A stretch of DNA of 64,000 nucleotides from Escherichia phage vB_Ec-M-J, in the sequence record OQ718158.1, one strand, 5' to 3'. The translations under genes and the position numbers were made by a program. This document shows, piece after piece, positions 1-64,000 of this stretch. The notes beneath the pieces were generated by a model. That model had not been told where the DNA came from. It did not search any database and was given only the letters and a program-made list of their open reading frames with translations. The first letter of the stretch is position 1. The number at the start of each line of letters is the position of its first letter.

Positions 1-2
1 AA

Positions 3-149
3 GAAGAATTCTTCCAAATGCAATGTGTGCTTGACACAAAAGGATTTGATGTGCTATTATTAAAGAATATACAGAAAGCTGTTAACGAATTAATATCCAA
101 TGACGAGTTAGGCAAAGTGAGGCTGTTCCATGATCTCGAAGTACAATGA
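3..149 (+). CDS. family-A paralog, 5'-truncated at window edge
   Basis: frame-3 ORF open from window start to TGA 147-149; translation begins EEFFQMQCVLD (family motif). Confidence 0.5.
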   Translation, partial: EEFFQMQCVLDTKGFDVLLLKNIQKAVNELISNDELGKVRLFHDLEVQ

Positions 150-705
150 AAGCAATGAGTACAATGAAATTCAGTACACCTACGCTAATGCAATCCTTAT
201 GGGACAAAAGTTAGCTTGTATTGTTGCAGCCTTATATAATGCACAGAAAGATTACAAGCGTCACATCCACAAATGTATTGGTATTATTCCATCGAAGTAC
301 AATACATATATTGCGTGCACGAGACATTTTGATAAACGATTCAATACACCTGATACCCCAAATGCCCATAGTGTTATTGGTCTTTTGGATTTTGCCCCTG
401 GTGCTGTTATTGGAAAGAATGATTTAGAGTACGCATGGTATAATAAAAATGCCCCGTTAGTAATGGTAAAATATGATACAGAAACGAACAAAGCAATAGA
501 GTACAATACATATAAATCAGAGGAAGAATTTTTCCAAGGTTCATTGCTTGTGCCAGTGCGTTTGTTATTTTATAATGTCATAATGAGTACAGTACACGAT
601 AGTCCATTACACAAGAATCACAAAATTAATTTCAATTTTTGTGCTTATGCGATTGATGGTGTTTATGAGTGCTTAATGGAGGTATTGAGTTATGAAGCTG
701 AATAA
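130..705 (+). CDS. hypothetical protein, family A
   Basis: 191-aa ORF; GAGG RBS upstream; motif EEEFFQGSLL. Confidence 0.65.
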   Translation: MISKYNESNEYNEIQYTYANAILMGQKLACIVAALYNAQKDYKRHIHKCIGIIPSKYNTYIACTRHFDKRFNTPDTPNAHSVIGLLDFAPGAVIGKNDLEYAWYNKNAPLVMVKYDTETNKAIEYNTYKSEEEFFQGSLLVPVRLLFYNVIMSTVHDSPLHKNHKINFNFCAYAIDGVYECLMEVLSYEAE

Positions 706-1033
706 TACATTTGATATTAAGAAGTTAAGAGAATGGTTTAATAGTATTGAAATTGACGCCATTCCTTATCATACATATGAACAAAGTGATTTACAAAGTA
801 TTGATATCAGTGAGTTGTACAAATATTATCAGAGTGCATTAGAGATGCATAAGTTATTTTTGAGTACAAATTTCATTCTAAATTACAATTTTGAGGAATT
901 TAATAATTATAATTTAGTACAGAAATATGTAGTAGCAAAGTACATGTACAATCAAGGAATTAAAGATTGCCTCGAATTCAATACCGTTCTTATTTTAGTT
1001 GAGGTAATTTTATGCACCGCATGTCTGATTTAG
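692..1033 (+). CDS. hypothetical protein
   Basis: 113-aa ORF overlapping the upstream stop; no family motif seen. Confidence 0.5.
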   Translation: MKLNNTFDIKKLREWFNSIEIDAIPYHTYEQSDLQSIDISELYKYYQSALEMHKLFLSTNFILNYNFEEFNNYNLVQKYVVAKYMYNQGIKDCLEFNTVLILVEVILCTACLI

Positions 1034-1509
1034 AGTTCAGTTTAGATGCAGCCTTTAAATTTGTTCACAAAATAGAAACAATATATCGTACATTATGTGC
1101 AATAACATCAGTATCAAAAGAGTTTGATGTTGGTGAAAGGTATCAGGTGTGGAATAATTCATTTTATAATAAAGAACATTCTGCGACGGCATTTTATATT
1201 TTAGCATTTAATCCCAGCAATTGTTACCCAGAGAAGCATGAACGTTATCCAAATGACGACATGTGGTTTGAGTACAAAGAAGATGCTGATATGTCGTCAA
1301 TTGTAGTTCCTGATGATTTTAATGCACAAGATTTAACAGAAGAGTGGTGGTTCCAGCAGAATTTAGTACATGATGATATTGATTTATTTTTCTATATTGC
1401 ATTTAAAATGCTTTATCACAACAATATAGTTAAAGAAAGTTTATCGTTTTCATGTCTATATATTGATGATTTGTACAATGAAATTCAAATAAACATGCCT
1501 GTATCGTAA
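1012..1509 (+). CDS. hypothetical protein, family A
   Basis: 165-aa ORF; GAGG RBS; motif EEWWFQQNLV. Confidence 0.6.
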   Translation: MHRMSDLEFSLDAAFKFVHKIETIYRTLCAITSVSKEFDVGERYQVWNNSFYNKEHSATAFYILAFNPSNCYPEKHERYPNDDMWFEYKEDADMSSIVVPDDFNAQDLTEEWWFQQNLVHDDIDLFFYIAFKMLYHNNIVKESLSFSCLYIDDLYNEIQINMPVS

Positions 1510-1581
1510 GATATGGGCTTTTTTTGTTTGACACGAGTACAAATGCATGGTACAATGTGTAATCATTTTAAGGAGATACCT

Positions 1582-2157
1582 ATGGAAAATTTTAAAATAC
1601 CAGATGATTTCAATTCAGTACAAGAGATTGTACACAAGGTTCATTATATTTTTAATGAATTAATTATTGCCAATTCATCCGGTATGCAAATTGAGTTAAA
1701 GGATATTGATAGAGAAGAAGTTTTTTTGGGTTCCCCAAATTCAATCATTCCTTTTTATGGTCAGGACCGTTTATGGTTCATGAGAGATACCCCAATTGAC
1801 AAATACAAAATACAAACAAAATCAGAGTTTTATTCTATTTTTGAATATCTTAATATTACATTACAAACACAAGATATAAATGCAATAAGTGCCATGAGTG
1901 CTGAGGAATATTTTCAGTACAGTACATTGCATAGTCCAGAAGAAATCTTTGTTGTTATGCTCGTTGCAAAATTGAGTACAGTTGATTTTGGGACGTACCC
2001 AAATAAATCATTCAAGATTATTATTCCTGCATTCGTTGATCTTTATGATTTCATTGTGCACAAGAAAGAAAGTACAGTGTACGATATGTATCGTTCAAAT
2101 ATCAGTTTATTTGCATCAAGTGCAGTAAATGCAGTGATTACAGGGGAATTAAAATGA
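1582..2157 (+). CDS. hypothetical protein, family A
   Basis: ATG 1582 preceded by AGGAG at 1571-1575 (ORF-track start 1513 lacks RBS); motif EEYFQYSTL. Confidence 0.65.
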   Translation: MENFKIPDDFNSVQEIVHKVHYIFNELIIANSSGMQIELKDIDREEVFLGSPNSIIPFYGQDRLWFMRDTPIDKYKIQTKSEFYSIFEYLNITLQTQDINAISAMSAEEYFQYSTLHSPEEIFVVMLVAKLSTVDFGTYPNKSFKIIIPAFVDLYDFIVHKKESTVYDMYRSNISLFASSAVNAVITGELK

Positions 2158-2762
2158 ACATAGATCAATTAATGAAGTACAGTACAAATACAATTCCAGT
2201 GCTAAGTAAAGCATTAGATGCATTCAATGCTAAGTACCCTGAAGGTTCAGAGTTAAATATTCCTTTTACCACAGAAGGGATTGTTGATACGTACATTGTA
2301 AACATCAGTAGTACAGGTATTGTTTTGAAGCAAAAGTACGGCGAAAGTGAATATTATGGATTGAAGCTGGATAATATTTCAGGAGAGAAGACACCTTATG
2401 AGTTTTGGGTTCCGAATAACATTGAGTCATGGAAAACAAATATTAATAAGAGAGACGAAAGAAATTTACCTCTTGTACAAAATAATGAAAAAAGAATTGA
2501 TGTATTTTATTATTACAGTACAGCCCAGTTTCCAGAAGAGATTTATTTAAATTCAGAGGTGCATGAAGATATTGAATCATTTTTCTTTCAGTTATCATTG
2601 GTACAGGATATCATGCCTGTGCAAATGTTCAGGGATGAAATAAATTTAGCGAAAGAGATTTCGGATATGTTACCTGAATTTAGTGTTCTTTATGGTAGTA
2701 GAGCTTTACCTGAAAATGTTTACAAAGAATTTATTTCCATTGTTAAAGGGTTGAATATATAA
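2154..2762 (+). CDS. hypothetical protein, family A
   Basis: 202-aa ORF, ATGA overlap with upstream gene; motif ESFFFQLSLV. Confidence 0.6.
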   Translation: MNIDQLMKYSTNTIPVLSKALDAFNAKYPEGSELNIPFTTEGIVDTYIVNISSTGIVLKQKYGESEYYGLKLDNISGEKTPYEFWVPNNIESWKTNINKRDERNLPLVQNNEKRIDVFYYYSTAQFPEEIYLNSEVHEDIESFFFQLSLVQDIMPVQMFRDEINLAKEISDMLPEFSVLYGSRALPENVYKEFISIVKGLNI

Positions 2763-2763
2763 T

Positions 2764-2958
2764 ATGACCGCCTATGATATCAAACAAAGGCATACGAAGT
2801 TTGATTTGTTCACATACCAATTCCACAATGATATAGTGAATTTTAACATCAATGCGTCCTTGCATCCTACATCACAAGATGATTTTGACAACAGAGTGCT
2901 TAACATCGTGGTGCTTTTGTGTTATAATCATTTCAGTGAATATTTTAACGCCAAATGA
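2764..2958 (+). CDS. hypothetical small protein
   Basis: 64-aa ORF filling the gap between family-A genes. Confidence 0.4.
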   Translation: MTAYDIKQRHTKFDLFTYQFHNDIVNFNINASLHPTSQDDFDNRVLNIVVLLCYNHFSEYFNAK

Positions 2959-2965
2959 GGCACAC

Positions 2966-3484
2966 ATGTATCAGGCCAAGTACAATACATCATATGCATT
3001 TGCACACAACATTTTGAAGATCATCAAAGCGTTAGAGGGTGGATTGCTTAGTCATAAGTACACCAAAGTAGGTGACAATTGGTTCAGAAATGATGATGAG
3101 TTCAGAAGTCATAAGATTGTTTACAGCAATAATTACAGTGCCAATTACCTTCAGGATGTTGCTATGTGCTTCGAATACGTGTTACAGTTCAGGGGTTCCA
3201 TCAGTCCTGATCTAAGAGAACACATGTACATTCGATACCTACCAATGCTTAAGGATGAGAAATCAATATTCAATTCAGTACACCACAGAGTACGAGAGAG
3301 AACATTCAGGGATATTTTAGAAGATGAAGCTGCATATTTCCAGCAATCATTGATTGATGCTCCTGATGTGTTACAGATGCAGAATTTGTATAATGTATTA
3401 GATGCGAACATCGATACGGATATCTTTTTTTCCTTAAGTGATTATGAAACATTTTTGGAAGATTTAAAGGAAATAGGATTATGA
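2966..3484 (+). CDS. hypothetical protein, family A
   Basis: ATG 2966 with GAGG RBS at 2957-2960; motif EAAYFQQSLI. Confidence 0.6.
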   Translation: MYQAKYNTSYAFAHNILKIIKALEGGLLSHKYTKVGDNWFRNDDEFRSHKIVYSNNYSANYLQDVAMCFEYVLQFRGSISPDLREHMYIRYLPMLKDEKSIFNSVHHRVRERTFRDILEDEAAYFQQSLIDAPDVLQMQNLYNVLDANIDTDIFFSLSDYETFLEDLKEIGL

Positions 3485-3825
3485 GTAGATTTTCAGTTTA
3501 TATAGTAAACGTCAGTAAAGATGGTAGTTTAATTGAATTTGATGTAGTTGATAACAATGATAATTCATATGGTATTAAGGTACAGGACAATGATGTACAG
3601 TTCAGTACAAGGACAAATTTTGAGAATCCAGTCCAAGTTCCGAATTTCATAGAAGATGAAGCTGCACGATTCCAACACGAAACGGCCTTTGATAATTTAG
3701 CGATGCATATTATTATGCAACAGAGTTTAGTTCAATTGCTTCAGGTATTCAGACAAAATATATATGTACATGAAGTGTCGATTAATGGCATTCAAAGTTC
3801 CGTTTTGTTCGGTACAAATATGTAA
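3481..3825 (+). CDS. hypothetical protein, divergent family A
   Basis: 114-aa ORF; degenerate motif EAARFQHETA. Confidence 0.5.
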   Translation: MSRFSVYIVNVSKDGSLIEFDVVDNNDNSYGIKVQDNDVQFSTRTNFENPVQVPNFIEDEAARFQHETAFDNLAMHIIMQQSLVQLLQVFRQNIYVHEVSINGIQSSVLFGTNM

Positions 3826-3835
3826 GGAAAGTACA

Positions 3836-4390
3836 ATGAGTTCAATGAGTTTATTAGATACATTAGAAAAAGACAGAAGTGCCATTAAGAGATTAAAAAA
3901 TCTTGTCCAGAGCATTGCGAACAACGCTGAGAAGTTCAGTGACAATCTTAGTATAGGTGATATAACCAGTACAGGAATAAAAACCCTGAAGTCAGATTTA
4001 TTAATTCATAAGGAAGATAAATTATTATTTGTATTGAGTTCAGATTTAATGGTTGCAAGTAATGGTTTCAATTCGATATCAACACAAGATGGTAGCACAG
4101 GATTATATCTATCACAGGGTGTCCAGACGAACGAACAAAAGTGTTTTAGTTCAGGAGTACAGAATCCCTTTAAGTTCAGTACAGAACAAGCTACAGAGCT
4201 TTTAGATGCTTCAGAAGAGATGTTATTTCAGTACAAAACGGTTCATACAGATTTTGAATTACGATGCATGTACGCTGTTAAGCATTATGTTCAGGAGTTC
4301 GAGAATTTAAGTTATCTTTTAGTTCGAACGAATACAAAGAACATTGGTGCATTAGAAGATTACATTTCAAAAGTTGTTAAAGGGTGCTAA
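3836..4390 (+). CDS. hypothetical protein, family A
   Basis: ATG 3836 after AGGAAAG; motif EEMLFQYKTV. Confidence 0.6.
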   Translation: MSSMSLLDTLEKDRSAIKRLKNLVQSIANNAEKFSDNLSIGDITSTGIKTLKSDLLIHKEDKLLFVLSSDLMVASNGFNSISTQDGSTGLYLSQGVQTNEQKCFSSGVQNPFKFSTEQATELLDASEEMLFQYKTVHTDFELRCMYAVKHYVQEFENLSYLLVRTNTKNIGALEDYISKVVKGC

Positions 4391-4399
4391 AGGGTGCTG

Positions 4400-4561
4400 A
4401 TGAAAGAGTTATTTGAAGAACAGTTCGATACATATGTGGATAATATTCTTTATTCTAGTCGTGCTAGTCAACGAGGAAATCGTGCTTACAACATAGATTA
4501 CCTATTAACGGTGCTGAGTTCACAGTACACCTACGCTGTGCAGAGGACATATTATGGATAA
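4400..4561 (+). CDS. hypothetical small protein (53 aa)
   Basis: short ORF not in the ORF track, ATG 4400 directly after a 9-bp tandem duplication; weak support. Confidence 0.3.
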   Translation: MKELFEEQFDTYVDNILYSSRASQRGNRAYNIDYLLTVLSSQYTYAVQRTYYG

Positions 4562-4757
4562 TTTTAGAGATGTTGCAAAGGAGAAGTTCAAGTGCAGTTT
4601 AGATTACGGTTTAAATGATTTTCTTACATGCACAATGTACAGGAATGATGATTATGAGCAATCCGTAATTTCGTTGCACAGATATTTCGAAATAATTTAC
4701 GCAAGATATCTTAGAAGGTTAGATGGGACAGGGGATTGGAATTATGATTACGTTTGA
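4554..4757 (+). CDS. hypothetical protein
   Basis: 67-aa ORF; GAGGA RBS 4543-4547. Confidence 0.5.
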   Translation: MDNFRDVAKEKFKCSLDYGLNDFLTCTMYRNDDYEQSVISLHRYFEIIYARYLRRLDGTGDWNYDYV

Positions 4758-4968
4758 AGAGCCGGAAGTGGTATATTGCTTTAGTGTGAAAGGTTTTGAA
4801 TACATGATGGATTCGATTTTGAAGGATACATATTTGGTTCAGATTGAAGTTACAGATAATACAGATAATGCATTACAGCGAGTATTGAATATATACGAGA
4901 GGACGAGTCGAAGGCTTTGTGCGATGAAAAGGATTGAAGAAATCAAGCTTTCTAGGCTGAATAAATAG
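4744..4968 (+). CDS. hypothetical protein
   Basis: ATG 4744 (MITFEEPE...) overlapping the upstream stop; GGGGA RBS-like. Confidence 0.45.
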   Translation: MITFEEPEVVYCFSVKGFEYMMDSILKDTYLVQIEVTDNTDNALQRVLNIYERTSRRLCAMKRIEEIKLSRLNK

Positions 4969-5174
4969 AGACGTTTCATTTTCACAGGCCGCAGGAGGGG
5001 GGGTCAAAAAAATTTTCGCTGAAAAACATGTTAAGGTATATGTTTAATATAAAGTTTTAAAATGTGTTCACAGAGTACAGTTCATGTTTCCTTAAACAAA
5101 AAAATACCCAGCCGCCGAACGTGCTCCTTATATTGGAGTTTACCTTATTAATTACAGTAGAGATTACAATTGAA

Positions 5175-5558
5175 ATGAAGATGCAAATAAAATATAATGA
5201 ATTTTGTGCAAGGACATTCATGTACACTGGTGAATTAGTTACGCACTGTAACTTATACAAGGGTGATTTAAACTACACAAGGGACAAGCTTATAAAATAC
5301 GAAAATGCTGACTTTTATTTGATGGATTTTAGTACTGGGTTTCATGGGATATCTATCGAGATGCCGGACTATACCGTACTTGATGATGCTGCACTGTTTC
5401 AGGAGGCATTAGTATTTGATAAGAAGTACATCTGTACATTAGAAGAGATAGTTGAAATCCAGCGTAGAATTAAATGTATTCACAGGGAATGTATAGATAT
5501 CTGGTGCAGGACTGGTGAGGCTGATTTCTGGAAATTTTTTAATCTAGGGGAAGAGTGA
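5175..5558 (+). CDS. hypothetical protein, family A (ELFQESL subfamily)
   Basis: start chosen by alignment to the next two paralogs (CNLYKGD); motif PDYTVLDDAALFQEALVFDKKY. Confidence 0.6.
   Translation: MKMQIKYNEFCARTFMYTGELVTHCNLYKGDLNYTRDKLIKYENADFYLMDFSTGFHGISIEMPDYTVLDDAALFQEALVFDKKYICTLEEIVEIQRRIKCIHRECIDIWCRTGEADFWKFFNLGEE
5361..5462 (+). repeat. nucleotide-level paralogous repeat, copy 1 of 3
   Basis: ~85% identical by eye to 5726-5827 and 6103-6186 (atgccggactata...gataagaagtac...). Confidence 0.6.
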
Positions 5559-5914
5559 TGGAATTTGATTTTGTAATATCAGTACATTCTTTTAAGAACA
5601 GTTTTCAGTACTTTTGTAATTTAAACAAAGGTGATTTAATGCACAGTGCAAATGAGTATATTCATTACACTCAGGGTAAATTTACATTCATTGATTACAA
5701 TTCATTACAGTATCCACATCAAGATATGCCGGACTATACAGTAATGGATGCCGCTGAACTATTTCAGGAGTCATTAGTATTTGATAAGAAGTACTTGTGT
5801 ACATTTGAAGAAGTAATTGCAATACAAAATGAAATGAAAGAGTATGACTCTTTGAATAAAGGCAATGTCAGTATTAATCAAGAATACAAATTCAATATAG
5901 GAATTCCAGAATGA
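5555..5914 (+). CDS. hypothetical protein, family A (ELFQESL subfamily)
   Basis: tandem paralog; motif PDYTVMDAAELFQESLVFDKKY. Confidence 0.7.
   Translation: MMEFDFVISVHSFKNSFQYFCNLNKGDLMHSANEYIHYTQGKFTFIDYNSLQYPHQDMPDYTVMDAAELFQESLVFDKKYLCTFEEVIAIQNEMKEYDSLNKGNVSINQEYKFNIGIPE
5726..5827 (+). repeat. nucleotide-level paralogous repeat, copy 2 of 3
   Basis: matches 5361-5462. Confidence 0.6.
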
Positions 5915-6255
5915 CATTTGATTTTTCTATGTTTATACCTAAGATTAGTACTTCACTGGAAGTGTATTGCAATCTTAACAAAGGTGATTATGAACACAAA
6001 ATGGATCAGTACATTAAATTTAATGGTTCTTACTTTAGCTTCATTGATTATCAGGCCAAAGGAACAGTTGTAGAAAATATGAAAGACTATGCAACTGTAC
6101 ATGGTGAGGCTGAAATATTTCAAGAGTCATTAATATTTGACAAGAAGTACTTGTGTACACTAGAGGAAGTTATTGAACTCCAACAGAAGATGAAAGAATA
6201 TAGAAGAATCTGCATAGAGACTGATTCCAAAGATAGGTATTGTTTTAAGCTATGA
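5911..6255 (+). CDS. hypothetical protein, family A (ELFQESL subfamily)
   Basis: tandem paralog; motif AEIFQESLIFDKKY. Confidence 0.7.
   Translation: MTFDFSMFIPKISTSLEVYCNLNKGDYEHKMDQYIKFNGSYFSFIDYQAKGTVVENMKDYATVHGEAEIFQESLIFDKKYLCTLEEVIELQQKMKEYRRICIETDSKDRYCFKL
6103..6186 (+). repeat. nucleotide-level paralogous repeat, copy 3 of 3
   Basis: matches 5400-5462 region (ttcaagagtcattaatatttgacaagaagtac). Confidence 0.5.
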
Positions 6256-6437
6256 ATAAAAAAGAACAAATGGAATCATTCATGAATACAATACTTCGAC
6301 GATTCGTAATTGATATTAGACATAACAACAGCATTAGGAATGATATGTACTTCGGTACATATGATATTAGTGAATTGTATATAGCTAATATTCACATGGT
6401 GTACCGAGATTATATCAAGACACAACACAGGAGTTGA
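6252..6437 (+). CDS. hypothetical small protein
   Basis: 61-aa ORF with ATGA overlap to upstream gene. Confidence 0.4.
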   Translation: MNKKEQMESFMNTILRRFVIDIRHNNSIRNDMYFGTYDISELYIANIHMVYRDYIKTQHRS

Positions 6438-6438
6438 T

Positions 6439-6909
6439 ATGAGTTTTTCAAGAGCATTAGAAATTGCTAAGTTAATTGATTTATGTAAAAAGGAAATAGT
6501 ACTCAATCGTCTCAATGGGTATCTATTCAAGGAAGGTAAAGCTTATTGTCGAATGATATACGATGACAGTAGTGAGTACATTCACATGTACGAAGAAAAC
6601 TTAGATTCTTCTGAAACAACACTCACTGGGTGTGATGTTAATCTGGAAGATAATTACATGTACTTCTGTCGTGATGCTGATATTTTAATACAATATACTG
6701 ACATTATAACTGGTGCAGCAGAAAAACATCTTCCGTATTCAGTACTGGATAATGACTGGGGAAGTGAAGAGTTCTACTTCCAGCAGAATACTATCTACGA
6801 GGAATATGTGCTTGACAAGCTTGTCATTCTGTGGTACTTTAATAATACCGATTGTCCTAGCTTCTATCTGGACTTGGATCTACTACGAGTTATTAAAGAG
6901 GATATATGA
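6439..6909 (+). CDS. hypothetical protein, family A (MSxxSAL subfamily)
   Basis: AGGAG RBS; N-terminus MSFSRALEIAK; motif SEEFYFQQNTIY ... LVILWYF. Confidence 0.7.
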   Translation: MSFSRALEIAKLIDLCKKEIVLNRLNGYLFKEGKAYCRMIYDDSSEYIHMYEENLDSSETTLTGCDVNLEDNYMYFCRDADILIQYTDIITGAAEKHLPYSVLDNDWGSEEFYFQQNTIYEEYVLDKLVILWYFNNTDCPSFYLDLDLLRVIKEDI

Positions 6910-7346
6910 GTTTAGCAAGTGCACTTAAACTGGCACACAAAATACATCACTTCCACGATAACATAAAAAGTGGTTTCTATGGTGATAAAGTAAGTGCATT
7001 TGGTAATGAGTATTATCTATCAGGTATAAAGACATACTCTGATGATATTTTACTTATGGGCCATGATAAAGACAATACTATACAGTACTCTTCATGTAGT
7101 CAATATACTAGTTTTTTTGTATATATTCCAGGTACTAAGATTACTTTTGACACATCAAATACACCTGTTGACTTCGGGATACTTGATGGGCCGTGGGGTA
7201 CTGAAGAGTATTACTTCCAACAGAGTCTTATTTTTAACCAAGAAATGCTTGATTCCTTGGTTGTTTTGTGGTACTTTAAGGAATTGAATTTTGAACCCTT
7301 CTTCCTTGACTGGGGAGCATGTGAATATTTAAGTACAGGGGATTAG
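6906..7346 (+). CDS. hypothetical protein, family A (MSxxSAL subfamily)
   Basis: N-terminus MSLASALKLAHK; motif GPWGTEEYYFQQSLIF ... LVVLWYFK. Confidence 0.7.
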   Translation: MSLASALKLAHKIHHFHDNIKSGFYGDKVSAFGNEYYLSGIKTYSDDILLMGHDKDNTIQYSSCSQYTSFFVYIPGTKITFDTSNTPVDFGILDGPWGTEEYYFQQSLIFNQEMLDSLVVLWYFKELNFEPFFLDWGACEYLSTGD

Positions 7347-7348
7347 TA

Positions 7349-7837
7349 ATGTCATTACAAAGTGCATTGAAAGAAGCAAAGAAGATTCATGAGTACATGA
7401 TTATGGTACAAGAAGGTTCAGTGCCTGGTGTGTATAAAACATCTGATACTGAATTTTTTGTAAAAGACCGCGACGATTATGATGAGTCAGAGATACATGC
7501 AGAAACGTTAGTACTACACACTGATACGGGTGATACTGATGACTGTGAATATCATATGTACAATCAATACATTAGTTATTGTAGAGATGAAGATATTATA
7601 ATTTACAGCCCTGATTACGATGATTATGACACAATCATTCCGTATTCAGTACTGGAAGGTCCGTGGGACAGTGAGGAATATTACTTCCAGAACAGTACTG
7701 TGTACAATGAAGAAGAATTAGATGTTATTGTAATTATGTGGTACTTTAAAAGTATTGGTTCTGGTAGTTTCTATTTCGATTATGAATACGTAGAGAATAC
7801 TGTAGGGGAAGATAATGTCATTACGAAGTGCTCTTGA
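7349..7837 (+). CDS. hypothetical protein, family A (MSxxSAL subfamily)
   Basis: N-terminus MSLQSALKEAKK; motif GPWDSEEYYFQNSTVY ... IMWYFKSI. Confidence 0.7.
   Translation: MSLQSALKEAKKIHEYMIMVQEGSVPGVYKTSDTEFFVKDRDDYDESEIHAETLVLHTDTGDTDDCEYHMYNQYISYCRDEDIIIYSPDYDDYDTIIPYSVLEGPWDSEEYYFQNSTVYNEEELDVIVIMWYFKSIGSGSFYFDYEYVENTVGEDNVITKCS
7631..7775 (+). repeat. nucleotide-level paralogous repeat, copy 1 of 2
   Basis: ~80% identical by eye to 8094-8233 (ggtccgtgggaYagtgaRgaRtattacttYcagaaYagtact...). Confidence 0.6.
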
Positions 7838-8258
7838 TAAAGCAAAAGAACTACAGGCATATATTGAAGATATTAAGGCTGGGAAGTTCGAAGAAGTATA
7901 CAAAGCCGAGAATGGTAACTACTACAAGGATTGTGATTTTGCTACAACTACAGTTATTCTTGGGTTGAATTCCAAAAGTCCCGCAGATTTTTCACAATAC
8001 AATCCAGATGCAGAATTTATCAGTTATGCTTATGGTGGTGAAATCCGTTTTTATAATCGCAGCAGACCTTTAAAATTGAACTTTGAAGTACTGAAAGGTC
8101 CGTGGGATAGTGAAGAGTATTACTTTCAGAATAGTACTTTGTATGATGATGAAGTACTAGATACTTTAGTTATTATGTGGTACTTTAAAAGTATTGATAG
8201 CACAAGATTTTATTTGGATTATGAATATGTACGTGCAGCACATAAGGGTAAACGATGA
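7815..8258 (+). CDS. hypothetical protein, family A (MSxxSAL subfamily)
   Basis: N-terminus MSLRSALDKAKE; motif GPWDSEEYYFQNSTLY ... IMWYFKSI. Confidence 0.7.
   Translation: MSLRSALDKAKELQAYIEDIKAGKFEEVYKAENGNYYKDCDFATTTVILGLNSKSPADFSQYNPDAEFISYAYGGEIRFYNRSRPLKLNFEVLKGPWDSEEYYFQNSTLYDDEVLDTLVIMWYFKSIDSTRFYLDYEYVRAAHKGKR
8094..8233 (+). repeat. nucleotide-level paralogous repeat, copy 2 of 2
   Basis: matches 7631-7775. Confidence 0.6.
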
Positions 8259-8569
8259 AATTCTTATACAGTATTCAGTACATTCCAGGTACAATTAGTT
8301 TAATGTATTTCTTCGATCATGATAATTTCCAGCACCTTGCCGTTAGAAGATGTAATGAATCTTTAATGATTGAATATCTTCACGATTGTGATTATATTCC
8401 CGACTTTCTTGAATGTGATTACAGAGATGATCATGAAACATTTCTTTTTCAGGAATCACTTATATGGGATAAGAGAATTAATTTTCATGCCTTAATTGAG
8501 ATACAAAAACAAGTGAAGTACTACTGGGATTACTTAATTACCCAAGAATATATAGAGATTGAAATATAA
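8255..8569 (+). CDS. hypothetical protein, family A (ELFQESL subfamily)
   Basis: 104-aa ORF; motif ETFLFQESLIWDK. Confidence 0.65.
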   Translation: MKFLYSIQYIPGTISLMYFFDHDNFQHLAVRRCNESLMIEYLHDCDYIPDFLECDYRDDHETFLFQESLIWDKRINFHALIEIQKQVKYYWDYLITQEYIEIEI

Positions 8570-9012
8570 TGTACGAAAGTGATCTTAAGCACGCTGAAGA
8601 ATTAGTTAATATAGTAAAGTTCTTTCAAAATAATATAAAGTACTTAGACTATAAAGGGGCATATATTAGTACTATAAGTGTTGGTACTGATATTCTAGGA
8701 TTAGGTAATGAATATAAGTACGAGTCACATGATTATGATTTGGAATTCAAGTACTTCGTATGGGATTCTGGAACTTTCTATTATATAGAGGAAGGTGGAA
8801 AATATTTTGAATTCACAGAAGAAGAAGTACTATTTTTAAATTCAGAAGATGCTTACTTCCAGTACAGTACTATATACCCAAATGGGGCGTTAAGAGCTTT
8901 AGTAGTTTTTAATGCATTCCTGAAAGAGAACTTTAATAATTCTATATTCATTGATTTAGATTATGTATATGAACTAAATCAGGTGATATATATGGAGTCC
9001 AGAGAAAAATGA
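8569..9012 (+). CDS. hypothetical protein, family A
   Basis: 147-aa ORF; motif EDAYFQYSTIY. Confidence 0.65.
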   Translation: MYESDLKHAEELVNIVKFFQNNIKYLDYKGAYISTISVGTDILGLGNEYKYESHDYDLEFKYFVWDSGTFYYIEEGGKYFEFTEEEVLFLNSEDAYFQYSTIYPNGALRALVVFNAFLKENFNNSIFIDLDYVYELNQVIYMESREK

Positions 9013-9455
9013 GTTATGAAAGTGCACTAAAAAAGGCTAATGATATTCTACGCGTTGTTCAGTTCTTAAAGGACTATCCTGATTATGTAGATGATGAACG
9101 AAGAGAAGTTTCTAATGGCACGAAGATTACAATTGATTCTTTATTTGACACTAGCAACGACAACTGTAGTACTATTGAATTAGCATACGATTATATTTCA
9201 TTGAACAGAAAATATGATGAAGTTACGATAGAGCGTCATGAGAATGAAGAATCTTTTAAAATTTCTGATATTTTATCTCTGAGTACAGAAGAAGGGTACT
9301 TCCAGGGAAGTACTGTTTATAATGAAGGAACACTTGACAATCTATGTACATTTAGTGTACTATATCAGAAGTCAGTACTGGATATATTTTATCTAGACAC
9401 TGAAAAACTTGATAGGTTAGTTGATTTCGTTACTATAGAAGAGGCATCCTTTTGA
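9009..9455 (+). CDS. hypothetical protein, family A
   Basis: N-terminus MSYESALKKAND; motif EEGYFQGSTVY. Confidence 0.65.
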   Translation: MSYESALKKANDILRVVQFLKDYPDYVDDERREVSNGTKITIDSLFDTSNDNCSTIELAYDYISLNRKYDEVTIERHENEESFKISDILSLSTEEGYFQGSTVYNEGTLDNLCTFSVLYQKSVLDIFYLDTEKLDRLVDFVTIEEASF

Positions 9456-9985
9456 GAAAAATTAACATTAATGATTATGATGCATTACAAGATTTATCAA
9501 AAAAGATTCGCACTATCGTACCAGTACTGAAAAAATGCAGTACTGGATTAATTGATCCTAGTACAGTTATTAGTGAGAAGTACGATTTCCATAAACTGTT
9601 ACAAGGGAATGGTGCATTCCAGAAGTGTGAGATACGTGAGAAACACGTCATTGATACATCATTGCTTTCAATTGGTTCAGCCGTTCATAAGAATGTTGTA
9701 TACCTTGAATCCAGATCTGAAACTATTCGACAGATGACTTTTAAGAAAAAGTGTACTGAAATTGACGTGTACACTATGATATGGGGTTATCCAGAGTTAT
9801 ATCGTACTATTAATATTCCTAAGTACAATTACAATTCATTTGAAGAACAGTGCTTTCAACTATCTTGTACTGATCCTGACTATGCTATTATTCAGTTCTA
9901 TATGGAATTACAGATGGCATTTAACAGTAATTTAAATATCAATTTATTAAAGGTTGATTTCGATGAAGTATTCAAAAACATTTAA
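9452..9985 (+). CDS. hypothetical protein, family A
   Basis: TTG start overlapping the upstream TGA, GAAGAGG RBS; motif EEQCFQLSCT. Confidence 0.55.
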   Translation: MRKININDYDALQDLSKKIRTIVPVLKKCSTGLIDPSTVISEKYDFHKLLQGNGAFQKCEIREKHVIDTSLLSIGSAVHKNVVYLESRSETIRQMTFKKKCTEIDVYTMIWGYPELYRTINIPKYNYNSFEEQCFQLSCTDPDYAIIQFYMELQMAFNSNLNINLLKVDFDEVFKNI

Positions 9986-10181
9986 TCGAATTGAATACAT
10001 GAGAACTGTGAGTGCAGTGTGGGACATATGGTTCACTACTAAACCAAAAATGGATTACCATGACTTTAAGCTATTGTTCTTCGTTGGCTCTAACAAACAG
10101 GATGTTGCAATGAAGGGTTATATTCAGCACTTACAGGAACTAATCCAGAAGAGAATATATGAAAATAATAGACCAAGATGA
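9954..10181 (+). CDS. hypothetical small protein
   Basis: 75-aa ORF; weak similarity to the next small ORF. Confidence 0.45.
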   Translation: MISMKYSKTFNRIEYMRTVSAVWDIWFTTKPKMDYHDFKLLFFVGSNKQDVAMKGYIQHLQELIQKRIYENNRPR

Positions 10182-10350
10182 TATTGCTAAACTATTCAAT
10201 ATATATTCTTCTAAAATGATGCAAACCGACTCATATAGTACTGAATTCAAAGAATTAAAAGTACTGATGTATTTGGGCACACAGTATCAGGAACAAGTTG
10301 TTAAAGAATATATTGATTCTTTACAGAAGGATATCCGTTATGTACAATGA
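10159..10350 (+). CDS. hypothetical small protein
   Basis: 63-aa ORF. Confidence 0.45.
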   Translation: MKIIDQDDIAKLFNIYSSKMMQTDSYSTEFKELKVLMYLGTQYQEQVVKEYIDSLQKDIRYVQ

Positions 10351-10894
10351 ACTTGACTTAGCATTTGAGCGTGTAAAAATCTTCATTGAAACTTATCTTA
10401 TGCATGAAACTATACTGAAAACAAAAGGAATATGGTTCACTGATAAATTTCTTACTATGGCTATGAGAGGTGGAATGAAACATCTGTACTGCACAGATAA
10501 TGCAAGAATTTCAGTACTGAATTATGATGAAAGTGTAGCATCCAGTACCAGTTTAATTTCTACATACAATGATAATGTTATTAGTATTATGTGCAATATG
10601 AATGTCCCATCTATTTCTGTATATAAAAACTGTGATAGTTCATTGGAGTACAAGATTGAGCAGTACTTATATCCTAACACAGAAGAAAACATCTTTCAAA
10701 ATAGTCTTATGTGGGATGATACATCTACTAAGTGCATATATCTTTATAATAAATTAAAAGAGTACATTGTTGATAGTTCAATTAGTACTGCTGTATTCAG
10801 TGTTACTGTTTTTAATGATAATCGTGAAGATATGAGTTATTACAGAGACATTGTAAGAATACATGCAATGTATAAGGATCTACTATGTTATTAA
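10340..10894 (+). CDS. hypothetical protein, family A
   Basis: ATG 10340 after AGAAGGA; motif EENIFQNSLMW. Confidence 0.6.
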   Translation: MYNELDLAFERVKIFIETYLMHETILKTKGIWFTDKFLTMAMRGGMKHLYCTDNARISVLNYDESVASSTSLISTYNDNVISIMCNMNVPSISVYKNCDSSLEYKIEQYLYPNTEENIFQNSLMWDDTSTKCIYLYNKLKEYIVDSSISTAVFSVTVFNDNREDMSYYRDIVRIHAMYKDLLCY

Positions 10895-11487
10895 ATGCAA
10901 ATAAATGTTGTAGTACTGAGGTTCATTTGTATTTTAAGAAATTAGTAAATGATATTATCTATATGCAAGAAATCATTTATCACAAAAGAATGGACTTAGA
11001 AAAAGCATTAGTTCAGTTCTCTTTTAATCTCGATGGTGATATATCGTTAGATGGTGATGGATTGCGTATAGCATTTGACGGTAATACAAATAGGGTTTTC
11101 TTTTGGATAGATAATAAATTATGTTCATCAATATGTCGTACTTTTTATAACCCTATTTCGGACTTATATCAATTGGTGTATTCTAAAGGTGCAGTTGAAG
11201 CATCATACGGTGATAGCTTTGCACTAGGGAAGAGTATCCCATATATGCAATCATTTGATATTGAATTAGTCAGTACTGATGAAGATGCAATGTTCACAAA
11301 TGATATAACAATGCAGCGTGAATCTGCAATGAGATATATTACAAATTCTATGCATACATTCTTCGAAAGAGCAGAATTTGATAATGTGTACATAGCAAAT
11401 GTAAATATTTTTACTGACCTTTGTCAGTTCTTGAGAAGTATTTTTGATTTCGATGAAAGCTATTGTAAGCTTTATACTGAGGTTTAA
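10885..11487 (+). CDS. hypothetical protein (possibly degenerate family A)
   Basis: 200-aa ORF; weak motif DAMFTNDITMQ. Confidence 0.5.
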   Translation: MLLNANKCCSTEVHLYFKKLVNDIIYMQEIIYHKRMDLEKALVQFSFNLDGDISLDGDGLRIAFDGNTNRVFFWIDNKLCSSICRTFYNPISDLYQLVYSKGAVEASYGDSFALGKSIPYMQSFDIELVSTDEDAMFTNDITMQRESAMRYITNSMHTFFERAEFDNVYIANVNIFTDLCQFLRSIFDFDESYCKLYTEV

Positions 11488-11492
11488 ATGCC

Positions 11493-11852
11493 ATGAATAC
11501 CATTAGTATTACGTACTACACAACGAAAAAATACGTTTGTTGTTTACTTTCATTAAAGACAAATGATGATATGTTTGAAATGGCGGCATATACATTAGGA
11601 TTATCCGAGGATGGTTTTCAATGTCATGAAGCGTACTCAAATACACGTGAAGATACAATTGATACTACTTTAATGCAAGAAGATGAGTTGTTTCAAGAAA
11701 GTTTAGTATGGGATAAAAAATACTATTGTGATTTTGATTTTCTTTGTTTAATCCAGAAAGAAATGAAAAGGATCTTCGACAATTATCCGGTGAAGAGATT
11801 GAGTACTAAGCCGGAGCAGTACAGGAGAATTTTATTCCGTTATGAAGACTGA
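11493..11852 (+). CDS. hypothetical protein, family A (ELFQESL subfamily)
   Basis: motif EDELFQESLVWDKKY. Confidence 0.65.
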   Translation: MNTISITYYTTKKYVCCLLSLKTNDDMFEMAAYTLGLSEDGFQCHEAYSNTREDTIDTTLMQEDELFQESLVWDKKYYCDFDFLCLIQKEMKRIFDNYPVKRLSTKPEQYRRILFRYED

Positions 11853-12180
11853 ATTAGTAAAAATAATGTACGCAACTCACACCAAGTTATTATTGGTTAA
11901 AATGGATTACAACAGAAAACATAATGAATTCTGTACATTAATCCGAAATGAGGAATCATTTACATTGCGTACAAATGATAAGCCAATGCTAACTATAAAT
12001 GATTTTTCAGGTTTAGATACAGGTGAATTGTTTCAGGAGTCATTAGTACTGGATAGTAGTATACATTTGGAAATTGAAGTACTACAACAGTACCAGATAC
12101 TTTTGAATCGTATTATGGAAAATTATCCATGTGAAGTTGGTGGACCAATGCAATTCAAATCAAAGATGTATGAACTATGA
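11842..12180 (+). CDS. hypothetical protein, family A (ELFQESL subfamily)
   Basis: motif TGELFQESLVLD. Confidence 0.65.
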   Translation: MKTELVKIMYATHTKLLLVKMDYNRKHNEFCTLIRNEESFTLRTNDKPMLTINDFSGLDTGELFQESLVLDSSIHLEIEVLQQYQILLNRIMENYPCEVGGPMQFKSKMYEL

Positions 12181-12187
12181 GGTTAGT

Positions 12188-12721
12188 ATGTTAGATAAAA
12201 TAAAGAACGAGGGAACTCTATACAATCATCTTAAGTTGGATACGTTCGAGGCAGCAATCAGTACTGCACAAGATATAATTGATATTATCAAGTACATTAA
12301 AGAAAATAAGTTAAAATGTGTGAAAACGCCAGAACGTACAATGTACAAAGATGACGACCTTCACGTATCAGTTGTTAAGCCAAAAGATAAGGATGGTAAT
12401 AGAGATTTCTATAATAACAGTGCACAGTATGAATGTGAATATGATCCCGAATTTAGAGGTGGATTCATGTGCTTCAGTAAAACAGATACTTCACATGTTG
12501 AGATACGTACATTAAAAGGTCTAGGTAGATTTGAGTTCATGGATATAGAACTAAATGAAGAAAACTACTTCCAACAATCATTACTTAATACTGAATACAA
12601 TTTAGGTGTACTATTCATGTACAAGTACTTATATGAGCACTTAAATGAAGACTTCTATCTGGACTTAGAAGATTACCATTTAGTATGGAAAGAAATGGTA
12701 GAACTTCGTGAGAACTCTTGA
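12188..12721 (+). CDS. hypothetical protein, family A
   Basis: ATG 12188 with GAGG RBS 12179-12182; motif EENYFQQSLL. Confidence 0.65.
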   Translation: MLDKIKNEGTLYNHLKLDTFEAAISTAQDIIDIIKYIKENKLKCVKTPERTMYKDDDLHVSVVKPKDKDGNRDFYNNSAQYECEYDPEFRGGFMCFSKTDTSHVEIRTLKGLGRFEFMDIELNEENYFQQSLLNTEYNLGVLFMYKYLYEHLNEDFYLDLEDYHLVWKEMVELRENS

Positions 12722-12747
12722 CACCCTCCAAATCTTTGTGATATAAT
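12718..12747 (+). promoter_or_regulatory. sigma70-like promoter (TTGACA-N18-TGATATAAT)
   Basis: -35 TTGACA 12718-12723, extended -10 TGATATAAT ending 12747, 34 nt upstream of the gene at 12781. Confidence 0.6.
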
Positions 12748-12780
12748 CTCTTTATATTAATTGTAAAGGGTTATATCACA

Positions 12781-13263
12781 ATGTCCAAAGACCTATCATT
12801 TAGCAATGCACAAAAAATCGCACAAAATATCATTAAACTTCATAAGTTCCTTTTAACAGTTAAAGAGAATATAATTCTCCCACGATGCACACTTTATGCG
12901 TACAAAAATTATTTGTCAATGAATAGCAATTTGTTGCATACTACAGATGAGAATTTCTGTGGTATTCGTGTACTTGACGATGCACCAACAGGGGATTTTA
13001 TCTCATATTGTTTCCATACATCTGATAGTTTTAAGTACTATCATCCTAGATTTAATGATGATGAATATGAATATGACACATTTAATGTTAGATCAGAAGA
13101 AGAATTCTTCCAGTACAGTACTTTGTACAATGAGAGAATCGTGTTTAGTTCTACAATTTTTACAGTACTTAAAGATGAACTCAATGACGCAGATGATAGA
13201 TTCTATATGGATTTAAACTTCGTAGATGAAATCATTGAGTACATGGAGAAAAATGGTCTATGA
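12781..13263 (+). CDS. hypothetical protein, family A
   Basis: motif SEEEFFQYSTLY. Confidence 0.7.
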   Translation: MSKDLSFSNAQKIAQNIIKLHKFLLTVKENIILPRCTLYAYKNYLSMNSNLLHTTDENFCGIRVLDDAPTGDFISYCFHTSDSFKYYHPRFNDDEYEYDTFNVRSEEEFFQYSTLYNERIVFSSTIFTVLKDELNDADDRFYMDLNFVDEIIEYMEKNGL

Positions 13264-13742
13264 TTACAACAGAATATGATTACGATGGTGTTTTAGAATT
13301 TGCATCTAACATTCATCGCATTGCAAAGGAGTTCAGAAGTCCCCAACCTTTCGGTGGAATGCCTTTTGGTGGAATGTTCCAATATGACCAATTCAGTTCA
13401 ACCAAAGGAAGACTTGCCTTTAAAAATAATAAGGGCAATCAAGTATATGCTGAGTTCTTTGACGATAATGACTTTCACTACAGAGCTGAATATATTTCAT
13501 ATTGCCAAGGGTCTGATTTGAAGATTAACATTGATACATTTAGAGATTCAGTGTTTATCCCTTATAGTGAGTTAGTTTTCATGACAGAAGAAATGTACTT
13601 CCAAGGGTCTTGTATTCATGATGCAAAAGTACTTAATGCTATATTACTTTATGGTGCACTACTTCATCATTACAAATACAAACAACGATTCTTTATAGAT
13701 TTAGTTGTATACCATCAATGCGTGGATTATTTGAATGCATAA
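13260..13742 (+). CDS. hypothetical protein, family A
   Basis: motif TEEMYFQGSCIH. Confidence 0.65.
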   Translation: MITTEYDYDGVLEFASNIHRIAKEFRSPQPFGGMPFGGMFQYDQFSSTKGRLAFKNNKGNQVYAEFFDDNDFHYRAEYISYCQGSDLKINIDTFRDSVFIPYSELVFMTEEMYFQGSCIHDAKVLNAILLYGALLHHYKYKQRFFIDLVVYHQCVDYLNA

Positions 13743-14097
13743 TACAACAACAATTCAGTACATGACGGATGGCAATGATTGCTTTGCTTCAAGATATGAA
13801 TTCATCAAGAACCATTTTGTAACCTATATCCCTGAATATAATCAGTTTTATCTACAGATTTACCAAAATGATTCATATATGAATGAGATATATTCTGAAA
13901 TAAAAATCCCTGATTATAGTACTTTATCAGAAGAGGAATTGTTTCAGGAGAGCACTGTCAATACTGAAGATGTGTACGAACTAATGGAATACCAGAAGGT
14001 ACTTAAATATTTCCATGAAGTTCAGGATATACAAATGGATAGTGTTAAAACGTGGAATTATAACACATACGAGGTAAATTATGTTCGAAATGATTAA
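13735..14097 (+). CDS. hypothetical protein, family A (ELFQESL subfamily)
   Basis: motif EEELFQESTV. Confidence 0.65.
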   Translation: MHNTTTIQYMTDGNDCFASRYEFIKNHFVTYIPEYNQFYLQIYQNDSYMNEIYSEIKIPDYSTLSEEELFQESTVNTEDVYELMEYQKVLKYFHEVQDIQMDSVKTWNYNTYEVNYVRND

Positions 14098-14494
14098 AAT
14101 TATGCAACGATGCATTGTTGACCAACATGGAATATATGGATATAGTTTAAGTGCAGCTATTGACAAAAACAAAACAACCTATGTAAGCTATAATTCAGTA
14201 CTTGGATTTGATATATTCATTGATGCCAACAATAAAATCAAACAAGCCAAGGATGTATCTATAATGACCCCTGATGAGCTATTTCAGTACAGCTTAGTTC
14301 TGCCCACCTGTATTGATTTACAACGCCTAGGAGCTATACAGAAGGTTTTACGCGAACATAAAGTACAACCAAATAAAATTACACACATTCCAGAAACATT
14401 CTACAAACCCATAGAAGTAGAAACACCTGATTATATGTTAAGTGATGATGAGTTCTACAAGAAACACTTCCCTGGTAAAGTTTGGAGAGATTAA
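14081..14494 (+). CDS. hypothetical protein, family A
   Basis: GAGG RBS; motif PDELFQYSLV. Confidence 0.6.
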   Translation: MFEMIKIMQRCIVDQHGIYGYSLSAAIDKNKTTYVSYNSVLGFDIFIDANNKIKQAKDVSIMTPDELFQYSLVLPTCIDLQRLGAIQKVLREHKVQPNKITHIPETFYKPIEVETPDYMLSDDEFYKKHFPGKVWRD

Positions 14495-14976
14495 TGAACC
14501 GAAAGTACAGAGAAACTATGAAGTTCGCTAAGGAGTGTTTAGAGACAGTTGATTTCATTTTCGATAACAAAGACTCATTGGGTCGCCACTTCGTAATTAC
14601 AAAGAAAGAAGATAAGAGATACAAATGTCAACGATTAGGATACAGTATTGAGTTCTCCTTAATGATTGATGGCATGATAAACTCCTTATATGAATGTGGT
14701 AAGACTGATTACATTTCATTTAGATCTTGGAGTGAACGTGTCATGTTCTTGACTCCAAATGGAGTTGTATATCCTTTTCTTGATGATTTATCAGAAGAAA
14801 GTTACTTTCAAAATAGTTTAATTTACACAGAAAAAGAACTCAAAATGCTATTCATTATGTCGTACTTTAAAAAGTACTGCAATTTTAAATCATTATCTTT
14901 TGAGATCTCTGCAATGAAAGTATTCATTAAAAATGTAAAAGAATTAAAGAGGATTTACGATGTACATAGAAAATGA
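14494..14976 (+). CDS. hypothetical protein, family A
   Basis: ATG 14494 overlapping upstream TAA, GGAGAG RBS; motif EESYFQNSLIY ... IMSYFKKY. Confidence 0.6.
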   Translation: MNRKYRETMKFAKECLETVDFIFDNKDSLGRHFVITKKEDKRYKCQRLGYSIEFSLMIDGMINSLYECGKTDYISFRSWSERVMFLTPNGVVYPFLDDLSEESYFQNSLIYTEKELKMLFIMSYFKKYCNFKSLSFEISAMKVFIKNVKELKRIYDVHRK

Positions 14977-15502
14977 TAATGTAAAATGCATTGCCGACAT
15001 TTGTATAAAATTAATGAAAATTTTCATTAACCCAAAATACAAGACTCGTTCTTTACGTCATAATATTGATGATCATTGTGTAATTACTATTCTAGGTAGT
15101 ATGCTTGATGTAAAGTACGATGGTAAATTGTTATTCGGTGTCCGAGAAGAGAAGATAGATGATGTCTTCTTTTCTCCTAAAGATAAGTTTGAACCTTCTG
15201 ATTATAAAGTAATTATTCGTGATGATAGTATCTACATTAGTAGTGACTATTCAAATTACGTCGAACAGATATACACTGAAAATGTTGACTACAACCATGA
15301 ACTACTAGATTTACCAACATCAGACATAGATATGGAGAGAATCAAATTTTCATTATCAAATAATGAGTACTTAGGTATACAAACATATTATGCACTTCAG
15401 GGAAAGATTCCACCTGCGATGTATATAAGAATTGAGATTGGTAATGTATTCAGTGATACGGTTATATCAATTGCTGATAAAATATTGAAGGTACAATTAT
15501 GA
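14960..15502 (+). CDS. hypothetical protein
   Basis: 180-aa ORF; AGAGGA RBS; family motif not evident. Confidence 0.5.
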   Translation: MYIENDNVKCIADICIKLMKIFINPKYKTRSLRHNIDDHCVITILGSMLDVKYDGKLLFGVREEKIDDVFFSPKDKFEPSDYKVIIRDDSIYISSDYSNYVEQIYTENVDYNHELLDLPTSDIDMERIKFSLSNNEYLGIQTYYALQGKIPPAMYIRIEIGNVFSDTVISIADKILKVQL

Positions 15503-16056
15503 ATTTTACTAATTATAATTTACATAGACTTGAATTACGTCATTGTATTGCATTTGCAAAAACATTAATGTGCATCATTGATACACTATCATCTAAAACT
15601 TTTCGAAAGGATAATGATTTATGCCTTAAAAAAGGTAAAGTACAAAAATACGATTATACAGATGAAACGTATTTTGATATCTTTTTGGGAACAAATGATA
15701 GTACAAGAGTAGGATGTTTGGGAACAGTTGGAACACATTGCTTTACATGGAATCCAAATTCAAGTAAAGTACGAATTGACACCAACGATACATGTTATGC
15801 TGACCTTAGTACTGAATCTGATTTAGAATCAGTTATGTTCCAACACATGTTAATTCATAAACCAAATGAAATTCTTTATCTTGTTGCTTTTAGTTATCTC
15901 TTACAAAATTATAAATCAGGTTTTACTATTGAAACTGATATCGATGAGATTATGGATGAGATTCCTAGTTTAAAAGATATTCTTGAAGAAAAAGATTTCT
16001 ATCAGGACTTTAGAGATTTATACAACATGCACAGGGAGTTATCTGATAATGAATAA
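15499..16056 (+). CDS. hypothetical protein, family A
   Basis: motif ESVMFQHMLIH. Confidence 0.55.
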   Translation: MNFTNYNLHRLELRHCIAFAKTLMCIIDTLSSKTFRKDNDLCLKKGKVQKYDYTDETYFDIFLGTNDSTRVGCLGTVGTHCFTWNPNSSKVRIDTNDTCYADLSTESDLESVMFQHMLIHKPNEILYLVAFSYLLQNYKSGFTIETDIDEIMDEIPSLKDILEEKDFYQDFRDLYNMHRELSDNE

Positions 16057-16567
16057 AGATGATATTCTAATCAGACTAATCAACAGTCTGTTAAAATTCG
16101 TGAATAGTGATAGTGATACACACAATGTAGGTGACATTGAATTCAAATCATTTGGAATGTACGGTGAGGACAAAACATATTATGCATCAATGAAATTCCA
16201 AGATTATTATGAAATGTTAATTGCGTTAACATACGAAGATGTGGACCCAAGATGGAGTTCCAGTATTTCTCTGTCGAGAATGGTAATTCGTAGTAAACAT
16301 CGTTACATTTCGTCAAAGAATACTCCTAATTTGTTTGATATTGTTTTGAATGAAAATACCAACCCCCCATCTAAACATGATATCGTACCTTTAACTGATG
16401 AAGTACAGTTTCAATTGAGTACCATTTGTGATGAAGATGTGATATCATGTATGAAAATTTACGAGAAGATTGGTAGTGATATCCCTAAGAACTATTACAT
16501 AACAATAGATGGAACGTACCTCCGAGATGAGGCTCTAGCGTACATTGACAGCGTTTTACCAAAATAA
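16049..16567 (+). CDS. hypothetical protein, family A
   Basis: ATG 16049 overlapping upstream stop; motif DEVQFQLSTI. Confidence 0.55.
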   Translation: MNKDDILIRLINSLLKFVNSDSDTHNVGDIEFKSFGMYGEDKTYYASMKFQDYYEMLIALTYEDVDPRWSSSISLSRMVIRSKHRYISSKNTPNLFDIVLNENTNPPSKHDIVPLTDEVQFQLSTICDEDVISCMKIYEKIGSDIPKNYYITIDGTYLRDEALAYIDSVLPK

Positions 16568-16590
16568 AGACCCTTATGGGTCTTTTTGTG
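16568..16590 (+). terminator. rho-independent terminator
   Basis: hairpin AGACCC-ttat-GGGTCT followed by a T-run. Confidence 0.65.
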
Positions 16591-16598
16591 TTTAGTGC

Positions 16599-16627
16599 TT
16601 TACATGAGCATTCAGGTGTGTTATAAT
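16599..16627 (+). promoter_or_regulatory. sigma70-like promoter
   Basis: -35 TTTACA, 17-nt spacer, extended -10 TGTTATAAT; 28 nt upstream of the gene at 16655. Confidence 0.5.
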
Positions 16628-16654
16628 CGCTTTTAACAGAGTACAGGAGAAGAT

Positions 16655-17218
16655 ATGAGTACTGAATTAATTAAAGAAATCACATTGTTGGTAAAGCATT
16701 GTTTTAAGTTCATTGATGATAATGGTTCACGCCAGTACATTAAAGTTAATGAGAAATATAACATTAACGTCCTAAAGAATGAAACCGTTAACAGTTATGC
16801 AAACATTGAGTTAGATGTTGAGGACAAATACACAGCATTACACATCATTTCGTCCGGCGATAGAAAACAAGATTATCGTTCTACATTTTATGATGATAGT
16901 GTTACTGTTGGTTATAAATTTCATAAAAATAAAATTGCCTATAAGAATACATACACACATGAAGTAATTGAAGAGTACAATTATAAAATTAAAAAAGACG
17001 AGTACGATGTACTTTTATTCAATGCGAACCTCATACACAACGCTGGTACTGTTCGCAATCTTATGTTAGCATATGAAATTCCAAAGATTATAGAAAGAAA
17101 TGAATTGATAATCTTTAAAACTATATTAAAATTCAGTACAGAAGAATTAGAAGATCTAGTACTGGCTCTTAAGACGTTCATCAATGAACATGTACCTGTT
17201 AAATTAGAGGACTTATAA
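16655..17218 (+). CDS. hypothetical protein
   Basis: 187-aa ORF; AGGAGAAG RBS; first gene after a terminator-promoter pair. Confidence 0.6.
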   Translation: MSTELIKEITLLVKHCFKFIDDNGSRQYIKVNEKYNINVLKNETVNSYANIELDVEDKYTALHIISSGDRKQDYRSTFYDDSVTVGYKFHKNKIAYKNTYTHEVIEEYNYKIKKDEYDVLLFNANLIHNAGTVRNLMLAYEIPKIIERNELIIFKTILKFSTEELEDLVLALKTFINEHVPVKLEDL

Positions 17219-17802
17219 TGCAAGCTGAACACATTCAAATTATGAAATTGATGCATGACATTGCAGAACTATCTGAAAAGCACAACATTACTGAACATGA
17301 GCCTATTGGAAATTATCGTCTTAAAGTTGAATGCAAATCACCATATCGTTTTGGTTCAGTAGTACTGGAGTCTTATAAAGTTTACGATTATGGAACGACG
17401 AAAAAAGGTTCATGGGATACTATGGCAATGTATATCCGAACATCAAGGCATAGTGAGCAAATCGGTTCCATTACTCCAAACATGATATTTGTCAATGCTT
17501 TACACGAAGATATTAATCGAATTGTTGAATCTAATTTTGATGACGTAGAGAATGATACATATTTGGAAATTCCACCAGAACTAGATCAAAGTGAAGACAT
17601 TCGTGAAGCATACATTTTCCAGAGATCAGTACTTGACAACTTCAAGGAGTTTGAGTACATGATGCTTTGCTATGAAACTGCAAAAGCTATTGACACTGGT
17701 GAATTGGTAATGTATAGTAAGTTCATTAACTGTGAATCCGATACATTAAAAGAGCTACACACGGCAATCAAAAACATCAAGGATACATATGAACGCTTAT
17801 AG
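17218..17802 (+). CDS. hypothetical protein, family A
   Basis: motif EAYIFQRSVL. Confidence 0.6.
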   Translation: MQAEHIQIMKLMHDIAELSEKHNITEHEPIGNYRLKVECKSPYRFGSVVLESYKVYDYGTTKKGSWDTMAMYIRTSRHSEQIGSITPNMIFVNALHEDINRIVESNFDDVENDTYLEIPPELDQSEDIREAYIFQRSVLDNFKEFEYMMLCYETAKAIDTGELVMYSKFINCESDTLKELHTAIKNIKDTYERL

Positions 17803-18367
17803 TTATATGACAGCCCGACACCAACAGCTATATGATATCAGTACAAAGATGCTACACATTGTTGGTAGTGCCAAAGAAATTAACAAACATTACCTCATTC
17901 GTGATGTGTCATTTTCATCTAAATGTATGTCCAAAGAATATTACGATCACGGTATTCTTACTATTTCTGGTGCCAGGAATATTTGTATTGTAAAAAATAA
18001 TAGTAAAAGTAATGAAGAGTGCGAGATTAGATCCGATATCCAAATTAATGATGATGGAAGTTTTTCACACCATCCATTTCATATTAGTACTGTTGGTGTT
18101 TTATATAATATTAAAGTACTATTCGGTGATAAAGAGTATGAGTTAAAAGCTATCAATCCAGAATCAAGTACAGTTGATGAAGAACTGTTTCAGATGAGCA
18201 CCGTTATACCTGAAGAGGTTCTTAGTACTGTTATTTTTTGTAGTTTAATTTATCACACATACAAAAAGTTCCAGTTCGATTTCCACATTTTAGGAACGTA
18301 CATCTTCAATACTTTGAATGTTGATCGTTTAAAAGCATTAAATGCAGCAATGGATAAGGTGCTATAA
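17789..18367 (+). CDS. hypothetical protein, family A
   Basis: motif DEELFQMSTVI. Confidence 0.6.
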   Translation: MNAYSYMTARHQQLYDISTKMLHIVGSAKEINKHYLIRDVSFSSKCMSKEYYDHGILTISGARNICIVKNNSKSNEECEIRSDIQINDDGSFSHHPFHISTVGVLYNIKVLFGDKEYELKAINPESSTVDEELFQMSTVIPEEVLSTVIFCSLIYHTYKKFQFDFHILGTYIFNTLNVDRLKALNAAMDKVL

Positions 18368-18795
18368 TGACAAGAGATGAATGCTTATACATATGGGATA
18401 TAATTGAAACTACACTTTCAAATCCAGAAAATTATAAAACAAAAAAAAGACAACGACACAAAATATGGATAGATTTGTTCGTTGAGGGCATACACGCAGT
18501 GACTATTTGGGATTCACCGAGGGCATCATCATCTACTCTGTTGGACAATGAATGCATTGATTGCATTAATTCCAATTTTCATCTCCACGGTACTACATAT
18601 TTCGGCACATTTCTGGATATTGAAAGTAAAGATGATATTGATTCACTTGCGTTACAATACCAAGTACTGTATGATACTAAATTAATTTACGATTTAGTAC
18701 TAGCTTCTTATGTGTATAAATTAATGATGAAATATAATCATATTTCAGTTTCAGTTTATACTAAGGATATTCTTTCATTAAGAGACAAAACATGA
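18367..18795 (+). CDS. hypothetical protein
   Basis: 142-aa ORF; no clear family motif. Confidence 0.5.
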   Translation: MTRDECLYIWDIIETTLSNPENYKTKKRQRHKIWIDLFVEGIHAVTIWDSPRASSSTLLDNECIDCINSNFHLHGTTYFGTFLDIESKDDIDSLALQYQVLYDTKLIYDLVLASYVYKLMMKYNHISVSVYTKDILSLRDKT

Positions 18796-19298
18796 GTTTA
18801 TTAAATGCACGAGAATTAGTTGAGATGTATGAGATCTTATCTTCATATAAAAATTCCCCAAAAGATGTAATTCTCAACAAAAAGTTCCATGTCAATGTTG
18901 ATCATATGAAAAATATAGATATGATTTCTTTAGTGGAAAGTCGTAAATCGGGTCTTGAGCGTGATATCATGCGTTTGATTTATATTAACAAACCATCATA
19001 TACTAATGATAGTTCAATTAGTAATGAGACGTTTTTGTACACTCCTTATACTGATTGTACTTTAGTTTCAATGTCTAATCAGAAACAAGATACTATCCAA
19101 TTCATCAATACCAGTACTGATAACATTGAAGAAAATGAATTCCAAAACAATACATTAAGTTCATGTAGTAGTGTTATAACCTTTATGTCATATCTGTGGT
19201 CAATCAAATCAAATGCAATTGTATATAGTTCTAATTACACACAAGATAGTATTGTTGAATCATTTAAAGTTCTAAAGGAATACTATGAAAATAACTAA
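18792..19298 (+). CDS. hypothetical protein, family A
   Basis: motif EENEFQNNTL. Confidence 0.55.
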   Translation: MSLLNARELVEMYEILSSYKNSPKDVILNKKFHVNVDHMKNIDMISLVESRKSGLERDIMRLIYINKPSYTNDSSISNETFLYTPYTDCTLVSMSNQKQDTIQFINTSTDNIEENEFQNNTLSSCSSVITFMSYLWSIKSNAIVYSSNYTQDSIVESFKVLKEYYENN

Positions 19299-19866
19299 TG
19301 ATTTTATTAGAAGCTTAGTGCACCCTATGCTTGGTGTTATGAAAAAACTACAGACTCTACCTGAAGACAACGATTACAAGTTTAATCGTTTTGATTCGGA
19401 TGTGTTTTGTATTGAAATGGAAATTAATAACAATCGTTATTTTCATTTAAAATTCAAAGAATCGTCGAGTTCGCACTACAACTTTGACATGAATTTTAAA
19501 ATAAGCAATGATATTGAAGAAAACGCAATATCAAATCATATTAGCAGAAATGGTTTCATGCATAGAACTAATATGTTCAATAATAAAAACAGTATTATAT
19601 CTAAATGGAATCATCAATTCACTAAAATTTGTGATATTGATTGCAGTACATTTGGTGAAGAACAATACTTTCAGTTAAGTACAATACATGAACTTCCACC
19701 ATATGATTGTGTAAAAACATGGTTTGATATTCATAATATAATTGATGATGCAATCGTACTTCCATTTGGGTTGTCAATATCATATACTGCACCTAAAACG
19801 TTTGTTTTTACTGAAGATATGATTATGAAAAAGATATGGGCGATGATGCCACTTATGCTTGATTAA
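19285..19866 (+). CDS. hypothetical protein, family A
   Basis: motif GEEQYFQLSTIHEL; tandem paralog of the next gene. Confidence 0.65.
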   Translation: MKITNDFIRSLVHPMLGVMKKLQTLPEDNDYKFNRFDSDVFCIEMEINNNRYFHLKFKESSSSHYNFDMNFKISNDIEENAISNHISRNGFMHRTNMFNNKNSIISKWNHQFTKICDIDCSTFGEEQYFQLSTIHELPPYDCVKTWFDIHNIIDDAIVLPFGLSISYTAPKTFVFTEDMIMKKIWAMMPLMLD

Positions 19867-19877
19867 CGGAGAACTAC

Positions 19878-20429
19878 ATGAATCAAAGTCATGATCTTTT
19901 TAAATTATGTGCATCCAAAGATGTGGAAGGATGGGCAGATAAAATCAATACAATTATTAACCGTTATCTTGGCTTCTGTGCACGATCACGAAGTGAAGGT
20001 TCAATGCGTTTCCAAATAACCATGACAATCGATGGTGTTACGATTTATGTCAACGAAGAACGTCTTGGTATTAATCTCTATGATAGTTGTGTCTTTGCTA
20101 TTCACCAGAAAATGGGGGCAGGTTGGGGTTGTAATAATATGAACACCAATGCATTTTTCTGGGTAGGTCATAGCAACACAGTACTTGATCCTTCAAAGAA
20201 ATCAAACCTTTTAGATGATAATTTGGTATATGATTTAGCTTACTCTGAAGAACAACATTTCCAGTTAAGTACAATACATAGCTTAGTTCAATATGACGAT
20301 TGTATCAAAGCATTAGAATTATGCCATTCACTTGAACTTAAAGAAAAATTGATACAAATTTACCCATTGTTCTTCCATGAAGAAGTACAATGCACACTAG
20401 ATCATATTTTATATGGGTACGACAAATGA
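19878..20429 (+). CDS. hypothetical protein, family A
   Basis: motif SEEQHFQLSTIHSL. Confidence 0.65.
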   Translation: MNQSHDLFKLCASKDVEGWADKINTIINRYLGFCARSRSEGSMRFQITMTIDGVTIYVNEERLGINLYDSCVFAIHQKMGAGWGCNNMNTNAFFWVGHSNTVLDPSKKSNLLDDNLVYDLAYSEEQHFQLSTIHSLVQYDDCIKALELCHSLELKEKLIQIYPLFFHEEVQCTLDHILYGYDK

Positions 20430-21028
20430 GAAAAAGTTATCAAGAAGCTATTGACCTAATTCGAGAAGTTATTAAGGCGGCTCCAGGTGCGATAGCATTC
20501 AAGAAGTCCCTATATAAAAAGTATGGTCCCATGTCAAGTATGTGCTGTCAAAAGAAACGTAGTAAATTTACTACGCAGTACTGGCATGATTCTATTATCC
20601 TGAGTAATGAACATCAGCGTATTTTAACAATCGAATCAGTAGATAATCAATATGGTGAAGGAATGATTTGTGTTCCTGACTATGATGAAATTAATTTCAA
20701 TTGTGGAGATTATGAGACAACATTATTATTACACGAGGGTTACCCTGAAGGTGATGTAATGGCAGAGTATAATCCAAAAACCAAAATACTGAAACGTGGT
20801 ATGCAGTTCAAAATCAATAACAAAGATGATGTGGAAGCAGCACTAATGCAACTTAGTACTAGTGAACCTATCACTATTGATGTAGAAGAGTTATGGGGCA
20901 TCATTTCAGTACTTAATGAGTGTTATAAAATTAAATCATTACATAAGTACTCTATCATTTTACATACTAATTGTGCAATGATAAAATGCAAGAACATACA
21001 AGAGATGGTGGTTCCAGATGAACTTTAA
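20426..21028 (+). CDS. hypothetical protein, family A (divergent)
   Basis: ATG 20426 overlapping upstream TGA; motif EAALMQLSTS. Confidence 0.55.
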   Translation: MRKSYQEAIDLIREVIKAAPGAIAFKKSLYKKYGPMSSMCCQKKRSKFTTQYWHDSIILSNEHQRILTIESVDNQYGEGMICVPDYDEINFNCGDYETTLLLHEGYPEGDVMAEYNPKTKILKRGMQFKINNKDDVEAALMQLSTSEPITIDVEELWGIISVLNECYKIKSLHKYSIILHTNCAMIKCKNIQEMVVPDEL

Positions 21029-21602
21029 AGAAATAGAAAGTAAAATTAAGTACTTCAAAGATATTAAAAAACTTTGGGAAAAGTATAAAATTGATTATCA
21101 GTTCCAAGATGATGATACTGTTCAAAACATTGATATTAATATTCGTGTGAAGTTCAAGAATGGTAGTTATGGTGAAGTTAAATTGAATGCTATTGGTGTA
21201 TTCCTTAAAGATTATGATGGTTCTTCACTTGCTCAATTCGATTTCACACCTGATCCTGATGATATGTTACTGAGTGAAATCAATGCATATGACCTTGAGA
21301 TGTTTAGTGGGAAGCCTTTACTATTCCGCTTATCAGATGAATGGGATGAGGTTTACTACACATACAAAGATGGAGTGATTCGAGACGTGAATGATGAAGT
21401 AGTAAATGATATGGAAGAACGTCTATTTCAAGAATCATGTGTGTCATCGGAGTCATATACATATCAATATCTTCTTGACATGTTCGATTTGTATAGTAAA
21501 ATAGATTCAGAAATGAGTACTTTAAGTATTCAATACCTTACAATCAACGACTATGCACAACTTGAAACAGTAGTGAAAGCTCTGGTCAAAGTACTGAAAT
21601 AG
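21018..21602 (+). CDS. hypothetical protein, family A
   Basis: motif EERLFQESCV. Confidence 0.6.
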   Translation: MNFKEIESKIKYFKDIKKLWEKYKIDYQFQDDDTVQNIDINIRVKFKNGSYGEVKLNAIGVFLKDYDGSSLAQFDFTPDPDDMLLSEINAYDLEMFSGKPLLFRLSDEWDEVYYTYKDGVIRDVNDEVVNDMEERLFQESCVSSESYTYQYLLDMFDLYSKIDSEMSTLSIQYLTINDYAQLETVVKALVKVLK

Positions 21603-21611
21603 GAATGAATT

Positions 21612-22025
21612 ATGAAACTGTATCATGCGAGTACTGTAAAAATTGATAACTTTTATATCCCGTATGGTGGCCTTCATATGGGAGGCAAACACAGTGCTCT
21701 AGAAGCTGCATTACGCAAGCTGAGAAGCCCACTAAACGTCGTTGACGCTGATACAGTATACTTGCATACCTTAGAAGTTGATGTTGATAACGTGCTTCTA
21801 TGGGAAGATTTAGGTAGTGATGATGAGTGGCGTGGGCTGATTGAACATTGTAATTCTAAAGGTTACGATGCTGTTCAGTACACAAATGAATACGAGCCGG
21901 ATAATGTTCCTAGTTATATGATTTGGGATACATCTAAAATTCGTATTATTGAAGTTGATGCGATGCATATGGATGATGCAGAAATGATCATCGAAGATTT
22001 CCTTGATGAATATGAAGGTGTATAA
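21612..22025 (+). CDS. hypothetical protein
   Basis: 137-aa acidic ORF; no family motif. Confidence 0.55.
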   Translation: MKLYHASTVKIDNFYIPYGGLHMGGKHSALEAALRKLRSPLNVVDADTVYLHTLEVDVDNVLLWEDLGSDDEWRGLIEHCNSKGYDAVQYTNEYEPDNVPSYMIWDTSKIRIIEVDAMHMDDAEMIIEDFLDEYEGV

Positions 22026-22543
22026 TGATTGAACCTATGACAGTACTAGCACGTACTAAACTATTATTGAAGATTGCTGAGATATTCACTGTTCTTATGT
22101 ACAAAAATAAAGACATAACTGACTTAGGTATTAAGCAACCTTGGTCTGTGTCAAGGTTCTCTGCATTCTACAGATTATCATATAATGGTGAAACTGTTCT
22201 TGATTTTAATCCAAAAGCCAAGTTTATGAATTACGCTGCATTATATGAATGTAATGGTGGATTAACAAATGACTTCACTGAAATAAAAGTACAATCAGAA
22301 TCATTAGAATTTAATGACTTACTATATCCAGAATTTAAGTTAACTGAAGAAATACTTTTCCAGTACTCTCTGATTCTCAAAGATACCAAAAGTCTTGAGT
22401 ACTACAAAGAGTTAGTAGATATTTTTAAGAATACTCGATTTACAAAAGATATTGTGATATTCTGGTATGCAGAGCATGTTACTGAGGAATTGCTTGAAGA
22501 ATTTCTTCTAAATATGACAGCAATCAAGGAGAAGTTATGTTAG
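22025..22543 (+). CDS. hypothetical protein, family A
   Basis: motif TEEILFQYSLIL. Confidence 0.6.
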   Translation: MIEPMTVLARTKLLLKIAEIFTVLMYKNKDITDLGIKQPWSVSRFSAFYRLSYNGETVLDFNPKAKFMNYAALYECNGGLTNDFTEIKVQSESLEFNDLLYPEFKLTEEILFQYSLILKDTKSLEYYKELVDIFKNTRFTKDIVIFWYAEHVTEELLEEFLLNMTAIKEKLC

Positions 22544-23010
22544 ACATTTTAGGAAACATCGATACAGCAAATTATTTTATTCAAGATGCACTGTTCAATA
22601 CAGTACAGAAAGGGTTGGATGTACGATGTAATATCCATCAGGGAGATGGGTATTTTGTTGATATCACTGAAACACGCAAGAACGTGTTCAATTTAAACAT
22701 TACCACATTGACACGTCAGAACATTGCACGTATTTTGGTCAATAAAGATGAAGTAGTTCTTCGTTATAATTCCAAATTCCTGTTCACATACAAGAAGAAG
22801 ACTGACATGTTCAGTACTAATTTGTTTGATGAACCCTTCAATCTGGAAGACTTAGAAGCAACATTCTTTACACAGAATACTATGCTGAAATTCAATGATG
22901 TTGAATTTTCATCAGAAGTAATGTCTGAAACACTACAAATGGTTAAGGTAGTATTCTATGCTTTTCAACAGTTTAACGAAGAACGAAACAAGGTTAACAA
23001 CAACAGATGA
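22537..23010 (+). CDS. hypothetical protein (degenerate family A)
   Basis: AGGAGAAG RBS; weak motif EATFFTQNTM. Confidence 0.5.
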   Translation: MLDILGNIDTANYFIQDALFNTVQKGLDVRCNIHQGDGYFVDITETRKNVFNLNITTLTRQNIARILVNKDEVVLRYNSKFLFTYKKKTDMFSTNLFDEPFNLEDLEATFFTQNTMLKFNDVEFSSEVMSETLQMVKVVFYAFQQFNEERNKVNNNR

Positions 23011-23371
23011 ACTAATCGCGGCGATGGGAGCCAATGAGAAATACTTCAATGGGATTCATTTTTTTAAAACGTATCTTAGTGAAAGTAAAGTACTATATGT
23101 ATACGGTTCCCAGTACTGCATTGTCGCAAAGCACCCAGATTCGATTTCACTAAAATTTAACACTTATTCAAAAAACTTCTTGACGATTAATAAAAGCAAT
23201 GTTACTATGTCTGGTATAGGGAATCAGGTTGTTGAGATTCCTTTGGACTCAATTGATTCTATTGAGTTCTTTCAATACGAGTGCTTAGGTGTTGATTTTG
23301 GTACTGTCAGTACTGAATCTATGCGAACATTAATTAATTTACTTAAAGGTAAAGTTCATGCTTTTAACTAA
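22958..23371 (+). CDS. hypothetical protein, family A
   Basis: motif SIEFFQYECL; start uncertain (alternative ATG 23024). Confidence 0.45.
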   Translation: MLFNSLTKNETRLTTTDELIAAMGANEKYFNGIHFFKTYLSESKVLYVYGSQYCIVAKHPDSISLKFNTYSKNFLTINKSNVTMSGIGNQVVEIPLDSIDSIEFFQYECLGVDFGTVSTESMRTLINLLKGKVHAFN

Positions 23372-23858
23372 TTCGATGAAGAATTCATTTAAAATTATCA
23401 AAGAAATACTAAATGGGTCTAAAACTTCTAGTGGGTCTTCCTTTACTAGTGACCAGATCCAACACAGTACAAAGGATTGTACTGTAATCTTTGGGTTACA
23501 TAGTCTGCGTTTGACAATAGTAAATAATATTGATAACACAGCAATTGTAATCACCCCATGTCATATTCAGAATGAAACAGGTGCATACTTACACCACATG
23601 GGGACTGTATTCTACATCTTCAATACTGAAGAAAACATTGTTAAAGAATACAACACACTCAATGTTGATGCAGGTGAGTTATTCCAATTGAGTACTGTCA
23701 ATGATTGTAACTTCAGTGACAATGCAGAAGTACTTCCATTGTTTCTAAGTCTTCTCAATAACATGGAAAAACTAACCACTGCATACAACAAAAGTGACGT
23801 ACCGCAAGCAGTATTGAATATCACCGAAGCAATGGAGAAATACAAAGCTGTGACCTAA
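23358..23858 (+). CDS. hypothetical protein, family A
   Basis: motif AGELFQLSTVN. Confidence 0.6.
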   Translation: MLLTNSMKNSFKIIKEILNGSKTSSGSSFTSDQIQHSTKDCTVIFGLHSLRLTIVNNIDNTAIVITPCHIQNETGAYLHHMGTVFYIFNTEENIVKEYNTLNVDAGELFQLSTVNDCNFSDNAEVLPLFLSLLNNMEKLTTAYNKSDVPQAVLNITEAMEKYKAVT

Positions 23859-23900
23859 TATATGTGCACATGGAGTGCCTTTGAAGATCAAGGATAGATC

Positions 23901-24374
23901 ATGGAGATTAAAACTGTTGAGAATGGAAAGATAGATGACATTTTAGAGTTGGACGCATTCAAAGTTCATGATATAATGTTCAATGTAAAGGACATAATTC
24001 AGTGCTTGTTTTTATGCAGTAAAACTATGCACGACTTCTTTCACAATCCAAATACTAATGTTTTCATACTAACAATCAGTACTAGCAATTCGTTTATCAT
24101 GGGTATGCCTATGAGTACAAATGACGAGTACATTGATTGTGTTATTCGTAACAATGATAATATTACCCCACAATCTGAAGTACGTAAGAAAAAGAATACA
24201 TACACTATCAAAGATGATAAAATCATGATGTGTTGTAGTAAAGGGTTTATTTTGGATAATTTTAAAGTGAAAGATAGTTATCATGATTTTAAAGTATCAG
24301 AGACACAAACTAATGTAGTTCTTTACGCAAGTGATATTGAAAGCCTAACAGTTAAAGATCCCGATTTGGAGTAA
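23901..24374 (+). CDS. hypothetical protein
   Basis: 157-aa ORF; AAGGA RBS. Confidence 0.55.
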   Translation: MEIKTVENGKIDDILELDAFKVHDIMFNVKDIIQCLFLCSKTMHDFFHNPNTNVFILTISTSNSFIMGMPMSTNDEYIDCVIRNNDNITPQSEVRKKKNTYTIKDDKIMMCCSKGFILDNFKVKDSYHDFKVSETQTNVVLYASDIESLTVKDPDLE

Positions 24375-24376
24375 GT

Positions 24377-24508
24377 ATGGCTAAAAATGTAAACAACTTT
24401 GTACAAAAGCATATGAATGAGTTTAATAAACCTCAAACACATGTGGACCGTAAAAAAGCAATGAAGAATGGTAAAGTAAAACACAAGTCGAGATTTATTC
24501 TCGACTAA
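24377..24508 (+). CDS. hypothetical small basic protein (43 aa)
   Basis: short Lys-rich ORF not in the ORF track, ending inside a terminator hairpin. Confidence 0.3.
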   Translation: MAKNVNNFVQKHMNEFNKPQTHVDRKKAMKNGKVKHKSRFILD

Positions 24509-24515
24509 TTTTTTA
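24487..24515 (+). terminator. rho-independent terminator
   Basis: hairpin GTCGAGA-tttat-TCTCGAC followed by TAATTTTTT. Confidence 0.65.
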
Positions 24516-24541
24516 TCCGAAATTTAGGAGATTGTATTACT

Positions 24542-25390
24542 ATGGATACAACAGATTTTCGTAATTTCAAAAAGTATTCAGTACTTGAACATATCAACGA
24601 ATTTCTGAATTCCCCAACACCATTTGGTATCAGTACATCAGATACATACGATGGATATAGAATCTTCCCATGCAATGACTTTCAAATTTCTGTCAAAAAA
24701 GGTACTTCAAAAGAAGTTGCAATTCGTGATGTAGTACTGTATAGCGATTCTTCTATTTCTTACTGTCATGATGTGAACAATTTTGAATCTCTTTCAACAC
24801 CTAATTGTTCATACTACAAATCCAATGACACAATGATGTACAAAGAAGAACACATCAATGGGGTTTCGTTTTATAAAACCGCCAGCGATAAATCATATAC
24901 ATCTAGAGATGATTTTGGAAAATATACATGCACTATGTATACGGATGATGAAAAATCAAATCGTATTCATTCATTCGAATCCAAATTCAAAGAGAGTGAA
25001 GTTTCAAATATCACTATACAAGAAAAGGTTACCGAAGATGGTGTTGTGTATCGTAGTACTGCATTCTTCCGAATGAAAGATATTGCAACTGGTCGCCCAA
25101 TGATGTATAATATTGACATATTCATGAAAGGTGAATCATCGGAAGTGGTGATTAGTACTGGTTATCGTGCCAACTACACATTTACAATGGAATCACCTGA
25201 TGCATCGTTGGTACATCTATTCAACAATTTATATACTTTCCAATTCGAACTTGGTTTCGAAACAAATGAATATCAAATATTTGAGATATTAAAAAGTAAT
25301 ATTATTAATAAATTGGAATATTACTTCAAGTTAGGCGGGAAGATGAACATAGTTAATACTATGTTACGCAACATAAAAGAAACAATGTAA
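24542..25390 (+). CDS. hypothetical protein
   Basis: 282-aa ORF; AGGAG RBS. Confidence 0.6.
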   Translation: MDTTDFRNFKKYSVLEHINEFLNSPTPFGISTSDTYDGYRIFPCNDFQISVKKGTSKEVAIRDVVLYSDSSISYCHDVNNFESLSTPNCSYYKSNDTMMYKEEHINGVSFYKTASDKSYTSRDDFGKYTCTMYTDDEKSNRIHSFESKFKESEVSNITIQEKVTEDGVVYRSTAFFRMKDIATGRPMMYNIDIFMKGESSEVVISTGYRANYTFTMESPDASLVHLFNNLYTFQFELGFETNEYQIFEILKSNIINKLEYYFKLGGKMNIVNTMLRNIKETM

Positions 25391-25406
25391 TTATGGAGGA
25401 TTTGGT

Positions 25407-25700
25407 ATGGATACTAAATTCAAACTTATGTTCAAAACAGAGCCGTATATCCCTTATACTGGTGAACGTTTTATTCCACCTGGTGCAGTGGAGATTGAGC
25501 ATCCTGATGGAACAAAATTGTATCTCAGCCCATGTTCGTATGAACGTGCAGTTGAAATGCTAATTATGAATAGTAAACATTGTAGTAATAAGTACATTAG
25601 CTACTTATACAATGAACATATTCTAGAATTTAATGATGAGAATATGTTCATGCTGGCTATTAACGATTTCAATAACTGGCACGAAAGTTTGACTATTTGA
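25407..25700 (+). CDS. hypothetical protein
   Basis: 97-aa ORF; GGAGGA RBS. Confidence 0.55.
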   Translation: MDTKFKLMFKTEPYIPYTGERFIPPGAVEIEHPDGTKLYLSPCSYERAVEMLIMNSKHCSNKYISYLYNEHILEFNDENMFMLAINDFNNWHESLTI

Positions 25701-25710
25701 TAAAATATTG

Positions 25711-25738
25711 TGGACATGACAATTCCTTGTGATATAAT
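25711..25738 (+). promoter_or_regulatory. sigma70-like promoter (TGGACA-N16-TGATATAAT)
   Basis: -35 TGGACA 25711-25716, -10 TATAAT 25733-25738 preceded by TGA. Confidence 0.55.
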
Positions 25739-25771
25739 GTTCACATCTTTTTTTGATAAATGGAGATATAG

Positions 25772-26158
25772 ATGAATACAAGTTCTGTTCTAAAAGCTAT
25801 TGGTGGTGTACTTCTGATTGAAGTCCAGGGTGAACCTAAGCTATGTTGCTTAGAAGACATGAAGAATACTAAACACTTCAGTACTGGACAGATTTTCAAT
25901 GCTATTCGTGTTCTTAACGACAAATCAGTACAAGACTATGGAAAGGTATGGCCTTCGTATGTAAATCCTGAAGGTGAAATTAGTGCTGATTGGAAAACAA
26001 TTGAAGCAGTACGTGTGAGTTGTGAGAGCGATTGGGATTTCATCGTTGAAGTATGTGACCAACTGCAAGAAGATGTGCCAGAGATTGTCGAACGTAAAGA
26101 AGTTCTAGCACAACTTGATAAATTCCGTCACGGTACTCTACCGTATGACGTAATCTAA
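25772..26158 (+). CDS. hypothetical protein
   Basis: 128-aa ORF; GGAGA RBS. Confidence 0.6.
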   Translation: MNTSSVLKAIGGVLLIEVQGEPKLCCLEDMKNTKHFSTGQIFNAIRVLNDKSVQDYGKVWPSYVNPEGEISADWKTIEAVRVSCESDWDFIVEVCDQLQEDVPEIVERKEVLAQLDKFRHGTLPYDVI

Positions 26159-26209
26159 TCTGATTTATTAAAAACTATCTAACTAACATTATATAAAAAG
26201 GAATTTAAA

Positions 26210-26515
26210 ATGGAAGACAACGGAATGAAATTTGATATGTTTGAAGGTGTACCAGAGTTCGATTTCAATAAACTTGAAAATGGTGAAGAATCAGAACTAG
26301 TAAGTGTTACACTAAAATCAGATACCAAAAAGAAATATTCCCCATCAGTTCGTGCTCGTTCTCAAGAAGAATATGAAACCTTCATTGAGAGTATTCATTA
26401 CGAAACGTTCCATCATGCAGATGGTACTCCGTATGAAGTTCGTGTTACAGTACTGAAGCCTGAAGTAAACCCAATGGAAAATCTACGTCCTGTTTACTGC
26501 TGGGCAAGCCACTAA
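26210..26515 (+). CDS. hypothetical protein
   Basis: 101-aa ORF; AGGAA RBS. Confidence 0.55.
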   Translation: MEDNGMKFDMFEGVPEFDFNKLENGEESELVSVTLKSDTKKKYSPSVRARSQEEYETFIESIHYETFHHADGTPYEVRVTVLKPEVNPMENLRPVYCWASH

Positions 26516-26523
26516 TAAACCAA

Positions 26524-26556
26524 AGGACGGGATATAATATCTCGTCCTTTTTTTGT
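26524..26556 (+). terminator. rho-independent terminator
   Basis: hairpin AGGACG...CGTCCT followed by TTTTTTT. Confidence 0.6.
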
Positions 26557-26566
26557 CGGGAGATAT

Positions 26567-27415
26567 ATGAAACTTTATCTAATCGTTGACTACAGTAAGG
26601 GTTATTATGACTACGCAGAAGAATCTGAAGGGTATTGCTCGTCTACTAATGTCAATGTACGCACAAGTAATACACATGAGCATGAATCTATTACAAGCCT
26701 AAAAGATTTCATCGCATATCGAGCATTTGAAAAGAATTTCTGTCGTAGTAGATATTCGAAGTTTGAGTACCCGTTAATTGATGTTCCTGATGAATTGATG
26801 TTCCAGTTAATGCTCACTGGAGTACAAGATTATGATTACATCGCGTACAATCACATTACTAAGAAAATTTATATCGGTACGTCAACACATGACATTTCTA
26901 TGTATGCATCATGCCCCGATGATCGAATGAATGATAGAAAATCATACTATAGTGGATCAGTTGGTTCAAATGATTCATTAAATGAAAATTTATTCTTTGA
27001 GTACGAGTTTGATAATCATCGAGGGAATAAAGACCGAGAAGATTATTGTACTGAAATTGATAGTACCAATGGATATGAAGAAGTGAAAGAAGCGTTAATG
27101 CCATATATCCTTGACAAGTACTACAAAGATTTTCAGTACTGTAGTAATTTTCTAATCAGAAATTCTATCATAATAGGTCGTCAAAGTACTGCATTCTCTA
27201 AGTACTACAATGATTCCCCTGTTGCTGAAAATGAAAACTGTAATGTTCTCTCAATCCCACGTGAAGATATGGTATTCATGTTCACATCTTTCATTGAAGA
27301 TGATGAGTTGTATGTAAAAAACAAGCACAGGTTCATGCCAAGTAAGATTGAGGTTATGAGAAGCTTAAGTGCAGATATCTTAACGAATTTCACTGAAAAA
27401 ACAGAATACAACTGA
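26567..27415 (+). CDS. hypothetical protein with family-A-like motif
   Basis: 282-aa ORF; GGGAGA RBS; motif PDELMFQLMLTG. Confidence 0.6.
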   Translation: MKLYLIVDYSKGYYDYAEESEGYCSSTNVNVRTSNTHEHESITSLKDFIAYRAFEKNFCRSRYSKFEYPLIDVPDELMFQLMLTGVQDYDYIAYNHITKKIYIGTSTHDISMYASCPDDRMNDRKSYYSGSVGSNDSLNENLFFEYEFDNHRGNKDREDYCTEIDSTNGYEEVKEALMPYILDKYYKDFQYCSNFLIRNSIIIGRQSTAFSKYYNDSPVAENENCNVLSIPREDMVFMFTSFIEDDELYVKNKHRFMPSKIEVMRSLSADILTNFTEKTEYN

Positions 27416-27441
27416 GACATACCATAAGTTTATGATATAAT
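27414..27441 (+). promoter_or_regulatory. sigma70-like promoter (GAGACA-N16-TGATATAAT)
   Basis: -35 GAGACA 27414-27419, -10 TATAAT 27436-27441 preceded by TGA; faces the ORF-free island. Confidence 0.45.
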
Positions 27442-27444
27442 GTA

Positions 27445-27478
27445 AGGTGACAGCAGAATATGTTGTCACCTTTTTTTA
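27445..27478 (+). terminator. rho-independent terminator-like hairpin
   Basis: AGGTGACAG...TTGTCACCT followed by TTTTTTTT. Confidence 0.6.
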
Positions 27479-28096
27479 ATCCTGAAAGGTTCCATATGGA
27501 AATGATTGAAGCCTAATCCACTCGAAAAGTAGAGGGTAGATGAGTAGTCCTTTCAGTACGAACAGCAAATGAAACCCGTTAGATGATGGCATAGTTTGAA
27601 CCACTCACGGCAATGCGGCTGTATAAAGAACTCCAATAGGATAAAGAGAGTTCCTCGATAGACATATAAGGATCGCACCTTACCAATTATCTAAGGGAGA
27701 TTTCATGAGAAATTTGCGGTCGTAATTTATACAAAATAGTTGCGTCCAAAATTCGTGAAATCAAATACAAGTACTGGTCATATGGTATTTGTATTATGTG
27801 TCGGGATGTTTAAGACCGACGACCGTTGCTACAAGAACCGCGATAGAGAGAAACAGAGCAACCCGCTTTCGCCTCGTAAGAGAATTCGTGATATGAACTA
27901 TGTGAAGGCCACCAGCGTCAAACTTTTTTTGTTCTTTCCCCTGCGGGGGGATGAAATATGCTCAAGCAAACCCCGTCAATATTAATTAAAACAAATCATA
28001 GTACTTTCGTTGAATTAGACATGCGAAGCGTGTATAATTCGACTGGTGTTGATGAAGTCAACGCCATGTACAGTCATTGATGTTTCCATAGGAATA
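27479..28096 (+). ncRNA. candidate structured non-coding RNA or regulatory island (identity unknown)
   Basis: ~600 bp with no credible ORF in a dense genome, visibly higher GC, palindrome TTCCATATGGAA, long-range complement CCTGAAAGG / CCTTTCAG, GC hairpin CCCCTGCGGGG. Confidence 0.25.
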
Positions 28097-28642
28097 ATGA
28101 TGTCATTTATTAAAAAATCTAAAAGCGTCACTTATAAAACACTAGAATTTGTTGATTCAGACAATCAGAACCAAGACCAGGAGAATTTTACTGGTTTTGT
28201 TGTGATTAAAGAAAAGGGATGTATTTCGTACATCAAAGAGTTGCAGTGCGGTTTTGAATTAACTTCCATTAAGTTATTCCCAACCAAGAAGCCTACAATT
28301 CTTAAAGCTCGTTATGGGAACTACTACGAAGAGCGTTATAGTAATAATCTAATCAGTGCGAAAGCACATATCGTCAATGGTGAACTAGAAGGAGAATATA
28401 GAAAATTCAACCCACAAGGAAAATGTGTTTGGGTTAAATACTTCAATTCAGGAAATGATGTAACATCAGAAATTATTGAGTTTTTAGGTTTAACATGTAC
28501 CCTTGAAACTCTTCATGATTACAAATTTAATACTGAAGAAGAGTTTAATCTGATGATGCGTTATGGATCACATTTTAAATTTTTATATGAATACAACATT
28601 GACAGTAGTACTTTTGATGACATAGTACTTAACTGTCTATAA
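28097..28642 (+). CDS. hypothetical protein
   Basis: ATG 28097 after AGGA; repeated G-x-Y/F motifs; C-terminal EEEFNLMM resembling family A. Confidence 0.55.
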   Translation: MMSFIKKSKSVTYKTLEFVDSDNQNQDQENFTGFVVIKEKGCISYIKELQCGFELTSIKLFPTKKPTILKARYGNYYEERYSNNLISAKAHIVNGELEGEYRKFNPQGKCVWVKYFNSGNDVTSEIIEFLGLTCTLETLHDYKFNTEEEFNLMMRYGSHFKFLYEYNIDSSTFDDIVLNCL

Positions 28643-28658
28643 TCAAAGGAAATTATGT

Positions 28659-29183
28659 ATGTCGAAGAAGGATGCTTCGAAGAAAAAACAATCAGTACAT
28701 TTCAGTACTGGAAAAGATAACTGGACTACTCCAAAGGATTTCTTTGAAGATTTGGATGAACTCTGGGAATTTACACTAGATGCAGCGTGTGTCAAAGAAA
28801 CTGCATTGTGTGATAAGTTCTTTACACCAGAAGACAATTCACTTGAACAGGACTGGGGAAACAATATCGTGTGGCTCAACCCACCGTACAGTGATTTGAA
28901 AACGTGGTTATCTAAGGCAGTTGATGCATATAATAACGGGGCAACTGTAGTTATTCTTGTACCCTCAAGAACCGATACAATTGCTTTTCAGGATTATGCT
29001 GCTAAAATATGTGATTGTATTTGTTTTATAAAAGGTCGCTTAAAGTTCGGCATTCCTGAAGAACCAGATAAAAAGACGGACAGTGCACCATTCCCTAGTT
29101 GTTTAATAGTACTTGATAAGTATTTGACTCCAGCTAAAATCAACTATCTTAAATCTCTTGGTCAGGTGATGAAGAACATATGA
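28659..29183 (+). CDS. dam: phage-type DNA N6-adenine methyltransferase (Dam family)
   Basis: NPPY catalytic motif (WLNPPYSD), 174 aa, layout typical of the small phage Dam family. Confidence 0.8.
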   Translation: MSKKDASKKKQSVHFSTGKDNWTTPKDFFEDLDELWEFTLDAACVKETALCDKFFTPEDNSLEQDWGNNIVWLNPPYSDLKTWLSKAVDAYNNGATVVILVPSRTDTIAFQDYAAKICDCICFIKGRLKFGIPEEPDKKTDSAPFPSCLIVLDKYLTPAKINYLKSLGQVMKNI

Positions 29184-29713
29184 AAGAAACATGTATATTA
29201 TCATTTATGCGATGTAACCCAATACATCACGGACATGGTTTAGTGTTTGAAAAAGCTCAAGCACTACAAGAACAGTACAATGCGGATTTGAAAATATTCC
29301 TTAGTACCAGTACTGATGCCGTCAAAAACCCATTACCTCCTGAACTGAAAATGTACTATACAGAAGGATTTTACCCATCTGTACAAGAAAATATCTATAC
29401 AGAAGATAATCTGTTTGATATAATGAGAGAACTGGATGGAAAGTACTTAGATGTTCTTTTCATATGTGGTTCAGATAGACTTGAACCATTCCAAAAAACA
29501 CTTGACACGTACAATGGGAAGTTATATAATTTTTGTTCAATCAAGGCAGTTCAAGCTGGAATTGACCGAAATGTAAGTCGCTACAGTTCCACACAGATGC
29601 GTGAGTTTGCCAAGAATGAAGATTTTAATAGCTTCAGTACTTTTCTACCTGGTAATGATGATGCACTGAAAATTAAACTATTTGAAGATGTAATAAAATA
29701 CATGAGGAAATAA
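29180..29713 (+). CDS. HxGH nucleotidyltransferase, NMN/NaMN adenylyltransferase-like
   Basis: N-terminal NPIHHGHG (H-x-G-H) and C-terminal SSTQMR (ISSTxxR-like) motifs. Confidence 0.6.
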   Translation: MKETCILSFMRCNPIHHGHGLVFEKAQALQEQYNADLKIFLSTSTDAVKNPLPPELKMYYTEGFYPSVQENIYTEDNLFDIMRELDGKYLDVLFICGSDRLEPFQKTLDTYNGKLYNFCSIKAVQAGIDRNVSRYSSTQMREFAKNEDFNSFSTFLPGNDDALKIKLFEDVIKYMRK

Positions 29714-29715
29714 CT

Positions 29716-30009
29716 ATGTCAGTACTGTTTAAAACTAACCCAGTACTTTGGGATCAGAATGAGGATTCGGGTTTCCGTTCAATCCATGTTGAATTCAAAG
29801 GTAATACGGTGGTTGCAATCATTGCAAACAAAACTTTAGGAAACTGGACTGCACAAGTTGTTCCTATGGGATATTCTTATACATCTGATGAAGTTGCGTT
29901 TCTGGCTGAATTATATAGTCAAACACCATTCATCATCAATGTTCTAGAGCGTAGTGATAAGTTAACACATGACGAAGTAATTGACTTCCTGGCGAACTTA
30001 CATGTCTGA
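29716..30009 (+). CDS. hypothetical protein
   Basis: 97-aa ORF; GAGGAA RBS. Confidence 0.5.
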   Translation: MSVLFKTNPVLWDQNEDSGFRSIHVEFKGNTVVAIIANKTLGNWTAQVVPMGYSYTSDEVAFLAELYSQTPFIINVLERSDKLTHDEVIDFLANLHV

Positions 30010-30289
30010 TGATTCGAATCTAACAGGTTATTTTTTGCAAGAATCAATGATCAAATTCAGTGAACATTTTCCAGTACTAGATGGTGTGGAGATGTGGCAT
30101 GTAAAACCACTCTTCCACACTTTCAGTAAAGAGCACAAAATGTTATTGACTGAGGCTTGTAAATCGAATAAAATATGCCAAATCAAGATTGGTGTAAATG
30201 TCTACAAAGGATTAGTCATCTTTTTTGACAACAACAGCAACTACTTTTATATTGTTAAGGAGCATTACGTTGACAAATACAAATACTAA
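30002..30289 (+). CDS. hypothetical protein
   Basis: ATG 30002 overlapping upstream TGA (ORF track offers 29981). Confidence 0.45.
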   Translation: MSDDSNLTGYFLQESMIKFSEHFPVLDGVEMWHVKPLFHTFSKEHKMLLTEACKSNKICQIKIGVNVYKGLVIFFDNNSNYFYIVKEHYVDKYKY

Positions 30290-30887
30290 TACATACTTTC
30301 GTTATCTTCGCCTAGGGCTTTCCCTACGCCCAATCCGTGGTAAGTGTGATTCACTTGCTGATTTGGATTATGCATATGCATTACATTGTGATGGTGTTCA
30401 ATATGTATTAGGTGACTATGGCACATTCGAAGAATCCAATGACAGTTCAGAAATTATTGCTGGTGTTGCTAACCTTAACAACATTGCCAATAGTTCTCGT
30501 CATGAAATCGTTCTTGAAATTCAGAACTTCATTGAGAAAAATACTGGCAAGCGTACATGGTCATATGTCGGTACTGATGCACAAATGTCAATCGCATTTG
30601 GTAACGAAGATGGTTATGTAGCACAACTTATTATGGATTTCGAATCAGAAGAGAAGTTCCTAGAATACAAGGAAAAAATCATCCAATCCTTGTTGCAAAT
30701 GGGTATTCCTGAAGATCGTATGCCTGAAATTCAAAGCATTGATGAGTTTGTTCTTATCCCATCTGATGAAAAATATGATGCGATGTTTACAGCACTGAAC
30801 ATTCCTGGTGTAGTTGTTGAGTACTTCGATGATGGTGATGCTGACATTTACCTAGATCTCGACGACGATGATGACGATGATGAATAA
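30270..30887 (+). CDS. hypothetical acidic protein with poly-Asp C-terminus
   Basis: TTG 30270 eight nt after AAGGAG (alternative ATG 30225); ends DLDDDDDDDE. Confidence 0.45.
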   Translation: MTNTNTNTYFRYLRLGLSLRPIRGKCDSLADLDYAYALHCDGVQYVLGDYGTFEESNDSSEIIAGVANLNNIANSSRHEIVLEIQNFIEKNTGKRTWSYVGTDAQMSIAFGNEDGYVAQLIMDFESEEKFLEYKEKIIQSLLQMGIPEDRMPEIQSIDEFVLIPSDEKYDAMFTALNIPGVVVEYFDDGDADIYLDLDDDDDDDE

Positions 30888-30893
30888 TACATA

Positions 30894-30923
30894 TAGCCCG
30901 ACATAAGTTCGGGCTATTTTTTT
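30894..30923 (+). terminator. rho-independent terminator
   Basis: hairpin TAGCCCGA-cataagt-TCGGGCTA followed by TTTTTTT. Confidence 0.7.
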
Positions 30924-30933
30924 AAGGGGAAAT

Positions 30934-31203
30934 ATGAATTACAAACATATACAATTCACTTATATGGAATTATTTAAATTACACCATAATCACAGAAGTA
31001 CTAACACAATTAATAAAAATGCGTTTACTCATAAATTATGGTCAAATTACCTAGAAGAATTACGTGAGTATTTTATTGATACTGAAATTTTCATTAATGG
31101 AAAAAAACGAAAGATACTTAGAGTCGATAGTTTTGGTGGTAGATTAGTACTTTCATATAAATTTGATAACGACTTATTCTCTGTTGATTTGGTGAATATA
31201 TGA
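30934..31203 (+). CDS. hypothetical small protein, family B
   Basis: 89-aa ORF; first of a tandem run of ~90-aa paralogs. Confidence 0.55.
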   Translation: MNYKHIQFTYMELFKLHHNHRSTNTINKNAFTHKLWSNYLEELREYFIDTEIFINGKKRKILRVDSFGGRLVLSYKFDNDLFSVDLVNI

Positions 31204-31460
31204 ATTATAAAGATTTCCAATTAACATTCAAGTGCATTCGTGACCTAGCAAATAAAAATAATAGTATATTTTTAGAAGATACATGTATTGAAATGATTAA
31301 TATTGTGCGTGAGAGGATTAAAGAAAAATTCAGTACTGTAATTATCAACAACGATCATGCAGAATTTTCAGATATAATCATTAAGCTCGATGGTAAAGTA
31401 GAGGTACAGTTCTACACTGATTTTGGATTTACGAGTGTTCCTCTGGAGATATTCCCTTGA
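31200..31460 (+). CDS. hypothetical small protein, family B
   Basis: 86-aa tandem paralog (MNYKDFQLTF). Confidence 0.55.
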   Translation: MNYKDFQLTFKCIRDLANKNNSIFLEDTCIEMINIVRERIKEKFSTVIINNDHAEFSDIIIKLDGKVEVQFYTDFGFTSVPLEIFP

Positions 31461-31768
31461 AATTAAATTTGAATGATGTTCAATTCACGTATAAAAATAT
31501 ATATGGTTTGTATGACATGTATCTTTTTAGTGGGAAGATTGGTGAACATGTCGAATCAAAAGAATCACCATTTATTAATAATTACTATGATTACTTAGAT
31601 TCTATTGCTGAATATATAAAAAAGAATTACAGTACTTACACTGATGGAGATGACATATTTGAATATTCAGGTGTAAAATCTTATCAAGGTATTATCCATG
31701 TAGAATTTCTTGAAAAAACTGATAGGGAATTTATGGAGATTAAAGTTATGAAGTTAACGGACCTATAA
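31457..31768 (+). CDS. hypothetical small protein, family B
   Basis: TTG start overlapping upstream TGA; tandem paralog (LNDVQFTYKNIY). Confidence 0.45.
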   Translation: MKLNLNDVQFTYKNIYGLYDMYLFSGKIGEHVESKESPFINNYYDYLDSIAEYIKKNYSTYTDGDDIFEYSGVKSYQGIIHVEFLEKTDREFMEIKVMKLTDL

Positions 31769-31778
31769 GAGTTGACAT

Positions 31779-32090
31779 ATGAATATTAATGATATACAAT
31801 TCACATACAAATTTTTGTATATCCAATACGCTACGGTTGATGCTGGAGAATATCTCTACGGTGAAATCTATCGTTCGGTATGGATAAAGTTTTTGGATGA
31901 ATTACATGAATATTACCATGATTTGTGTATAGTTCGTGATAATAAAATATACAAATTCCGCGATATTGTTAGTCATAGCGGTAAGCTACGATTGGAATTA
32001 AGTACCGATAGTGATGTTGATTGGATTGGTGTAAATTTACTGGAGTTGGAGAATGAAAAACAACTTAAAGGAAATACAAGTATTTTATAA
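31779..32090 (+). CDS. hypothetical small protein, family B
   Basis: tandem paralog (MNINDIQFTYKFLY). Confidence 0.55.
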   Translation: MNINDIQFTYKFLYIQYATVDAGEYLYGEIYRSVWIKFLDELHEYYHDLCIVRDNKIYKFRDIVSHSGKLRLELSTDSDVDWIGVNLLELENEKQLKGNTSIL

Positions 32091-32337
32091 ATTCTTATAC
32101 TTGTCATATGTAAAAGATGAGTACTATGAAAGTGTGTATTATTTTTTATGGCAACATTACCGTACTATAGTAAGAGATTTATATATAGGAAAATCTATCA
32201 TATCCAATGGTGAAAAATGTATATGTACTGATGTTGTTAGTTTTAATGGTTCTTTAACACTGTGTTTCAGATGCGATAATAATAGTGGGTCATTTTCATT
32301 AAACGTATATCAGTTAGAAGGAATAAATTTTGAATAA
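32053..32337 (+). CDS. hypothetical small protein, family B
   Basis: tandem paralog (LKEIQVFYKFLY). Confidence 0.5.
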   Translation: MKNNLKEIQVFYKFLYLSYVKDEYYESVYYFLWQHYRTIVRDLYIGKSIISNGEKCICTDVVSFNGSLTLCFRCDNNSGSFSLNVYQLEGINFE

Positions 32338-32530
32338 ATGTCCATATTGCAACAGTACTCAATTAGCTCGTTTCCGTTTAGATTCAGACTGGGCCACTGG
32401 TGCTGGTGATTTCTTTCCCATCAATGATGATTCGGAATACACTGAAGAACAGCACAAAGATTTTGATAAATCATGGCGACCTGACATTGAGTGCATTTAT
32501 TGCCTTAATTGTGAGCGTATCCATGACTAA
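32330..32530 (+). CDS. small zinc-ribbon protein
   Basis: CPYC ... CIYCLNC cysteine pairs; TTG start after AAGGA. Confidence 0.45.
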   Translation: MNKCPYCNSTQLARFRLDSDWATGAGDFFPINDDSEYTEEQHKDFDKSWRPDIECIYCLNCERIHD

Positions 32531-32786
32531 AGCTGAACTGATCGTGCAAACACTGCGTTTATTGAGGGATTTAGATATCCCACGCATGGATGTGAAACTT
32601 GAAGATATCTACATTGAATCTCTTAGTGAAGATTACACCGATACCGTAATGATGCTGAATGACGTGCTTTATCGTATAGATAGCATCAGTCGTCTTGGAA
32701 GTACTTTAAAAGTGAATATGGAAAGAGTTGATAAACTTTACGTACATATATATAGTCTACCCATTTCAATATTAAACTATAGATGA
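32523..32786 (+). CDS. hypothetical protein
   Basis: ATG 32523 overlapping upstream stop. Confidence 0.45.
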   Translation: MTKAELIVQTLRLLRDLDIPRMDVKLEDIYIESLSEDYTDTVMMLNDVLYRIDSISRLGSTLKVNMERVDKLYVHIYSLPISILNYR

Positions 32787-33073
32787 ATATTATATTGATA
32801 CAAAAAACATATGCGTTATTGATGAAAGAATATACTAATACTTATGATGAAAAGTGCAGTGCAAATCATAATATGTATAAATTCATCACTCAAGAGTACA
32901 GGGATTATATATATGCTGCGTTAGTTGGTAGATATTTCAGTACTAAAAAACGTAAAGAACTCAAAGTTGTAGATATTACTTTTTTCTACAACGGGCATAT
33001 AACAATTCATGGTGTGGAACATAATTCACAAATATATCGTAACTACTCATCCAATGAGGTAACATTTTTATGA
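32783..33073 (+). CDS. hypothetical small protein, family B
   Basis: 96-aa ORF (MNIILIQKTYALL). Confidence 0.5.
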   Translation: MNIILIQKTYALLMKEYTNTYDEKCSANHNMYKFITQEYRDYIYAALVGRYFSTKKRKELKVVDITFFYNGHITIHGVEHNSQIYRNYSSNEVTFL

Positions 33074-33243
33074 GAGCATTATTTTTTATCTGGAGTCTTT
33101 TTTCACTAGCAGTACTGACAGTAAGTGGGATTTGTTTCCTTTCGACAATGAATGTCTGGTACATTAATTTACTATTCCCATTCGTAGGTGTAGGTTTAGG
33201 ATTTACTTTACATAGTGTTTGTAAGGATTTTAATGGCAAATAA
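33070..33243 (+). CDS. hypothetical small membrane protein (57 aa)
   Basis: ORF not in the ORF track; two hydrophobic segments; ATGA overlap at both ends. Confidence 0.35.
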   Translation: MRALFFIWSLFSLAVLTVSGICFLSTMNVWYINLLFPFVGVGLGFTLHSVCKDFNGK

Positions 33244-33517
33244 ATCGAATGAAGTACTTGTTGCTGAAACAATGAAGATGGTTTATGCCATAACAACTAG
33301 TAATGATTTGTCTTACCCAATTAAGTCCAAGTTGAGGGATATAACTCTTCAGGTTATACAGCAGTACTACAAATCTAAACACAAAAGTATTATTAATGTT
33401 TATCGTGACTATGAAAGGATTCGCATTTTGTTCTGGAACAAGAATCGAGTTCGTTCGGAATGTGATATAGAAAACTTTAAATTTGAGAATCTTTATTGTT
33501 ACAAAGCGGGACAATAG
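33233..33517 (+). CDS. hypothetical small protein, family B-like
   Basis: ATG 33233 after AAGGA. Confidence 0.5.
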   Translation: MANKSNEVLVAETMKMVYAITTSNDLSYPIKSKLRDITLQVIQQYYKSKHKSIINVYRDYERIRILFWNKNRVRSECDIENFKFENLYCYKAGQ

Positions 33518-33535
33518 CTCAAGTAGTGATATAAT
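33508..33535 (+). promoter_or_regulatory. sigma70-like promoter (GGGACA-N16-TGATATAAT)
   Basis: -10 TATAAT 33530-33535 preceded by TGA; -35 GGGACA 33508-33513. Confidence 0.5.
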
Positions 33536-33575
33536 ATTGGGTATGGAACAATAACTAACACAAGGAGTGTGTAAA

Positions 33576-34499
33576 GTGCCAAGTAAAAAGCCAGATTCTG
33601 AAGTATTCAGACTGGTTGATGAAAAATTGAGTTCAATTGGTTCATCGGTAAAAATGGATAGAACAACATACACAACCATATCAAACAAATCAACTTTTTT
33701 CTGTGATGAATGTGGGTTTAGTAAAAATATCATAGTTAGGAATGTGTACAAAAATGGAATATTTTGTCATTGTCCCACATTTAAAACTTTATATAATAAA
33801 TTGGGTGAAATTAATTCAAAATTAAAATTAGATATTTCCACATTCACAACTACAAAAAACAAATCTAGATTTTATTGTGACGATTGTGCGTTTGAAAGAT
33901 ATATGACGGTGCATGATGTTAAGTCTAGAGGTGCATATTGTAAATGTCATTCATTATATTGTATGCCGTTAGATATCGACGAAGCATATAACACTATTAT
34001 GAATAAAATAAAAGATTACTCAAATACAATACATATGGATAAATCTACATACCGTGGTACACAATATAAGGTTAGATTTTATTGTACAGAGTGTAATTTT
34101 GACAAATATATTAATTATAGTAGAGTTAAATGTGGAACTCTTAACTGCAATTGTATCAGACCAATCCCAGAAGAAAGTAAATTATATATTTTAGGAATAT
34201 ATGAACAAAATATTTTAATAAAATATAAAGTTGGTATTTCTACAAAGATTGATAAATCAAGACTAATTAGTATTAGGTCAAAAACTAATTTTATAGTAGA
34301 GGAATTATATTATTTTACTGGAAATACCGAAGTTATTAAAAGTGTAGAATATAATATTTTAAATCTGCTTAAAAATAGTAGTAAATTGTCAAAGGATTAT
34401 TTTGGCGATGGGTATACTGAAACATTTGATTTACAAGATATAAATCTTGTTATTGATTATGTATGTAAATGTTTACTCGAAAATAAATTAAAAATATGA
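33576..34499 (+). CDS. T5orf172/GIY-YIG-like domain protein with three N-terminal zinc-ribbon repeats
   Basis: three ~45-aa repeats each with CxxC ... CxC; C-terminal LYILGIYEQNILIKYKVGIS ... FGDGYTETF; GTG 33576 eight nt after AAGGAG. Confidence 0.55.
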   Translation: MPSKKPDSEVFRLVDEKLSSIGSSVKMDRTTYTTISNKSTFFCDECGFSKNIIVRNVYKNGIFCHCPTFKTLYNKLGEINSKLKLDISTFTTTKNKSRFYCDDCAFERYMTVHDVKSRGAYCKCHSLYCMPLDIDEAYNTIMNKIKDYSNTIHMDKSTYRGTQYKVRFYCTECNFDKYINYSRVKCGTLNCNCIRPIPEESKLYILGIYEQNILIKYKVGISTKIDKSRLISIRSKTNFIVEELYYFTGNTEVIKSVEYNILNLLKNSSKLSKDYFGDGYTETFDLQDINLVIDYVCKCLLENKLKI

Positions 34500-34524
34500 A
34501 AATCATAAACACAAGGAATGTGAA

Positions 34525-35253
34525 ATGATAGATAATATAAAATTTGCAACAGAAATGGCGAATCAACTCAATATAGCAAATTTTCAAATGTTAACATCTG
34601 TTATGGCTGAACATGCTGCTGCATATTCATCTAGTGGTATACAATGTGGACAAGCTAACATGTTAGCTGATGTTTATAGTGAAGTTCAAAGCAAACAATA
34701 TAGCGTGAAGACATACAAGGATAAGTTCGTAAGTCTTTATATGAATGAAGATATTTCAGAAGACCGCAAATTCACCGATTTTATTATTGAACGCCGTATT
34801 AGTGGGGTTTCAGACCCAAATGCAGAAAGTGATATTGTATTCGATGAGGTATTAAAAGATATATACGAAAATGAATTGAAAAGTAAGAATCATTACAATG
34901 TACGTGAAACTAACACAGTGCTAGTTGGATATGATGAAGACGAACAATATTTCTATTTTCGTATAACAGAAGTTCCATTTGAATATAAAAAACCAACCAC
35001 TACATCTGTAAAAGAATTCACTGAGAAGAGTAAAAACTTCAAGAAACACGAAGGAAACCGTTGTAGTATTAATGGTTATGATGAAAATGGTGTTCATGTT
35101 TATGAATGGGTTTCACCTAATTGCCAGACATACACCCGTTGCTTGAAGAAACGTTATAATTTAGAAGACAATGAATCCTTCTACTTTAAAGTTAAGAAAC
35201 AAGGTTATACTCGCCCTGAAGATTCAGAATTGATGGGTATGGTATATTTCTAA
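34525..35253 (+). CDS. hypothetical protein
   Basis: 242-aa ORF; AAGGAA RBS. Confidence 0.6.
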   Translation: MIDNIKFATEMANQLNIANFQMLTSVMAEHAAAYSSSGIQCGQANMLADVYSEVQSKQYSVKTYKDKFVSLYMNEDISEDRKFTDFIIERRISGVSDPNAESDIVFDEVLKDIYENELKSKNHYNVRETNTVLVGYDEDEQYFYFRITEVPFEYKKPTTTSVKEFTEKSKNFKKHEGNRCSINGYDENGVHVYEWVSPNCQTYTRCLKKRYNLEDNESFYFKVKKQGYTRPEDSELMGMVYF

Positions 35254-35262
35254 GGAACTGTT

Positions 35263-35544
35263 ATGGATTTTTACCTACACACATGGTCATACGAACAATA
35301 CATTACATTATATCTTGAGATTATTAATACTGATCCCAGATATGGTTGTGATTTCGCTGATATTATAAAAGAGTATGCAGATGAGTTTGAGTTTGTATAT
35401 CTTGGTTCTGAACTATTTGTAAAGAGTGTAGGTAAAACCGGACGCATCACTGAAATTGATTATGATACTGTTAGTGTGAATTTCTATGTTGATTTTCCTT
35501 GTGATGGCGTTGATGGTGTATATTGTCTATATGAAATAATTTAA
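35263..35544 (+). CDS. hypothetical protein
   Basis: 93-aa ORF; AAGGAA RBS. Confidence 0.5.
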   Translation: MDFYLHTWSYEQYITLYLEIINTDPRYGCDFADIIKEYADEFEFVYLGSELFVKSVGKTGRITEIDYDTVSVNFYVDFPCDGVDGVYCLYEII

Positions 35545-35551
35545 ATTTTAA

Positions 35552-35576
35552 GGCCAGCGTTTGCTGGTCTTTTTTC
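35552..35576 (+). terminator. rho-independent terminator
   Basis: hairpin CCAGC-gtttg-GCTGG followed by TCTTTTTT. Confidence 0.55.
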
Positions 35577-35588
35577 GCAGGTACAAAG

Positions 35589-35891
35589 ATGCTCAGTATA
35601 GATTTAATTAACAGTACTATAAAGTTGTTGGCTGATGTAGTAAAAGAATCCAATGGAACTTTATACCCATCAATGTATAAAATCTTTGAACGATACATCA
35701 AGGATTGTAATATATCCTTATATGGACTGGCAGTTGATATAGACGACCACTATGAAATTAATACTTCATATAAAACTGGAATGTTAATTGGTATTAATAT
35801 AAAGATGGGATATTTTCCTTATTACTGTATAGGATTACCAGATAGTACTATGGTAGATTATCCAGCCAGTATTATTAAACTAAGAGGATAA
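35589..35891 (+). CDS. hypothetical protein
   Basis: 100-aa ORF. Confidence 0.5.
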   Translation: MLSIDLINSTIKLLADVVKESNGTLYPSMYKIFERYIKDCNISLYGLAVDIDDHYEINTSYKTGMLIGINIKMGYFPYYCIGLPDSTMVDYPASIIKLRG

Positions 35892-35898
35892 AACTAAA

Positions 35899-36477
35899 AT
35901 GAATGTATTAGAATTATGTACTAAGCTGATTACTATGCGTAATGAGTGGTACGATTGGTTTTATAATGGTACTGATATGGATTTTTCAAAATATCCATTT
36001 ATGGAATCAGGATGTGATGCAAGATACCGCTGGTTGAGCAAAAGTGGTTCTGGTTTATTCATTCGAATTGATGATAGTGGTCAAGGAATTATAAAAGATT
36101 TAATTCGAGTTGAAGAACTCGTCCATGACAATTGGTGTGATAATGATCCATACCTTGGAAATATGATTTATGTAAGTAAAAATGATTGCATATTCGTTAT
36201 CCAGCGTCATGGTGATTCTATGTTTTATGTAGCAGACAACAGTACACCTGACGGTGCAGCAGCCAATGGACTTATGCCTAAGATTGATATATTGAAATTT
36301 GGATTACCTGAGCACTTCCAGATTAGTACTTTATACGATATTCCACCACTTGAGTTCTTTGAAGAATTTAAATTGTACTTCAATGATCTTCAAAAATTGA
36401 GTACTGATCGACGCATGGAAATAACTGTTAAGTACATGGACGGAACGAAATTAACCGATACGGGGATAGAATTTTGA
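35899..36477 (+). CDS. hypothetical protein with family-A-like motif
   Basis: GAGGA RBS; motif PEHFQISTLYD. Confidence 0.55.
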   Translation: MNVLELCTKLITMRNEWYDWFYNGTDMDFSKYPFMESGCDARYRWLSKSGSGLFIRIDDSGQGIIKDLIRVEELVHDNWCDNDPYLGNMIYVSKNDCIFVIQRHGDSMFYVADNSTPDGAAANGLMPKIDILKFGLPEHFQISTLYDIPPLEFFEEFKLYFNDLQKLSTDRRMEITVKYMDGTKLTDTGIEF

Positions 36478-37163
36478 TTAAAGATTTAGATAGAATTTTA
36501 TATGTACTGAGAGGTGTAATTACATTACAACCACAGGTTAATCGTATGGAGAGAGCCTTTGAATTAAAATCAAGAGAAACTCCATATTCACATATATCAA
36601 ATGTAGTTGGATCATTCAGTACTGAAGACTCGCCTTATGATATTTGTGTATGTGAAGTACAGCCAAGTTCGGATCTTGGATTTGCTATTTTTGATAAAAA
36701 TCAAAATCTCATTAGTATGTTTCAGTGCAATAATCCTTTTTGGAAAACATGCCTGTATCCAGAGTGGGCTATGCTTGATCCAACAAAGAGTTCCATTAAA
36801 GTATATGACTCTAAAAATGATGAAGTCGTTATTGATTTGGATGAGTCAATGTCAGAGGAAGAACACTTTCAGCTAATGATGATGCGTGCTATGCCTGAGT
36901 ACAATGCAATGATTAACACTGTGCAATACATTAAGGATACCATGCCATCGTTGCGTACACATGAGTTTTGTCATCCGGTATTGTATGAACATTTGGATTT
37001 AGATTTCAGTACTATTAAATTTAAAGATAATGTTATTAATTACATTCAAGAGAATGTTAAATTTGATTTTATTAGTACAATGACAAATAATCCAAATACT
37101 AATTTCAGGCATCAGTACAATGAATCTTTGTCTGGTGGTCGTGATACAACTTGGTGGAAATAA
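36474..37163 (+). CDS. hypothetical protein with family-A-like motif
   Basis: TTG start overlapping upstream TGA; motif EEEHFQLMMMRA. Confidence 0.5.
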   Translation: MIKDLDRILYVLRGVITLQPQVNRMERAFELKSRETPYSHISNVVGSFSTEDSPYDICVCEVQPSSDLGFAIFDKNQNLISMFQCNNPFWKTCLYPEWAMLDPTKSSIKVYDSKNDEVVIDLDESMSEEEHFQLMMMRAMPEYNAMINTVQYIKDTMPSLRTHEFCHPVLYEHLDLDFSTIKFKDNVINYIQENVKFDFISTMTNNPNTNFRHQYNESLSGGRDTTWWK

Positions 37164-37164
37164 T

Positions 37165-37428
37165 ATGAATATCCAAGATAGATTGCAATTGTTGCACACA
37201 CTTGAAGAAGCTGCTTTTGAACTTGTTAATAAAATTGCACAAGAACTCCCAAAAGGAACCAAAGTTCGTGTTCGTGAAATGGATTATTTAACGGGAAAAA
37301 TTGATGAAAAAGTTCTAACAGTGATCAAAGTAACATACTATGAATCAGAGTTATCAATTCAATGTAATTCAGATAATGGTTACGTTTCCTACTATGGTAC
37401 AGATGTAGATATAGAGGTAATAAAATGA
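37165..37428 (+). CDS. hypothetical small protein, family B-like
   Basis: ATG 37165 after GGTGG; G-T-K-V-R-V ... G-K-I pattern. Confidence 0.5.
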   Translation: MNIQDRLQLLHTLEEAAFELVNKIAQELPKGTKVRVREMDYLTGKIDEKVLTVIKVTYYESELSIQCNSDNGYVSYYGTDVDIEVIK

Positions 37429-38567
37429 CCCTTTTACAAATATATGAAGATTTAATGCACTTATGTAATACCCGTGATGCTTTCTTTTATGTGGATCATA
37501 AAAGTCCTGCTGGTGGAACATATCGTGTATTCAGTTATCGTCTAGCATCATATACCGATTTCATGCAACCCAATGCATTAGAAACCCGTGGTTCTATGTG
37601 GGAAATTGATGAAGACGGTGATATGATTCGTTGTGCTGCTCGTACTATGAAAAAGTTCTTCAATGCTTACGAAAATCCTGCTACAATGTTCCCTGCTGAT
37701 ACCTCATTCGATGACATTGCAGTAGTGATGCCTAAGTTGGATGGTTCAGTAATCAGTACTTACCGTGATAATGATGGTGTAATTCGTTGTAAATCACATA
37801 CTGCATTGTATTCAGACCATGCGATTAACAGTACTCGTCTTCTCAATGAGAACCAAAATTTGTATCAATACATTGACGAAGCAGACCGTTTGGGCTATAC
37901 TGTTAATCTGGAGTATACAAGTCCAGAGTACCGTATTGTATTACCATATCAGGTTGAACAATTATTTGTACTAAACGTTCGCAATCGTAAGAGTGGTGAA
38001 CTATTATGTGGTTCTGCATTACGTAATAAGTTCCCATGCCTTGCACAGTACAGTACTAACATGACAGGTAAAGATATTCATTACACTTTCCCTGCTCGTG
38101 CTACATTCAAAGAAAGTGTTGAAGAAGTTAAGAAAATGCTTGACATTGAAGGTTTTGTGTGCATCCTAAATAATGGTACAATGTGCAAAATCAAAACCGA
38201 CTGGTATTGTTCTTTGCATTTAACGAAAGACAGTATTATAATCGATTCCCATTTATATGAAGCTGTATTAAATGGTTCGAGTGATGATTTAAAACAGTTG
38301 TTCAGTACTGACGAATATGCTACCCAAAAGATATTAAGAATGGAACAACTAGTCTTTTCGTGCTATAATGCTTTACAAGATGAAGTTGAAAGCTTCGTCA
38401 AGGAACACAAGCACTTGGAGCGAAAGGAATTCGCTAAGAAGGTTCAGGAGTGTTTAACTAATGAACTGAATCGTCAGGGCTTGGCCTTTGCAATGTACAA
38501 CAATAAGAAAGTCGATTACAAAGAGACTCTTATTAAGTACATGAAAATTGTACTAAAGGATTTTTAG
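37425..38567 (+). CDS. rnlA: RNA ligase 1 (T4 Rnl1/gp63-like)
   Basis: 380 aa; N-terminal FFYVDHKSPAGGTYRVFSY and lysine-nucleotidyltransferase motif I MPKLDGSVISTY align with T4 Rnl1. Confidence 0.9.
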   Translation: MTLLQIYEDLMHLCNTRDAFFYVDHKSPAGGTYRVFSYRLASYTDFMQPNALETRGSMWEIDEDGDMIRCAARTMKKFFNAYENPATMFPADTSFDDIAVVMPKLDGSVISTYRDNDGVIRCKSHTALYSDHAINSTRLLNENQNLYQYIDEADRLGYTVNLEYTSPEYRIVLPYQVEQLFVLNVRNRKSGELLCGSALRNKFPCLAQYSTNMTGKDIHYTFPARATFKESVEEVKKMLDIEGFVCILNNGTMCKIKTDWYCSLHLTKDSIIIDSHLYEAVLNGSSDDLKQLFSTDEYATQKILRMEQLVFSCYNALQDEVESFVKEHKHLERKEFAKKVQECLTNELNRQGLAFAMYNNKKVDYKETLIKYMKIVLKDF

Positions 38568-38596
38568 TACTATCTAGCCTAGCACAAGGAGAAGTG

Positions 38597-38851
38597 ATGG
38601 CTAAACCTAAGTATAAAAATGACGGTTCCCTTTCTCCGACAGAATTCAGGAAAATACAAGAAGAAATCGATGAATTACAGCACAAACGCTCTAAGAAAGG
38701 TGTGAAGATTAGTAAGAAACGAATCGAGAATACTTTCGGGTGTAGTAGTACTGAATACAAGAAGAAAAGGAAACCAAAAGGTGTTAAGCCGAGAATACAT
38801 GATGTAACTCGCTATACATCGAAACGTGAAAATAAATTCGACCCACTATAA
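38597..38851 (+). CDS. hypothetical small basic protein
   Basis: ATG 38597 after AAGGAG; Lys/Arg-rich. Confidence 0.5.
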   Translation: MAKPKYKNDGSLSPTEFRKIQEEIDELQHKRSKKGVKISKKRIENTFGCSSTEYKKKRKPKGVKPRIHDVTRYTSKRENKFDPL

Positions 38852-38860
38852 GGAGTTCAT

Positions 38861-39097
38861 ATGAAAGTTGAAGTTCAGCATAGTATTGTTCAGGATATGT
38901 CAGTAGTTAAATTTCTTTCCTTGAAAGATTATTTCAGATGTATCAAGTTCCTAGAAGAATCTCAATTACAGTGGACCCCATTAAAGTACAGTTCATCCAA
39001 TGATACTGCTAGTATTCGTTGTGATGAATCTGTACTTGTGAAAATCTCCAAGCGATTTGGGATTGGAAAATACAATGATAAACAATGCACAAAGTAA
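38861..39097 (+). CDS. hypothetical protein
   Basis: 78-aa ORF; AAGGAG RBS. Confidence 0.5.
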   Translation: MKVEVQHSIVQDMSVVKFLSLKDYFRCIKFLEESQLQWTPLKYSSSNDTASIRCDESVLVKISKRFGIGKYNDKQCTK

Positions 39098-39386
39098 TTT
39101 GCTATATATAAAGTCAGTTGAAGCTGAAATTAAAAATTCAGTTCAAACTATCGTCGAGGAAATGATTGACAAATACAAGAGCAATCTTATTGGAAAGAAA
39201 GTCAGATGTTGGGATTACACATTCAAACACTGGTACGATTCCGAGATTGTGAAAGTTGATGTGAATACTGATAGTAATGGTCTAATTAATGGTATTGCGT
39301 ATGTTGGTGTTTTAATACGCAAGGGAACGCCACAGGAATGGCTCACCTATCATAATATAGAGCATGTTAAATTTATAGAGGATTAA
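39075..39386 (+). CDS. hypothetical small protein, family B-like
   Basis: KYKSNLIGKKVRCWDY ... pattern; start uncertain (39057 or 39075). Confidence 0.45.
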   Translation: MINNAQSNLLYIKSVEAEIKNSVQTIVEEMIDKYKSNLIGKKVRCWDYTFKHWYDSEIVKVDVNTDSNGLINGIAYVGVLIRKGTPQEWLTYHNIEHVKFIED

Positions 39387-39389
39387 AGG

Positions 39390-40322
39390 ATGCCAACTAT
39401 CACACTAACAGTTGGATTGCCTGGGTGTGGTAAAACTACATGGGCAGTGCAAGAGATTAAAAAAGCCAAATCCAAGACTATCAACATCAACCGTGATGAT
39501 ATTCGTGAATCTATGGCTGGGTCACATGATGCTTACAAATTCAACGATGCTAATGAGCAGTACGTAACTAATTTACAGTTCAGTGCAGCAAATTCAGCCG
39601 CAGAGAATGGTTGGAACATCATCATATCCGATACGAACCTTAAACAACATTTCCGTAATCTATGGAAAGTATGGGCTATAGATAATGGTTATGATTACAA
39701 AGAAAAGAATTTCTATGATGATTTTGTACCTAATGAAGACCGTGGTGCAGATGTTCATGAATTCTTTAAGATTAAAGAGTTCGTAAAACTTTGTAAGAAA
39801 TATAACCTCCAGCGTGAGCGTTCAGTACAAGATAATATCATTGACACTATGGCAGATACGTACTATTATAGTAAGGCATTACACATTGGTTACTATGGTA
39901 ATTCACGAGAAGCTGCTATTATCGTTGATATCGACGGTACTCTTGCTCATAAATGGGGACGTAACCCGTTCGATGAAAGTACTGTACTCCAGGATACACC
40001 AGACGAAGAAGTTATTTTGTCGATTATCGCAGAAGCAGTTTTTCATAAACGCAAGATTATCGTCATGAGTGGGCGTACTGAAGGGTGTCGTGCTGATACC
40101 GAACAGTGGCTTAAGAATTGGGGTGTTCCTTACGATGCGTTGTTTATGCGAGGCATCGATGATAAACGTCCTGATGATGTTGTTAAATTCGACCTGTACA
40201 TGAAAAATGTGGTTGATCATTACGATGTTAAAAAGGTTTATGATGACCGCAATCAAGTTGTTTTTATGTGGCGTAAGCTACTTGGGTTGAAAGTTTTCCA
40301 AGTGGCAGAAGGAAATTTCTAA
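39390..40322 (+). CDS. pseT: polynucleotide 5'-kinase / 3'-phosphatase (T4 Pnk-like)
   Basis: 310 aa; Walker A GLPGCGKTT, NINRDD, ISDTNL, HAD motif DIDGTLA, C-terminal WRKLLGLKVFQVAEGNF match T4 PseT. Confidence 0.92.
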   Translation: MPTITLTVGLPGCGKTTWAVQEIKKAKSKTININRDDIRESMAGSHDAYKFNDANEQYVTNLQFSAANSAAENGWNIIISDTNLKQHFRNLWKVWAIDNGYDYKEKNFYDDFVPNEDRGADVHEFFKIKEFVKLCKKYNLQRERSVQDNIIDTMADTYYYSKALHIGYYGNSREAAIIVDIDGTLAHKWGRNPFDESTVLQDTPDEEVILSIIAEAVFHKRKIIVMSGRTEGCRADTEQWLKNWGVPYDALFMRGIDDKRPDDVVKFDLYMKNVVDHYDVKKVYDDRNQVVFMWRKLLGLKVFQVAEGNF

Positions 40323-40328
40323 TACAAA

Positions 40329-40358
40329 AGGGATCATATATTGGTCCCTTTTTCTTTT
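40329..40358 (+). terminator. rho-independent terminator
   Basis: hairpin GGGATCA...TGGTCCC followed by TTTTTCTTTT. Confidence 0.6.
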
Positions 40359-40389
40359 AAGGTACATTATAGTGAATGTAACAACACAG

Positions 40390-40548
40390 ATGTTATTACG
40401 AAAAGACTACTTAGAAAATATAGAAAGATACTACAGAATGTCTTTGTATGAAAATAAACATAAAAATTATAATTTTAATAAACTACTAAATTCCAGTACT
40501 GAAGATTATCTATTTTCATCAATGTTTTATGTGAGAGGATTATTGTAA
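40390..40548 (+). CDS. hypothetical small protein (52 aa)
   Basis: short ORF not in the ORF track, stop overlapping next start (TAATG); no clear RBS. Confidence 0.3.
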   Translation: MLLRKDYLENIERYYRMSLYENKHKNYNFNKLLNSSTEDYLFSSMFYVRGLL

Positions 40549-40808
40549 TGGATAAATTTCACACAGATATATCACAGATAGGTAATCTTATCAATAGTCT
40601 AATTACTGATTTAGAAGAAAAGTACTTAGGACGAAATGTATACTTAGAAATGTATGAAACATATGGTGTTATTGATATGATTTATTACAGTGCATTGAAG
40701 TATGAAATACGTTTAACTGTATGTTTATATGAAAAAGGTACATTTAAAAGAAGTACTGCAATTCGTCAAGTTGGAGTTGATGACATGGAATTATACGAGG
40801 AACACTGA
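40548..40808 (+). CDS. hypothetical small protein, family B-like
   Basis: AGAGGA RBS; EEKYLGRNVYLEMYETYG pattern. Confidence 0.5.
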   Translation: MDKFHTDISQIGNLINSLITDLEEKYLGRNVYLEMYETYGVIDMIYYSALKYEIRLTVCLYEKGTFKRSTAIRQVGVDDMELYEEH

Positions 40809-41059
40809 TGTTTGAGCAGGACTTAGAGCTATTCAAAAGTTATGTCGAGTACTTAGTTACATTAGAAAAAGAGCTAACGACAAAGTACAAAGGTATTCGT
40901 GTTCTGTGCTGGTATGATGATTCGGATTATAAACGTGAACTCACCATTGACCGAATCTATTTCATCGACGGTGTATTGAATGTGCATGGTGTAAATGATT
41001 TTGGACATTCATATACTTATTCGAATAATGCTAAATTCAAGAGGATTGACAATGAATGA
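40808..41059 (+). CDS. hypothetical small protein, family B-like
   Basis: KYKGIRVLCWYDDSDY pattern. Confidence 0.5.
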   Translation: MFEQDLELFKSYVEYLVTLEKELTTKYKGIRVLCWYDDSDYKRELTIDRIYFIDGVLNVHGVNDFGHSYTYSNNAKFKRIDNE

Positions 41060-41354
41060 GTACTATCAAAATTTATTCAATTACATAAAACTAATAGATG
41101 ATCTTGCTTTCGATTTTCTTAGTACTGATAAAGTTGGTGAGCCTTTATATTATGATTGTATTGGAACACTTTGTTCAGATGAAAAGAATATATTAGAAAA
41201 TAAATTACCGTCATCACAGTGCTTAATCAATGGTTCCAAAGCAGTAATAACTGATGTTAATTTTTATAAATCTCTTAATACTATTTGTTATGTATTCAAT
41301 AACACTGTGTTTAAACATGTAACAAGTAATATTAAATCTGTGAGGTTCTTATGA
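41052..41354 (+). CDS. hypothetical protein
   Basis: ATG 41052 after AAGAGGA. Confidence 0.5.
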   Translation: MNEYYQNLFNYIKLIDDLAFDFLSTDKVGEPLYYDCIGTLCSDEKNILENKLPSSQCLINGSKAVITDVNFYKSLNTICYVFNNTVFKHVTSNIKSVRFL

Positions 41355-41647
41355 ATTTAAAACTTTTGTTAGAACAGGTACATTTATTGTATAGCTGTGC
41401 TGATGGTTCTGATAAGGAGTATAGTGAAGTTTATTTAGAACTGTTTAGAACGGAAATACACATAATTAGAAGATACTTAATTGATAATAAAACTGAAGTA
41501 AAAGTTAGATACCATAATGGTACTTTAAAGAATGGTATAATTATTGGATTGATAGTTACACGAATGTCTAGTAATATTAAAGTTGCAGTTAGATTAATGA
41601 CTGATGATGGTGTCTACACCATAGAAGTAAGTGAGATTATATATTAA
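41351..41647 (+). CDS. hypothetical small protein, family B-like
   Basis: NKTEVKVRYHNGTLKNGIIIG pattern. Confidence 0.5.
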   Translation: MNLKLLLEQVHLLYSCADGSDKEYSEVYLELFRTEIHIIRRYLIDNKTEVKVRYHNGTLKNGIIIGLIVTRMSSNIKVAVRLMTDDGVYTIEVSEIIY

Positions 41648-41953
41648 ATGGATATACAAACATTCAATAAACTAAAGTACTATGACAATGGTTTTGCTAT
41701 TATCATTGATGAACTAGATGGAATACCATATGAGTATCATAATGATGTAATGAAGATAGTAAAAAGTATTTGTAATGATTTAAAAACTATTTTCGAAAAT
41801 GAATATGTATACGACTTAGGTACAAACAATAAGAAACTATACATAAAGAAATTCTGTGGAACGCATTGTGGTCTGATGGTTGATTTAGGTTTAAGTGCTG
41901 ACAACAATTTCGAAGCATGTAGTTTATATCTGGATGAAATGCGAATCTCATGA
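41648..41953 (+). CDS. hypothetical protein
   Basis: 101-aa ORF. Confidence 0.5.
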   Translation: MDIQTFNKLKYYDNGFAIIIDELDGIPYEYHNDVMKIVKSICNDLKTIFENEYVYDLGTNNKKLYIKKFCGTHCGLMVDLGLSADNNFEACSLYLDEMRIS

Positions 41954-41979
41954 GACATATCTTGATTCGGTGATATAAT
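41952..41979 (+). promoter_or_regulatory. sigma70-like promoter (GAGACA-N16-TGATATAAT)
   Basis: -10 TATAAT 41974-41979 preceded by TGA; -35 GAGACA 41952-41957. Confidence 0.5.
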
Positions 41980-42001
41980 TTCATTACAACACTGACATGG
42001 A

Positions 42002-42340
42002 GTGGTTGTTGTGAATAACGATTTTTTAAAAATGTGGGAAAAAACAATAGTAATTCTATCTAGTTCATTAATGCACATTTTCAGTACTGATAATTCTTAT
42101 AGTTCACATACATTTGATTTAATATGTAATAACTATGTAAATGGTATATCAGATGAAATATGTCCATTCATTGCGTATTCACCGGATGGTATTGAAGAAT
42201 TTAATATATGCAACATCAGTTGTGGTTTTGGTGATTGGCTTGTGTTAAATGATCGAGGTGGAATCTGTTTATACATCGAAGATATTGGTAAATTTATATA
42301 CAAAGGAGTAGAATATGTTAACAATCGCAGCAGTTATTAG
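42002..42340 (+). CDS. hypothetical protein
   Basis: GTG start; Cys-rich 112-aa ORF downstream of a promoter. Confidence 0.4.
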   Translation: MVVVNNDFLKMWEKTIVILSSSLMHIFSTDNSYSSHTFDLICNNYVNGISDEICPFIAYSPDGIEEFNICNISCGFGDWLVLNDRGGICLYIEDIGKFIYKGVEYVNNRSSY

Positions 42341-42911
42341 TGTACTTGGTGTAGTTATTGCAGGTATGCTTGCATACAATTACAATCGTAGTGTTATCGG
42401 CTATGTACTACTTAGTCTAGTACTAACCCCAGTACTCACCATCGTTACTTTATTAGTGCTAGGTGAACGTAATATCAACTTCATGATTAATGATAAACGT
42501 GATCAGGTTACACCAGAACCTGAAAAAGTTATTCCTGAAGAACAAGAAGAACTTAAAGTTGAAGTTCAAATGCAAGTGAATGTTCACAATGCACTTGATG
42601 AAACTGATCCAAAAGTTAATGTTACTGTTGTTCCTGTCGTCAATGAAGTAAAGCCTAAAGCAGCACCGAAAAGTACTAAAGCACCAAAGAGCACCAAGAC
42701 TACAAAGAAAGCTCGCTATACTAAAGGGAAGAATAAAAACAAAGTCCAAGATGAACCACAACAAGGTACACACGACCATACTTCCCATATTATTACAGCA
42801 GCCACCACCGCAGCAATCGTAACGCCATATATCTCTTCTGCTGATACTGGTTCATATGATAGCTCTAGCTGTGATTCAAGCTCTAGTTCAAGTTCCGGTA
42901 GCTGTGATTAA
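42315..42911 (+). CDS. membrane protein with Lys-rich linker and Ser-rich C-terminus
   Basis: AGGAG RBS; two N-terminal hydrophobic helices; KAPKSTK repeats; SSSSSSSGSCD tail. Confidence 0.55.
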   Translation: MLTIAAVISVLGVVIAGMLAYNYNRSVIGYVLLSLVLTPVLTIVTLLVLGERNINFMINDKRDQVTPEPEKVIPEEQEELKVEVQMQVNVHNALDETDPKVNVTVVPVVNEVKPKAAPKSTKAPKSTKTTKKARYTKGKNKNKVQDEPQQGTHDHTSHIITAATTAAIVTPYISSADTGSYDSSSCDSSSSSSSGSCD

Positions 42912-42913
42912 CA

Positions 42914-43246
42914 ATGAAACATCTTGCACAATATAATCAGTACTTGATTGCGTTGCATCAAATGAAAGATGATTTCTATAAAAGTGCAGAAACAGAACTC
43001 GTCGGTAAGATAGTAAAATTTACTGACGAGTACATCAACCGATATGCGGAAATGGACGATGATCCAGAGTATGAATCATACTACCAGTACATAAATCCCA
43101 ATACAAGAATGAGAATTATTGAAATTATGAAATACGGTATACGTTTAATTGCACAAGTAGAATACATCAATCACGATGCAATTGATGCCGCTGCCTTTGG
43201 TGATGAAATAAGTTTAGAATATCTTATTCAAGTTGATGAGGAATAA
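42914..43246 (+). CDS. hypothetical protein
   Basis: 110-aa ORF. Confidence 0.5.
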   Translation: MKHLAQYNQYLIALHQMKDDFYKSAETELVGKIVKFTDEYINRYAEMDDDPEYESYYQYINPNTRMRIIEIMKYGIRLIAQVEYINHDAIDAAAFGDEISLEYLIQVDEE

Positions 43247-43248
43247 TA

Positions 43249-43464
43249 ATGACTACATTTTTTGCAATATATGGATTTGTTGCGTTTTGCTCATTTATAT
43301 GTAACTTTCTAGTACTGAATTGGAAATGTTTCAAAGATGAAATCATAACTGCAATGAGTCTACAATCAGCAGCACTAATGGCTATAATTTGGCCTGTAAC
43401 TATGGTGTATCTTTTTATCTCAATAACAAAAGATATCATATCCCACTTCAAGAGAAAGAAATAA
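43249..43464 (+). CDS. hypothetical small membrane protein
   Basis: 71 aa; GAGGAA RBS; two hydrophobic segments. Confidence 0.45.
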   Translation: MTTFFAIYGFVAFCSFICNFLVLNWKCFKDEIITAMSLQSAALMAIIWPVTMVYLFISITKDIISHFKRKK

Positions 43465-43718
43465 TGTTCAACACCGACTATTCACATTTGCGATATCTTA
43501 TGTCTTTGGCTGATGATTTTATTAATGATTTGAAGCCGAAGTATATTGGACAAGAAGTACGTTTGATAAACTCAAGGGGTTATGGGAAGTACATTATCGC
43601 TGATATGTATATTAGCGGTGGTGAATGGCGTTTCAAAGTTAATACGTATCTTAAAGATGGTTCTTTTGCAGGTACACAAGTTACAAAACACACTAACATT
43701 ATATGGTTGGAACAATAA
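43464..43718 (+). CDS. hypothetical small protein, family B-like
   Basis: ATG 43464 overlapping upstream TAA; KYIGQEVRLINSRGYGKY pattern. Confidence 0.5.
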   Translation: MFNTDYSHLRYLMSLADDFINDLKPKYIGQEVRLINSRGYGKYIIADMYISGGEWRFKVNTYLKDGSFAGTQVTKHTNIIWLEQ

Positions 43719-44461
43719 TGAAACATTTTTTGGAAGTTACAGTACCGGATGATAAAGATTTATATATCGTTGGTGATTTACACGGCAATGGAAAACTGTG
43801 GGATGCTACCAAGAAAGAATTTGGTATCACCAATAATGACTATGTTTTTTGTGTAGGTGATGTTATTGACCGTGGTGACCAGAATTCCAAACTACTATTT
43901 GAATTCCTTTTCGGTGAAAACCGTTTTATGATTGCTGGGAACCACGAGATCATGTGTGTTGATTCTGAAACTCACCGTGACTGGCATCACTGTTGGGTAC
44001 AAAATGGTGGAGATAAGTTCATTGATGAAGTTGGTGAGACAGGTATACAGTTCTTCCGTCAGTACTTAAAGGATCTCCCTATGATTATCCAAATCAATCA
44101 CCGAGGATTGAAGATTGGACTGGTTCATGCTGGTGTTCCTTTGGAATATACCACATGGGAACGTTTCGTTAGTGGGACAAAATCACTTAGTGCTGATATA
44201 ATTGAGAAGTGCTTGTGGGACCGTGATACATTCGACTACTGCAAGAAAAATAACACATATTACGTCCCTAGACTTGATGGCATCCATTGCGTCTTTAGTG
44301 GTCATACCGCAGTATCCGACCCACTCATCTACGGTAATCGTATCTGGATTGATAGTCAGTTTTTAACTGGTGATTTGACTCTTGCAACTCCCCAAAGTGG
44401 CGGGATGAGATACTTACGTAAAGAAAAAGATGAGTATTCATTTAACCGCTTCAAAAGGTAA
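43718..44461 (+). CDS. Ser/Thr protein phosphatase (PPP family, lambda-PPase-like)
   Basis: GDLHGN, GDVIDRGD and GNHE metallophosphatase motifs in canonical order. Confidence 0.8.
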   Translation: MKHFLEVTVPDDKDLYIVGDLHGNGKLWDATKKEFGITNNDYVFCVGDVIDRGDQNSKLLFEFLFGENRFMIAGNHEIMCVDSETHRDWHHCWVQNGGDKFIDEVGETGIQFFRQYLKDLPMIIQINHRGLKIGLVHAGVPLEYTTWERFVSGTKSLSADIIEKCLWDRDTFDYCKKNNTYYVPRLDGIHCVFSGHTAVSDPLIYGNRIWIDSQFLTGDLTLATPQSGGMRYLRKEKDEYSFNRFKR

Positions 44462-44465
44462 TAAT

Positions 44466-44735
44466 ATGCATGATGATATTAAAAAATCATTGTATGATTT
44501 ATATATTATGAAAAAAACCATCAATTCTATACTTGCCGACCAGATCAAACAGGTACGTAACTTCCTATCAAAAAAACTTATTGGTGCAGAGGTTAAATTC
44601 TATTACAAAAAAAATGTCGTGGTTGATGGTGTTATTAGAAGAGTAGTTACAATTTCAGACCAAACAATATATGTTGAAGTTGAATATGATGGTAAATTAT
44701 CACAATTAAGTACTGAAGATTTAACATTTTTATAA
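44466..44735 (+). CDS. hypothetical small protein, family B-like
   Basis: KKLIGAEVKFYYKKNVVVDGVI pattern. Confidence 0.5.
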   Translation: MHDDIKKSLYDLYIMKKTINSILADQIKQVRNFLSKKLIGAEVKFYYKKNVVVDGVIRRVVTISDQTIYVEVEYDGKLSQLSTEDLTFL

Positions 44736-44745
44736 GGAAATAGAA

Positions 44746-44973
44746 ATGAAAGTAATTCAAGTTATGGTAGAAAAATACCAAACCGAAGATGGTCGTATTT
44801 TTGATTCAGCAAAACAAGCTGAACACCATGAACGTATTATTTCTGGAGCACGTAAAGTGTGCCCTACATGTAATGGTACACAACAAGTTCCATCTGAAGA
44901 CTATCGCAGTTATTATGCTTGTCCACATTGTGATGGTAAAGGGTTTGTAGAAAAACAAGAGGTATGGAAATGA
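44746..44973 (+). CDS. small zinc-ribbon protein
   Basis: CPTCNG ... CPHCDG; AAGGAAA RBS. Confidence 0.5.
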   Translation: MKVIQVMVEKYQTEDGRIFDSAKQAEHHERIISGARKVCPTCNGTQQVPSEDYRSYYACPHCDGKGFVEKQEVWK

Positions 44974-45383
44974 AATTATATTGCTTAACAAACATGTACT
45001 GTCAAGGTGTCCAAGCTGGCATTCAAGCATTTCATGCTGGTGTTAAACTAATTAAAGAATATGAAGGTACTGCTTTCAGTACTATTATTGATGAATGGTA
45101 TTATGACCACGAAACTATTGTAGTACTAAATGCTGGTGGTCATGATAAGTTAAATTCTTATTATGATGACCTTTGTAAGCAGGGGAAAGTTCCATTCGCT
45201 AAATTCAATGAAGCCGGATTAAATGATGCAACTACATGTGTAGCAGTACTATGTACATCTGAAATGGTTGAAGACATGTCTGTTATGCGTATGAATCTTC
45301 CTGCTGGGGATCAACTAATGCAAGTAAAATATGGTGCATTGTTTAACACATTAAAAGCAATTAGCACAATGAGGACTGTTTGA
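44964..45383 (+). CDS. hypothetical protein
   Basis: 139-aa ORF. Confidence 0.5.
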   Translation: MEMKLYCLTNMYCQGVQAGIQAFHAGVKLIKEYEGTAFSTIIDEWYYDHETIVVLNAGGHDKLNSYYDDLCKQGKVPFAKFNEAGLNDATTCVAVLCTSEMVEDMSVMRMNLPAGDQLMQVKYGALFNTLKAISTMRTV

Positions 45384-46582
45384 TGGATTTTCCAGAGAAG
45401 TTATTTGTGGCTCGTTCATATGTAAATCATAACCAAGTTACTGGTTACATTATAGATGCCACAAAATCACACACAAAAGCGTTTGAGACTAAAAAAGAAA
45501 AGGCCGAGTACTGGGCTAAGAAAAACAATCTACCGTCACTATGGATTGATAATGTGCCTACAATTGGATTTTCTGTGGTACATAAGCTCACTGTTCATGC
45601 TCGTGAAACATACTTCACCATTCGTCACCCTGAAGGTTTCGAGTTCTTGGTGAGTGCTAAAAACATGAACGACCTTATCATCAACAATGATATTGTTAAG
45701 GGTGTATTTGTTGAACCTATGTTCTTCAATAATAGTTTAGAACTAATTAACGGTAAAACTAAAACCTTTGCTAAATTGGTTGAGAAGGAGAATAAGAAAG
45801 AACAACAAAAAGAAGTTGTTTCTAAATTGAAAGTGGGTGATGGTTTTAGACACAATAAAGAAGATTACTATTATTGTGGTAAAGTAAATGCTATTTGTAT
45901 CAAGAAAACTAAAGAGTTTTCATTTTCTGATAAGAGTTCCAAGTATCACTTAGTATATAATACTACTCGTGGGACATATGCTCTTAATGCTCGTCTTGAA
46001 ACTTATGCGTTAGAACCAAGTGCTGCACTGAATGTAAAAACTACAGTTCAAGATGAAATTGTTAAAGCTAATGCATTTTGGCAAAATATCCAACGAAATC
46101 GCAGTAACCCATTATGTGAAAGCAATATTCCAGTACTGATAAGTGATAAGTCGTTTAAAGCACAAGATTTGAAAGTAAAGTACGAAGAAATCAATCCTGA
46201 TGATATAATGAGTAATGGACGATTCAATGAGAACGTACCGTTCATGTGTAAAGTTGATGAACAGGCATATCGTGTTTTCTTTGGTGTAAAGAACAATACA
46301 ACCAGAAGTTATTATGGTCGTAATGGTGATTATATTCTTCAATACACTGATGTATTTGAACGATACAGTGCGTATCCAGTTGAAATTGATGCTAATGGTA
46401 TTATGACAATGGATGTGGATTTAAACGAACATGTATCATTTGGTACATGGAACGGATACCGTTCTCCTTTCTTCCCACCGACTGAAAATAAAACATCATC
46501 AACTCGTTACTACCAAGAAAAACCTTGTCACGTCCAGCTATCACTAAGTAATAAACTTTATATTGGAAAGTATTATCTATAA
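45380..46582 (+). CDS. hypothetical protein
   Basis: 400-aa ORF; no recognisable motif. Confidence 0.6.
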   Translation: MMDFPEKLFVARSYVNHNQVTGYIIDATKSHTKAFETKKEKAEYWAKKNNLPSLWIDNVPTIGFSVVHKLTVHARETYFTIRHPEGFEFLVSAKNMNDLIINNDIVKGVFVEPMFFNNSLELINGKTKTFAKLVEKENKKEQQKEVVSKLKVGDGFRHNKEDYYYCGKVNAICIKKTKEFSFSDKSSKYHLVYNTTRGTYALNARLETYALEPSAALNVKTTVQDEIVKANAFWQNIQRNRSNPLCESNIPVLISDKSFKAQDLKVKYEEINPDDIMSNGRFNENVPFMCKVDEQAYRVFFGVKNNTTRSYYGRNGDYILQYTDVFERYSAYPVEIDANGIMTMDVDLNEHVSFGTWNGYRSPFFPPTENKTSSTRYYQEKPCHVQLSLSNKLYIGKYYL

Positions 46583-46593
46583 GGGAATATACA

Positions 46594-48012
46594 ATGAGCA
46601 TTTTAGCAATTCTTGAAAGCATTAAAAATACTAGCAGTACTCTGGGTAAAAAAGCTATTCTTGAACAAAACAAAGATAATCAAACATTACAAAAAGTACT
46701 GAAATATACACTAGACCCTTCAATTGTAAGTGGGTATAAAAAGCTACCACAAGCTGATGATGTATACCAACATATGACATTAGAAGAAGCAATTGATAAG
46801 CTAGAATGCATTTACAAACGTGGTGTGACCGGAAATGCTGGGCGTGACTTCATTGCTTCAGTACTGGGTTCAGTATCAGAAGATGACCAAGAAGTTCTTC
46901 GTAAAATGCTCACGAAGAACCTTGATTGTGGTATCCAAGAAAAGAACTGCAATGATGTGTTCGGGAAAGGTTTTATCAAAGACGAACCATACATGCGTTG
47001 TTCTTTGATTGACAAAAAGACTGCAAAGAACATTAACTTCAAAGATTATGGTTATGCTATATCAGAAGTGAAAATGGATGGTCAGTACTTGAACCACGTT
47101 GTCATTAATGGTTCATTAACTTCTACATCCCGTAATGGTAAACTATACGACTTCCTGGGTTGTCGTGATGGTGAAATGGCAGGTCTTGCTCACATCATCC
47201 AAAGTAAAGATGAACGTTTTAGTAGTGGTGTAGTCTTTATGGGTGAAGGTGTAGTACTGGACAATGATGGAGAAACCATTCTCCCACGCACTACTGGTAA
47301 CGGTATTATCCAGAAAGCTGGTAAAGATAGCATCAGTCAGAATGAAGCAATGCGTACTGTATTTGTTCTATGGGATGTTGTTCCATATGATGCATTTTGT
47401 GAAGGTGTATGGAATGTAAAACGTAAAGAACGTCGCGAGATCTTAGTAGATGCAATTAACGAACTCGGTAGTGATTTTGTTCGTATGGTTGGATTCCGTA
47501 AAGTTCTAAACATCAAAGAAGCATTTGAGTACAATAGTGAACTAATGAACGAAGGTGAAGAGGGTTCAGTACTGAAATGTGAAGATGGTATCTGGAAATC
47601 TCACACTTCTCCTAAGCAATTGAAAATGAAACTTAAAATGCAATTGGACTTGCGTATTGTTGGTTTCAATGAAGGTGAAGGTAAGCGTAAAGGTAGTCTT
47701 GGTTCTTTACAACTGGAAAGTGCTTGTGGTACATTGAAAGTTAATGTAGGTACTGGAATTAAAGAGAAAGACGCAGAATGGACGTTTAAAACCATTTGGG
47801 AAAGAATGCAAGAACTCATTGGTCAAGTAGTGACAGTAGAGTGCAATGATATTGTGTTCGATAAGCGAACTGGCGAGCCATCACTATTTTTACCAGTGTT
47901 TATTGAATTTAGATTTGACAAAAACACCTGTGACGACTATACTCGTATCTTAGAAATTCGTGATAGTGCTGTTGAGGTGTTCTCTAATAGTATTCTTGAA
48001 TCACTCGGTTAA
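46594..48012 (+). CDS. ATP-dependent DNA ligase (T4 gp30-like)
   Basis: 472 aa; N-terminal ILESIKNTSSTLGKKAILEQNKDN and motif I SEVKMDG match T4 DNA ligase; AAGGGAA RBS. Confidence 0.9.
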   Translation: MSILAILESIKNTSSTLGKKAILEQNKDNQTLQKVLKYTLDPSIVSGYKKLPQADDVYQHMTLEEAIDKLECIYKRGVTGNAGRDFIASVLGSVSEDDQEVLRKMLTKNLDCGIQEKNCNDVFGKGFIKDEPYMRCSLIDKKTAKNINFKDYGYAISEVKMDGQYLNHVVINGSLTSTSRNGKLYDFLGCRDGEMAGLAHIIQSKDERFSSGVVFMGEGVVLDNDGETILPRTTGNGIIQKAGKDSISQNEAMRTVFVLWDVVPYDAFCEGVWNVKRKERREILVDAINELGSDFVRMVGFRKVLNIKEAFEYNSELMNEGEEGSVLKCEDGIWKSHTSPKQLKMKLKMQLDLRIVGFNEGEGKRKGSLGSLQLESACGTLKVNVGTGIKEKDAEWTFKTIWERMQELIGQVVTVECNDIVFDKRTGEPSLFLPVFIEFRFDKNTCDDYTRILEIRDSAVEVFSNSILESLG

Positions 48013-48031
48013 TCATTTATAGGAGGTAATT

Positions 48032-48823
48032 ATGAAATTTGTTGTAACGTCAGACGTACACGGTGGCACTGATTACCTCCATAGTGGTGATTACAGTGAT
48101 ACAGTTCTGATTATTGCAGGGGACTTTGATGAAGCTAAACGCAGTCGTTATCGTACTGGTATCGAATCCCTGTGCAAGCAGTTCAAGAATGTAGTACTGG
48201 TTCCTGGTAATCATGAGTACTACGGTTCAAACATTCACAAGACTAATAAAGTACTGTCCGATATGCAAGATGAGATTCCAAATTTCATCTTTTTGCAAAA
48301 CAAATTTGTATGGCTGGATGGTGTACTGCTGGTTGGTAGTACACTGTGGACTGACTTTGATAAAGGCAATGCACTGGTTAAGTTTGATGCTCAACAAAAG
48401 ATGAATGATTATAAACACATTCGTCATGGAACAACATCAGAACCGTGGAAACGTAAGCTCAAACCTGATGATGTTGAGTTCATGCATTATCAGGATAAAC
48501 AATTTATCAAAAATTCAGTTAACACAGTTCGTCTAATGAATGATAATGATTTCAAGGTTGTGGTGGTAACACATCATGCACCAAGTTATCAGAGTGTATC
48601 TCCGAGATACAAGAATGACTCACTGAATGGATGTTATTGTTCTGATATGGACCAGTATATCGAAGATTTGGGTGCTGATGTTTGGATTCATGGTCACGTT
48701 CATAGTAGCTTTGACTACATCATTGGGAAAACTCGTATCATTTGTAACCCAAGAGGTTATGAATCTTACAGTGGTGCATGTGAGAACTTCGATTACGATC
48801 CTAAATTTGTATTTGAAATCTAA
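48032..48823 (+). CDS. calcineurin-like metallophosphoesterase
   Basis: DVHGG, AGDFD, GNHEY, THHAP and GHVH motifs. Confidence 0.8.
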   Translation: MKFVVTSDVHGGTDYLHSGDYSDTVLIIAGDFDEAKRSRYRTGIESLCKQFKNVVLVPGNHEYYGSNIHKTNKVLSDMQDEIPNFIFLQNKFVWLDGVLLVGSTLWTDFDKGNALVKFDAQQKMNDYKHIRHGTTSEPWKRKLKPDDVEFMHYQDKQFIKNSVNTVRLMNDNDFKVVVVTHHAPSYQSVSPRYKNDSLNGCYCSDMDQYIEDLGADVWIHGHVHSSFDYIIGKTRIICNPRGYESYSGACENFDYDPKFVFEI

Positions 48824-48832
48824 GGTAATGTT

Positions 48833-49228
48833 ATGATACATACACTTCACATTGATGATAAAATGCTTGTTATATTGGGTAGTTGTTATATGTTTCAACG
48901 ATTGGGTATGCGTATGCTATACTCTTGTGACAAAACCCAATACTACAATCCTGATGGTACTGGTACTGTGATGAAAGATAGGCATCACTTCACCAGTGAT
49001 GTAAAACAAGCAGACGATTTAGATTCATTTGCGGGAAAGGTGTATGTTCTAATTAATGATGATAGACGTGGTGGTGTGTTACCATTCAGTACTTTATCAA
49101 TTAATACGTTCTTTAAATACGAACAATTTTCAAATTCACTAAGAATGATTGAGATTGATTTTGATGACATCCCAGTTGGTATACGATATGAATTTCTTCA
49201 TGCTCTTGCATCAATAGGGGTGTACTGA
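48833..49228 (+). CDS. hypothetical protein
   Basis: 131-aa ORF; AAGGTAA RBS. Confidence 0.5.
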   Translation: MIHTLHIDDKMLVILGSCYMFQRLGMRMLYSCDKTQYYNPDGTGTVMKDRHHFTSDVKQADDLDSFAGKVYVLINDDRRGGVLPFSTLSINTFFKYEQFSNSLRMIEIDFDDIPVGIRYEFLHALASIGVY

Positions 49229-49611
49229 TGGAAAATATCGTTGTGTATGTAATTGAGTACAATGATGAAATAAAGTACGTAATTAATGGTTATAAACATT
49301 ACTCCAGTGCAGCCAGAAAGCTGGAAATATATTCAAAAGAAGCAAGAAACTACTGCTTAGATGATGATTCAGTTGAGGTTTGGATTGATGGAAATGCAGA
49401 GTACTTTGATGCTAACTTCTATGAAGATCTTGACAAATCAAATGAATTATACATTTATGTAGAAAATGAACGTTATTACACAAATTCTTTGTTTGACATT
49501 ACCGACTCTACGGTGTATGATAATGCTATGGTTAAGTTGTTAAAGATTGACCACGATATGTTTAATAAACATACAATTTGCGGTTTACTCGATTTTTTAA
49601 GAAACTTGTAG
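49228..49611 (+). CDS. hypothetical protein
   Basis: 127-aa ORF. Confidence 0.5.
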   Translation: MENIVVYVIEYNDEIKYVINGYKHYSSAARKLEIYSKEARNYCLDDDSVEVWIDGNAEYFDANFYEDLDKSNELYIYVENERYYTNSLFDITDSTVYDNAMVKLLKIDHDMFNKHTICGLLDFLRNL

Positions 49612-49636
49612 ACAAATACGAACACTGTGATATAAT
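49609..49636 (+). promoter_or_regulatory. sigma70-like promoter (TAGACA-N16-TGATATAAT)
   Basis: -35 TAGACA 49609-49614, -10 TATAAT 49631-49636 preceded by TGA; upstream of clpP. Confidence 0.6.
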
Positions 49637-49670
49637 ACTCACATCAATGAAACAATAGAGGAAAATAACA

Positions 49671-50366
49671 ATGGTTGAACAATTCAATTTTGGTGGTTAT
49701 GCTGGTGGTGAAGTTCGCAACATTTCTATTCCTTATGTAGTTGAAAAAGTTAATGGTGCAGAACGTACTTATGATCTAGCATCTCGTATGATGCAAGACC
49801 GTATCATTTTCCTTGATACTGACTTCAATGACCAAATGGCACATATCATCAAGCAACAATTGGTGTGGTTGGATTCTCAGGGTTCTGAACCAATTACCTT
49901 CTACATTAGTTCTCCTGGTGGTTCAGTACACGCAGGTTTGGGTATCGCTGACATTGCTAAGTCTTGTGTATCTCCTATCCGTACAGTAGTAATGGGTTAT
50001 GCAGCATCAATGGGTTGCTATACACAATCAGTAGTTGGGACTAAAGGTTTCCGTCTAGGTGGTAAGCGTTCTTACTTCATGTGTCATCAAGTAAGTTCCG
50101 GTACTCAGGGTCTGATTACCGATCAGAAGATTTCTTTGAAACACTCTGACGCATTGAACACACTATTGACGAAAGAAATTGCTGAAGCAGTTGGTGTATC
50201 ACACGAACAACTACTGAAAGATGCTGACCGTGACCTGTGGTTGAACGCTGAAGAAGCACTCGAATACGGTGAACATGGTTTCATTGATGGTATCATCCTT
50301 GGTCCACGCAACGAAGAAGGTAAGTATCTCGTCAAACGTCGCGGTGGCGTGGAAGAGTGGGTCTAA
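49671..50366 (+). CDS. clpP: ClpP-family serine protease subunit
   Basis: RIIFLDTDFNDQMAHIIKQQLVWL, ISSPGG, catalytic Ser in GYAASMG and His in FMCHQ align with bacterial ClpP. Confidence 0.9.
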   Translation: MVEQFNFGGYAGGEVRNISIPYVVEKVNGAERTYDLASRMMQDRIIFLDTDFNDQMAHIIKQQLVWLDSQGSEPITFYISSPGGSVHAGLGIADIAKSCVSPIRTVVMGYAASMGCYTQSVVGTKGFRLGGKRSYFMCHQVSSGTQGLITDQKISLKHSDALNTLLTKEIAEAVGVSHEQLLKDADRDLWLNAEEALEYGEHGFIDGIILGPRNEEGKYLVKRRGGVEEWV

Positions 50367-50380
50367 TTTGAATTTCATTT

Positions 50381-50408
50381 GATGCCTCATTTGGGGCATC
50401 TTATTTCT
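50381..50408 (+). terminator. rho-independent terminator
   Basis: hairpin GATGCC...GGCATC followed by TTATTTCT. Confidence 0.6.
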
Positions 50409-50417
50409 GGAGATTAT

Positions 50418-50708
50418 ATGAAAGTTCTTGTACGTAATAATACTGAAGTCAATGATGTGTTGGATGATTCAGAGTTTATTAATGTCGCATTAGATCAGAT
50501 TAGTGCAGTAGCTCTTGAATTGAAAGGTGTTGACGAGGCAGAACGAGTACTCAATGGTTTTTCTATTGTTCTCGAACTAATGCAAGAAGTTCTTATTAAA
50601 AAGAACATTAATCCAATTAACGCAGTTCAACACGCAGAAGCTATGCGTCAAGAACATGGCACATTCTCAGATAAAAAATTCATCAGTACTGACGAGGGGA
50701 AAGAATAA
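50418..50708 (+). CDS. hypothetical protein
   Basis: ATG 50418 after GGAG. Confidence 0.5.
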   Translation: MKVLVRNNTEVNDVLDDSEFINVALDQISAVALELKGVDEAERVLNGFSIVLELMQEVLIKKNINPINAVQHAEAMRQEHGTFSDKKFISTDEGKE

Positions 50709-50709
50709 T

Positions 50710-51156
50710 ATGTCTAATGCACAATACAAAGAAGGTTCTGCCGCGTTTAAAAACAAAGTAGTTTTTAACAATGAACAGCTAAAATCACAGCACCCACTAT
50801 TCCGTCAAGGTTATCGTGCTGCACAAGCTGAAGCTATGAAGAAAAACAACGTAACATTCCCAACAACTCTGTATGATATTCCTAAACGTCCATCAGTGTT
50901 TAAAGCAGAATGGACTGACATTATGGCAGCAACTAAACGTCCTCGTTTTGCTAAACTTCACACTGATGAAGGTCGCTGGATGTTGATGGGTATTATGAAA
51001 GCAGTTGAGAAACAGGCACATACCATCGTTCGTTACAAAGACGTTGTAGCTATGGTTGATAAAGCATTTGATCTTATTCTCCAGTACGGTTATGATGAAG
51101 GTGTACTAACTGTATCTGATTGTGAGCAGTACCAGTACACTCCATTCCAGAAATAA
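50710..51156 (+). CDS. hypothetical protein
   Basis: ATG 50710 after GAGGGGAAAG. Confidence 0.55.
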   Translation: MSNAQYKEGSAAFKNKVVFNNEQLKSQHPLFRQGYRAAQAEAMKKNNVTFPTTLYDIPKRPSVFKAEWTDIMAATKRPRFAKLHTDEGRWMLMGIMKAVEKQAHTIVRYKDVVAMVDKAFDLILQYGYDEGVLTVSDCEQYQYTPFQK

Positions 51157-51163
51157 TTACTTA

Positions 51164-51192
51164 GGGAATCTTTCATGATTCCCATTTTATTT
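51164..51192 (+). terminator. rho-independent terminator
   Basis: hairpin GGGAATC-tttcat-GATTCCC followed by ATTTTATTT. Confidence 0.7.
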
Positions 51193-51428
51193 GCTGCATA
51201 TCAAAAATTATTGATCAAAAATTGATCCATACGAGGTAAATACCCAAGGTGTAATTGTTAATAGGGTAGGTGGATATGCAGCAATATAAATTATCTGAAG
51301 ATCAAAGTGATTTATTTTTCAATCACATGTTTTTAATTGATGAATTTGCCGAAAGTTAAAATTCAGAGGCAATAGCTATAGTTAAAAAGTGGTATTCTTG
51401 CTATAACAAGAACAAAAAATGGTATTGG

Positions 51429-51794
51429 TTGAATAGAAATTTAAAATCATTTCTAGGAACAATAACTAGTACTGATAGTATTGAACTAATATATAGTTCC
51501 ATTGGCTATAGTTACTTAACCAAGCATAATAATACGTCAATAGAGTCTGGCTTTAAAATCAAGCGTCTAATGAAATTGACGGGATTGAGTGCAGAAACTA
51601 TACAAAACGATACAGAAAAGTTATGGAAGATTATAGAATTCATGAATAAAAATATGTCATTTATATATAGAAACTATGATATATTCACTGATGTACGACA
51701 ATTTTATAAGAGTCCATATTCACTTAATGAGAAATATTTCCGACACATGGAATTATGCTCAACTATGGTTGATGAATGGAATTTAGAGGATTAA
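51429..51794 (+). CDS. hypothetical protein
   Basis: ORF begins at TTG with no ATG; reading frame is open upstream back to a TAA at 51357-51359. Confidence 0.4.
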   Translation: MNRNLKSFLGTITSTDSIELIYSSIGYSYLTKHNNTSIESGFKIKRLMKLTGLSAETIQNDTEKLWKIIEFMNKNMSFIYRNYDIFTDVRQFYKSPYSLNEKYFRHMELCSTMVDEWNLED

Positions 51795-51795
51795 T

Positions 51796-52323
51796 ATGAA
51801 ATACACTGCTCTTAGCCCAACTGATACTAAAGTATGGTTGAGTAATTTGAACAAAACTATTATTTTAACCAAAAAAGTGATATCAACAGCTAATTCATTA
51901 GATGTAAATATCAAGAAGAATGTTCTTAAATATCATCACCGAAGTAAACTTAGTACTTGGTACTCCAATATTTTTTACGGCTTATATGGGATGGATGATA
52001 TTTTAATTGGTACATCATCTGGGTCATGCTTCAGTGCTGGTGGTATGTGCTTTATGGATTTGGGTTTTTCATTATCCGATGAAGAAATCGAGTTTAAACA
52101 ATTCCGTGACAAGTTACTGGGTTCGGGTGATATCAAGTTCTGTACAGAATTAATGGGAGCATGGGACGTTTATGCAGCGAAACCATTTGACATTGAAGAA
52201 TCAGATGTGCTAAACTACCTTCGTGTTCTTAAAATACATTCGAACTGTAAAACCAAATTACAATCCCTAGGAGTATATGATGAAACACTTGACGTGGTTG
52301 AAGATAGCCGAAGTCGTGGCTGA
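51796..52323 (+). CDS. hypothetical protein
   Basis: 175-aa ORF; GAGGA RBS. Confidence 0.55.
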   Translation: MKYTALSPTDTKVWLSNLNKTIILTKKVISTANSLDVNIKKNVLKYHHRSKLSTWYSNIFYGLYGMDDILIGTSSGSCFSAGGMCFMDLGFSLSDEEIEFKQFRDKLLGSGDIKFCTELMGAWDVYAAKPFDIEESDVLNYLRVLKIHSNCKTKLQSLGVYDETLDVVEDSRSRG

Positions 52324-52759
52324 AGAGAGTAAATGCATTTCACAGAAAGTTGGTTGTGTTATTGTTAAAAATAACCGAGTATTGAGTACTGGTTATAATG
52401 GCACTCCATCTAAACAACCTAACTGCTGTGACGCTAATGAGCACTTAGTTAATGGTGGACGTTTCCAAGACTGGGTTAGCGATGACGCAAAGCATGAACA
52501 CCATGAATGGAGTAATATCCATGAAATCCATGCTGAAATGAATGCATTGTTATACAGTTCACCTACCGAACGTCAGGGAGCAACACTTTACACAACGCTG
52601 CAACCATGCTATACTTGTTCTAAGTTGATCGCGGGAAGTGGTATTGCTCGCGTGATTTATCACAAAAGTTATCCTCGCACTCCACCAGAAGCTATTAAAG
52701 TACTGGAAGATGCTGGGATTATTGTAAATTGCATTTATGATAAGGGGTTGGGACTTTGA
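52277..52759 (+). CDS. dCMP deaminase (T4 Cd-like)
   Basis: N-terminus LKIAEVVAEESKC, then zinc-binding HAE and PCYTC motifs and STGYNGTPS, as in T4 Cd. Confidence 0.85.
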   Translation: MMKHLTWLKIAEVVAEESKCISQKVGCVIVKNNRVLSTGYNGTPSKQPNCCDANEHLVNGGRFQDWVSDDAKHEHHEWSNIHEIHAEMNALLYSSPTERQGATLYTTLQPCYTCSKLIAGSGIARVIYHKSYPRTPPEAIKVLEDAGIIVNCIYDKGLGL

Positions 52760-53016
52760 CTTTCTTGATTTTAGGTATCCCATTTGCAGTTGTGATTCTT
52801 GTACTTTTAGTGATGATGGTATTAAATGATAATACTACTCCACCAGTGATGCGTAATCATGAAGTACGATTTTCAGCACAAAACAACAAGTACTACATTG
52901 TAAATTGTTTAACTTGTAAAGAGTATAAAGTAACTGGTAAATTTGGTTTTACCATTTATTATAAAGACCGTGTTGAAGCTGACATGATTTGTCAGAAACT
53001 TAATACGGTAGAATAA
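52756..53016 (+). CDS. hypothetical small membrane protein
   Basis: TTG start after AAGGGG; N-terminal hydrophobic helix. Confidence 0.4.
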   Translation: MTFLILGIPFAVVILVLLVMMVLNDNTTPPVMRNHEVRFSAQNNKYYIVNCLTCKEYKVTGKFGFTIYYKDRVEADMICQKLNTVE

Positions 53017-53024
53017 AAAAAAAA

Positions 53025-53050
53025 GGAGCCATAAGGCTCCTTTTTCTTTT
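53025..53050 (+). terminator. rho-independent terminator
   Basis: A-run, hairpin GGAGCC-ataa-GGCTCC, then TTTTTCTTTT. Confidence 0.7.
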
Positions 53051-53137
53051 GTTAGTACACAACTTGTTTGAATTTCAGGAAAACTCTTAGATCCAACAAC
53101 GAGTTCAGTACTACCACGTTATTTGTTGACAAAAGCA

Positions 53138-53165
53138 TAGACATTATACATTAGTGTGATATAAT
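53138..53165 (+). promoter_or_regulatory. sigma70-like promoter (TAGACA-N16-TGATATAAT)
   Basis: -35 TAGACA 53138-53143, -10 TATAAT 53160-53165 preceded by TGTGA. Confidence 0.55.
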
Positions 53166-53232
53166 CATTCAAAAGAAGGTAAAAAGGTGGGATGATTCTG
53201 CGAGGGAATTTGTGAAGTGATATAAAAAACAA

Positions 53233-53260
53233 TTTGACTTAAGTTAAATCTTCCTATAAT
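53233..53260 (+). promoter_or_regulatory. sigma70-like promoter
   Basis: -35 TTTGAC(T) 53233-53239, -10 TATAAT 53255-53260. Confidence 0.45.
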
Positions 53261-53300
53261 ATTATTTATGTAATCAACAATCAACTAAGAGGGTTAACCA

Positions 53301-53909
53301 GTGGTACGATTATGTAAAGAAATCATCCAATCTATTATTATTATTTTCTTAATTAACTTTCCTGCAAGTGCAGGTGTTGAAAGAAAAAGTATCATTAGAT
53401 ATGATGAATCTAAACAGACAGTTCAGTTCATTTCAACTTTAACTGAAAATACTGTAAACCGTTTGATGGTTTTTAGAGAAACACACCCATTTGACACTAT
53501 CATCATTACGTCACCTGGTGGTGATTTTGATGCGGGAGTGGCACTAGGAAATTTTGTCAATGATAACAATTTAACAATTATTGTTGAAAGATATTGTAAT
53601 TCTTCTTGCACTATCGCATTCTTTAGTGCTAATATAGAAAACAGATACATGATGAAGGACTCAATTCTAGGTCTACATAATGTGTCAATCGAAAGTAAAG
53701 CACGAAATAGTGATGACACATACATATCAGTTCGCCAAATGACTATTTTTGCTGAACAGCTATCAACTAAGGTTGGTGTTCTATTTGCGTTATATGCAGC
53801 GAATGGTATTCCTCCAGAATTGTTAGTGGAGGTTAGTAAGGTTCGTGGTAATGAAGTTGTGAGACTTACACCAGATCAGTTGCTCGAATTAGGTAGTATC
53901 ATTCATTAG
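53301..53909 (+). CDS. exported ClpP/S49-like (crotonase-fold) peptidase-like protein
   Basis: GTG start after AGAGGG; N-terminal signal-like IIQSIIIIFLINFPASA; ITSPGGDFDAG ... CNSSCTIAFF ... LGLHN resembles the ClpP active-site scaffold. Confidence 0.45.
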   Translation: MVRLCKEIIQSIIIIFLINFPASAGVERKSIIRYDESKQTVQFISTLTENTVNRLMVFRETHPFDTIIITSPGGDFDAGVALGNFVNDNNLTIIVERYCNSSCTIAFFSANIENRYMMKDSILGLHNVSIESKARNSDDTYISVRQMTIFAEQLSTKVGVLFALYAANGIPPELLVEVSKVRGNEVVRLTPDQLLELGSIIH

Positions 53910-53941
53910 TATTAGATACAAAATAATAATATTATAATAAG

Positions 53942-53970
53942 AGGATGATAAAGTGGTACATCCTTTGTTA
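53942..53970 (+). terminator. possible terminator hairpin (weak T-run)
   Basis: AGGATG...CATCCT followed by TTGTTA. Confidence 0.3.
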
Positions 53971-54001
53971 TAAGTTCACATACACTAGGAGTGTATAAAC
54001 T

Positions 54002-54262
54002 ATGACAAATTTACAAAACTTAACATCTCTTGTTTTTTATGCAACAACTATTGTATATTGCATTACATTAGTTTTAACATGTTTCATCTATAAAGACTAC
54101 AAACGTGGTTTTATGGATTCCAGTACACACAAATTTGCATCCAAGTTAGAAGCAGGAATTTACTATGTTCTATCAATTTCTTATGGAGCATGTTTACTTA
54201 CACTAGGGTTGCTGATATACTGGTTGTATACGGCACTTTTTGCACAAGGAGTTATTTCATGA
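54002..54262 (+). CDS. hypothetical small membrane protein
   Basis: 86 aa; AGGAG RBS; hydrophobic helices. Confidence 0.5.
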   Translation: MTNLQNLTSLVFYATTIVYCITLVLTCFIYKDYKRGFMDSSTHKFASKLEAGIYYVLSISYGACLLTLGLLIYWLYTALFAQGVIS

Positions 54263-54852
54263 CTTGTATTATCGCTCACACAAATGGCACATCTTCCTTC
54301 ATCGCTGGTGATAAATTAGGAAGCAATGGTTTCACTAAAGCAGTTCAAACTGAGCCTAAAGTGTTTGAGAAAGAGTTCATTAAACTCAATGAGGATGGTC
54401 TTTCTCGCACTAAAGAAGTAATGGCGTTGGGGTATACTACCTCGTTCCGCATGGGACAGTTGTTGAATTACAACCTAACTCTACCAGAACAAGTTGCAGG
54501 GGAAACCTTTTCACAGTATCTAGTACTGAAAGTTATTCCTATCATTCGTCAAATGTTTAAAGATGAATGGGGTGCTCGTGATGCATCACAAGATGTTGGT
54601 GGTGGTCAGTTCATTATTCTTCATAATCATACGATTTATGAAGTTCAAGAAGACTTTTCAGTACTGCAACCTAAAACACAAATTACTGCTGTCGGAAGTG
54701 GGACTTATCATGCAATTGCATCCATGTCAGCGTATATTGAAGTTCAAGAAGAAACCAATGTTCAGTTACATGAACGTGTTGAGTCTATTTTCAAAATTGT
54801 TAGTGATAATGTAACAAGTGTTAGTCCAGAGTTTGATATTTTGAAATACTGA
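54259..54852 (+). CDS. HslV/proteasome-beta-like Ntn hydrolase
   Basis: N-terminus M-TCIIAHTNGTSSFIAGDKLGSNG aligns with HslV [23 protein letters not shown] (Thr would be residue 1 after Met removal); later ITAVGSGTYHAIAS resembles HslV GSGG region; AAGGAG RBS. Confidence 0.6.
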   Translation: MTCIIAHTNGTSSFIAGDKLGSNGFTKAVQTEPKVFEKEFIKLNEDGLSRTKEVMALGYTTSFRMGQLLNYNLTLPEQVAGETFSQYLVLKVIPIIRQMFKDEWGARDASQDVGGGQFIILHNHTIYEVQEDFSVLQPKTQITAVGSGTYHAIASMSAYIEVQEETNVQLHERVESIFKIVSDNVTSVSPEFDILKY

Positions 54853-54883
54853 GAATAATAATTATAAAGAGAGAGTGTATCTG

Positions 54884-55075
54884 ATGGCATACATAATTTA
54901 CGAGTGGATTTTTTGTTTCATAGTTGTGTTTATTTGTGTGGTGTTATACAATCACACTAAATGTTTATACCGAGAATTCAGGAATGGTAATAAACATGGA
55001 CACAATAAGTGGATGTATGTCTATCATATTGCTATCATTGTATTTTTAGTATTAAACTTGATACTTTTTATATAA
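54884..55075 (+). CDS. hypothetical small membrane protein
   Basis: hydrophobic ~63-aa ORF (alternative GTG 54875). Confidence 0.4.
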   Translation: MAYIIYEWIFCFIVVFICVVLYNHTKCLYREFRNGNKHGHNKWMYVYHIAIIVFLVLNLILFI

Positions 55076-55084
55076 GGAGTAAAT

Positions 55085-55837
55085 GTGATATCAGATAAAT
55101 TTATACAAAATGCTGGGAACAAAAGATTACTTATAATTTCAGGGGCAGGTCTTTCAGTTGAGAGCGGGATGGAACCATTCCGCTTTGATGATGGGTTGTG
55201 GGACAATTTCAAAATTAATGATGTTTGTAACATTGCACGACTTAGTTCTAAGTATCATGTAGTTCATTCATTTTATAATACATTGCGTGTAAAATTAGGT
55301 GAATGTCATCCTAATGAAATGCATTACTTTATTAAATCATTAGAAGATTTGTATGGTGATTGTTTTTTACACATGACTTCTAATATGGATGATCTATATA
55401 CTAGAATTGGTGGAACCGAACTCAAACTACACGGCAATTTATGTGAAGTAATTGAGAACTTTTCTATTAATACCGATGATTACAATGTCATTAATTGTGG
55501 TTATGAACCATATATTCCTAAAGCTGATGTTTTTGCAAAACCAAATGTAGTGATGATTGGTGAGTATCATCGCTACGTTGATGGGGTACGTCTCCCCATT
55601 TATGAAGAACGAAATGAAGTGTTGAAAAGTCTCACAGAAAATGATACAGTTGTAGTTATTGGAAGTAGTGATACAGTACTGGTATGGTCCAGACTAGCTG
55701 GTGCACTTCCATGCTATAGTGTAAATGTTAACATCCGAAAAAATGATAATGATTTTCTTTTTAATGAGAAGGTCATCAAACCTGCGACGAAAGCAATTCC
55801 ACAGATTGAAACTATAATTAAGGAACGAATGCGATGA
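55085..55837 (+). CDS. Sir2-family protein (sirtuin-like NAD-dependent enzyme)
   Basis: GTG start eight nt after AAGGAG; sirtuin motifs GAGLSVESGMEPFR, TSNMDDL (TQNID-like) and catalytic-His context KLHGNL. Confidence 0.75.
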   Translation: MISDKFIQNAGNKRLLIISGAGLSVESGMEPFRFDDGLWDNFKINDVCNIARLSSKYHVVHSFYNTLRVKLGECHPNEMHYFIKSLEDLYGDCFLHMTSNMDDLYTRIGGTELKLHGNLCEVIENFSINTDDYNVINCGYEPYIPKADVFAKPNVVMIGEYHRYVDGVRLPIYEERNEVLKSLTENDTVVVIGSSDTVLVWSRLAGALPCYSVNVNIRKNDNDFLFNEKVIKPATKAIPQIETIIKERMR

Positions 55838-56385
55838 GTAAAGCGGAAGTACCACTGGGGCAAATGGGGAAACGTGCAAATTTTGTATTCTGTTTCTTTT
55901 ATGCAAAAGAATGTACCCCATACGCTGGTTATGAACTAAATGATATCCCAGTGGTTAACTTAGTACTCCTACAAGTGCGTTGGGATGGATTGTTGGGTGC
56001 ATGTGGTGGAACAGTTGAAAGTACTGATAAGTCATTAGAAGATGCGTTACAGCGTGAAGTTCAAGAAGAAATGAACTATATCATTGACAAAAGTCGCCTG
56101 TCTCCATTAAAATCACTTGAATTGTTTCCAGAGGGACACTCACATAGCTATAGTTATGAAATGACTTATGCTGAACTTAAAAAACTTCGTGATAATTATG
56201 CATATGGCAAACATGCTAGTGCAGAGGTGGCTGGTGTAAATTTATGTCACATCTCTCGTTATTCGAAGGGACAAAATCGAGAAGCAGGATATAATAATCT
56301 TATGACACAGAACTTCATCGGAACTGCGAAACAAGAATTAGAGTATCTTGTACAAAAAGAAAACTTACTAATCAGCTATCTATAG
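55834..56385 (+). CDS. Nudix hydrolase
   Basis: Nudix box GACGGTVESTDKSLEDALQREVQEEMN (G-x5-E-x7-R-E-V-x-E-E); ATG overlaps the Sir2 stop. Confidence 0.75.
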   Translation: MSKAEVPLGQMGKRANFVFCFFYAKECTPYAGYELNDIPVVNLVLLQVRWDGLLGACGGTVESTDKSLEDALQREVQEEMNYIIDKSRLSPLKSLELFPEGHSHSYSYEMTYAELKKLRDNYAYGKHASAEVAGVNLCHISRYSKGQNREAGYNNLMTQNFIGTAKQELEYLVQKENLLISYL

Positions 56386-56394
56386 GAGTTTAAA

Positions 56395-56715
56395 ATGTCG
56401 TACTCAATGTTCTTGGATGATATTCGTGATTATCAAAAATATTATCCTGACCAAGAGATGGTATTGTGTCGTGACTACGAAAGTGCATGTGAATACGTAA
56501 TCAAAAATGGAATTCCAGCATTTGTCTCATTTGACCATGACTTGGGTGACTTGAGTACAGATGAGAAAACGGGATACACTTTTGCCAAATTTCTAATTGA
56601 TTATATGTTTGAGCATAATATTAAAGAACCATTTAAATACTATGTACATAGTAGTAATCCAGTAGGGAAAGTTAATATTGAAACTTACTTAACTAATGGA
56701 TTTAATGCACTATGA
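56395..56715 (+). CDS. hypothetical protein
   Basis: 106-aa ORF; AGGAG RBS. Confidence 0.5.
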   Translation: MSYSMFLDDIRDYQKYYPDQEMVLCRDYESACEYVIKNGIPAFVSFDHDLGDLSTDEKTGYTFAKFLIDYMFEHNIKEPFKYYVHSSNPVGKVNIETYLTNGFNAL

Positions 56716-57014
56716 TTTCAACACATATCAAGAGTCTTATTTGCACAACACTGTTAGGTATAGGTGTTCTATGGTTCAGTTCATATCATGAGAACACTAA
56801 ACGTTACAATATTCATTACAATGCAGCGACTGTAACAGGATTAGGTCAATGTAATGAAAATAAATGCTCATTTACTTATAAAACCAGTACTGGTGAAGTT
56901 CGTAATGGGTTATCAAGAGATCCAGTATCAATTGGTCAACTAGTTTACCAGGAATGCTGGGAGGAAAAGGCTCGTGGTTCAAGATGTTATGTTGAATACG
57001 AACCGAGCATGTAA
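56712..57014 (+). CDS. hypothetical exported or membrane-anchored small protein
   Basis: N-terminal hydrophobic segment LICTTLLGIGVLWFS; Cys-rich. Confidence 0.45.
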   Translation: MISTHIKSLICTTLLGIGVLWFSSYHENTKRYNIHYNAATVTGLGQCNENKCSFTYKTSTGEVRNGLSRDPVSIGQLVYQECWEEKARGSRCYVEYEPSM

Positions 57015-57075
57015 TATTCCGAGTCACTAACCATTAGTCGAGTACAAGGATGTACTCATAACTCAAGGATGTTTT

Positions 57076-58515
57076 ATGAAAAAATATACAATTGACACAA
57101 ACGTACTACTATCTGATCCAAATGCTACCATTGCTTTTGATGGAGCAGCTATCATTCTACCGTTCACAGTACTTGAAGAATTGGATTCAATTAAAAGTCG
57201 TAATGTGGATGTTTCCCGTGATGCTCGTGTTGCAATCCGTAACATTGAAGCTATCCTTTCTGATGCATCACATGAAGAAATTAGTAGTACTGGTGTTAAT
57301 ATTGCTGATGTTCATACTAATATGAGTCCTGAAAGCAAATTGTTTGTTATTACAAGCGAAGAAGCTGAAGCACTAATTCGTACTGCTGGTAACGAAGAGA
57401 AAGTTCAAACTCTTCTAAAAAGCACAGTACCAGATGATAAAATCATTTTAGTAGCATTAGCAACTGATTCAGTACTGGTTACCCGTGATATCAATATGCG
57501 TATCAAGGCTCTAAGCTACGGGGTGGAAGTTCAAGATTATCGTCATGATATCGTGATTGGTGATAGTGATTTGATTCACATTGGTCAACATCACCTTGAC
57601 CTACATTTCTGGGATGTGTATAGTAATCTGACTGATGTATCTATTCAGTCTGAACAAGTTGGTCGTCGTTTGTACCACTACATTCCAAAAAGCTTGATTG
57701 AACATATCATGCCACAAAATATTTGCATCGGTGATTACCTATATGATAATGCTGATGTTCTATTTGTGTACGAAGGTCAATCTGCAATTGAAGAAGATGA
57801 TGGTACTTTAACACCAGAAGATATTCTTGTATTCCAAGATATTGGACAATCTGTTGCTCTACGTGCTAAAGTGTGGGATATTAAGGCTAAGAATATTCAA
57901 CAAGCACTAGCAATCAACAGTATCCTAGATCCTGATGTTCATCTAACAGTACTGTTAGGTTCAGCAGGTACTGGTAAAACACTAATCACCATTGCAACTG
58001 CACTAGAGTTAGTTCTAGAGAAGAAAAAATACGACCGTATCATCTTCTCCAAAACACAAGATTCCCAATTCGAAGACATTGGTTTCTTGCCTGGTTCTGA
58101 AGCAGAGAAAGTGATTCCTTTCTGTGGTGCGGCAATCGATGCGTTGGAATTCCTACACAAAGATGATGCTAACCCACAAGGCAGTATCGAAGAAATCATG
58201 AAACGCAATGTTATCCAATTCAAAGCACTAAACTTCGTTCGTGGTCGTTCTTTCACAAATACTATCCTAGTAGTTGATGAATTCCAGAACATCACACCTG
58301 CTCAGGCAAAAACAATCTTGACTCGTGCAGGGATGAACTGTAAAGTGGTTATTATGGGCAACTTGAGCCAGATTGACTCTAAATTCATTAGTCCAGTAAA
58401 CAGCGGCCTAACTTATGTTACCGAGAAGTTCAAGAACTGGGACGGCTGTCGTGTAATCGAACTAGAAGGTGTCGTTCGTTCACCACTAGCAGAATTTGCA
58501 GAAGAAAATATGTAA
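57076..58515 (+). CDS. phoH: PhoH-like ATPase with N-terminal PIN domain
   Basis: N-terminal IDTNVLLSDPNA (PIN-like acidic pocket) and Walker A LLGSAGTGKT; 479 aa. Confidence 0.88.
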   Translation: MKKYTIDTNVLLSDPNATIAFDGAAIILPFTVLEELDSIKSRNVDVSRDARVAIRNIEAILSDASHEEISSTGVNIADVHTNMSPESKLFVITSEEAEALIRTAGNEEKVQTLLKSTVPDDKIILVALATDSVLVTRDINMRIKALSYGVEVQDYRHDIVIGDSDLIHIGQHHLDLHFWDVYSNLTDVSIQSEQVGRRLYHYIPKSLIEHIMPQNICIGDYLYDNADVLFVYEGQSAIEEDDGTLTPEDILVFQDIGQSVALRAKVWDIKAKNIQQALAINSILDPDVHLTVLLGSAGTGKTLITIATALELVLEKKKYDRIIFSKTQDSQFEDIGFLPGSEAEKVIPFCGAAIDALEFLHKDDANPQGSIEEIMKRNVIQFKALNFVRGRSFTNTILVVDEFQNITPAQAKTILTRAGMNCKVVIMGNLSQIDSKFISPVNSGLTYVTEKFKNWDGCRVIELEGVVRSPLAEFAEENM

Positions 58516-58581
58516 TAATGTGTGGGACATTCGTCCCATACATGATATAATAATATTGTTAACAACAAAGGAGAAATACTC

Positions 58582-58779
58582 ATGGCAAAGCAACCTAAGA
58601 AAAAAGAACCAGTAGCAAAAGTTAAGAAAGTTAAAGTTATTCAATCTAAAGAACAACGTAATTACGAACTACGTAAAGCAGAAACCCTATCAGGTCTTCA
58701 AGCTCTACGTAAACAAGGTGTTCTAACTCGTGCTCAATACCGTGAGATCGTAGCACAAAAAGGTTATTGGTCCATTTGA
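58582..58779 (+). CDS. hypothetical small basic protein
   Basis: AAGGAGAAA RBS; Lys-rich N-terminus. Confidence 0.5.
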   Translation: MAKQPKKKEPVAKVKKVKVIQSKEQRNYELRKAETLSGLQALRKQGVLTRAQYREIVAQKGYWSI

Positions 58780-58873
58780 GGCAATAAACTGGAGTTCATG
58801 ATAAATACTTTCATAAGAATAATAATACTTTTTATTAATTTAAAAAGAACTCCATGTGTTATTTCAGTTTTTC

Positions 58874-58903
58874 ATCCCTGTCTTTTGGCAGGGATTTTTT
58901 CTT
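58874..58903 (+). terminator. rho-independent terminator
   Basis: hairpin ATCCCTG-tcttttgg-CAGGGAT followed by TTTTTTCTTT. Confidence 0.7.
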
Positions 58904-58995
58904 TCTAGATATTGACAAAAGGATTAAACCATGAGAACATGTAGTAAAGGAAGAATGACATTCCATTAGGTTAGTTTAACTTAAAGGAGAAATAT

Positions 58996-59553
58996 ATGTT
59001 TTTTGACCAAACATTTACGTTGTACCATGATTCAGGTAAAGTTGAGATTATTGATAATCTGTTAGAGTACATTGCGGAACATGACGGTATAGACCGTTTC
59101 CACAGTAAGATGAAATTCGATTTAGCTGAATTCAACAAAAAGAATCGTGAAACATTTTGGAAGAACCGTTTCTATTACGAAATGTATCCAGAAAAGTTCG
59201 TAGGTTATTATCTTTGTACTGAAAAAGGATTACTTGTATCTCCTGATTTACTTATGGGTGAATACATGATACTCTATAATGAGTACTGGGAACATAAGCG
59301 TAATGCTCGTGACACTGAATGGCGACACAAGCGTTCGTATATGTACAAACATAACCACTCCAGATACAAACGTCCTAAGACCCAACAAGAGCGTCGTATG
59401 GCTTGTGCAGTACTGAAGGATGAGGGGGAACCTGAAATACGTGGAAGACGTAAGATGCGTTCATTGCCATCGTATTGGGATGATATCAGAACAAGACACA
59501 GTACTGGCTGGAAATACAGTACAAAACGTAAACATCAATACAAAGGGAGCTAA
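58996..59553 (+). CDS. hypothetical protein with basic C-terminus
   Basis: AAGGAGAAA RBS; Arg/Lys-rich tail. Confidence 0.55.
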   Translation: MFFDQTFTLYHDSGKVEIIDNLLEYIAEHDGIDRFHSKMKFDLAEFNKKNRETFWKNRFYYEMYPEKFVGYYLCTEKGLLVSPDLLMGEYMILYNEYWEHKRNARDTEWRHKRSYMYKHNHSRYKRPKTQQERRMACAVLKDEGEPEIRGRRKMRSLPSYWDDIRTRHSTGWKYSTKRKHQYKGS

Positions 59554-59569
59554 TGCTCCCTAATTTTAT
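59545..59569 (+). terminator. rho-independent terminator overlapping the stop codon
   Basis: hairpin GGGAGC-taat-GCTCCC followed by TAATTTTAT. Confidence 0.55.
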
Positions 59570-59580
59570 AGGTGAACTTT

Positions 59581-59910
59581 ATGAACAAAATTGACGTTAC
59601 TGTAGTGATTGGTTATATTGAAATTGAACCGTGTGGCATTGATACCTTTATTGACACTCTTAATAAGTATCGTGCTGAATATGACGGTCACATTAGTCTT
59701 TCACCAGACAGTGGTTACGGCGGTTTTCATGGATACAATGTAATTTGGACCAGAGAAGAAACTGACGAAGAATACCATGCACGAATTGAAGCTGAATCTA
59801 AAAGACGTGAAGAAATTGAACGTCAAGAAATGAAACACTTGATGAACAAGAAATCATTAAGTACCGAAGAGAAATCTAAACTTTTAAAATACATCAAGGA
59901 TTACATGTAA
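59581..59910 (+). CDS. hypothetical protein
   Basis: ATG 59581 after GGTGA; Glu/Lys-rich C-terminus. Confidence 0.5.
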   Translation: MNKIDVTVVIGYIEIEPCGIDTFIDTLNKYRAEYDGHISLSPDSGYGGFHGYNVIWTREETDEEYHARIEAESKRREEIERQEMKHLMNKKSLSTEEKSKLLKYIKDYM

Positions 59911-60557
59911 TGAAAAATGTATCACAAGAAAAGATTCTGTACCTTGCAAAGTACAATGGTGGATTTAATATTACCAGTTGTGAATATCATGGTAACATGG
60001 CTAAAATGATTGACGAGCTACTAGAAGGTAAAATGCTCCGTTGGGAGACAAATGACCTTTGGTACGAATATGCGGGTCAACAATGGGAAAGTGACTACGA
60101 TAATGCAATTCATACGTATACAATTACTAAAAGTGGTGAAGTACGTTTGGCTATCATGCGTTGTGCTTACACTTACAAAAATTTCAAAGATGAAGAAAAG
60201 CATATTCGCCGAAATGAAGAGTTAGTACACCTAATGGGTGAAGCTGGCATTACAATGCATGACTTGTTCAATGAACCAAGATGGACTGGGAATCTGACCA
60301 AAGCAGAATACAAAGCATTGCGATACATCCAAGTACCAGAAATCAACAAACCAAAAGAATGTATTGATGATGGTGAACTAAGCCTCAAAAATGTATTTGA
60401 AAGTACCAGTACTGAAAGTATTGCTGATCTTTCAGTTCAGATGGCTATCAAAGCTATGGAACTATTCAAAACACAATATGAAGGACACAGTGCTGAAGAA
60501 GTAGAGCGTGAGTTCATTACGCGAGTACAAATTGCATTACATAAATCAAAAAAGTAG
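59910..60557 (+). CDS. hypothetical protein
   Basis: 215-aa ORF. Confidence 0.55.
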   Translation: MKNVSQEKILYLAKYNGGFNITSCEYHGNMAKMIDELLEGKMLRWETNDLWYEYAGQQWESDYDNAIHTYTITKSGEVRLAIMRCAYTYKNFKDEEKHIRRNEELVHLMGEAGITMHDLFNEPRWTGNLTKAEYKALRYIQVPEINKPKECIDDGELSLKNVFESTSTESIADLSVQMAIKAMELFKTQYEGHSAEEVEREFITRVQIALHKSKK

Positions 60558-60563
60558 GTTCAT

Positions 60564-60743
60564 ATGAAAATTTTACTTGTACTAATCGCCGTTCTTATGG
60601 TATTATCTTGTTCAGTTAGTAATGGTTCATACATTTACGTATCAGTATTTGAAGAAGCACCAACGAACTGTGTATTAACTCACACTGGTATTGTGTTAGT
60701 TAATGGTAAACCATCAATCGAGTACTTATGTATAGGTGATTAA
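60564..60743 (+). CDS. putative small lipoprotein (59 aa)
   Basis: ORF not in the ORF track; signal peptide MKILLVLIAVLMVLSC with lipobox-like LSC. Confidence 0.45.
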   Translation: MKILLVLIAVLMVLSCSVSNGSYIYVSVFEEAPTNCVLTHTGIVLVNGKPSIEYLCIGD

Positions 60744-60746
60744 ATT

Positions 60747-60980
60747 ATGAAATTTATTTCTATTGCAATTGTTTCAGCACTCATGATGTTAGTAACAGGC
60801 TGTGCATCTAAAGTTCAGGAGGCTGATGCAGAGTTCATTCGCCAGAATTTGACTAAACTTAACTACGATGGCACATTGTATGCTTGCCATGAGATGCGTC
60901 ATGGGCAAGATCTTAATCTCATGTGCAGGAAGATTGTGAATCGCAAACGTCTTAATACTGTTCCGAAGGATGCACAATGA
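60747..60980 (+). CDS. putative lipoprotein
   Basis: signal peptide with lipobox LVTGC at residues 15-19. Confidence 0.55.
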   Translation: MKFISIAIVSALMMLVTGCASKVQEADAEFIRQNLTKLNYDGTLYACHEMRHGQDLNLMCRKIVNRKRLNTVPKDAQ

Positions 60981-61147
60981 AAGAAGTAATTGGTTACAAA
61001 TGTAAAAATTGTGGCAAAGATAAGGGTAAGCATTCAGTACAAGGGATGGCTTGTCCGAATCCAGGACGTGGTAATTTCAGAGGGTTCAGTACTGAAAAGT
61101 CTTACGAACTGGATCATACCAAACCTGTAATGGGTTATAAATTATGA
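60977..61147 (+). CDS. small zinc-ribbon protein (56 aa)
   Basis: ORF not in the ORF track; CKNCG ... CPNPG; ATGA overlaps at both ends. Confidence 0.4.
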   Translation: MKEVIGYKCKNCGKDKGKHSVQGMACPNPGRGNFRGFSTEKSYELDHTKPVMGYKL

Positions 61148-61503
61148 GTGATTATGTGGCATTTCTTCATCGCTTTGGTGAAGCTCAAGAAAAACACATT
61201 ATCCGTATGCCAGCTTATGGTGAAGAAGACTGGTACAAAAGTACTATCAGTGTAGGTGCATTTCGTGACCGTGAAGCTGAATTCTTTCTGGGTAAGCAAC
61301 ATGAACGAGAGGTACTTTGCTCACTTTGGCGTTTAGATGAATGGGATAGTGAAAATTCAAGAACGGCTAAATCAATGATGACTATTGTTGGTATTGCGAA
61401 CTATCAGCACCCATATGATCTATTACCTACATTTGAACATGCTTCTTTGTTTGACTTTTACAAAGCAGTAGGGTATGATTATAAAAAGAAACGTTACATT
61501 TAA
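61144..61503 (+). CDS. hypothetical protein
   Basis: 119-aa ORF. Confidence 0.5.
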   Translation: MSDYVAFLHRFGEAQEKHIIRMPAYGEEDWYKSTISVGAFRDREAEFFLGKQHEREVLCSLWRLDEWDSENSRTAKSMMTIVGIANYQHPYDLLPTFEHASLFDFYKAVGYDYKKKRYI

Positions 61504-61548
61504 TATCAGTACTGTTATAGTGGCAGTACTTTTTAATTGGAGATTACT

Positions 61549-62163
61549 ATGACTACATCTGAAAAGTACTGGTGGATTATGGGCCATCCTAAATTCATCA
61601 ACGGAGATATGGTTCCCCCAAGGATTGATATCGAACCACATGATGTGTGTCCAATCACAAACCGCATTGAATCATTTAAAGCTCTGAATACAAAGACACA
61701 ATTTTGGGTAGAATTCATCTCACCTATGTACGTTGAGCAAGATGATGAATGGGTACAAGCACATGATTATGAGTTAGATTGCGGTGGTGATACTTATGAT
61801 GAGGCAATTGATGAACTATACAAAAATGTGCTAAACACTTATGGTGATTACACCCAACAAGAAGCAGACGATACGTTTAATAAGATCCATGCAGTCATTC
61901 CTACATCATCAATTTACAATTCAGCAAAAACAGTTTGGGAAGAACGTCACGGGTGGAGTTCATCTGTAATTGATGCAGAAGCCAAAGAAACAATTCTCGA
62001 AGACATAAAAAATATAAAAAGTACAATAGAAGCCTTGCGTGAATTTATAAAGTCTTGTACAATAGAACAACAGAAAGAGGCAAAGATGCATTTGGAGAGT
62101 GAAGAATGTAAACTTTGGGTTCTAGAGAAATCATTTGAAAAGGGTATAGACTTAGACTTATGA
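61549..62163 (+). CDS. hypothetical protein
   Basis: ATG 61549 after GGAG. Confidence 0.55.
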   Translation: MTTSEKYWWIMGHPKFINGDMVPPRIDIEPHDVCPITNRIESFKALNTKTQFWVEFISPMYVEQDDEWVQAHDYELDCGGDTYDEAIDELYKNVLNTYGDYTQQEADDTFNKIHAVIPTSSIYNSAKTVWEERHGWSSSVIDAEAKETILEDIKNIKSTIEALREFIKSCTIEQQKEAKMHLESEECKLWVLEKSFEKGIDLDL

Positions 62164-62528
62164 ATCGTAAACTTGAGAAACTAATTGAAGAACTACGCCG
62201 GATGCCACCCATCGAGCAAGTGGGGAGCTACAAACGTTATCGTGTGATTGCTCGTGCACTAGATAAGAAAGGTCGTGTATTGGCAACACGTACTAATTCT
62301 TACACACATACTCACCCAGTACAGAAAGGTTTTGCAATCCGTGCTGGGCGTCCACAAGGTGAATTTCTTCATGCTGAAATCTCATGTTTGCTGGCTTCTC
62401 GTGCTGAAGTTCATACTTTGTTGATTGCACGGGTAAGTAAAGATGGTATTCCAGTCCCTGCCAAGCCTTGTGAGATTTGTACGTTGGCAATTCTGGAATA
62501 TGGGGTAAAAGAAATTATTCACACATGA
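62160..62528 (+). CDS. cytidine/deoxycytidylate-deaminase-fold zinc protein
   Basis: HAE ... PCEIC zinc-binding signature in a 122-aa protein. Confidence 0.6.
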   Translation: MNRKLEKLIEELRRMPPIEQVGSYKRYRVIARALDKKGRVLATRTNSYTHTHPVQKGFAIRAGRPQGEFLHAEISCLLASRAEVHTLLIARVSKDGIPVPAKPCEICTLAILEYGVKEIIHT

Positions 62529-62746
62529 AGAAAATTGAACGCTACCAAAACCATACAGTTGTGACTGAAGATGATATATTTTATTATTATATTTTCAGAC
62601 CCACACACTGTTTACAAATAACGACATATGAGAATGGTAAATTCAAAGATGTCAACTTCCATATAACAGATTTAGCAAAATATTCCAGTACTGAATACTT
62701 TAGTAATTTAGTATTTGTGTACTGTATACCACATCATAACATTTAA
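62525..62746 (+). CDS. hypothetical protein
   Basis: ATG 62525 overlapping upstream TGA. Confidence 0.45.
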   Translation: MKKIERYQNHTVVTEDDIFYYYIFRPTHCLQITTYENGKFKDVNFHITDLAKYSSTEYFSNLVFVYCIPHHNI

Positions 62747-62756
62747 GGAGTCAACT

Positions 62757-63116
62757 ATGGCTAAAACTATTTCTTTAAAAAATGAAAATGTAGGACAACG
62801 CAAAGATGGGTTCTTTGGATTCTCATGGACAACATTGTTCTTTGGTCCGTTCCCTGCATTGTTTCGTGGTGACTTTATTACGTTCATCGGTGCATTTGTA
62901 ATTTACTTCATCCTCAACGCAGTGTCTTTTTGGATTGTGGGTACAGTTGCAATGGTCGTGTGGGCATTTCTTTATAATAAGTACTACACTGTGAATCTCA
63001 TCAAGAATGGGTATAAATTCAATGGTACACATGAAGAAAATGCTGAAGCTGCAATGGCGTTACAAATTGATCTAAACAAAAACAATACTGTAGATAAAAA
63101 CAAAGAACCAGAATAA
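62757..63116 (+). CDS. hypothetical membrane protein
   Basis: AAGGAG RBS; two hydrophobic helices. Confidence 0.5.
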   Translation: MAKTISLKNENVGQRKDGFFGFSWTTLFFGPFPALFRGDFITFIGAFVIYFILNAVSFWIVGTVAMVVWAFLYNKYYTVNLIKNGYKFNGTHEENAEAAMALQIDLNKNNTVDKNKEPE

Positions 63117-63335
63117 ATGGATCAATATGAGATAACTTACGATTATTATGGTAAGGCTTATATGAAGTGTGGTCGTTTTATTGAACTATCGAATAGAGAA
63201 GCAATCGACCCACAAACCATTATATCCATCCATAACTCGTACTATAAAAAAATTACCATAGCTAATTTTGCAACATACGTAGATAATCCTATATTTCCGT
63301 ATATTATTCAGTTCTATTGTAGAGCTATAAAATAA
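63117..63335 (+). CDS. hypothetical protein
   Basis: 72-aa ORF. Confidence 0.45.
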   Translation: MDQYEITYDYYGKAYMKCGRFIELSNREAIDPQTIISIHNSYYKKITIANFATYVDNPIFPYIIQFYCRAIK

Positions 63336-63346
63336 GGTAAAACGAA

Positions 63347-63757
63347 ATGTTAGCCGATGATTTTATGTCTCTAAGTATCAAGATATTTGATATATTAGGT
63401 GATGAAATAGATTTCCATCTAAATGATAAAACTATACCACACGAAGATGGTGGGTATTTTTTCGCATTTGGTAATAAGTTCAATGTTGATTTTTCAATTC
63501 CGGTTCCTGATGGAAGTGATTATGCAGCATCAACATATTTTGAATTTCAGTTCAGTGGTCATACCGAGCGTTTACTAACATATAGACGTAAAGGAAATTT
63601 CAGTAGGCCAGAGATTATATTAATGGATTTTGAAAAACGCATAGAACTTGCCAAGAATAATCCATTCATCAGTACTTATGCGTTAAACCAATTCATTGAT
63701 CTATTTGATGGATATCCAGACAGAATACGAGGGTCGTTACGTATAAATGCAGAATGA
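63347..63757 (+). CDS. hypothetical protein
   Basis: 136-aa ORF; AAGGTAAAA RBS. Confidence 0.5.
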   Translation: MLADDFMSLSIKIFDILGDEIDFHLNDKTIPHEDGGYFFAFGNKFNVDFSIPVPDGSDYAASTYFEFQFSGHTERLLTYRRKGNFSRPEIILMDFEKRIELAKNNPFISTYALNQFIDLFDGYPDRIRGSLRINAE

Positions 63758-63932
63758 AATCTTTAAAAAAGAATACGATGGTGAAAGTCTCTATGATATT
63801 CAGCGAGACGTACATGAAGCATTCGATTCAAGATTTAACCCATTAGCTGGACAAATCCCACAAGATGAGTTTGGTTTCCAAGAAGGCACATTTACAGTGA
63901 CTATTACATGGAGTCCAGATGAGACTAGCTAA
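63747..63932 (+). CDS. hypothetical small protein
   Basis: 61-aa ORF. Confidence 0.4.
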   Translation: MQNEIFKKEYDGESLYDIQRDVHEAFDSRFNPLAGQIPQDEFGFQEGTFTVTITWSPDETS

Positions 63933-64000
63933 ACTTGTAATCGGATGCAGTGCAATTGCTGCATATATGTTTTTTGCCGCTCCAACCAATGTAGTACTGC
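63919..64000 (+). CDS. hypothetical membrane protein, 3'-truncated at window edge
   Basis: ATG 63919 opens MRLAKLVIGCSAIAAYMFFAAPTNVVL, running off the window. Confidence 0.35.
   Translation, partial: MRLAKLVIGCSAIAAYMFFAAPTNVVL

Follow-up and report, generated by a model that had tools for sequence, protein, structure and literature searches.

The gene at positions 33576 to 34499 of the 64-kb window (the whole stretch of DNA analysed) is probably a free-standing homing endonuclease gene of the T5orf172 branch of the GIY-YIG superfamily, and its product, in our judgement, adds a new and divergent protein to the CapR-finger/T5orf172 homing endonucleases of Barth et al. (2023). The window belongs to an Asteriusvirus (121Q-like) jumbo coliphage, in which the start codon of the homologue of 121Q gp432 is the exact point of insertion, with the neighbouring genes left intact. 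A function and a mechanism are now proposed for an Asteriusvirus gene annotated as hypothetical or just as ‘endonuclease’; we found no paper in the Asteriusvirus genome literature that describes it. The gene and its encoded domains map as follows.

33576..34499, + strand: endonuclease gene (open reading frame, PHROG 681 match, identical recorded protein)
33639..33791, + strand: zinc-finger repeat 1, residues 22-72, Cys 43, 46, 64 and 66 (repeat alignment, hhalign)
33813..33965, + strand: zinc-finger repeat 2, residues 80-130, Cys 101, 104, 122 and 124 (repeat alignment, hhalign)
34020..34172, + strand: zinc-finger repeat 3, residues 149-199, Cys 170, 173, 191 and 193 (repeat alignment, hhalign)
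34173..34484, + strand: T5orf172/MUG113-type GIY-YIG nuclease domain, residues 200-303 (invariant residues, profile homology)

The open frame encodes 307 amino acids followed by a stop codon and begins with a GTG located 8 nt 3' of AAGGAG. The recorded protein ‘endonuclease [Escherichia phage vB_Ec-M-J]’ is also 307 aa long and identical to this product, and the same 924-nt CDS is annotated in phage EC.P1 in GenBank. The protein matches PHROG 681 (‘endonuclease’) with an E value of 2.2e-20. The gene contains 26% G+C compared to 33.9% for the window. Measured against a 75%-identical orthologue, dN/dS is 0.16 for the whole gene, with values of 0.13 in the fingers and 0.21 in the nuclease domain; purifying selection acts on the gene, and the reading frame is unbroken in all seven copies seen.

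The N-terminal portion of the protein comprises three ~51-aa repeats, each bearing two cysteine pairs in the arrangement CxxC-17-CxC (43/46 and 64/66, 101/104 and 122/124, 170/173 and 191/193). Pairwise local alignments of the repeats score 80-120 against 24.6 ± 5 for shuffled sequences (z 11-19, with 0 of 2000 shuffles as high), bearing out the three CxxC...CxC repeats noticed in an earlier note made from the sequence alone. Other parts of that description require adjustment. The repeats, given there as ~45 aa, do share a conserved core of about this length, but their starts lie 58 and 69 aa apart; the motif T-T-x-x-N-K-S-x-F-x-C-D-x-C-x-F, ascribed to each, is exact in repeats 1 and 2, but repeat 3 keeps only K..RFYC.EC.F; and the term ‘zinc ribbon’ is right in denoting a four-cysteine finger, but one that is probably better described as CapR/DUF4379-type and treble-clef-like. 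In the AlphaFold model, repeat 1 contains strands at residues 38-42 and 49-53 and helices at 54-60 and 66-78. Its second cysteine pair lies at a helix N-terminus, and this order of secondary structure elements suggests that the finger resembles a treble clef more than a classical two-hairpin zinc ribbon.

The CapR, DUF4379 and DUF723 models of Pfam (PF21817, PF14311 and PF05265) yield no match in the 307-aa protein or its N-terminal half even at E ≤ 10, and an NCBIfam scan yields no CapR or DUF4379 match. Comparison through relatives does connect the fingers with these families. Nine repeats from our own proteins, aligned by hhalign to 14 CapR/DUF4379-positive repeats, give a probability of 96% (E 4e-9). 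One relative with a DUF4379 match (P0011, 50.7 bits) aligns to profile positions 20-173 with an E value of 7e-9, and another with four CapR units (P0017, 154 bits) aligns to positions 75-290. C170, C191 and C193 are kept in at least 90% of 55 relatives. A local HMM finds repeat 1 with a domain E value of 5e-17, a score that is not independent, the HMM having been built partly from these repeats. By analogy with characterized fingers of this type, all three would be expected to bind zinc and DNA.

The C-terminal domain, of about 105 aa, contains the strings LYILGIYEQNILIKYKVGIS, EELYYF and FGDGYTETF, all correctly quoted in the earlier note as the basis of a T5orf172/GIY-YIG-like assignment. 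Direct scans are blank: in Pfam, neither PF10544 nor PF13455 matches the whole protein or its isolated C-terminal 113 aa even at E ≤ 10, and NCBIfam returns no T5orf172 or GIY-YIG match. This outcome, which the note had named as telling against its assignment, is reversed by more sensitive profile searches. A profile built from three orthologues recovers 53 relatives among 1.84 billion representatives, many of which exceed Pfam cut-offs (CapR/DUF4379/DUF723; T5orf172/MUG113) within the aligned regions; T5orf172/MUG113 is matched by 17-18 of the 55 aligned proteins, and CapR and DUF4379 by 23. One relative (P0007) aligns to the C-terminal domain only (profile positions 194-303, E 1.5e-10) and scores 24.0 against the Pfam MUG113 cut-off of 22.3, and three more (P0015, P0008 and P0014) exceed the T5orf172 cut-off. 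Aligned by hhalign to the Pfam-positive relatives, the domain reaches a probability of 99.4% (E 1.1e-21 over 100 columns), and together with the relatives that pass Pfam cut-offs this supports the assignment. A word-indexed homologue search among 5.8 billion proteins found only three clusters of close homologues.

Across 29 diverse relatives, Y204, K218, G220, R229, E258, G279 and E282 are invariant. [quoted passage not shown] R229 is the probable catalytic arginine and E282 the probable metal-binding glutamate; they would correspond to I-TevI R27/E75 and Odn E180, an equivalence drawn by motif position (PMC8263062) and not by residue-level superposition. An AlphaFold run with 3 sequences (pLDDT 74.5) was replaced by one with 55 sequences, in which the C-terminal domain reaches a pLDDT of 95-98, is predicted to adopt the GIY-YIG alpha/beta fold with a strand-strand-helix-strand-helix core, and is matched best by GIY-YIG structures. 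Foldseek against viral models gives 208 matches at E ≤ 0.001, the best of them full-length and named CapR-homology, T5 Orf172, GIY-YIG or homing endonuclease. The PDB, compared in the same way, yields nothing significant (SLX1 at only E 0.66), and searches of the PDB by sequence, using the single protein and a 29-sequence domain profile, give no meaningful match.

The insertion point is bounded by the following features.

33508..33535, + strand: candidate promoter GGGACA-16-TATAAT with TG before the -10 (extended -10) (consensus scan)
33557..33578, + strand: RBS copy 1 with start codon, AACACAAGGAGTGTGTAAAGTG; left junction of the insertion (comparison with gene-less genomes)
34508..34527, + strand: RBS copy 2 with ATG, AACACAAGGAATGTGAAATG; duplicate RBS at the 3' end of the insert
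34525..35253, + strand: homologue of 121Q gp432, 242 aa, PHROG 16105; target and neighbouring gene
34500..35100, + strand: one-sided co-conversion tract of ~600 bp (identity drop against CMSTMSU)
34525..34578, + strand: recoded gp432 5' end, MIDNIKFATEMANQLNI in place of MLDRIRFATEMANELNM (allele comparison)

RBS copy 1 is the native RBS and start of gp432, taken over by the endonuclease gene. In 121Q, CMSTMSU and other gene-less genomes, the same sequence leads straight into gp432 (GTG/ATG CTT GAC CGT ...), and the window departs from these genomes right after GTGC. RBS copy 2 would restore the translation of gp432. The near-identical RBS context of the two neighbouring genes, remarked upon in the earlier note, is a real local duplication: within the window, AACACAAGGAGTGTG (33557-33571) and AACACAAGGAATGTG (34508-34522) are the sole matches to AACACAAGGARTGTG with at most one mismatch, where 0.04 would be expected by chance. 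The two sites are near-identical because the insertion created a local RBS duplication before gp432; a general RBS consensus of the phage was rejected as the explanation, the motif occurring at two places only in 64 kb. The distant orthologous locus L005 also has a second RBS copy before gp432, in diverged form. From its position 5' of the shared RBS, the promoter-like site at 33508..33535 would be expected to serve the endonuclease gene first and gp432 next; the consensus scan shows no over-representation of such sites in this region. The TGATATAAT element is also located 5' of gp432 in genomes without the endonuclease gene. A 494-aa ORF that occupies the same gap in phage ph0011 was considered as a longer relative and rejected, as it has tail-fibre PHROG matches and lies upstream of the promoter and RBS. 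No tRNA genes were found in the window.

The gp432 homologue is conserved: L005, a distant relative whose neighbouring genes are 25-62% identical, still shows 83-88% amino acid identity in it. Compared with CMSTMSU, which lacks the endonuclease gene, the window is 98-100% identical upstream to position 33575, 78-86% identical over 34500-35100 and 95-99% identical beyond. Nucleotides 1-600 of the window's gp432 are 79-82% identical to those of every phage without the endonuclease gene, and nucleotides 601-729 are 98% identical to the CMSTMSU clade. In CMSTMSU this stretch is native to the backbone, and in the window it is not; judged from these sequence comparisons, the ~600-bp tract is foreign and was imported with the endonuclease gene into a CMSTMSU-like backbone. 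What the imported tract documents is recombination, not that the enzyme encoded at 33576-34499 caused it.

The recoded gp432 allele is found in all gene-carrying genomes (the window, EC.P1, TH47, L005, L006, L016 and L017), and of the ten gene-less genomes checked, phage A4 has an intermediate form and the rest have the other allele. The first 54 of the 729 nt of gp432 (7% of the gene) hold eight of the 22 fixed differences, with the gene-linked differences clustered at nt 9-48; a second variable patch, at nt 270-324, is not linked to the endonuclease gene, and the excess at nt 1-54 is thus not unique. The allele of the first 48 nt stays linked even where the endonuclease orthologue is only 55-75% identical, in an association sample that is small and holds three independent lineages with the endonuclease gene. 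The recoded 5' end is a candidate for the remnant of a recognition or cleavage site and would presumably now be immune. A metagenome gp432 scan that found two near-identical gene-carrying loci favoured the linked allele, with MIDNIKFA among the search patterns, and was therefore not used as an association test. Scans of IMG/VR for both gp432 alleles found phage 121Q only.

The endonuclease gene is sparsely distributed among otherwise near-identical genomes. Two of 35 related GenBank phages have it, and tblastn finds it in only 2 of 50,697 phage records, EC.P1 and TH47. It also lies on two near-identical metagenome contigs and at two divergent orthologous loci, in the same slot, and is missing from ten other genomes inspected. 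The comparison of presence and absence across related phages that the earlier note had called for yields a classic homing signature, combining this scarcity with the ~600-bp tract downstream that departs from CMSTMSU. The homing-endonuclease-like architecture read there from the sequence is likewise supported by a finger array joined to a T5orf172 domain at one fixed site.

An alternative that we consider unlikely is a domesticated relative of a homing endonuclease that either regulates by sequence-specific DNA binding, as PLE CapR does, or serves as a nuclease against competitors or satellites, as ICP1 Odn does, its patchiness reflecting accessory-gene flux without self-spread. There is precedent for either role, as CapR-type fingers without a nuclease can repress transcription (PMC8096241) and one T5orf172 nuclease has been recruited as a defence against a satellite (PMC8263062). 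With a conserved promoter-like element on one side and a conserved gene on the other, the gene lies where binding could be regulatory, and purifying selection suits any function useful to the phage. However, the full nuclease domain is kept with all family-invariant residues, unlike in CapR, and a foreign flank of ~600 bp, with its left edge at the insertion point, travels with the gene. The recoded neighbouring allele is strictly linked across orthologues of 55-98% identity at the same locus, which a regulator or weapon acting in trans does not predict, and no target matching the gene-less gp432 allele with up to 3 mismatches occurs elsewhere in the window.

Slightly less probable again is a decaying or inactive homing endonuclease remnant, moved passively by general homologous recombination among mosaic jumbo-phage genomes. 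Homing endonuclease genes often degenerate once fixed, and the region is mosaic in any case, with further diverged patches at 32900-33200 in the comparison with EC.P1 and at 35900-36400, a stretch that CMSTMSU lacks, and an unrelated insertion in the same gap in ph0011. Decay is nevertheless difficult to reconcile with an intact frame in every copy, dN/dS values of 0.13-0.21 across both domains, and the retention of 12 of 12 finger cysteines and of the invariant Y/K/G/R/E/E positions. Finally, a different C-terminal fold whose motif likeness is coincidental, such as a CoiA-like zinc ribbon with a PD-(D/E)xK nuclease, is very improbable and the CoiA-like version was rejected: some finger-bearing relatives do have DUF559/MTES_1575 nucleases in place of T5orf172, and the only direct Pfam matches are sub-threshold ones to CoiA_N (20.8 against 26.3 bits; E 0.0003-0.003), DUF7838, Peptidase_M99_m and TraR-type zinc-finger noise, but the CoiA_N match is limited to finger residues 28-47, and the C-terminal domain aligns with T5orf172/MUG113-positive proteins and has a confident model closest to GIY-YIG structures.

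For the favoured homing endonuclease, we propose the following mechanism. The three tandem four-cysteine fingers, of CapR/DUF4379 type and arranged as ‘beads on a string’, would form the DNA-reading part, and the C-terminal T5orf172 domain would be the cutter. In a cell co-infected by a related Asteriusvirus without the gene, the genome of the latter would be cut in or near the first ~50 bp of its gp432 homologue, the outer limit being ~600 bp into that homologue. With the gene-carrying genome as template, repair would then transfer the endonuclease gene, the spare RBS and the adjacent ~600 bp of gp432. Two changes would shield the carrier genome: the site is split at the start codon by the insertion, and gp432 is recoded over its first 48 nt. 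Cleavage, its position and homing that is still active are predicted features of this mechanism. A local HMM search found no further copies of the finger or nuclease domain in the window.

Three extensions of this mechanism are, taken jointly, rather doubtful. The ~40-bp stretch that opens gp432 (nt 9-48) might be divided among the fingers, each recognizing its own sub-site; the orthologues at 98%, 75% and 55% identity that occupy the same site, combined with the sensitive, immune and intermediate (A4) alleles, could then yield a recognition code for CapR/DUF4379 fingers; and the gene may serve in parallel as a marker-exclusion weapon between co-infecting jumbo coliphages. With such a code, one would have a nuclease scaffold that is small, modular and monomeric and could perhaps be reprogrammed. 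The locus itself preserves an unusually clean natural record of one presumed homing event, in which the junctions are exact, the RBS is duplicated, and a ~600-bp co-conversion tract and a recoded target allele are linked to the gene. This record defines a candidate target site that can be tested and could start studies of how CapR-type finger arrays read DNA.

Free-standing GIY-YIG genes of T-even phages (I-TevI, SegA-G type) adjoin conserved genes, and mixed infections spread them with co-conversion of flanking markers. In their products, as in the 307-aa protein, the GIY-YIG catalytic fold is joined to a distinct DNA-binding module with a small zinc finger among its parts; these points are established background, cited in PMC8096241 and PMC8263062. 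I-TevI and the Seg proteins have the nuclease domain at the N-terminus and the present protein has it at the C-terminus, and a triple finger array takes the place of the zinc finger, minor-groove helix and helix-turn-helix of the I-TevI type. Nucleases of the SLX1/URI type (PDB 7wme, 6seh and 7cq2) are remote, with 13-15% sequence identity. Unlike the protein here, SLX1 has a RING/PHD-type finger, works with the partner protein SLX4 and cuts in a structure-specific manner, and it is not a mobile element.

DNA cleavage has been shown experimentally for the T5orf172 protein Odn (Gp88) of ICP1, and the E180A substitution inactivates it (Barth et al., 2021; PMC8263062). Odn and the 307-aa protein share the T5orf172 catalytic domain with its conserved arginine and glutamate, and the first helix after the conserved arginine (RLISIRSK) appears here to be without His or Tyr, as described for Odn. 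In Odn, however, DNA is read by a RepA_N domain derived from the satellite target, and the protein is a defence weapon and not a homing element. PLE CapR, from a Vibrio cholerae phage satellite, has the same type of four-cysteine finger, and Pfam PF21817 is named after it; gel shifts with Cys-to-Ser mutants demonstrated that its cysteines are needed for sequence-specific DNA binding (Netter et al., 2021; PMC8096241). Finger spacing differs, at 17 residues here and 24-26 in CapR as reported in that study. Domesticated as a repressor, CapR has no nuclease domain and just one DNA-binding region, whereas the present protein possesses three fingers and an intact nuclease domain.

The closest counterparts are the T5orf172 homing endonuclease genes with repeated CapR/DUF723/DUF4379 fingers described by Barth, Dunham and Seed (2023; PMC10448857), exemplified by gp53, gp121, gp130, gp165 and gp174 of vibriophage ICP1, with relatives in T5-like, Aeromonas and Vibrio phages. 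As here, one to several N-terminal CxxC...CxC fingers precede a C-terminal T5orf172 domain, and the genes are free-standing, beside conserved genes, at boundaries of exchange between related phages; homology is backed by profile, profile-profile and structure comparisons. In architecture our protein is a clear case, though an unremarkable one, of a kind known from other phages, and the finding leaves knowledge of this class of elements unchanged. It differs from the ICP1-type proteins in belonging to a divergent clade of T5orf172/CapR-finger homing endonucleases that escapes the present Pfam models (T5orf172, MUG113, CapR, DUF4379 and DUF723 alike), and in the residence of its gene in an Asteriusvirus jumbo coliphage, at a start codon and with a duplicated RBS.

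The open reading frame at 33576-34499 (+) is intact and encodes 307 residues from a GTG start 8 nt past AAGGAG. An in-frame GTG at 33567 is not credible as an earlier start, lying directly behind the Shine-Dalgarno sequence. The same 924-nt CDS is annotated in phage EC.P1, and a 378,573-nt contig is the source of a database entry for the identical 307-aa protein, 'endonuclease [Escherichia phage vB_Ec-M-J]'. The gene has a G+C content of 26%, versus 33.9% for the window.

Features of the predicted endonuclease gene and its downstream neighbour
33576-34499 (+): endonuclease gene, three finger repeats and a C-terminal nuclease domain
Residues 43/46/64/66: cysteines of repeat 1
Residues 101/104/122/124: cysteines of repeat 2
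Residues 170/173/191/193: cysteines of repeat 3
34525-35253 (+): homologue of phage 121Q gp432

The three repeats occupy the N-terminal 200 residues, and their cysteine positions define each as CxxC-17-CxC. Repeat-versus-repeat scores of 80-120 far exceed those of shuffled sequences (24.6 ± 5; z 11-19; 0 of 2000 shuffles that high). The three repeats described in the earlier note are therefore real, although they begin 58 and 69 aa apart, and the T-T-x-x-N-K-S motif ascribed to all of them is retained only in part by repeat 3. The label 'zinc ribbon' fares less well, as the order of secondary-structure elements in a model suggests treble-clef-like fingers rather than classical zinc ribbons. 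Direct scans of the repeats against Pfam and NCBIfam return only sub-threshold zinc-ribbon noise; hhalign aligns nine repeats with CapR/DUF4379-positive repeats at 96% probability (E 4e-9).

Direct scans of the C-terminal domain against Pfam and NCBIfam give no match, and the endonuclease matches PHROGs family 681 'endonuclease' (E 2.2e-20). A word-indexed search recovers no more than three clusters of proteins (100%, 75% and 55% identity), and a profile built from them retrieves 53 relatives among 1.84 billion representatives. CapR (PF21817) and DUF4379 (PF14311) are each matched by 23 of the 55 aligned proteins, DUF723 by 14, MUG113 by 18 and T5orf172 by 17; the relatives' finger-family matches map to regions homologous to the repeats, and their nuclease-family matches to regions homologous to the C-terminal domain. 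One relative, P0007, aligns with the C-terminal domain only (E 1.5e-10) and exceeds the Pfam MUG113 cut-off. With hhalign, the domain aligns to Pfam-positive relatives at 99.4% probability (E 1e-21), the DGYTE motif included. The T5orf172/GIY-YIG likeness previously proposed from C-terminal motifs, all of which are found in the protein, thus holds despite the failed direct scans. Across 29 aligned, diverse C-terminal domains, seven residues never vary: Y204, K218, G220, R229, E258, G279 and E282. Judged by their place in the motifs, R229 and E282 would match the catalytic Arg and Glu found in GIY-YIG enzymes, and E282 would be the equivalent of E180 in the ICP1 nuclease Odn, whose alanine mutant is inactive (PMC8263062).

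The window derives from an Asteriusvirus (121Q-like) jumbo coliphage. Compared across related phages, the gene is present in 2 of 35 GenBank records, EC.P1 and TH47, and tblastn against 50,697 phage records finds no further carriers. Where the gene is absent, the gp432 homologue (MLDRIRFATEMANELNM...) follows directly on AACACAAGGAGTGTGTAAA-GTG/ATG. The window differs in that the AACACAAGGAGTGTGTAAA RBS and GTG of gp432 now start the endonuclease gene, and a second copy, AACACAAGGAATGTGAA-ATG, follows its stop codon and starts gp432. Since the 15-nt motif occurs at just these two sites in the 64-kb window, the near-identical RBS context remarked on earlier is an insertion footprint.

The downstream flank is imported as well. 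The window is 98-100% identical to the non-carrier CMSTMSU over 2 kb upstream, reaching the junction, 78-86% over 34500-35100, and 95-99% beyond. All phages without the gene match the window, EC.P1 and TH47 at 79-82% identity across gp432 nt 1-600, whereas the window's gp432 nt 601-729 are 98% identical to the CMSTMSU clade; CMSTMSU and 121Q share 89% identity with each other, within the tract as well as beyond it. A diverged donor therefore supplied the gene and ~600 bp of downstream flank to a backbone like that of CMSTMSU, and these ~600 bp constitute a one-sided co-conversion tract. Other mosaic patches occur nearby: over 32900-33200, identity between EC.P1 and the window drops to 75-80% (backbone otherwise 99-100%), and at 35900-36400 CMSTMSU lacks ~500 bp, most of ORF 35899-36477.

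Every genome with the endonuclease gene has the recoded gp432 start ATGATAGATAATATAAAATTTGC, including the orthologous loci where identity falls to 75% (L006) or 55% (L005) for the endonuclease and to 25-62% for the other neighbouring genes. Nine of ten inspected genomes without the gene carry CTTGACCGTATCCGTTTCGC, JP4 with one substitution, and 8 of 22 fixed differences fall in the first 54 of gp432's 729 nt. The tenth, phage A4, has an intermediate start, VIDRIRFASELANQLNI (L013 ~875-935, equivalent to window 34525-34585), with I2, Q14 and I17 in common with the endonuclease-linked allele; it may represent an ancestral target allele or one with natural resistance. A second hypervariable patch (window 34795-34848, gp432 nt 271-324; 15-25 mismatches per 54 nt versus every other lineage) is not endonuclease-linked, because it varies among carriers too.

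Domain homology, sporadic presence, insertion footprint, imported flank and linked allele support the earlier note's view of a homing-endonuclease-like nuclease, and 33576-34499 is probably a free-standing homing endonuclease gene. Beyond the structural, evolutionary and comparative facts established for it, we infer zinc binding, DNA binding, cleavage, a cut position and present-day activity. The three fingers would recognise a target located at the gp432 start, or close to it, in genomes without the gene, where the GIY-YIG domain would cut; with the carrier genome as repair template, the gene, spare RBS and flanking gp432 sequence would be copied. The carrier itself would be immune because its target site is split and recoded. 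That the protein is instead a domesticated regulator or weapon is unlikely, and that the gene is an inactive passenger slightly more so; dN/dS values of 0.13 (fingers) and 0.21 (nuclease domain) against the 75%-identical orthologue place both halves under purifying selection. A different nuclease fold is highly improbable for a domain that aligns with Pfam-positive relatives.

In Escherichia phage ph0011, an unrelated 494-aa ORF (L003 2069-3553) occupies the same gap, at the equivalent of window ~33518-33556 upstream of the gp432 promoter/RBS, which makes the gap between gp431 and gp432 a site of repeated insertion. This ORF matches tail-fibre PHROGs 13714 (E 6e-184) and 7032 (E 4e-141) and is located amid early-type small genes. 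A run of 94-103-aa ORFs at 31457-33073 (+) (31457-31768, 31779-32090, 32053-32337, 32783-33073) has an N-terminal N-(L/I)-N-D/E-IQFTYK..LY..Y motif in common at 17-25% overall identity and may form a tandem paralogous family. The 66-aa ORF at 32330-32530 (+), with CPYC...CLNC, resembles a small stand-alone zinc-ribbon protein; its position is conserved, a 201-nt CDS being annotated in 121Q, CMSTMSU and ph0011.

Fingers of the CapR, DUF723 or DUF4379 families occur in 87% of 229 T5orf172 homing endonuclease genes, frequently in several copies arranged like 'beads on a string', and such genes are located at boundaries of genetic exchange (PMC10448857). DNA binding by CapR, the PLE repressor, depends on its cysteines (PMC8096241), and Odn, a T5orf172 protein, is a proven nuclease (PMC8263062). 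A literature search found no paper describing the vB_Ec-M-J gene, which is well explained and would not surprise a specialist. Its architecture is that of the T5orf172 genes in PMC10448857. Unlike those described, it belongs to a divergent clade missed by Pfam models, has 17 residues between the cysteine pairs of each finger rather than the 24-26 reported for CapR, resides in an Asteriusvirus, and marks a particularly tidy insertion, made at a start codon and accompanied by duplication of the RBS.

What the first reader, a model, noticed from the sequence alone, without database searches (positions are those of the whole stretch)
37425..40322. RNA ligase 1 plus polynucleotide kinase/phosphatase: a complete tRNA-repair module
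Rnl1-like (37425..38567) and Pnk-like (39390..40322) genes lie 0.8 kb apart in one transcription unit, separated by three small ORFs. In T4 this enzyme pair heals and seals tRNA cut by the host anticodon nuclease PrrC. Their presence implies the host range includes strains with anticodon-nuclease defences. The small basic ORFs between them (38597..39386) could be accessory factors.
Basis: established knowledge. Interest (0 to 1): 0.45.

Follow-up and report, generated by a model that had tools for sequence, protein, structure and literature searches.

The report
Known T4-type tRNA repair gene pair
This stretch of a giant E. coli phage carries the well-known T4-style RNA ligase and polynucleotide kinase/phosphatase pair that mends cut tRNAs; the pair is already annotated in sister phages, and the only fresh detail is that two tiny unknown proteins always sit between the two enzymes across this whole phage group.

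Summary
The 380-aa ORF at 37425-38567 is a T4 Rnl1-family RNA ligase. The 310-aa ORF at 39390-40322 is a T4 Pnkp-type 5'-kinase/3'-phosphatase. They lie 822 nt apart on one strand, with three small ORFs between them and a terminator-like hairpin just after pnk.

The adenylylation lysine (K104, KLDG) and the HAD aspartates (D180, D182 in DIDGT) are present. Nearly all other catalytic residues recalled as essential in T4 are present too.

The window is about 99% identical to PBECO4-like jumbo coliphages that already carry these annotations. The anti-Prr idea is already published for phAPEC6. The finding is therefore ordinary and already known.

Three details are new:
- The motif Ia lysine (T4 K119) is His, Gln or Asn across the whole jumbo-phage branch.
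- Two of the three small ORFs form a conserved four-gene island with the enzymes in 10-11 of 11 related loci. These are s1 (basic, directly after Rnl1) and s2 (directly before Pnk). The surrounding genes differ between loci. Both are orphans under strong purifying selection.
- The third small ORF is acidic, found only in Escherichia phages, and variable.

The host-range inference is weak, because the module is ancestral to a clade that infects many genera.

The parts
37425..38567 (+). Rnl1-family ATP-dependent RNA ligase, 380 aa: adenylyltransferase domain plus T4_Rnl1_C tRNA-specificity domain
   Evidence: Pfam PF09511 and PF20819, PHROG 562. PDB 2c5u 3e-56, 37% identity to T4. K104 (KLDG), R55, K77, F79, G107, E163, E242, G243, K255, K257 and Y261 are conserved. 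T4 K119 aligns to H125. dN/dS 0.06 against PBECO4.
38597..38851 (+). s1: 84-aa very basic orphan protein (pI 10.1, 25 K+R), always immediately 3' of Rnl1 in the jumbo clade
   Evidence: PHROG 15306, unknown function. 55 phage records, all jumbo. The profile hits the ORF directly after Rnl1 in 11/11 loci. dN/dS 0.03. AAGGAG Shine-Dalgarno. AF2 model is helical, pLDDT 71, with no fold match.
38861..39097 (+). s2: 78-aa orphan protein (pI 9.1) with a beta-beta-alpha-beta-beta-alpha fold; the best-conserved gene of the block, normally abutting or overlapping the Pnk start
39075..39386 (+). s3: 103-aa acidic ORF; a lineage-specific, variable insert between s2 and Pnk, not part of the conserved core
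   Evidence: tblastn finds 31 records, all Escherichia phages, in two variants at 90-98% (mostly 96-98%) and 34-40% identity. 0/10 in related loci. pI 5.9 and dN/dS 0.10. Only marginal similarity to neighbouring small paralogs, E 0.07-0.14.
39390..40322 (+). T4 Pnkp-type bifunctional polynucleotide 5'-kinase / 3'-phosphatase, 310 aa: N-terminal P-loop kinase plus C-terminal DxDxT HAD phosphatase
   Evidence: Pfam AAA_33 and HAD_PNKP 1.8e-43, PHROG 505. PDB 1ltq 2.7e-38, 38% identity. K15, T16, D36, R39 and D81 conserved in the kinase. D180, D182, R191, R229, D262 and D286 conserved in the phosphatase. R142 is the probable equivalent of T4 R126. dN/dS 0.05.
40326..40352 (+). Intrinsic-terminator-like hairpin with U-tract; probable 3' end of the transcription unit
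   Evidence: 11-bp stem, -14.4 kcal/mol, z = -3.9. Phage Munch has an annotated terminator at the same place after its kinase.

Best explanation
This is a T4-type 'heal and seal' RNA repair module.

[quoted passage not shown] Pnk (39390-40322) removes the 3' phosphate through its DxDxT aspartyl-phosphatase domain and phosphorylates the 5'-OH through its P-loop kinase domain. Rnl1 (37425-38567) self-adenylylates on K104, transfers AMP to the 5'-phosphate and seals the break. Its C-terminal domain directs it to tRNA.

In this phage lineage the two enzymes sit in a conserved four-gene island, Rnl1-s1-...-s2-Pnk. It is co-transcribed and ends at a terminator. The two small orphan proteins s1 (basic, helical) and s2 (compact alpha+beta) most likely work with the enzymes.

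What is shown and what is inferred: enzyme identity, intact active sites, conserved linkage and purifying selection are shown. Activity, tRNA as the substrate, the counter-defence role and any role of s1 and s2 are inferred.
For: - Family membership by Pfam, PHROG and PDB.
- Catalytic residues are conserved against T4. They are invariant across 119 aligned sequences (117 homologs, T4 and the window) except at one position.
- The Rnl1 C-terminal tRNA-specificity domain is present. Its role is described in PMC6379707.
- Same gene order as T4 rnlA...pseT.
- Tight packing and a terminator after pnk.
- Strong purifying selection on all five genes, dN/dS 0.03-0.10.
- Rnl1, s1, s2 and Pnk are the only genes consistently shared around the ligase in 10 related loci. 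By profile, s1 is present in 11/11 loci and s2 in 10/11, counting the window.
- Literature: the anti-Prr role is proposed for phAPEC6. Rnl1 with PNK-HAD, plus PTH2 and PIN-PhoH, is described as jumbo-phage RNA repair and ribosome-rescue equipment. A PTH2-like gene (44964-45383) and a PIN-PhoH gene (57076-58515) are in this window.
Against: - No activity data, and no anticodon nuclease identified for any host.
- The motif Ia lysine (T4 K119, which I recall as essential from Wang, Ho, Pei and Shuman 2003) is His here, so kinetics or step preference may differ from T4.
- T4 R126 aligns to Q141. The adjacent R142 is the likely equivalent, but the alignment there is disturbed by a ~19-aa insertion.
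- T4 Rnl1 also has a second function, tail-fibre attachment. The N-terminal domain of T4 rnlA is needed even on K-12, so tRNA repair need not be the only or main role.
- s1 and s2 have no detectable homolog of known function.
Confidence: 0.75

Rival explanations
1. Rnl1 here serves mainly, or additionally, as a tail-fibre attachment catalyst like T4 gp63. Its linkage to Pnk would then be inherited gene order, not a dedicated tRNA-repair operon.
For: Many database annotations carry the gp63 dual label. The HIDEN-SEQ preprint reports that T4 rnlA's N-terminal domain is required even on E. coli K-12 without a prr system.
Against: Every ligase catalytic residue except the motif Ia position is invariant across 119 aligned sequences, which argues that catalysis is under selection. 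The gene sits among early-type small genes and nucleic-acid enzymes, not structural genes. The Rnl1-Pnk linkage survives while all flanks turn over.
Confidence: 0.15
2. The pair is a general nucleic-acid end-repair system that is not aimed specifically at anticodon-nuclease damage. Its substrates could be mRNA or rRNA cut by toxin RNases, phage transcripts, or DNA 3'-phosphate ends.
For: Neighbours include an ATP-dependent DNA ligase, two metallophosphoesterases, PIN-PhoH and SIR2. From established knowledge, T4 Pnkp acts on DNA as well as RNA. The motif Ia change could alter how the 5'-phosphate substrate is handled.
Against: The T4_Rnl1_C domain, which confers anticodon-loop specificity in T4, is retained. 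In the distant relatives L014 and L016 a PTH2-like peptidyl-tRNA hydrolase lies next to Pnk or one gene downstream of it, which points to tRNA and translation.
Confidence: 0.2
3. s1 and s2 are unrelated passenger genes, such as host-takeover or regulatory proteins, that happen to be trapped between two conserved enzymes. They are not accessory factors of the repair module.
For: No homology or fold link to any RNA-repair protein. The spacer clearly accepts unrelated inserts: s3 here, one to three other small genes in RaK2, L010 and GAP32-type loci. T4's spacer holds functionally unrelated genes such as alc. L015 has Rnl1 and Pnk without s2.
Against: The positions are fixed. s1 always starts 5-29 nt after the Rnl1 stop. 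In 7 of the 10 s2-bearing loci, s2 overlaps the Pnk start or ends within about 13 nt of it. s2 is more conserved than either enzyme in most comparisons (9 of 10 versus Pnk, 8 of 9 versus Rnl1). All other neighbours turn over.
Confidence: 0.45

Closest known systems
Bacteriophage T4 RnlA (gp63) and PseT (Pnkp) tRNA repair pathway against the PrrC anticodon nuclease
   Same: Same two enzyme families and the same domain architectures, including the Rnl1 C-domain and the kinase-HAD fusion. 37-38% identity, the same catalytic residues, and the same gene order and strand with small genes in between.
   Different: Motif Ia Lys119 is replaced by His. Pnk has a ~19-aa insertion before the lid helix. 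The intervening genes are unrelated: T4 has alc and pseT.1-3, and this clade has s1 and s2. The target nuclease is unknown.
Annotated orthologs in PBECO4 / phAPEC6 / EC.P1 / 121Q (Asteriusvirus) and in GAP32, RaK2, Munch, XaC1
   Same: Essentially the same genes: 93-99% nucleotide identity to the Asteriusvirus records, already labelled RNA ligase 1 and polynucleotide kinase. The same island is present in the wider clade.
   Different: Nothing substantive. Synonymous divergence from PBECO4 jumps at the Rnl1/s1 boundary (dS 0.59 versus about 0.13), which suggests allele exchange by recombination.
Bacterial Pnkp1-Rnl-Pnkp2 type RNA repair system (PDB 4xrp Pnkp1)
   Same: Pnkp1 has the same T4-like kinase-HAD architecture and matches over its full length (E 7e-31). 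From memory, that system pairs a Pnkp with an RNA ligase.
   Different: It is cellular, not viral, and its ligase partner and complex organisation differ. This comparison was not tested further here.
Fungal tRNA ligase Trl1 (Rnl6 clade), LIG domain
   Same: Shares the Rnl1-like adenylyltransferase with an N-terminal subdomain. Its motif Ia lysine contacts the ATP gamma-phosphate and is proposed to bind the RNA 5'-PO4 (PMC6379707).
   Different: Different C-domain, a requirement for a 2'-PO4 end, and healing domains fused in one polypeptide.

Membership tests
Rnl1 family RNA ligase (T4 RnlA type) | Motif I KxDG with the adenylylated lysine | tested here: met
   K104-L-D-G aligns to T4 K99-E-D-G. 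K, D and G are invariant in 119/119 sequences.
Rnl1 family RNA ligase (T4 RnlA type) | [quoted passage not shown] | tested here: met
   R55, K77 and F79 are present. R and K are invariant in 119/119 and F in 117/119. Their roles are described in PMC6379707.
Rnl1 family RNA ligase (T4 RnlA type) | Motif Ia Ser-Lys (T4 S118-K119) | tested here: not met
   S124 is kept, but the Lys position is H125. Across the family the column is H 46, K 41, Q 18, N 14, and all sequences at 49% identity or more to the window lack Lys. This is a lineage-wide substitution. It lowers strict motif identity but not family membership, which rests on a full-length match.
Rnl1 family RNA ligase (T4 RnlA type) | Motifs IV (EGxV) and V (xKxK), plus E159 and Y246 | tested here: met
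   E242-G243-F-V, K255-I-K257, E163 and Y261 are present, all invariant in 119/119.
Rnl1 family RNA ligase (T4 RnlA type) | All-helical C-terminal domain that confers tRNA specificity | tested here: met
   Pfam PF20819 T4_Rnl1_C, residues 268-379, E 2.6e-16, 60.5 bits against a cutoff of 27.
Rnl1 family RNA ligase (T4 RnlA type) | ATP-dependent sealing of 3'-OH/5'-PO4 RNA ends | not testable with these tools
   Needs biochemistry.
T4 Pnkp family (5'-kinase / 3'-phosphatase) | N-terminal P-loop kinase: GxGK[ST], plus the Asp general base and Arg (T4 K15, S16, D35, R38, D85) | tested here: met
   GCGKT (K15, T16), D36, R39 and D81 in SDTN. They are invariant across five jumbo-clade sequences and T4, apart from the S/T exchange.
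T4 Pnkp family (5'-kinase / 3'-phosphatase) | Kinase lid arginine (T4 R126) | tested here: inconclusive
   It aligns to Q141. The neighbouring R142 in 'NLxR' is invariant in 5/5 jumbo-clade sequences. The alignment is shifted by one residue after a 19-33 aa insertion.
T4 Pnkp family (5'-kinase / 3'-phosphatase) | C-terminal DxDxT acylphosphatase: nucleophile Asp, second Asp, and T4 R176, R213, D254, D278 | tested here: met
   D180-I-D182-G-T184, R191, R229, D262 and D286. Pfam HAD_PNKP 1.8e-43, full length.
T4-type anti-anticodon-nuclease tRNA repair system | Both healing and sealing enzymes are encoded and co-expressed | tested here: met
   Both genes are present, on one strand, with gaps of -23 to +29 nt and a shared terminator. 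Co-expression itself is inferred.
T4-type anti-anticodon-nuclease tRNA repair system | Required for growth on hosts with an anticodon nuclease (PrrC); repaired tRNA-Lys detectable | not testable with these tools
   No host genome or phenotype is available. Proposed only by analogy for phAPEC6.

The most novel reading that the evidence does not exclude
s1 and s2 are dedicated, previously unrecognised components of a four-protein RNA-repair machine specific to RaK2-like jumbo phages. One possibility is that s1 is a basic tRNA- or RNA-binding adaptor for Rnl1, perhaps compensating for or cooperating with the altered motif Ia. s2 could be a partner or regulator of Pnk that is translationally coupled to it. 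Alternatively, one of them could be a direct inhibitor of a host tRNA nuclease encoded alongside the repair enzymes.
Probability: 0.3. Interest if true: 0.55.

Novelty: already known. Interest (0 to 1): 0.25.

Why it matters
As it stands, the finding confirms a textbook counter-defence module in a phage group where it is already annotated, so it adds little. There are two modest leads.

- **A conserved four-gene island.** The island Rnl1-s1-s2-Pnk contains two strongly selected orphan proteins. It gives a concrete, testable handle on whether phage heal-and-seal repair uses accessory subunits, which T4 work has never suggested.
- **A natural motif Ia variant.** Lys is replaced by His, Gln or Asn in a ligase that is otherwise invariant. 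This offers a ready-made series for probing the role of that residue in pyrophosphate release and 5'-phosphate binding.

For phage therapy with Asteriusvirus-type phages, knowing that the module is intact helps predict resistance to tRNA-cleaving abortive-infection systems.

Tried and rejected
- **tRNAs and structured RNAs.** tRNA scan and Rfam scan of the whole window found nothing, so there is no tRNA genes or known structured RNA associated with the module in the window.
- **Promoters.** Sigma-70 promoter matches were fewer than in shuffles (45 versus 55), so there is no usable promoter call.
- **T4 spacer genes.** T4 alc and pseT.1-3 show no similarity to the s1 or s2 profiles.
- **s3 as a paralog.** Its membership in the local family of small paralogous proteins is only marginal (E 0.07-0.14) and is left undecided.
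- **s1/s2 versus the motif Ia change.** I looked for a correlation and rejected it. L014 and L016 ligases keep Lys and still have s1 and s2.
- **The 242-aa upstream ORF (34525-35253).** No Pfam or PDB sequence match.
- **Lys119 citation.** I could not find a citable full text for the T4 K119 mutagenesis. That point rests on recalled knowledge.
- **Other RNA-repair enzymes.** Pfam on 20 selected larger ORFs between about 24.5 and 62 kb found no Rnl2, RtcB, RlaP, CCA-adding enzyme or 2H phosphoesterase. The first 24 kb and the smaller ORFs were not scanned.
Full report
**1. What is there**

The window is + strand coding almost throughout. It is 98-99% identical over 36400-41100 to PBECO4-like (Asteriusvirus-type) jumbo coliphages such as EC.P1, Turkey3 and CMSTMSU, and about 93% identical to PBECO4 itself.

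- 37425-38567, 380 aa.
- 39390-40322, 310 aa, 822 nt downstream on the same strand.
- s1, 38597-38851, 84 aa.
- s2, 38861-39097, 78 aa.
- s3, 39075-39386, 103 aa.

**2. Enzyme identity**

The 380-aa protein matches Pfam RNA_lig_T4_1 and T4_Rnl1_C, PHROG 562 (9.5e-108), and the T4 Rnl1 crystal structures at E about 3e-56.

The 310-aa protein matches AAA_33 and HAD_PNKP (1.8e-43), PHROG 505 (1.5e-94), T4 Pnkp structures (2.7e-38), and a bacterial Pnkp1 (7e-31) over its full length.

Identity to the T4 proteins is 37% and 38%.

**3. Catalytic residues**

I aligned both proteins to T4. The list of residues essential in T4 comes from my recollection of the Shuman-laboratory mutagenesis papers. Part of it is corroborated by PMC6379707.

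Rnl1 has K104 in KLDG (T4 K99), R55, K77, F79, G107, E163, E242-G243, K255, K257 and Y261.

I then aligned 117 homologs from a 5.8-billion-protein search with T4 and the window. All these positions are invariant (F77 in 117/119), with one exception. That exception is the motif Ia lysine (T4 S118-K119), which is H125 here.
- The column splits by lineage. The T4-like branch and some distant jumbo relatives keep Lys (41 sequences).
- The jumbo-phage branch has His (46), Gln (18) or Asn (14).
- Every sequence at 49% identity or more to the window lacks Lys.
- In the related fungal ligase this lysine contacts the ATP gamma-phosphate and is proposed to bind the RNA 5'-phosphate.
- The change is lineage-wide and everything else is frozen. 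I therefore read it as a tolerated or compensated variant, not as inactivation.

Pnk has the P-loop GCGKT (K15, T16), D36, R39 and D81 in the kinase domain. It has D180-I-D182-G-T, R191, R229, D262 and D286 in the phosphatase domain. T4 R126 aligns to Q141. However, R142, in an 'NLxR' motif invariant in five jumbo-clade sequences, sits one residue away after a 19-33 aa clade-specific insertion. It is the probable equivalent.

**4. Operon structure**

Gaps within the block are -4, +29, +9, -23 and +3 nt.

The only convincing terminator-like element in 34-43.5 kb is at 40326-40352, 4 nt after the pnk stop. It has an 11-bp stem, -14.4 kcal/mol, z = -3.9 against shuffles, then a UUUUUCUUUU tract. 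It is followed by the largest intergenic gap in the area, 225 nt. Phage Munch has an annotated terminator at the equivalent position.

No promoter could be called: sigma-70-like matches are below shuffle expectation. Co-transcription is thus plausible, with a defined 3' end and an undefined 5' end. The nearest upstream gaps longer than 100 nt are at 33.1-33.7 kb.

**5. Comparison with T4**

T4 has rnlA-alc-pseT.3-pseT.2-pseT.1-pseT on one strand. That is the same order, with 1.4 kb of small genes between the enzymes. The intervening genes are not homologous to s1 or s2.

**6. The small ORFs**

All three are real genes by selection. dN/dS against PBECO4 is 0.03 for s1, 0.05 for s2 and 0.10 for s3. 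The values are 0.06 for Rnl1, 0.05 for Pnk, and 0.12-0.42 for the flanking genes. The substitution counts for s1 and s2 are small (8:1 and 5:1).

s1 and s2 carry the best Shine-Dalgarno sequences in the block, AAGGAG.

Distribution in the phage collection:
- s1 occurs in 55 records and s2 in 70.
- All but one short 47-kb Klebsiella record (phiKp_21, likely partial) are RaK2-like jumbo phages.
- Their hosts are Escherichia, Klebsiella, Salmonella, Cronobacter, Erwinia, Yersinia, Pectobacterium, Serratia and Xanthomonas.
- s3 occurs only in Escherichia phages, in two variants at 90-98% (mostly 96-98%) and 34-40% identity.

Gene order:
- In GAP32, RaK2, XaC1, Munch, five metagenomic loci found through s2, and three more distant loci found through Rnl1, the order is always Rnl1, s1-like, zero or one variable gene, s2-like, zero to three variable genes, Pnk.
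- With local profile searches, s1 is the ORF directly after Rnl1 in 11/11 loci.
- s2 is the ORF directly before Pnk in 10/11 loci, including an uncalled ORF in L014. It is absent in L015.
- In 7 of the 10 s2-bearing loci, s2 overlaps the Pnk start or ends within about 13 nt of it. That suggests translational coupling.
- In this window s3 has been inserted between s2 and Pnk.

Control for general collinearity: of 29 window genes between 33 and 46.7 kb, only Rnl1, s1, s2 and Pnk are consistently found within 4 kb of the ligase in ten related loci. None of the small flanking ORFs is found in any of them, and a few larger flanking ORFs recur only sporadically.

s2 is more conserved than Pnk in 9 of 10 loci and than Rnl1 in 8 of the 9 loci that carry it (57-71% identity, against 46-67% for Rnl1 and 40-63% for Pnk).

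Globally s2 is an orphan. There are 35 clusters at 90% identity. An exhaustive profile search of 1.84 billion representatives found only three genuine clusters.

Structure predictions:
- s1: very basic (pI 10.1), predicted helical at modest confidence, with no fold or Pfam match.

The presence of s1 and s2 does not track the motif Ia substitution. L014 and L016 ligases keep Lys and still have both.

**7. Interpretation**

The best explanation is the textbook one, a heal-and-seal RNA repair pair of the T4 type. The evidence is intact active sites, the tRNA-specificity domain, conserved linkage and strong purifying selection.

The mechanism is taken from established T4 knowledge and is not shown here: cyclic-phosphate and 3'-phosphate removal and 5'-phosphorylation by Pnkp, then three-step ATP-dependent sealing by Rnl1.

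The counter-defence role is likewise inferred. It has already been proposed for the sister phage phAPEC6 (PMC7247149). It has also been proposed for jumbo phages generally, together with PTH2 peptidyl-tRNA hydrolase and PIN-PhoH (PMC7824862). Both of those genes are also in this window. A PTH2-like gene lies next to Pnk in L016 and one gene further downstream in L014.

The host-range inference is weak. The island is ancestral to a clade spanning many host genera, and the target nuclease is unknown.

A second, non-repair role for Rnl1 in tail-fibre attachment, as in T4 gp63, cannot be excluded. T4 rnlA's N-terminal domain is required even on K-12.

**8. Novelty and score**

As far as I could check, three things are not described:
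- The conserved four-gene island with two orphan proteins.
- The clade-wide motif Ia substitution.
- A synonymous-divergence jump at the Rnl1/s1 boundary relative to PBECO4 (dS 0.59 against about 0.13), which suggests recombination within the module.

These are modest leads, so I set interest at 0.25. The most novel reading not excluded is that s1 and s2 are true components of the repair machine or inhibitors of a tRNA nuclease. I give that a probability of about 0.3.

Noticed in passing
window 37425-38600, compared with L008 (PBECO4): Synonymous divergence from PBECO4 is about 0.6 for Rnl1 and the ORF upstream of it (37141-37428), but only 0.12-0.18 for s1, s2, s3 and Pnk. That implies a recombination breakpoint near the Rnl1/s1 junction, that is, allele shuffling inside the module.
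   Followed up: partly
window 44964-45383: A 139-aa PTH2-like peptidyl-tRNA hydrolase: Pfam PTH2 8.5e-5, just at the cutoff; PHROG 3668 'hydrolase' 1.6e-44. Its homologs lie immediately downstream of Pnk in L016 and one gene further downstream in L014, which suggests a looser link between ribosome rescue and the repair island.
   Followed up: partly
window 34525-35253: A 242-aa ORF (PHROG 16105, no Pfam or PDB match) is found upstream of Rnl1 in 6 of 10 related loci at 45-65% identity, and directly adjacent to it in L015. It may be a fifth, loosely linked member of the neighbourhood.
   Followed up: partly
window 130-14976 and 30934-43718: The window is full of tandem paralog families of small proteins. 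One family has 13 members and one has 7 in the first 15 kb. A looser network of about 85-110 aa proteins surrounds the repair island, for example 30934-32337, 32783-33073, 40548-41059 and 43464-43718.
   Followed up: partly
window 43703-44461, 46594-48012, 48032-48823: Downstream of the island there is a NinI-like Ser/Thr phosphatase (Metallophos), an ATP-dependent DNA ligase and a second metallophosphoesterase. A Pnk ... Metallophos ... DNA ligase order also appears in the distant locus L015.
   Followed up: no
window 55169-55837 and 57076-58515: A SIR2-family protein and a PIN-PhoH fusion (PIN endoRNase plus PhoH ATPase). Both are discussed in the jumbo-phage literature as conflict or RNA-related functions.
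   Followed up: no
window 28659-29713: A Dam-type N6-adenine DNA methyltransferase (Pfam 1e-32) is followed by a cytidylyltransferase-like protein with an HxGH motif (PHROG 3041 3.7e-52). The second may be an NMN/NaMN adenylyltransferase-type enzyme.
   Followed up: no
window 39700-39770 (Pnk residues ~107-125): Jumbo-clade Pnk proteins carry a 19-33 aa insertion between the kinase core and the lid helix that T4 Pnkp lacks. Its function is unknown.
   Followed up: no

What the first reader, a model, noticed from the sequence alone, without database searches (positions are those of the whole stretch)
55085..56385. Phage-encoded Sir2-like protein translationally coupled to a Nudix hydrolase
A standalone 250-aa Sir2-family protein (GAGLSVESGMEPFR, TSNMDDL, LHGNL) ends with an ATGA overlap into a Nudix hydrolase with a canonical Nudix box. 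Sir2 enzymes consume NAD+ and release ADP-ribose or acyl-ADP-ribose, and Nudix enzymes hydrolyse ADP-ribose-type nucleotides. A coupled pair in a lytic phage suggests manipulation of NAD+/ADPR metabolism: protein ADP-ribosylation or deacylation with product clearance, or interference with NAD-depleting or cyclic-ADPR-signalling defences. The specific role is unknown.
Basis: partly seen in the sequence, partly recalled or inferred. Interest (0 to 1): 0.65.

Follow-up and report, generated by a model that had tools for sequence, protein, structure and literature searches.

The report
Phage sirtuin–Nudix–cREC RNA-repair-type gene block
The Sir2–Nudix pair is real, but it is the front end of a conserved five-gene block of RaK2/121Q-type jumbo phages that was already described by computation in 2022 as a probable NAD+-dependent RNA-repair system and has never been tested by experiment.

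Summary
A 250-aa Sir2 (55085-55837) overlaps by ATGA a 183-aa Nudix (55834-56385). The Nudix box is the NUDT16 variant, not the strict canonical one. The window is a 121Q-type jumbo coliphage whose public records already name both genes.

The pair heads a block found in 16 of 16 related jumbo-phage loci: Sir2, Nudt16-like Nudix, cREC ("cyclic-phosphate processing receiver"), a small membrane protein and PIN-PhoH. In 9 loci Nudix and cREC are fused. Iyer et al. 2022 described this neighbourhood and predicted that the sirtuin acts like Tpt1/KptA on RNA 2'-phosphates.

New here:
- The Nudix is Nudt16-like.
- The sirtuin belongs to a zinc-less clade shared with T5-like and rV5-like phages, where it sits beside RNA-repair genes.
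- By fold it ranks with deacylase sirtuins, above SirTM and defence NADases.
- Distant cREC genes sit beside RNA ligases without any Sir2.
- Sister phages place the NARP2 NAD+-salvage genes directly upstream; this phage lacks them.
- The window also encodes T4-type Rnl1 and Pnkp.

Best reading (about 0.4): NAD+-dependent RNA-end processing with clearance of the ADP-ribose by-product. Protein deacylation remains a serious rival. Already known as a prediction; moderate interest.

The parts
55085..55837 (+). Zinc-less class III-like sirtuin (Sir2), 250 aa, GTG start
55834..56385 (+). Nudt16-like Nudix hydrolase, 183 aa, ATGA overlap with the Sir2
   Evidence: PF22327 E=1.5e-18. Human NUDT16 5wji 9e-12 and X29 1u20. 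R74, E75, E78 and E79 are invariant in 12 homologues.
56395..56715 (+). cREC (cyclic-phosphate processing receiver domain), 106 aa, 9 nt after the Nudix
56712..57014 (+). Conserved 100-aa protein with an N-terminal hydrophobic segment and 5 Cys; overlaps cREC by 4 nt; role unknown
   Evidence: PHROG 14661 'membrane protein' 2.6e-38. Present between cREC and PhoH in 16 of 16 loci.
57076..58515 (+). PIN-PhoH (PhoH2-type) predicted RNase plus ATPase, 479 aa
   Evidence: PF13638 PIN_4 4.5e-20 and PF02562 PhoH 8.5e-45. Present in 16 of 16 loci.
58582..58779 (+). Conserved basic 65-aa ORF downstream of PhoH; role unknown
   Evidence: PHROG 24119. Found in 9 loci. pI 10.4.
58996..59553 (+). Conserved basic 185-aa ORF; role unknown
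   Evidence: PHROG 12793 4.9e-91. Found in 15 loci. No Pfam hit. pI 9.4.
53138..53165 (+). Best sigma-70-like promoter match upstream of the block (consensus match only)
   Evidence: 11 of 12 matches with an extended -10 TG, just after the terminator-like hairpin at 53020-53045.
58874..58895 (+). Terminator-like hairpin after orf65; possible end of the transcription unit (consensus match only)
   Evidence: 9-bp stem with 5 GC pairs followed by a T run.
37425..38567 (+). T4-type RNA ligase 1 (RnlA), distal member of the same functional theme
   Evidence: PF09511 plus PF20819 T4_Rnl1_C. 63.5% identical to RaK2 rnlA.
39390..40322 (+). T4-type polynucleotide kinase/phosphatase (PseT/Pnkp)
   Evidence: AAA_33 plus HAD_PNKP 1.8e-43. 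63.7% identical to RaK2 pseT.

Best explanation
The Sir2 and Nudix are the first two genes of a conserved, probably co-transcribed block: Sir2, Nudt16-like Nudix, cREC, a small membrane protein and PIN-PhoH. The block most likely carries out NAD+-dependent processing of damaged RNA ends and then disposes of the ADP-ribose by-product.

Proposed steps (all inferred):
1. The zinc-less sirtuin cleaves NAD+ and transfers ADP-ribose onto an RNA phosphate. This would be a 2'-phosphate at a break or ligation junction, or a terminal phosphate, as Tpt1/KptA does. Nicotinamide is released.
2. The His116-activated 2''-OH attacks the phosphate, as in the normal sirtuin 1',2'-cyclic intermediate. This frees 2'-OH RNA and ADP-ribose 1'',2''-cyclic phosphate.
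3. cREC opens the cyclic phosphate.
4. The Nudt16-like Nudix splits the pyrophosphate into AMP and a phosphoribose phosphate. Alternatively it acts on ADP-ribose still linked to RNA, as NUDT16 does on ADP-ribosylated protein.
5. In sister phages the adjacent NARP2 enzymes rebuild NAD+ from the nicotinamide.

Shown here: family membership, intact active sites, synteny, the Nudix-cREC fusion, and RNA-repair neighbours in several phage lineages. Not shown: any substrate or activity.
For: - The block is present in 16 of 16 jumbo-phage loci with enough flank, and Nudix and cREC are fused in 9 of them.
- The same zinc-less sirtuin clade (no CxxC, Gln99 replaced by S/T/A) lies between Rnl1-type RNA ligase, cREC and a P-loop kinase on one side and a DNA ligase on the other in rV5-like phages. 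In T5 it lies next to a HAD 'Swiss Army Knife RNA repair' phosphatase.
- Distant cREC homologues with no Sir2 nearby sit directly upstream of Rnl2-type RNA ligases, or overlap a calcineurin-like phosphoesterase.
- The Nudix belongs to the NUDT16/X29 RNA-decapping and ADP-ribose-cleaving family (PMC8883491).
- The fifth gene is a PIN-PhoH predicted RNase/ATPase.
- The window itself encodes T4-type Rnl1 and Pnkp 15-18 kb upstream on the same strand.
- Most clade members keep the class III Tyr...Arg anion-binding pair, which could hold a phosphate (inference).
- Nampt lies directly upstream of the Sir2 in 15 of 17 jumbo loci, with NMNAT-Nudix also detected in 13, which fits an NAD+-consuming transferase.
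- Iyer et al. 2022 made the same prediction independently.
Against: - No experiment exists for any component.
- By sequence and fold the Sir2 is closest to protein deacylases.
- The Sir2 is acidic (pI 5.5), whereas Tpt1/KptA enzymes are typically basic RNA binders (my own knowledge).
- The phage already has T4-type Pnkp, which heals cyclic-phosphate ends without leaving a 2'-phosphate (my own knowledge of T4 Pnkp), so the need for a 2'-phosphotransferase is unclear.
- PIN nucleases do not make cyclic phosphates.
- The 2H phosphoesterase that Iyer et al. list for this neighbourhood was not found in the ORFs scanned between about 45 and 64 kb of the window.
- This Nudix subfamily turned up only in this jumbo lineage in IMG/VR, in a pattern-seeded scan with limited reach. 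It is therefore an add-on rather than a core partner of the sirtuin clade.
Confidence: 0.4

Rival explanations
1. The Sir2 is a CobB-like protein lysine deacylase that remodels host or phage protein acylation, for example by activating acetyl-CoA synthetase. The Nudix, with cREC, clears the O-acyl-ADP-ribose product. This is essentially the first reader's 'deacylation with product clearance'.
For: - The closest sequence and structure matches are E. coli CobB, Sir2Af1 and SIRT5.
- All NAD+-binding and catalytic residues are intact.
- Most clade members keep the FGE Phe (36 of 39) and the class III Tyr-x-x-Arg pair.
- A deacetylase role was proposed for related vibriophage Sir2 proteins, with expression high at 20 min after infection (PMC5107563).
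- Nudix enzymes such as Ysa1 and NUDT5 hydrolyse O-acetyl-ADP-ribose (my own knowledge).
Against: - The zinc ribbon, present in every characterised deacylase sirtuin, is lost throughout the clade, and the Gln of TQNID is replaced.
- In this window's protein the FGE Phe (I158), the VxP Pro (V200) and the CobB R95 equivalent (L67) are all replaced.
- Scores against NCBIfam CobB equivalog models are far below their cut-offs (89 against 318 bits).
- There is no macrodomain partner.
- A protein-deacylase reading does not explain the conserved linkage to cREC, RNA ligases, kinases and HAD/metallophosphoesterases in three phage lineages.
Confidence: 0.25
2. The block is an NAD+/ADP-ribose small-molecule counter-defence unit. 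Nudix-cREC destroys host ADP-ribose-derived immune signals or toxic metabolites (cyclic ADPR variants, ADPR-1''-phosphate, ADPR cyclic phosphate). The Sir2 acts on free NAD+/ADPR derivatives, as a glycohydrolase or by base exchange, together with the neighbouring NARP2 NAD+ salvage.
For: - Nampt lies immediately upstream of the Sir2 in 15 of 17 jumbo loci, with NMNAT-Nudix also detected in 13.
- The Nudix-cREC fusion suggests one shared small substrate.
- Iyer et al. argue in general that phage Nudix, Macro and cREC domains target soluble ADPr derivatives.
- NAD+-centred conflict is a well-established battleground (PMC13464706).
Against: - A phage NADase would work against the NAD+ salvage encoded next to it.
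- Distant cREC homologues sit with RNA ligases and phosphoesterases where no NAD+ enzyme is nearby.
- The 121Q-type subgroup, including this window, keeps the block without NARP2.
- The only enzyme so far shown to cleave 2'/3'cADPR is an unrelated RyR-domain glycosidase (PMC13232231).
Confidence: 0.15
3. The block processes RNA 5' ends or drives host RNA decay. The Nudt16-like Nudix decaps NAD-, ppp- or ADPR-capped RNA to 5'-monophosphate. PIN-PhoH then unwinds and cleaves the RNA, and cREC trims 3' cyclic phosphates. The Sir2 acts on NAD-capped RNA or regulates the other enzymes.
For: - NUDT16 and X29 are RNA-decapping enzymes (molecule names; NUDT16 appears in the non-canonical cap literature listed).
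- PIN-PhoH combines a predicted RNase with a PhoH ATPase.
- A Nudix-cREC fusion would pair a 5'-end and a 3'-end activity, as Pnkp does (inference).
Against: - This reading gives no clear role to an NAD+-cleaving sirtuin.
- The Nudix is joined most tightly to the Sir2 (ATGA overlap, or at most 17 nt, in 12 of 16 loci), which suggests that it acts on the Sir2 product.
- There is no experimental support.
Confidence: 0.1

Closest known systems
Predicted sirtuin-centred phage RNA-repair neighbourhood, type 1 (Iyer, Burroughs, Anantharaman, Aravind 2022, Viruses 14:1977; prototype Serratia phage BF)
   Same: [quoted passage not shown] Locus L009 has the genome length of Serratia phage BF and carries the fused Nudix-cREC that the paper describes.
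   Different: In this window Nudix and cREC are separate genes. No 2H phosphoesterase was found nearby. The paper does not classify the Nudix as Nudt16-like, and in the passages I read it does not mention the NARP2 adjacency or the Gln99 and zinc-ribbon signature.
Tpt1/KptA RNA 2'-phosphotransferase with 2H cyclic phosphodiesterase and macrodomain clean-up (tRNA splicing and repair)
   Same: The proposed chemistry is the same: NAD+-dependent ADP-ribosylation of an RNA phosphate, release of ADP-ribose 1'',2''-cyclic phosphate, then breakdown of that product (for the known pathway).
   Different: The folds are unrelated (sirtuin instead of ART; receiver fold instead of 2H; Nudix instead of macrodomain). 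The activity is only inferred here.
Class III sirtuins CobB and SIRT5 (protein lysine deacylases)
   Same: They give the best sequence and fold matches. The catalytic His, the GAGxS, N and D NAD+ motifs and the FGE loop backbone are shared, and the clade keeps the Tyr...Arg pair.
   Different: The phage protein has no zinc ribbon, and the Gln of TQNID is replaced. It scores far below the CobB equivalog cut-offs, and the genomic context differs.
Human NUDT16 and Xenopus X29
   Same: The match covers the full length, with the same variant Nudix-box spacing and the same REx2EE core.
   Different: Identity is only about 25-30%. The phage protein is frequently fused to cREC, and its substrate is unknown.
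SirTM-macrodomain operons (protein ADP-ribosylating sirtuins)
   Same: Both pair a sirtuin with an enzyme that acts on ADP-ribose.
Defence SIR2 NADases (ThsA, DSR1/2, Sir2-HerA, SIR2-APAZ, Avs5)
   Same: They share the SIR2 fold and consume NAD+.
NARP2 (phage Nampt plus NMNAT NAD+ reconstitution pathway)
   Same: It lies directly upstream of the Sir2 block in RaK2, GAP32, CBB and Serratia BF-type relatives.
   Different: It is absent from this window, and 121Q-type phages do not appear among the best 60 Nampt hits.

Membership tests
Sirtuin / SIR2 superfamily (PF02146) | Profile match above the curated threshold, and the Rossmann-type sirtuin fold | tested here: met
Sirtuin / SIR2 superfamily (PF02146) | NAD+-binding motifs (GAGxS, xNxD) and the catalytic His | tested here: met
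   G20, G22, S27, G28, N100, D102 and H116 are invariant in 20 homologues and across 76 loci.
Sirtuin / SIR2 superfamily (PF02146) | Cys4 zinc ribbon in the small domain | tested here: not met
   There are 0 CxxC motifs between the catalytic His and the FGE loop in the jumbo, T5-like and rV5-like sirtuins. E. coli CobB and the other viral sirtuins sampled have 4-6 Cys there, including 1-2 CxxC motifs.
Sirtuin / SIR2 superfamily (PF02146) | NAD+-dependent catalytic activity | not testable with these tools
   This needs an enzyme assay.
CobB/SIRT5-type class III protein deacylase | Equivalog-level sequence match to CobB | tested here: not met
   NCBIfam NF001755 89 bits against 318, and NF040867 85 against 320.
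CobB/SIRT5-type class III protein deacylase | Tyr-x-x-Arg acidic-acyl recognition pair, and the FGE Phe and VxP Pro peptide clamp | tested here: inconclusive
   The window protein has Y64 but L67 (with R68 one residue later), I158 for the Phe and V200 for the Pro. Most Zn-less clade members keep the Arg (29 of 39) and the Phe (36 of 39); the Pro is kept in 16 of 39.
SirTM (ADP-ribosylating sirtuin) | Operon partner macrodomain, and closest structural similarity to SirTM | tested here: not met
Defence-associated SIR2 NADase (ThsA, DSR, Sir2-HerA, pAgo-associated) | Match to defence-system models, and a fused or adjacent sensor or partner | tested here: not met
Nudix hydrolase superfamily | Catalytic REx2EE helix of the Nudix box | tested here: met
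   R74, E75, E78 and E79 are invariant in 12 homologues.
Nudix hydrolase superfamily | Strict canonical box GX5EX7REUXEEXGU | tested here: not met
   The box is G59-x5-D65-x8-RE-x2-EE-x-N, with one extra residue, Asp in place of Glu and no terminal Gly.
Nudt16-like subfamily (PF22327) | Full-length profile match, and NUDT16-type box spacing | tested here: met
   67.7 bits against a cut-off of 27, model positions 4-161 of 161. Aligns to human NUDT16 residues 29-181 at E=9e-12 with identical box spacing.
cREC (PF20274) | Profile match, receiver-like fold, conserved acidic active site, and no histidine-kinase partner | tested here: met
cREC (PF20274) | Cyclic-phosphate phosphodiesterase activity (predicted only, even for the family) | not testable with these tools
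   No experimental paper was found. Iyer et al. state that the domain is uncharacterised.
Iyer et al. 2022 type-1 sirtuin RNA-repair neighbourhood | [quoted passage not shown] | tested here: met
   found in 16 of 16 loci.
Iyer et al. 2022 type-1 sirtuin RNA-repair neighbourhood | A linked 2H phosphoesterase | tested here: not met
   No 2H family hit for the ORFs scanned between about 45.4 and 63.8 kb. Remote homologues could have been missed.
Tpt1/KptA RNA 2'-phosphotransferase | Homology to the Tpt1 (ART-fold) family | tested here: not met
   The Sir2 matches only the SIR2 family. Any similarity to Tpt1 is functional analogy, not membership.
NARP2 | Phage Nampt plus NMNAT genes | tested here: not met
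   tblastn with RaK2 ORF498 and ORF500 finds nothing in the window, L001 or L002. Nampt (ORF500) is found in L003-L017, and NMNAT-Nudix (ORF498) in 13 of those 15 loci.

The most novel reading that the evidence does not exclude
The zinc-less phage sirtuin would be the first sirtuin whose natural substrate is a nucleic-acid phosphate. It would be a non-homologous replacement of Tpt1/KptA that makes ADP-ribose 1'',2''-cyclic phosphate. That product would then be opened by a receiver-fold enzyme (cREC, a new catalytic use of the CheY-like fold) and split by a NUDT16-like Nudix, with NARP2 closing an NAD+ cycle in sister phages.
Probability: 0.33. Interest if true: 0.8.

Novelty: already known. 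Interest (0 to 1): 0.4.

Why it matters
Phage sirtuins have been annotated since the T5 and KVP40 genomes, yet none has a demonstrated activity. If the RNA-phosphate hypothesis holds, it would add a new substrate class for sirtuins and a new enzymatic role for the receiver fold. It would also add a second NAD+-dependent RNA-repair route that phages could use against RNA-cleaving host defences. The locus gives a compact, testable enzyme set of three small soluble proteins, and relatives in T5 and rV5-like phages are genetically tractable. If the Sir2 turns out to be a deacylase, it would be an example of viral control of the host acylome. As a finding it is not new: the genes are already named in GenBank and the neighbourhood was published in 2022.

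Tried and rejected
- **NARP3 paper (PMC13464706).** Its 'phage Sir2' refers to the host Sir2-HerA defence, so it is irrelevant here.
- **PADLOC.** Nothing for Sir2 or cREC, and only a sub-threshold hit (16 bits) for the Nudix.
- **His61 as a clade marker.** Rejected: it also occurs in close zinc-containing relatives.
- **Loss of the FGE Phe and VxP Pro as clade-wide evidence against deacylation.** Rejected: only the 121Q/RaK2 subgroup lacks the Phe, and the Pro varies.
- **'This lineage lacks an Rnl1 RNA ligase'.** I inferred this from a tblastn with an rV5-type Rnl1. It was wrong. The RaK2 paper and annotation, tblastn and Pfam show T4-type RnlA and PseT in the window; the rV5-type query was too divergent.
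- **A 2H phosphoesterase near the block.** None found.
- **The 72-phage cADPR-cleavage screen (PMC13232231).** I tried to learn whether it included Sir2/cREC-carrying coliphages, but the list is not in the accessible text.
- **tRNA genes.** None in the window.
- **Promoter and terminator scans.** These are consensus matches only, and terminator counts do not exceed the shuffles, so the transcription unit is tentative.
- **Nudt16-like Nudix in other phage contexts.** The scan found only the same jumbo contigs; being pattern-based, it reaches only fairly close relatives.
Full report
**Observation.** The two ORFs are as described. ORF 55085-55837 (+) has a GTG start after an AAGGAG site, is 250 aa long, and carries the quoted motifs. 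ORF 55834-56385 (+), 183 aa, starts within an ATGA overlap. The first matches Pfam SIR2 (E=1.3e-19) and PHROG 2162 (1e-73). The second matches PF22327 'Nudt16-like' best (E=1.5e-18, full model) and generic NUDIX only weakly. The Nudix box is not strictly canonical. It is G59-x5-D65-x8-RE-x2-EE, the same spacing as human NUDT16, and its catalytic REx2EE core is invariant.

**Origin.** The window is 99.2% identical over 4.6 kb to Escherichia phage Turkey3 and about 80% to phage 121Q. These are 350-390 kb jumbo myoviruses of the RaK2-like lineage. Public records already call the genes 'Sir2-like / NAD-dependent protein deacylase' and 'nudix hydrolase'.

**What the unit really is.** The next gene (56395-56715, 9 nt downstream) is a cREC 'cyclic-phosphate processing receiver domain' (PF20274, E=1.9e-23). 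It is followed, with a 4-nt overlap, by a 100-aa predicted membrane protein and then by a PIN-PhoH protein. I fetched 76 viral loci encoding Sir2 relatives and searched their ORFs with iterated profiles. All 16 jumbo-phage loci with enough flank carry Sir2, Nudix, cREC, the membrane ORF and PIN-PhoH in that order. In 9 of them Nudix and cREC form a single ORF of about 305 aa. These include contigs whose lengths match GAP32, CBB, Serratia phage BF and fHe-Yen9-04. The Sir2/Nudix junction overlaps or is at most 17 nt wide in 12 of 16 loci. In four loci a 123-aa acidic ORF is inserted, itself joined to the Sir2 by an ATGA overlap. Hairpin terminators at 53020-53045 and 58874-58895, with a strong promoter-like site at 53138-53165, fit one transcription unit. 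These are consensus matches only.

**Prior knowledge.** Iyer et al. [quoted passage not shown] They propose that the sirtuin acts like KptA in removing RNA 2'-phosphates, while the other enzymes make the 2'-phosphate or process the resulting ADPr cyclic phosphate. The cREC domain was defined in their 2021 jumbo-phage survey. A 2016 paper had already noted that phage Sir2/CobB proteins, including those of T5 and GAP32, replace the zinc ligands with salt bridges, and it proposed a deacetylase role. I found no experimental work on cREC, on phage sirtuins in RNA repair, or on phage Nudt16-like enzymes.

**The Sir2.**
- Closest solved relatives are E. coli CobB (E=2e-21), Sir2Af1 and SIRT5.
- A confident AF2 model (pLDDT 91.7) superposes best on CobB by Foldseek (TM 0.76-0.85).
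- The NAD+-binding and catalytic residues are invariant.
- The jumbo, T5-like and rV5-like phage sirtuins all lack the Cys4 zinc ribbon and replace the Gln of TQNID with Ser, Thr or Ala. The other viral sirtuins in the set keep both features.
- Among 132 full-length representatives from an exhaustive search of 1.84 billion cluster representatives, the two changes go together (61 Gln+Zn, 38 non-Gln+Zn-less, 24 and 9 mixed; odds ratio 10.7). The sequences are not independent, so the p-value is only nominal. Only 10 representatives score E<=1e-30.
- His61 is not clade-specific.
- Most Zn-less members keep the FGE Phe and the class III Tyr-x-x-Arg pair. The window's protein is atypical, with I158, V200 and L67.
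- It scores far below the NCBIfam CobB equivalog cut-offs and has no PADLOC match.

**Context in other lineages.**
- In an rV5-like phage the order is calcineurin-like phosphoesterase, then Rnl1-type RNA ligase, cREC, a P-loop kinase, Sir2 and an ATP-dependent DNA ligase, followed by a MazG-like gene.
- In T5 the Sir2 is followed by a HAD 'Swiss Army Knife RNA repair' phosphatase.
- Distant cREC homologues (42-45% identity), in phage-like metagenomic contigs with no Sir2 in the flanks fetched, sit directly upstream of Rnl2-type RNA ligases. One of these contigs (L095) also has an Rnl1 and a kinase nearby. Another group overlaps a metallophosphoesterase homologous to the one in this window.
- The window itself encodes T4-type Rnl1 with its tRNA-specific C-terminal domain (37425-38567) and T4-type Pnkp (39390-40322). 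RaK2 has the same pair.

**An NAD+ link not noted in the passages of the 2022 paper that I read.** In RaK2 the genes directly upstream of the Sir2 are an NMNAT-Nudix fusion (ORF498) and a Nampt (ORF500), which together are the NARP2 pair. Nampt lies within 6 kb upstream of the Sir2 in 15 of 17 jumbo loci. It is absent from the window, fEgEco12 and 121Q, and no 121Q-type phage appears among the 60 best Nampt hits in the phage collection. So the block is usually embedded in an NAD+ island, but it persists without it.

**Interpretation.** Several lines make NAD+-dependent RNA-end processing with by-product clearance the best-supported model:
- The sirtuin clade has RNA-end-healing and sealing neighbours in three phage lineages.
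- cREC is linked to RNA ligases independently of the Sir2.
- The Nudix belongs to the NUDT16 family, whose members act on RNA caps and on conjugated ADP-ribose.
- Nudix and cREC are fused in many relatives.
- The block includes a PIN-PhoH gene.

The chemistry is plausible because the sirtuin mechanism (nucleophile attack at C1'', then 2''-OH attack giving a 1'',2''-cyclic species) parallels Tpt1; this is inference. I give the model about 0.4. Against it: there is no experiment, the Sir2 has a deacylase-like fold and is acidic (pI 5.5), T4-type Pnkp is already present, and no 2H gene was found.

The rivals are a CobB-like protein deacylase with O-acyl-ADPR clearance (0.25), a small-molecule NAD+/ADPR counter-defence unit (0.15), and RNA 5'-cap processing or host RNA decay (0.1).

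**Verdict.** The system has already been described, as a computational prediction. What this analysis adds is detail that sharpens the experiments: the Nudt16-like assignment, the structural ranking, the zinc-less/Gln99 signature and its limits, the Sir2-independent cREC contexts, and the NARP2 adjacency.

Noticed in passing
window 37425-38567 and 39390-40322: A complete T4-type tRNA-repair pair: Rnl1 with its tRNA-specific C-terminal domain, and Pnkp with kinase plus HAD phosphatase. Both are on the same strand, 15-18 kb upstream of the Sir2 block, and about 63% identical to RaK2 rnlA and pseT.
   Followed up: yes
L093 (RaK2 NC_019526) 12144-15802; L003-L017 upstream of the Sir2: The NARP2 genes (NMNAT-Nudix ORF498 and Nampt ORF500) lie directly upstream of the Sir2 block in most RaK2-like jumbo phages. 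In the 121Q-type subgroup, including this window, an HslV-like peptidase and small ORFs occupy that position instead.
   Followed up: yes
window 45380-48823: A 400-aa protein with no Pfam hit (PHROG 14061), then an ATP-dependent ligase, then a calcineurin-like phosphoesterase. The 400-aa protein is distantly related to ~400-aa unknowns located two genes downstream of Rnl2 and cREC in metagenomic phage-like contigs. The phosphoesterase is homologous to one that overlaps cREC in another group of metagenomic phage-like contigs. This looks like a recurring set of genes around nucleic-acid end processing.
   Followed up: partly
window 49671-50366, 53301-53909, 54190-54852: Three protease-like genes within 5 kb upstream of the Sir2: a ClpP (E=1e-41), a weak ClpP-like protein annotated elsewhere as head maturation protease, and an HslV-family peptidase (PHROG 1040). 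The HslV-like gene was detected near the Sir2 in 5 jumbo loci.
   Followed up: no
window 52277-52759 and 62160-62528: Two separate cytidine/dCMP deaminase-family genes lie 10 kb apart. The second is a weak match, at the Pfam threshold.
   Followed up: no
L003 6750-7121 (also L005, L006, L007): In four jumbo loci a 123-aa acidic ORF of unknown function is inserted between the Sir2 and the Nudix. It overlaps the Sir2 stop by ATGA.
   Followed up: partly
L007 5989-6749: The Sir2 is split into two overlapping ORFs in this metagenomic contig. This is either a frameshift or pseudogene, or an assembly error.
   Followed up: no
window 5064-14976 and 30934-32337: Small tandem paralogue families of 90-165-aa ORFs of unknown function. 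One family has 6 members, one has 5, one has 3 and one has 2.
   Followed up: partly
window 56712-57014, 58582-58779, 58996-59553: Three conserved genes of unknown function travel with the block: a 100-aa Cys-rich predicted membrane protein between cREC and PhoH (16 of 16 loci), a basic 65-aa ORF (9 loci) and a basic 185-aa ORF (15 loci).
   Followed up: partly
L001 (fEgEco12) 15690-16661 and 21935-22261: The closely related phage fEgEco12 is annotated with a WGR-domain protein (a domain known from PARPs) and a DUF4326 protein (predicted by Aravind's group to process ADPr-linked phosphates) 5-11 kb downstream of the Sir2 block. I did not check whether the window has equivalents.
   Followed up: no
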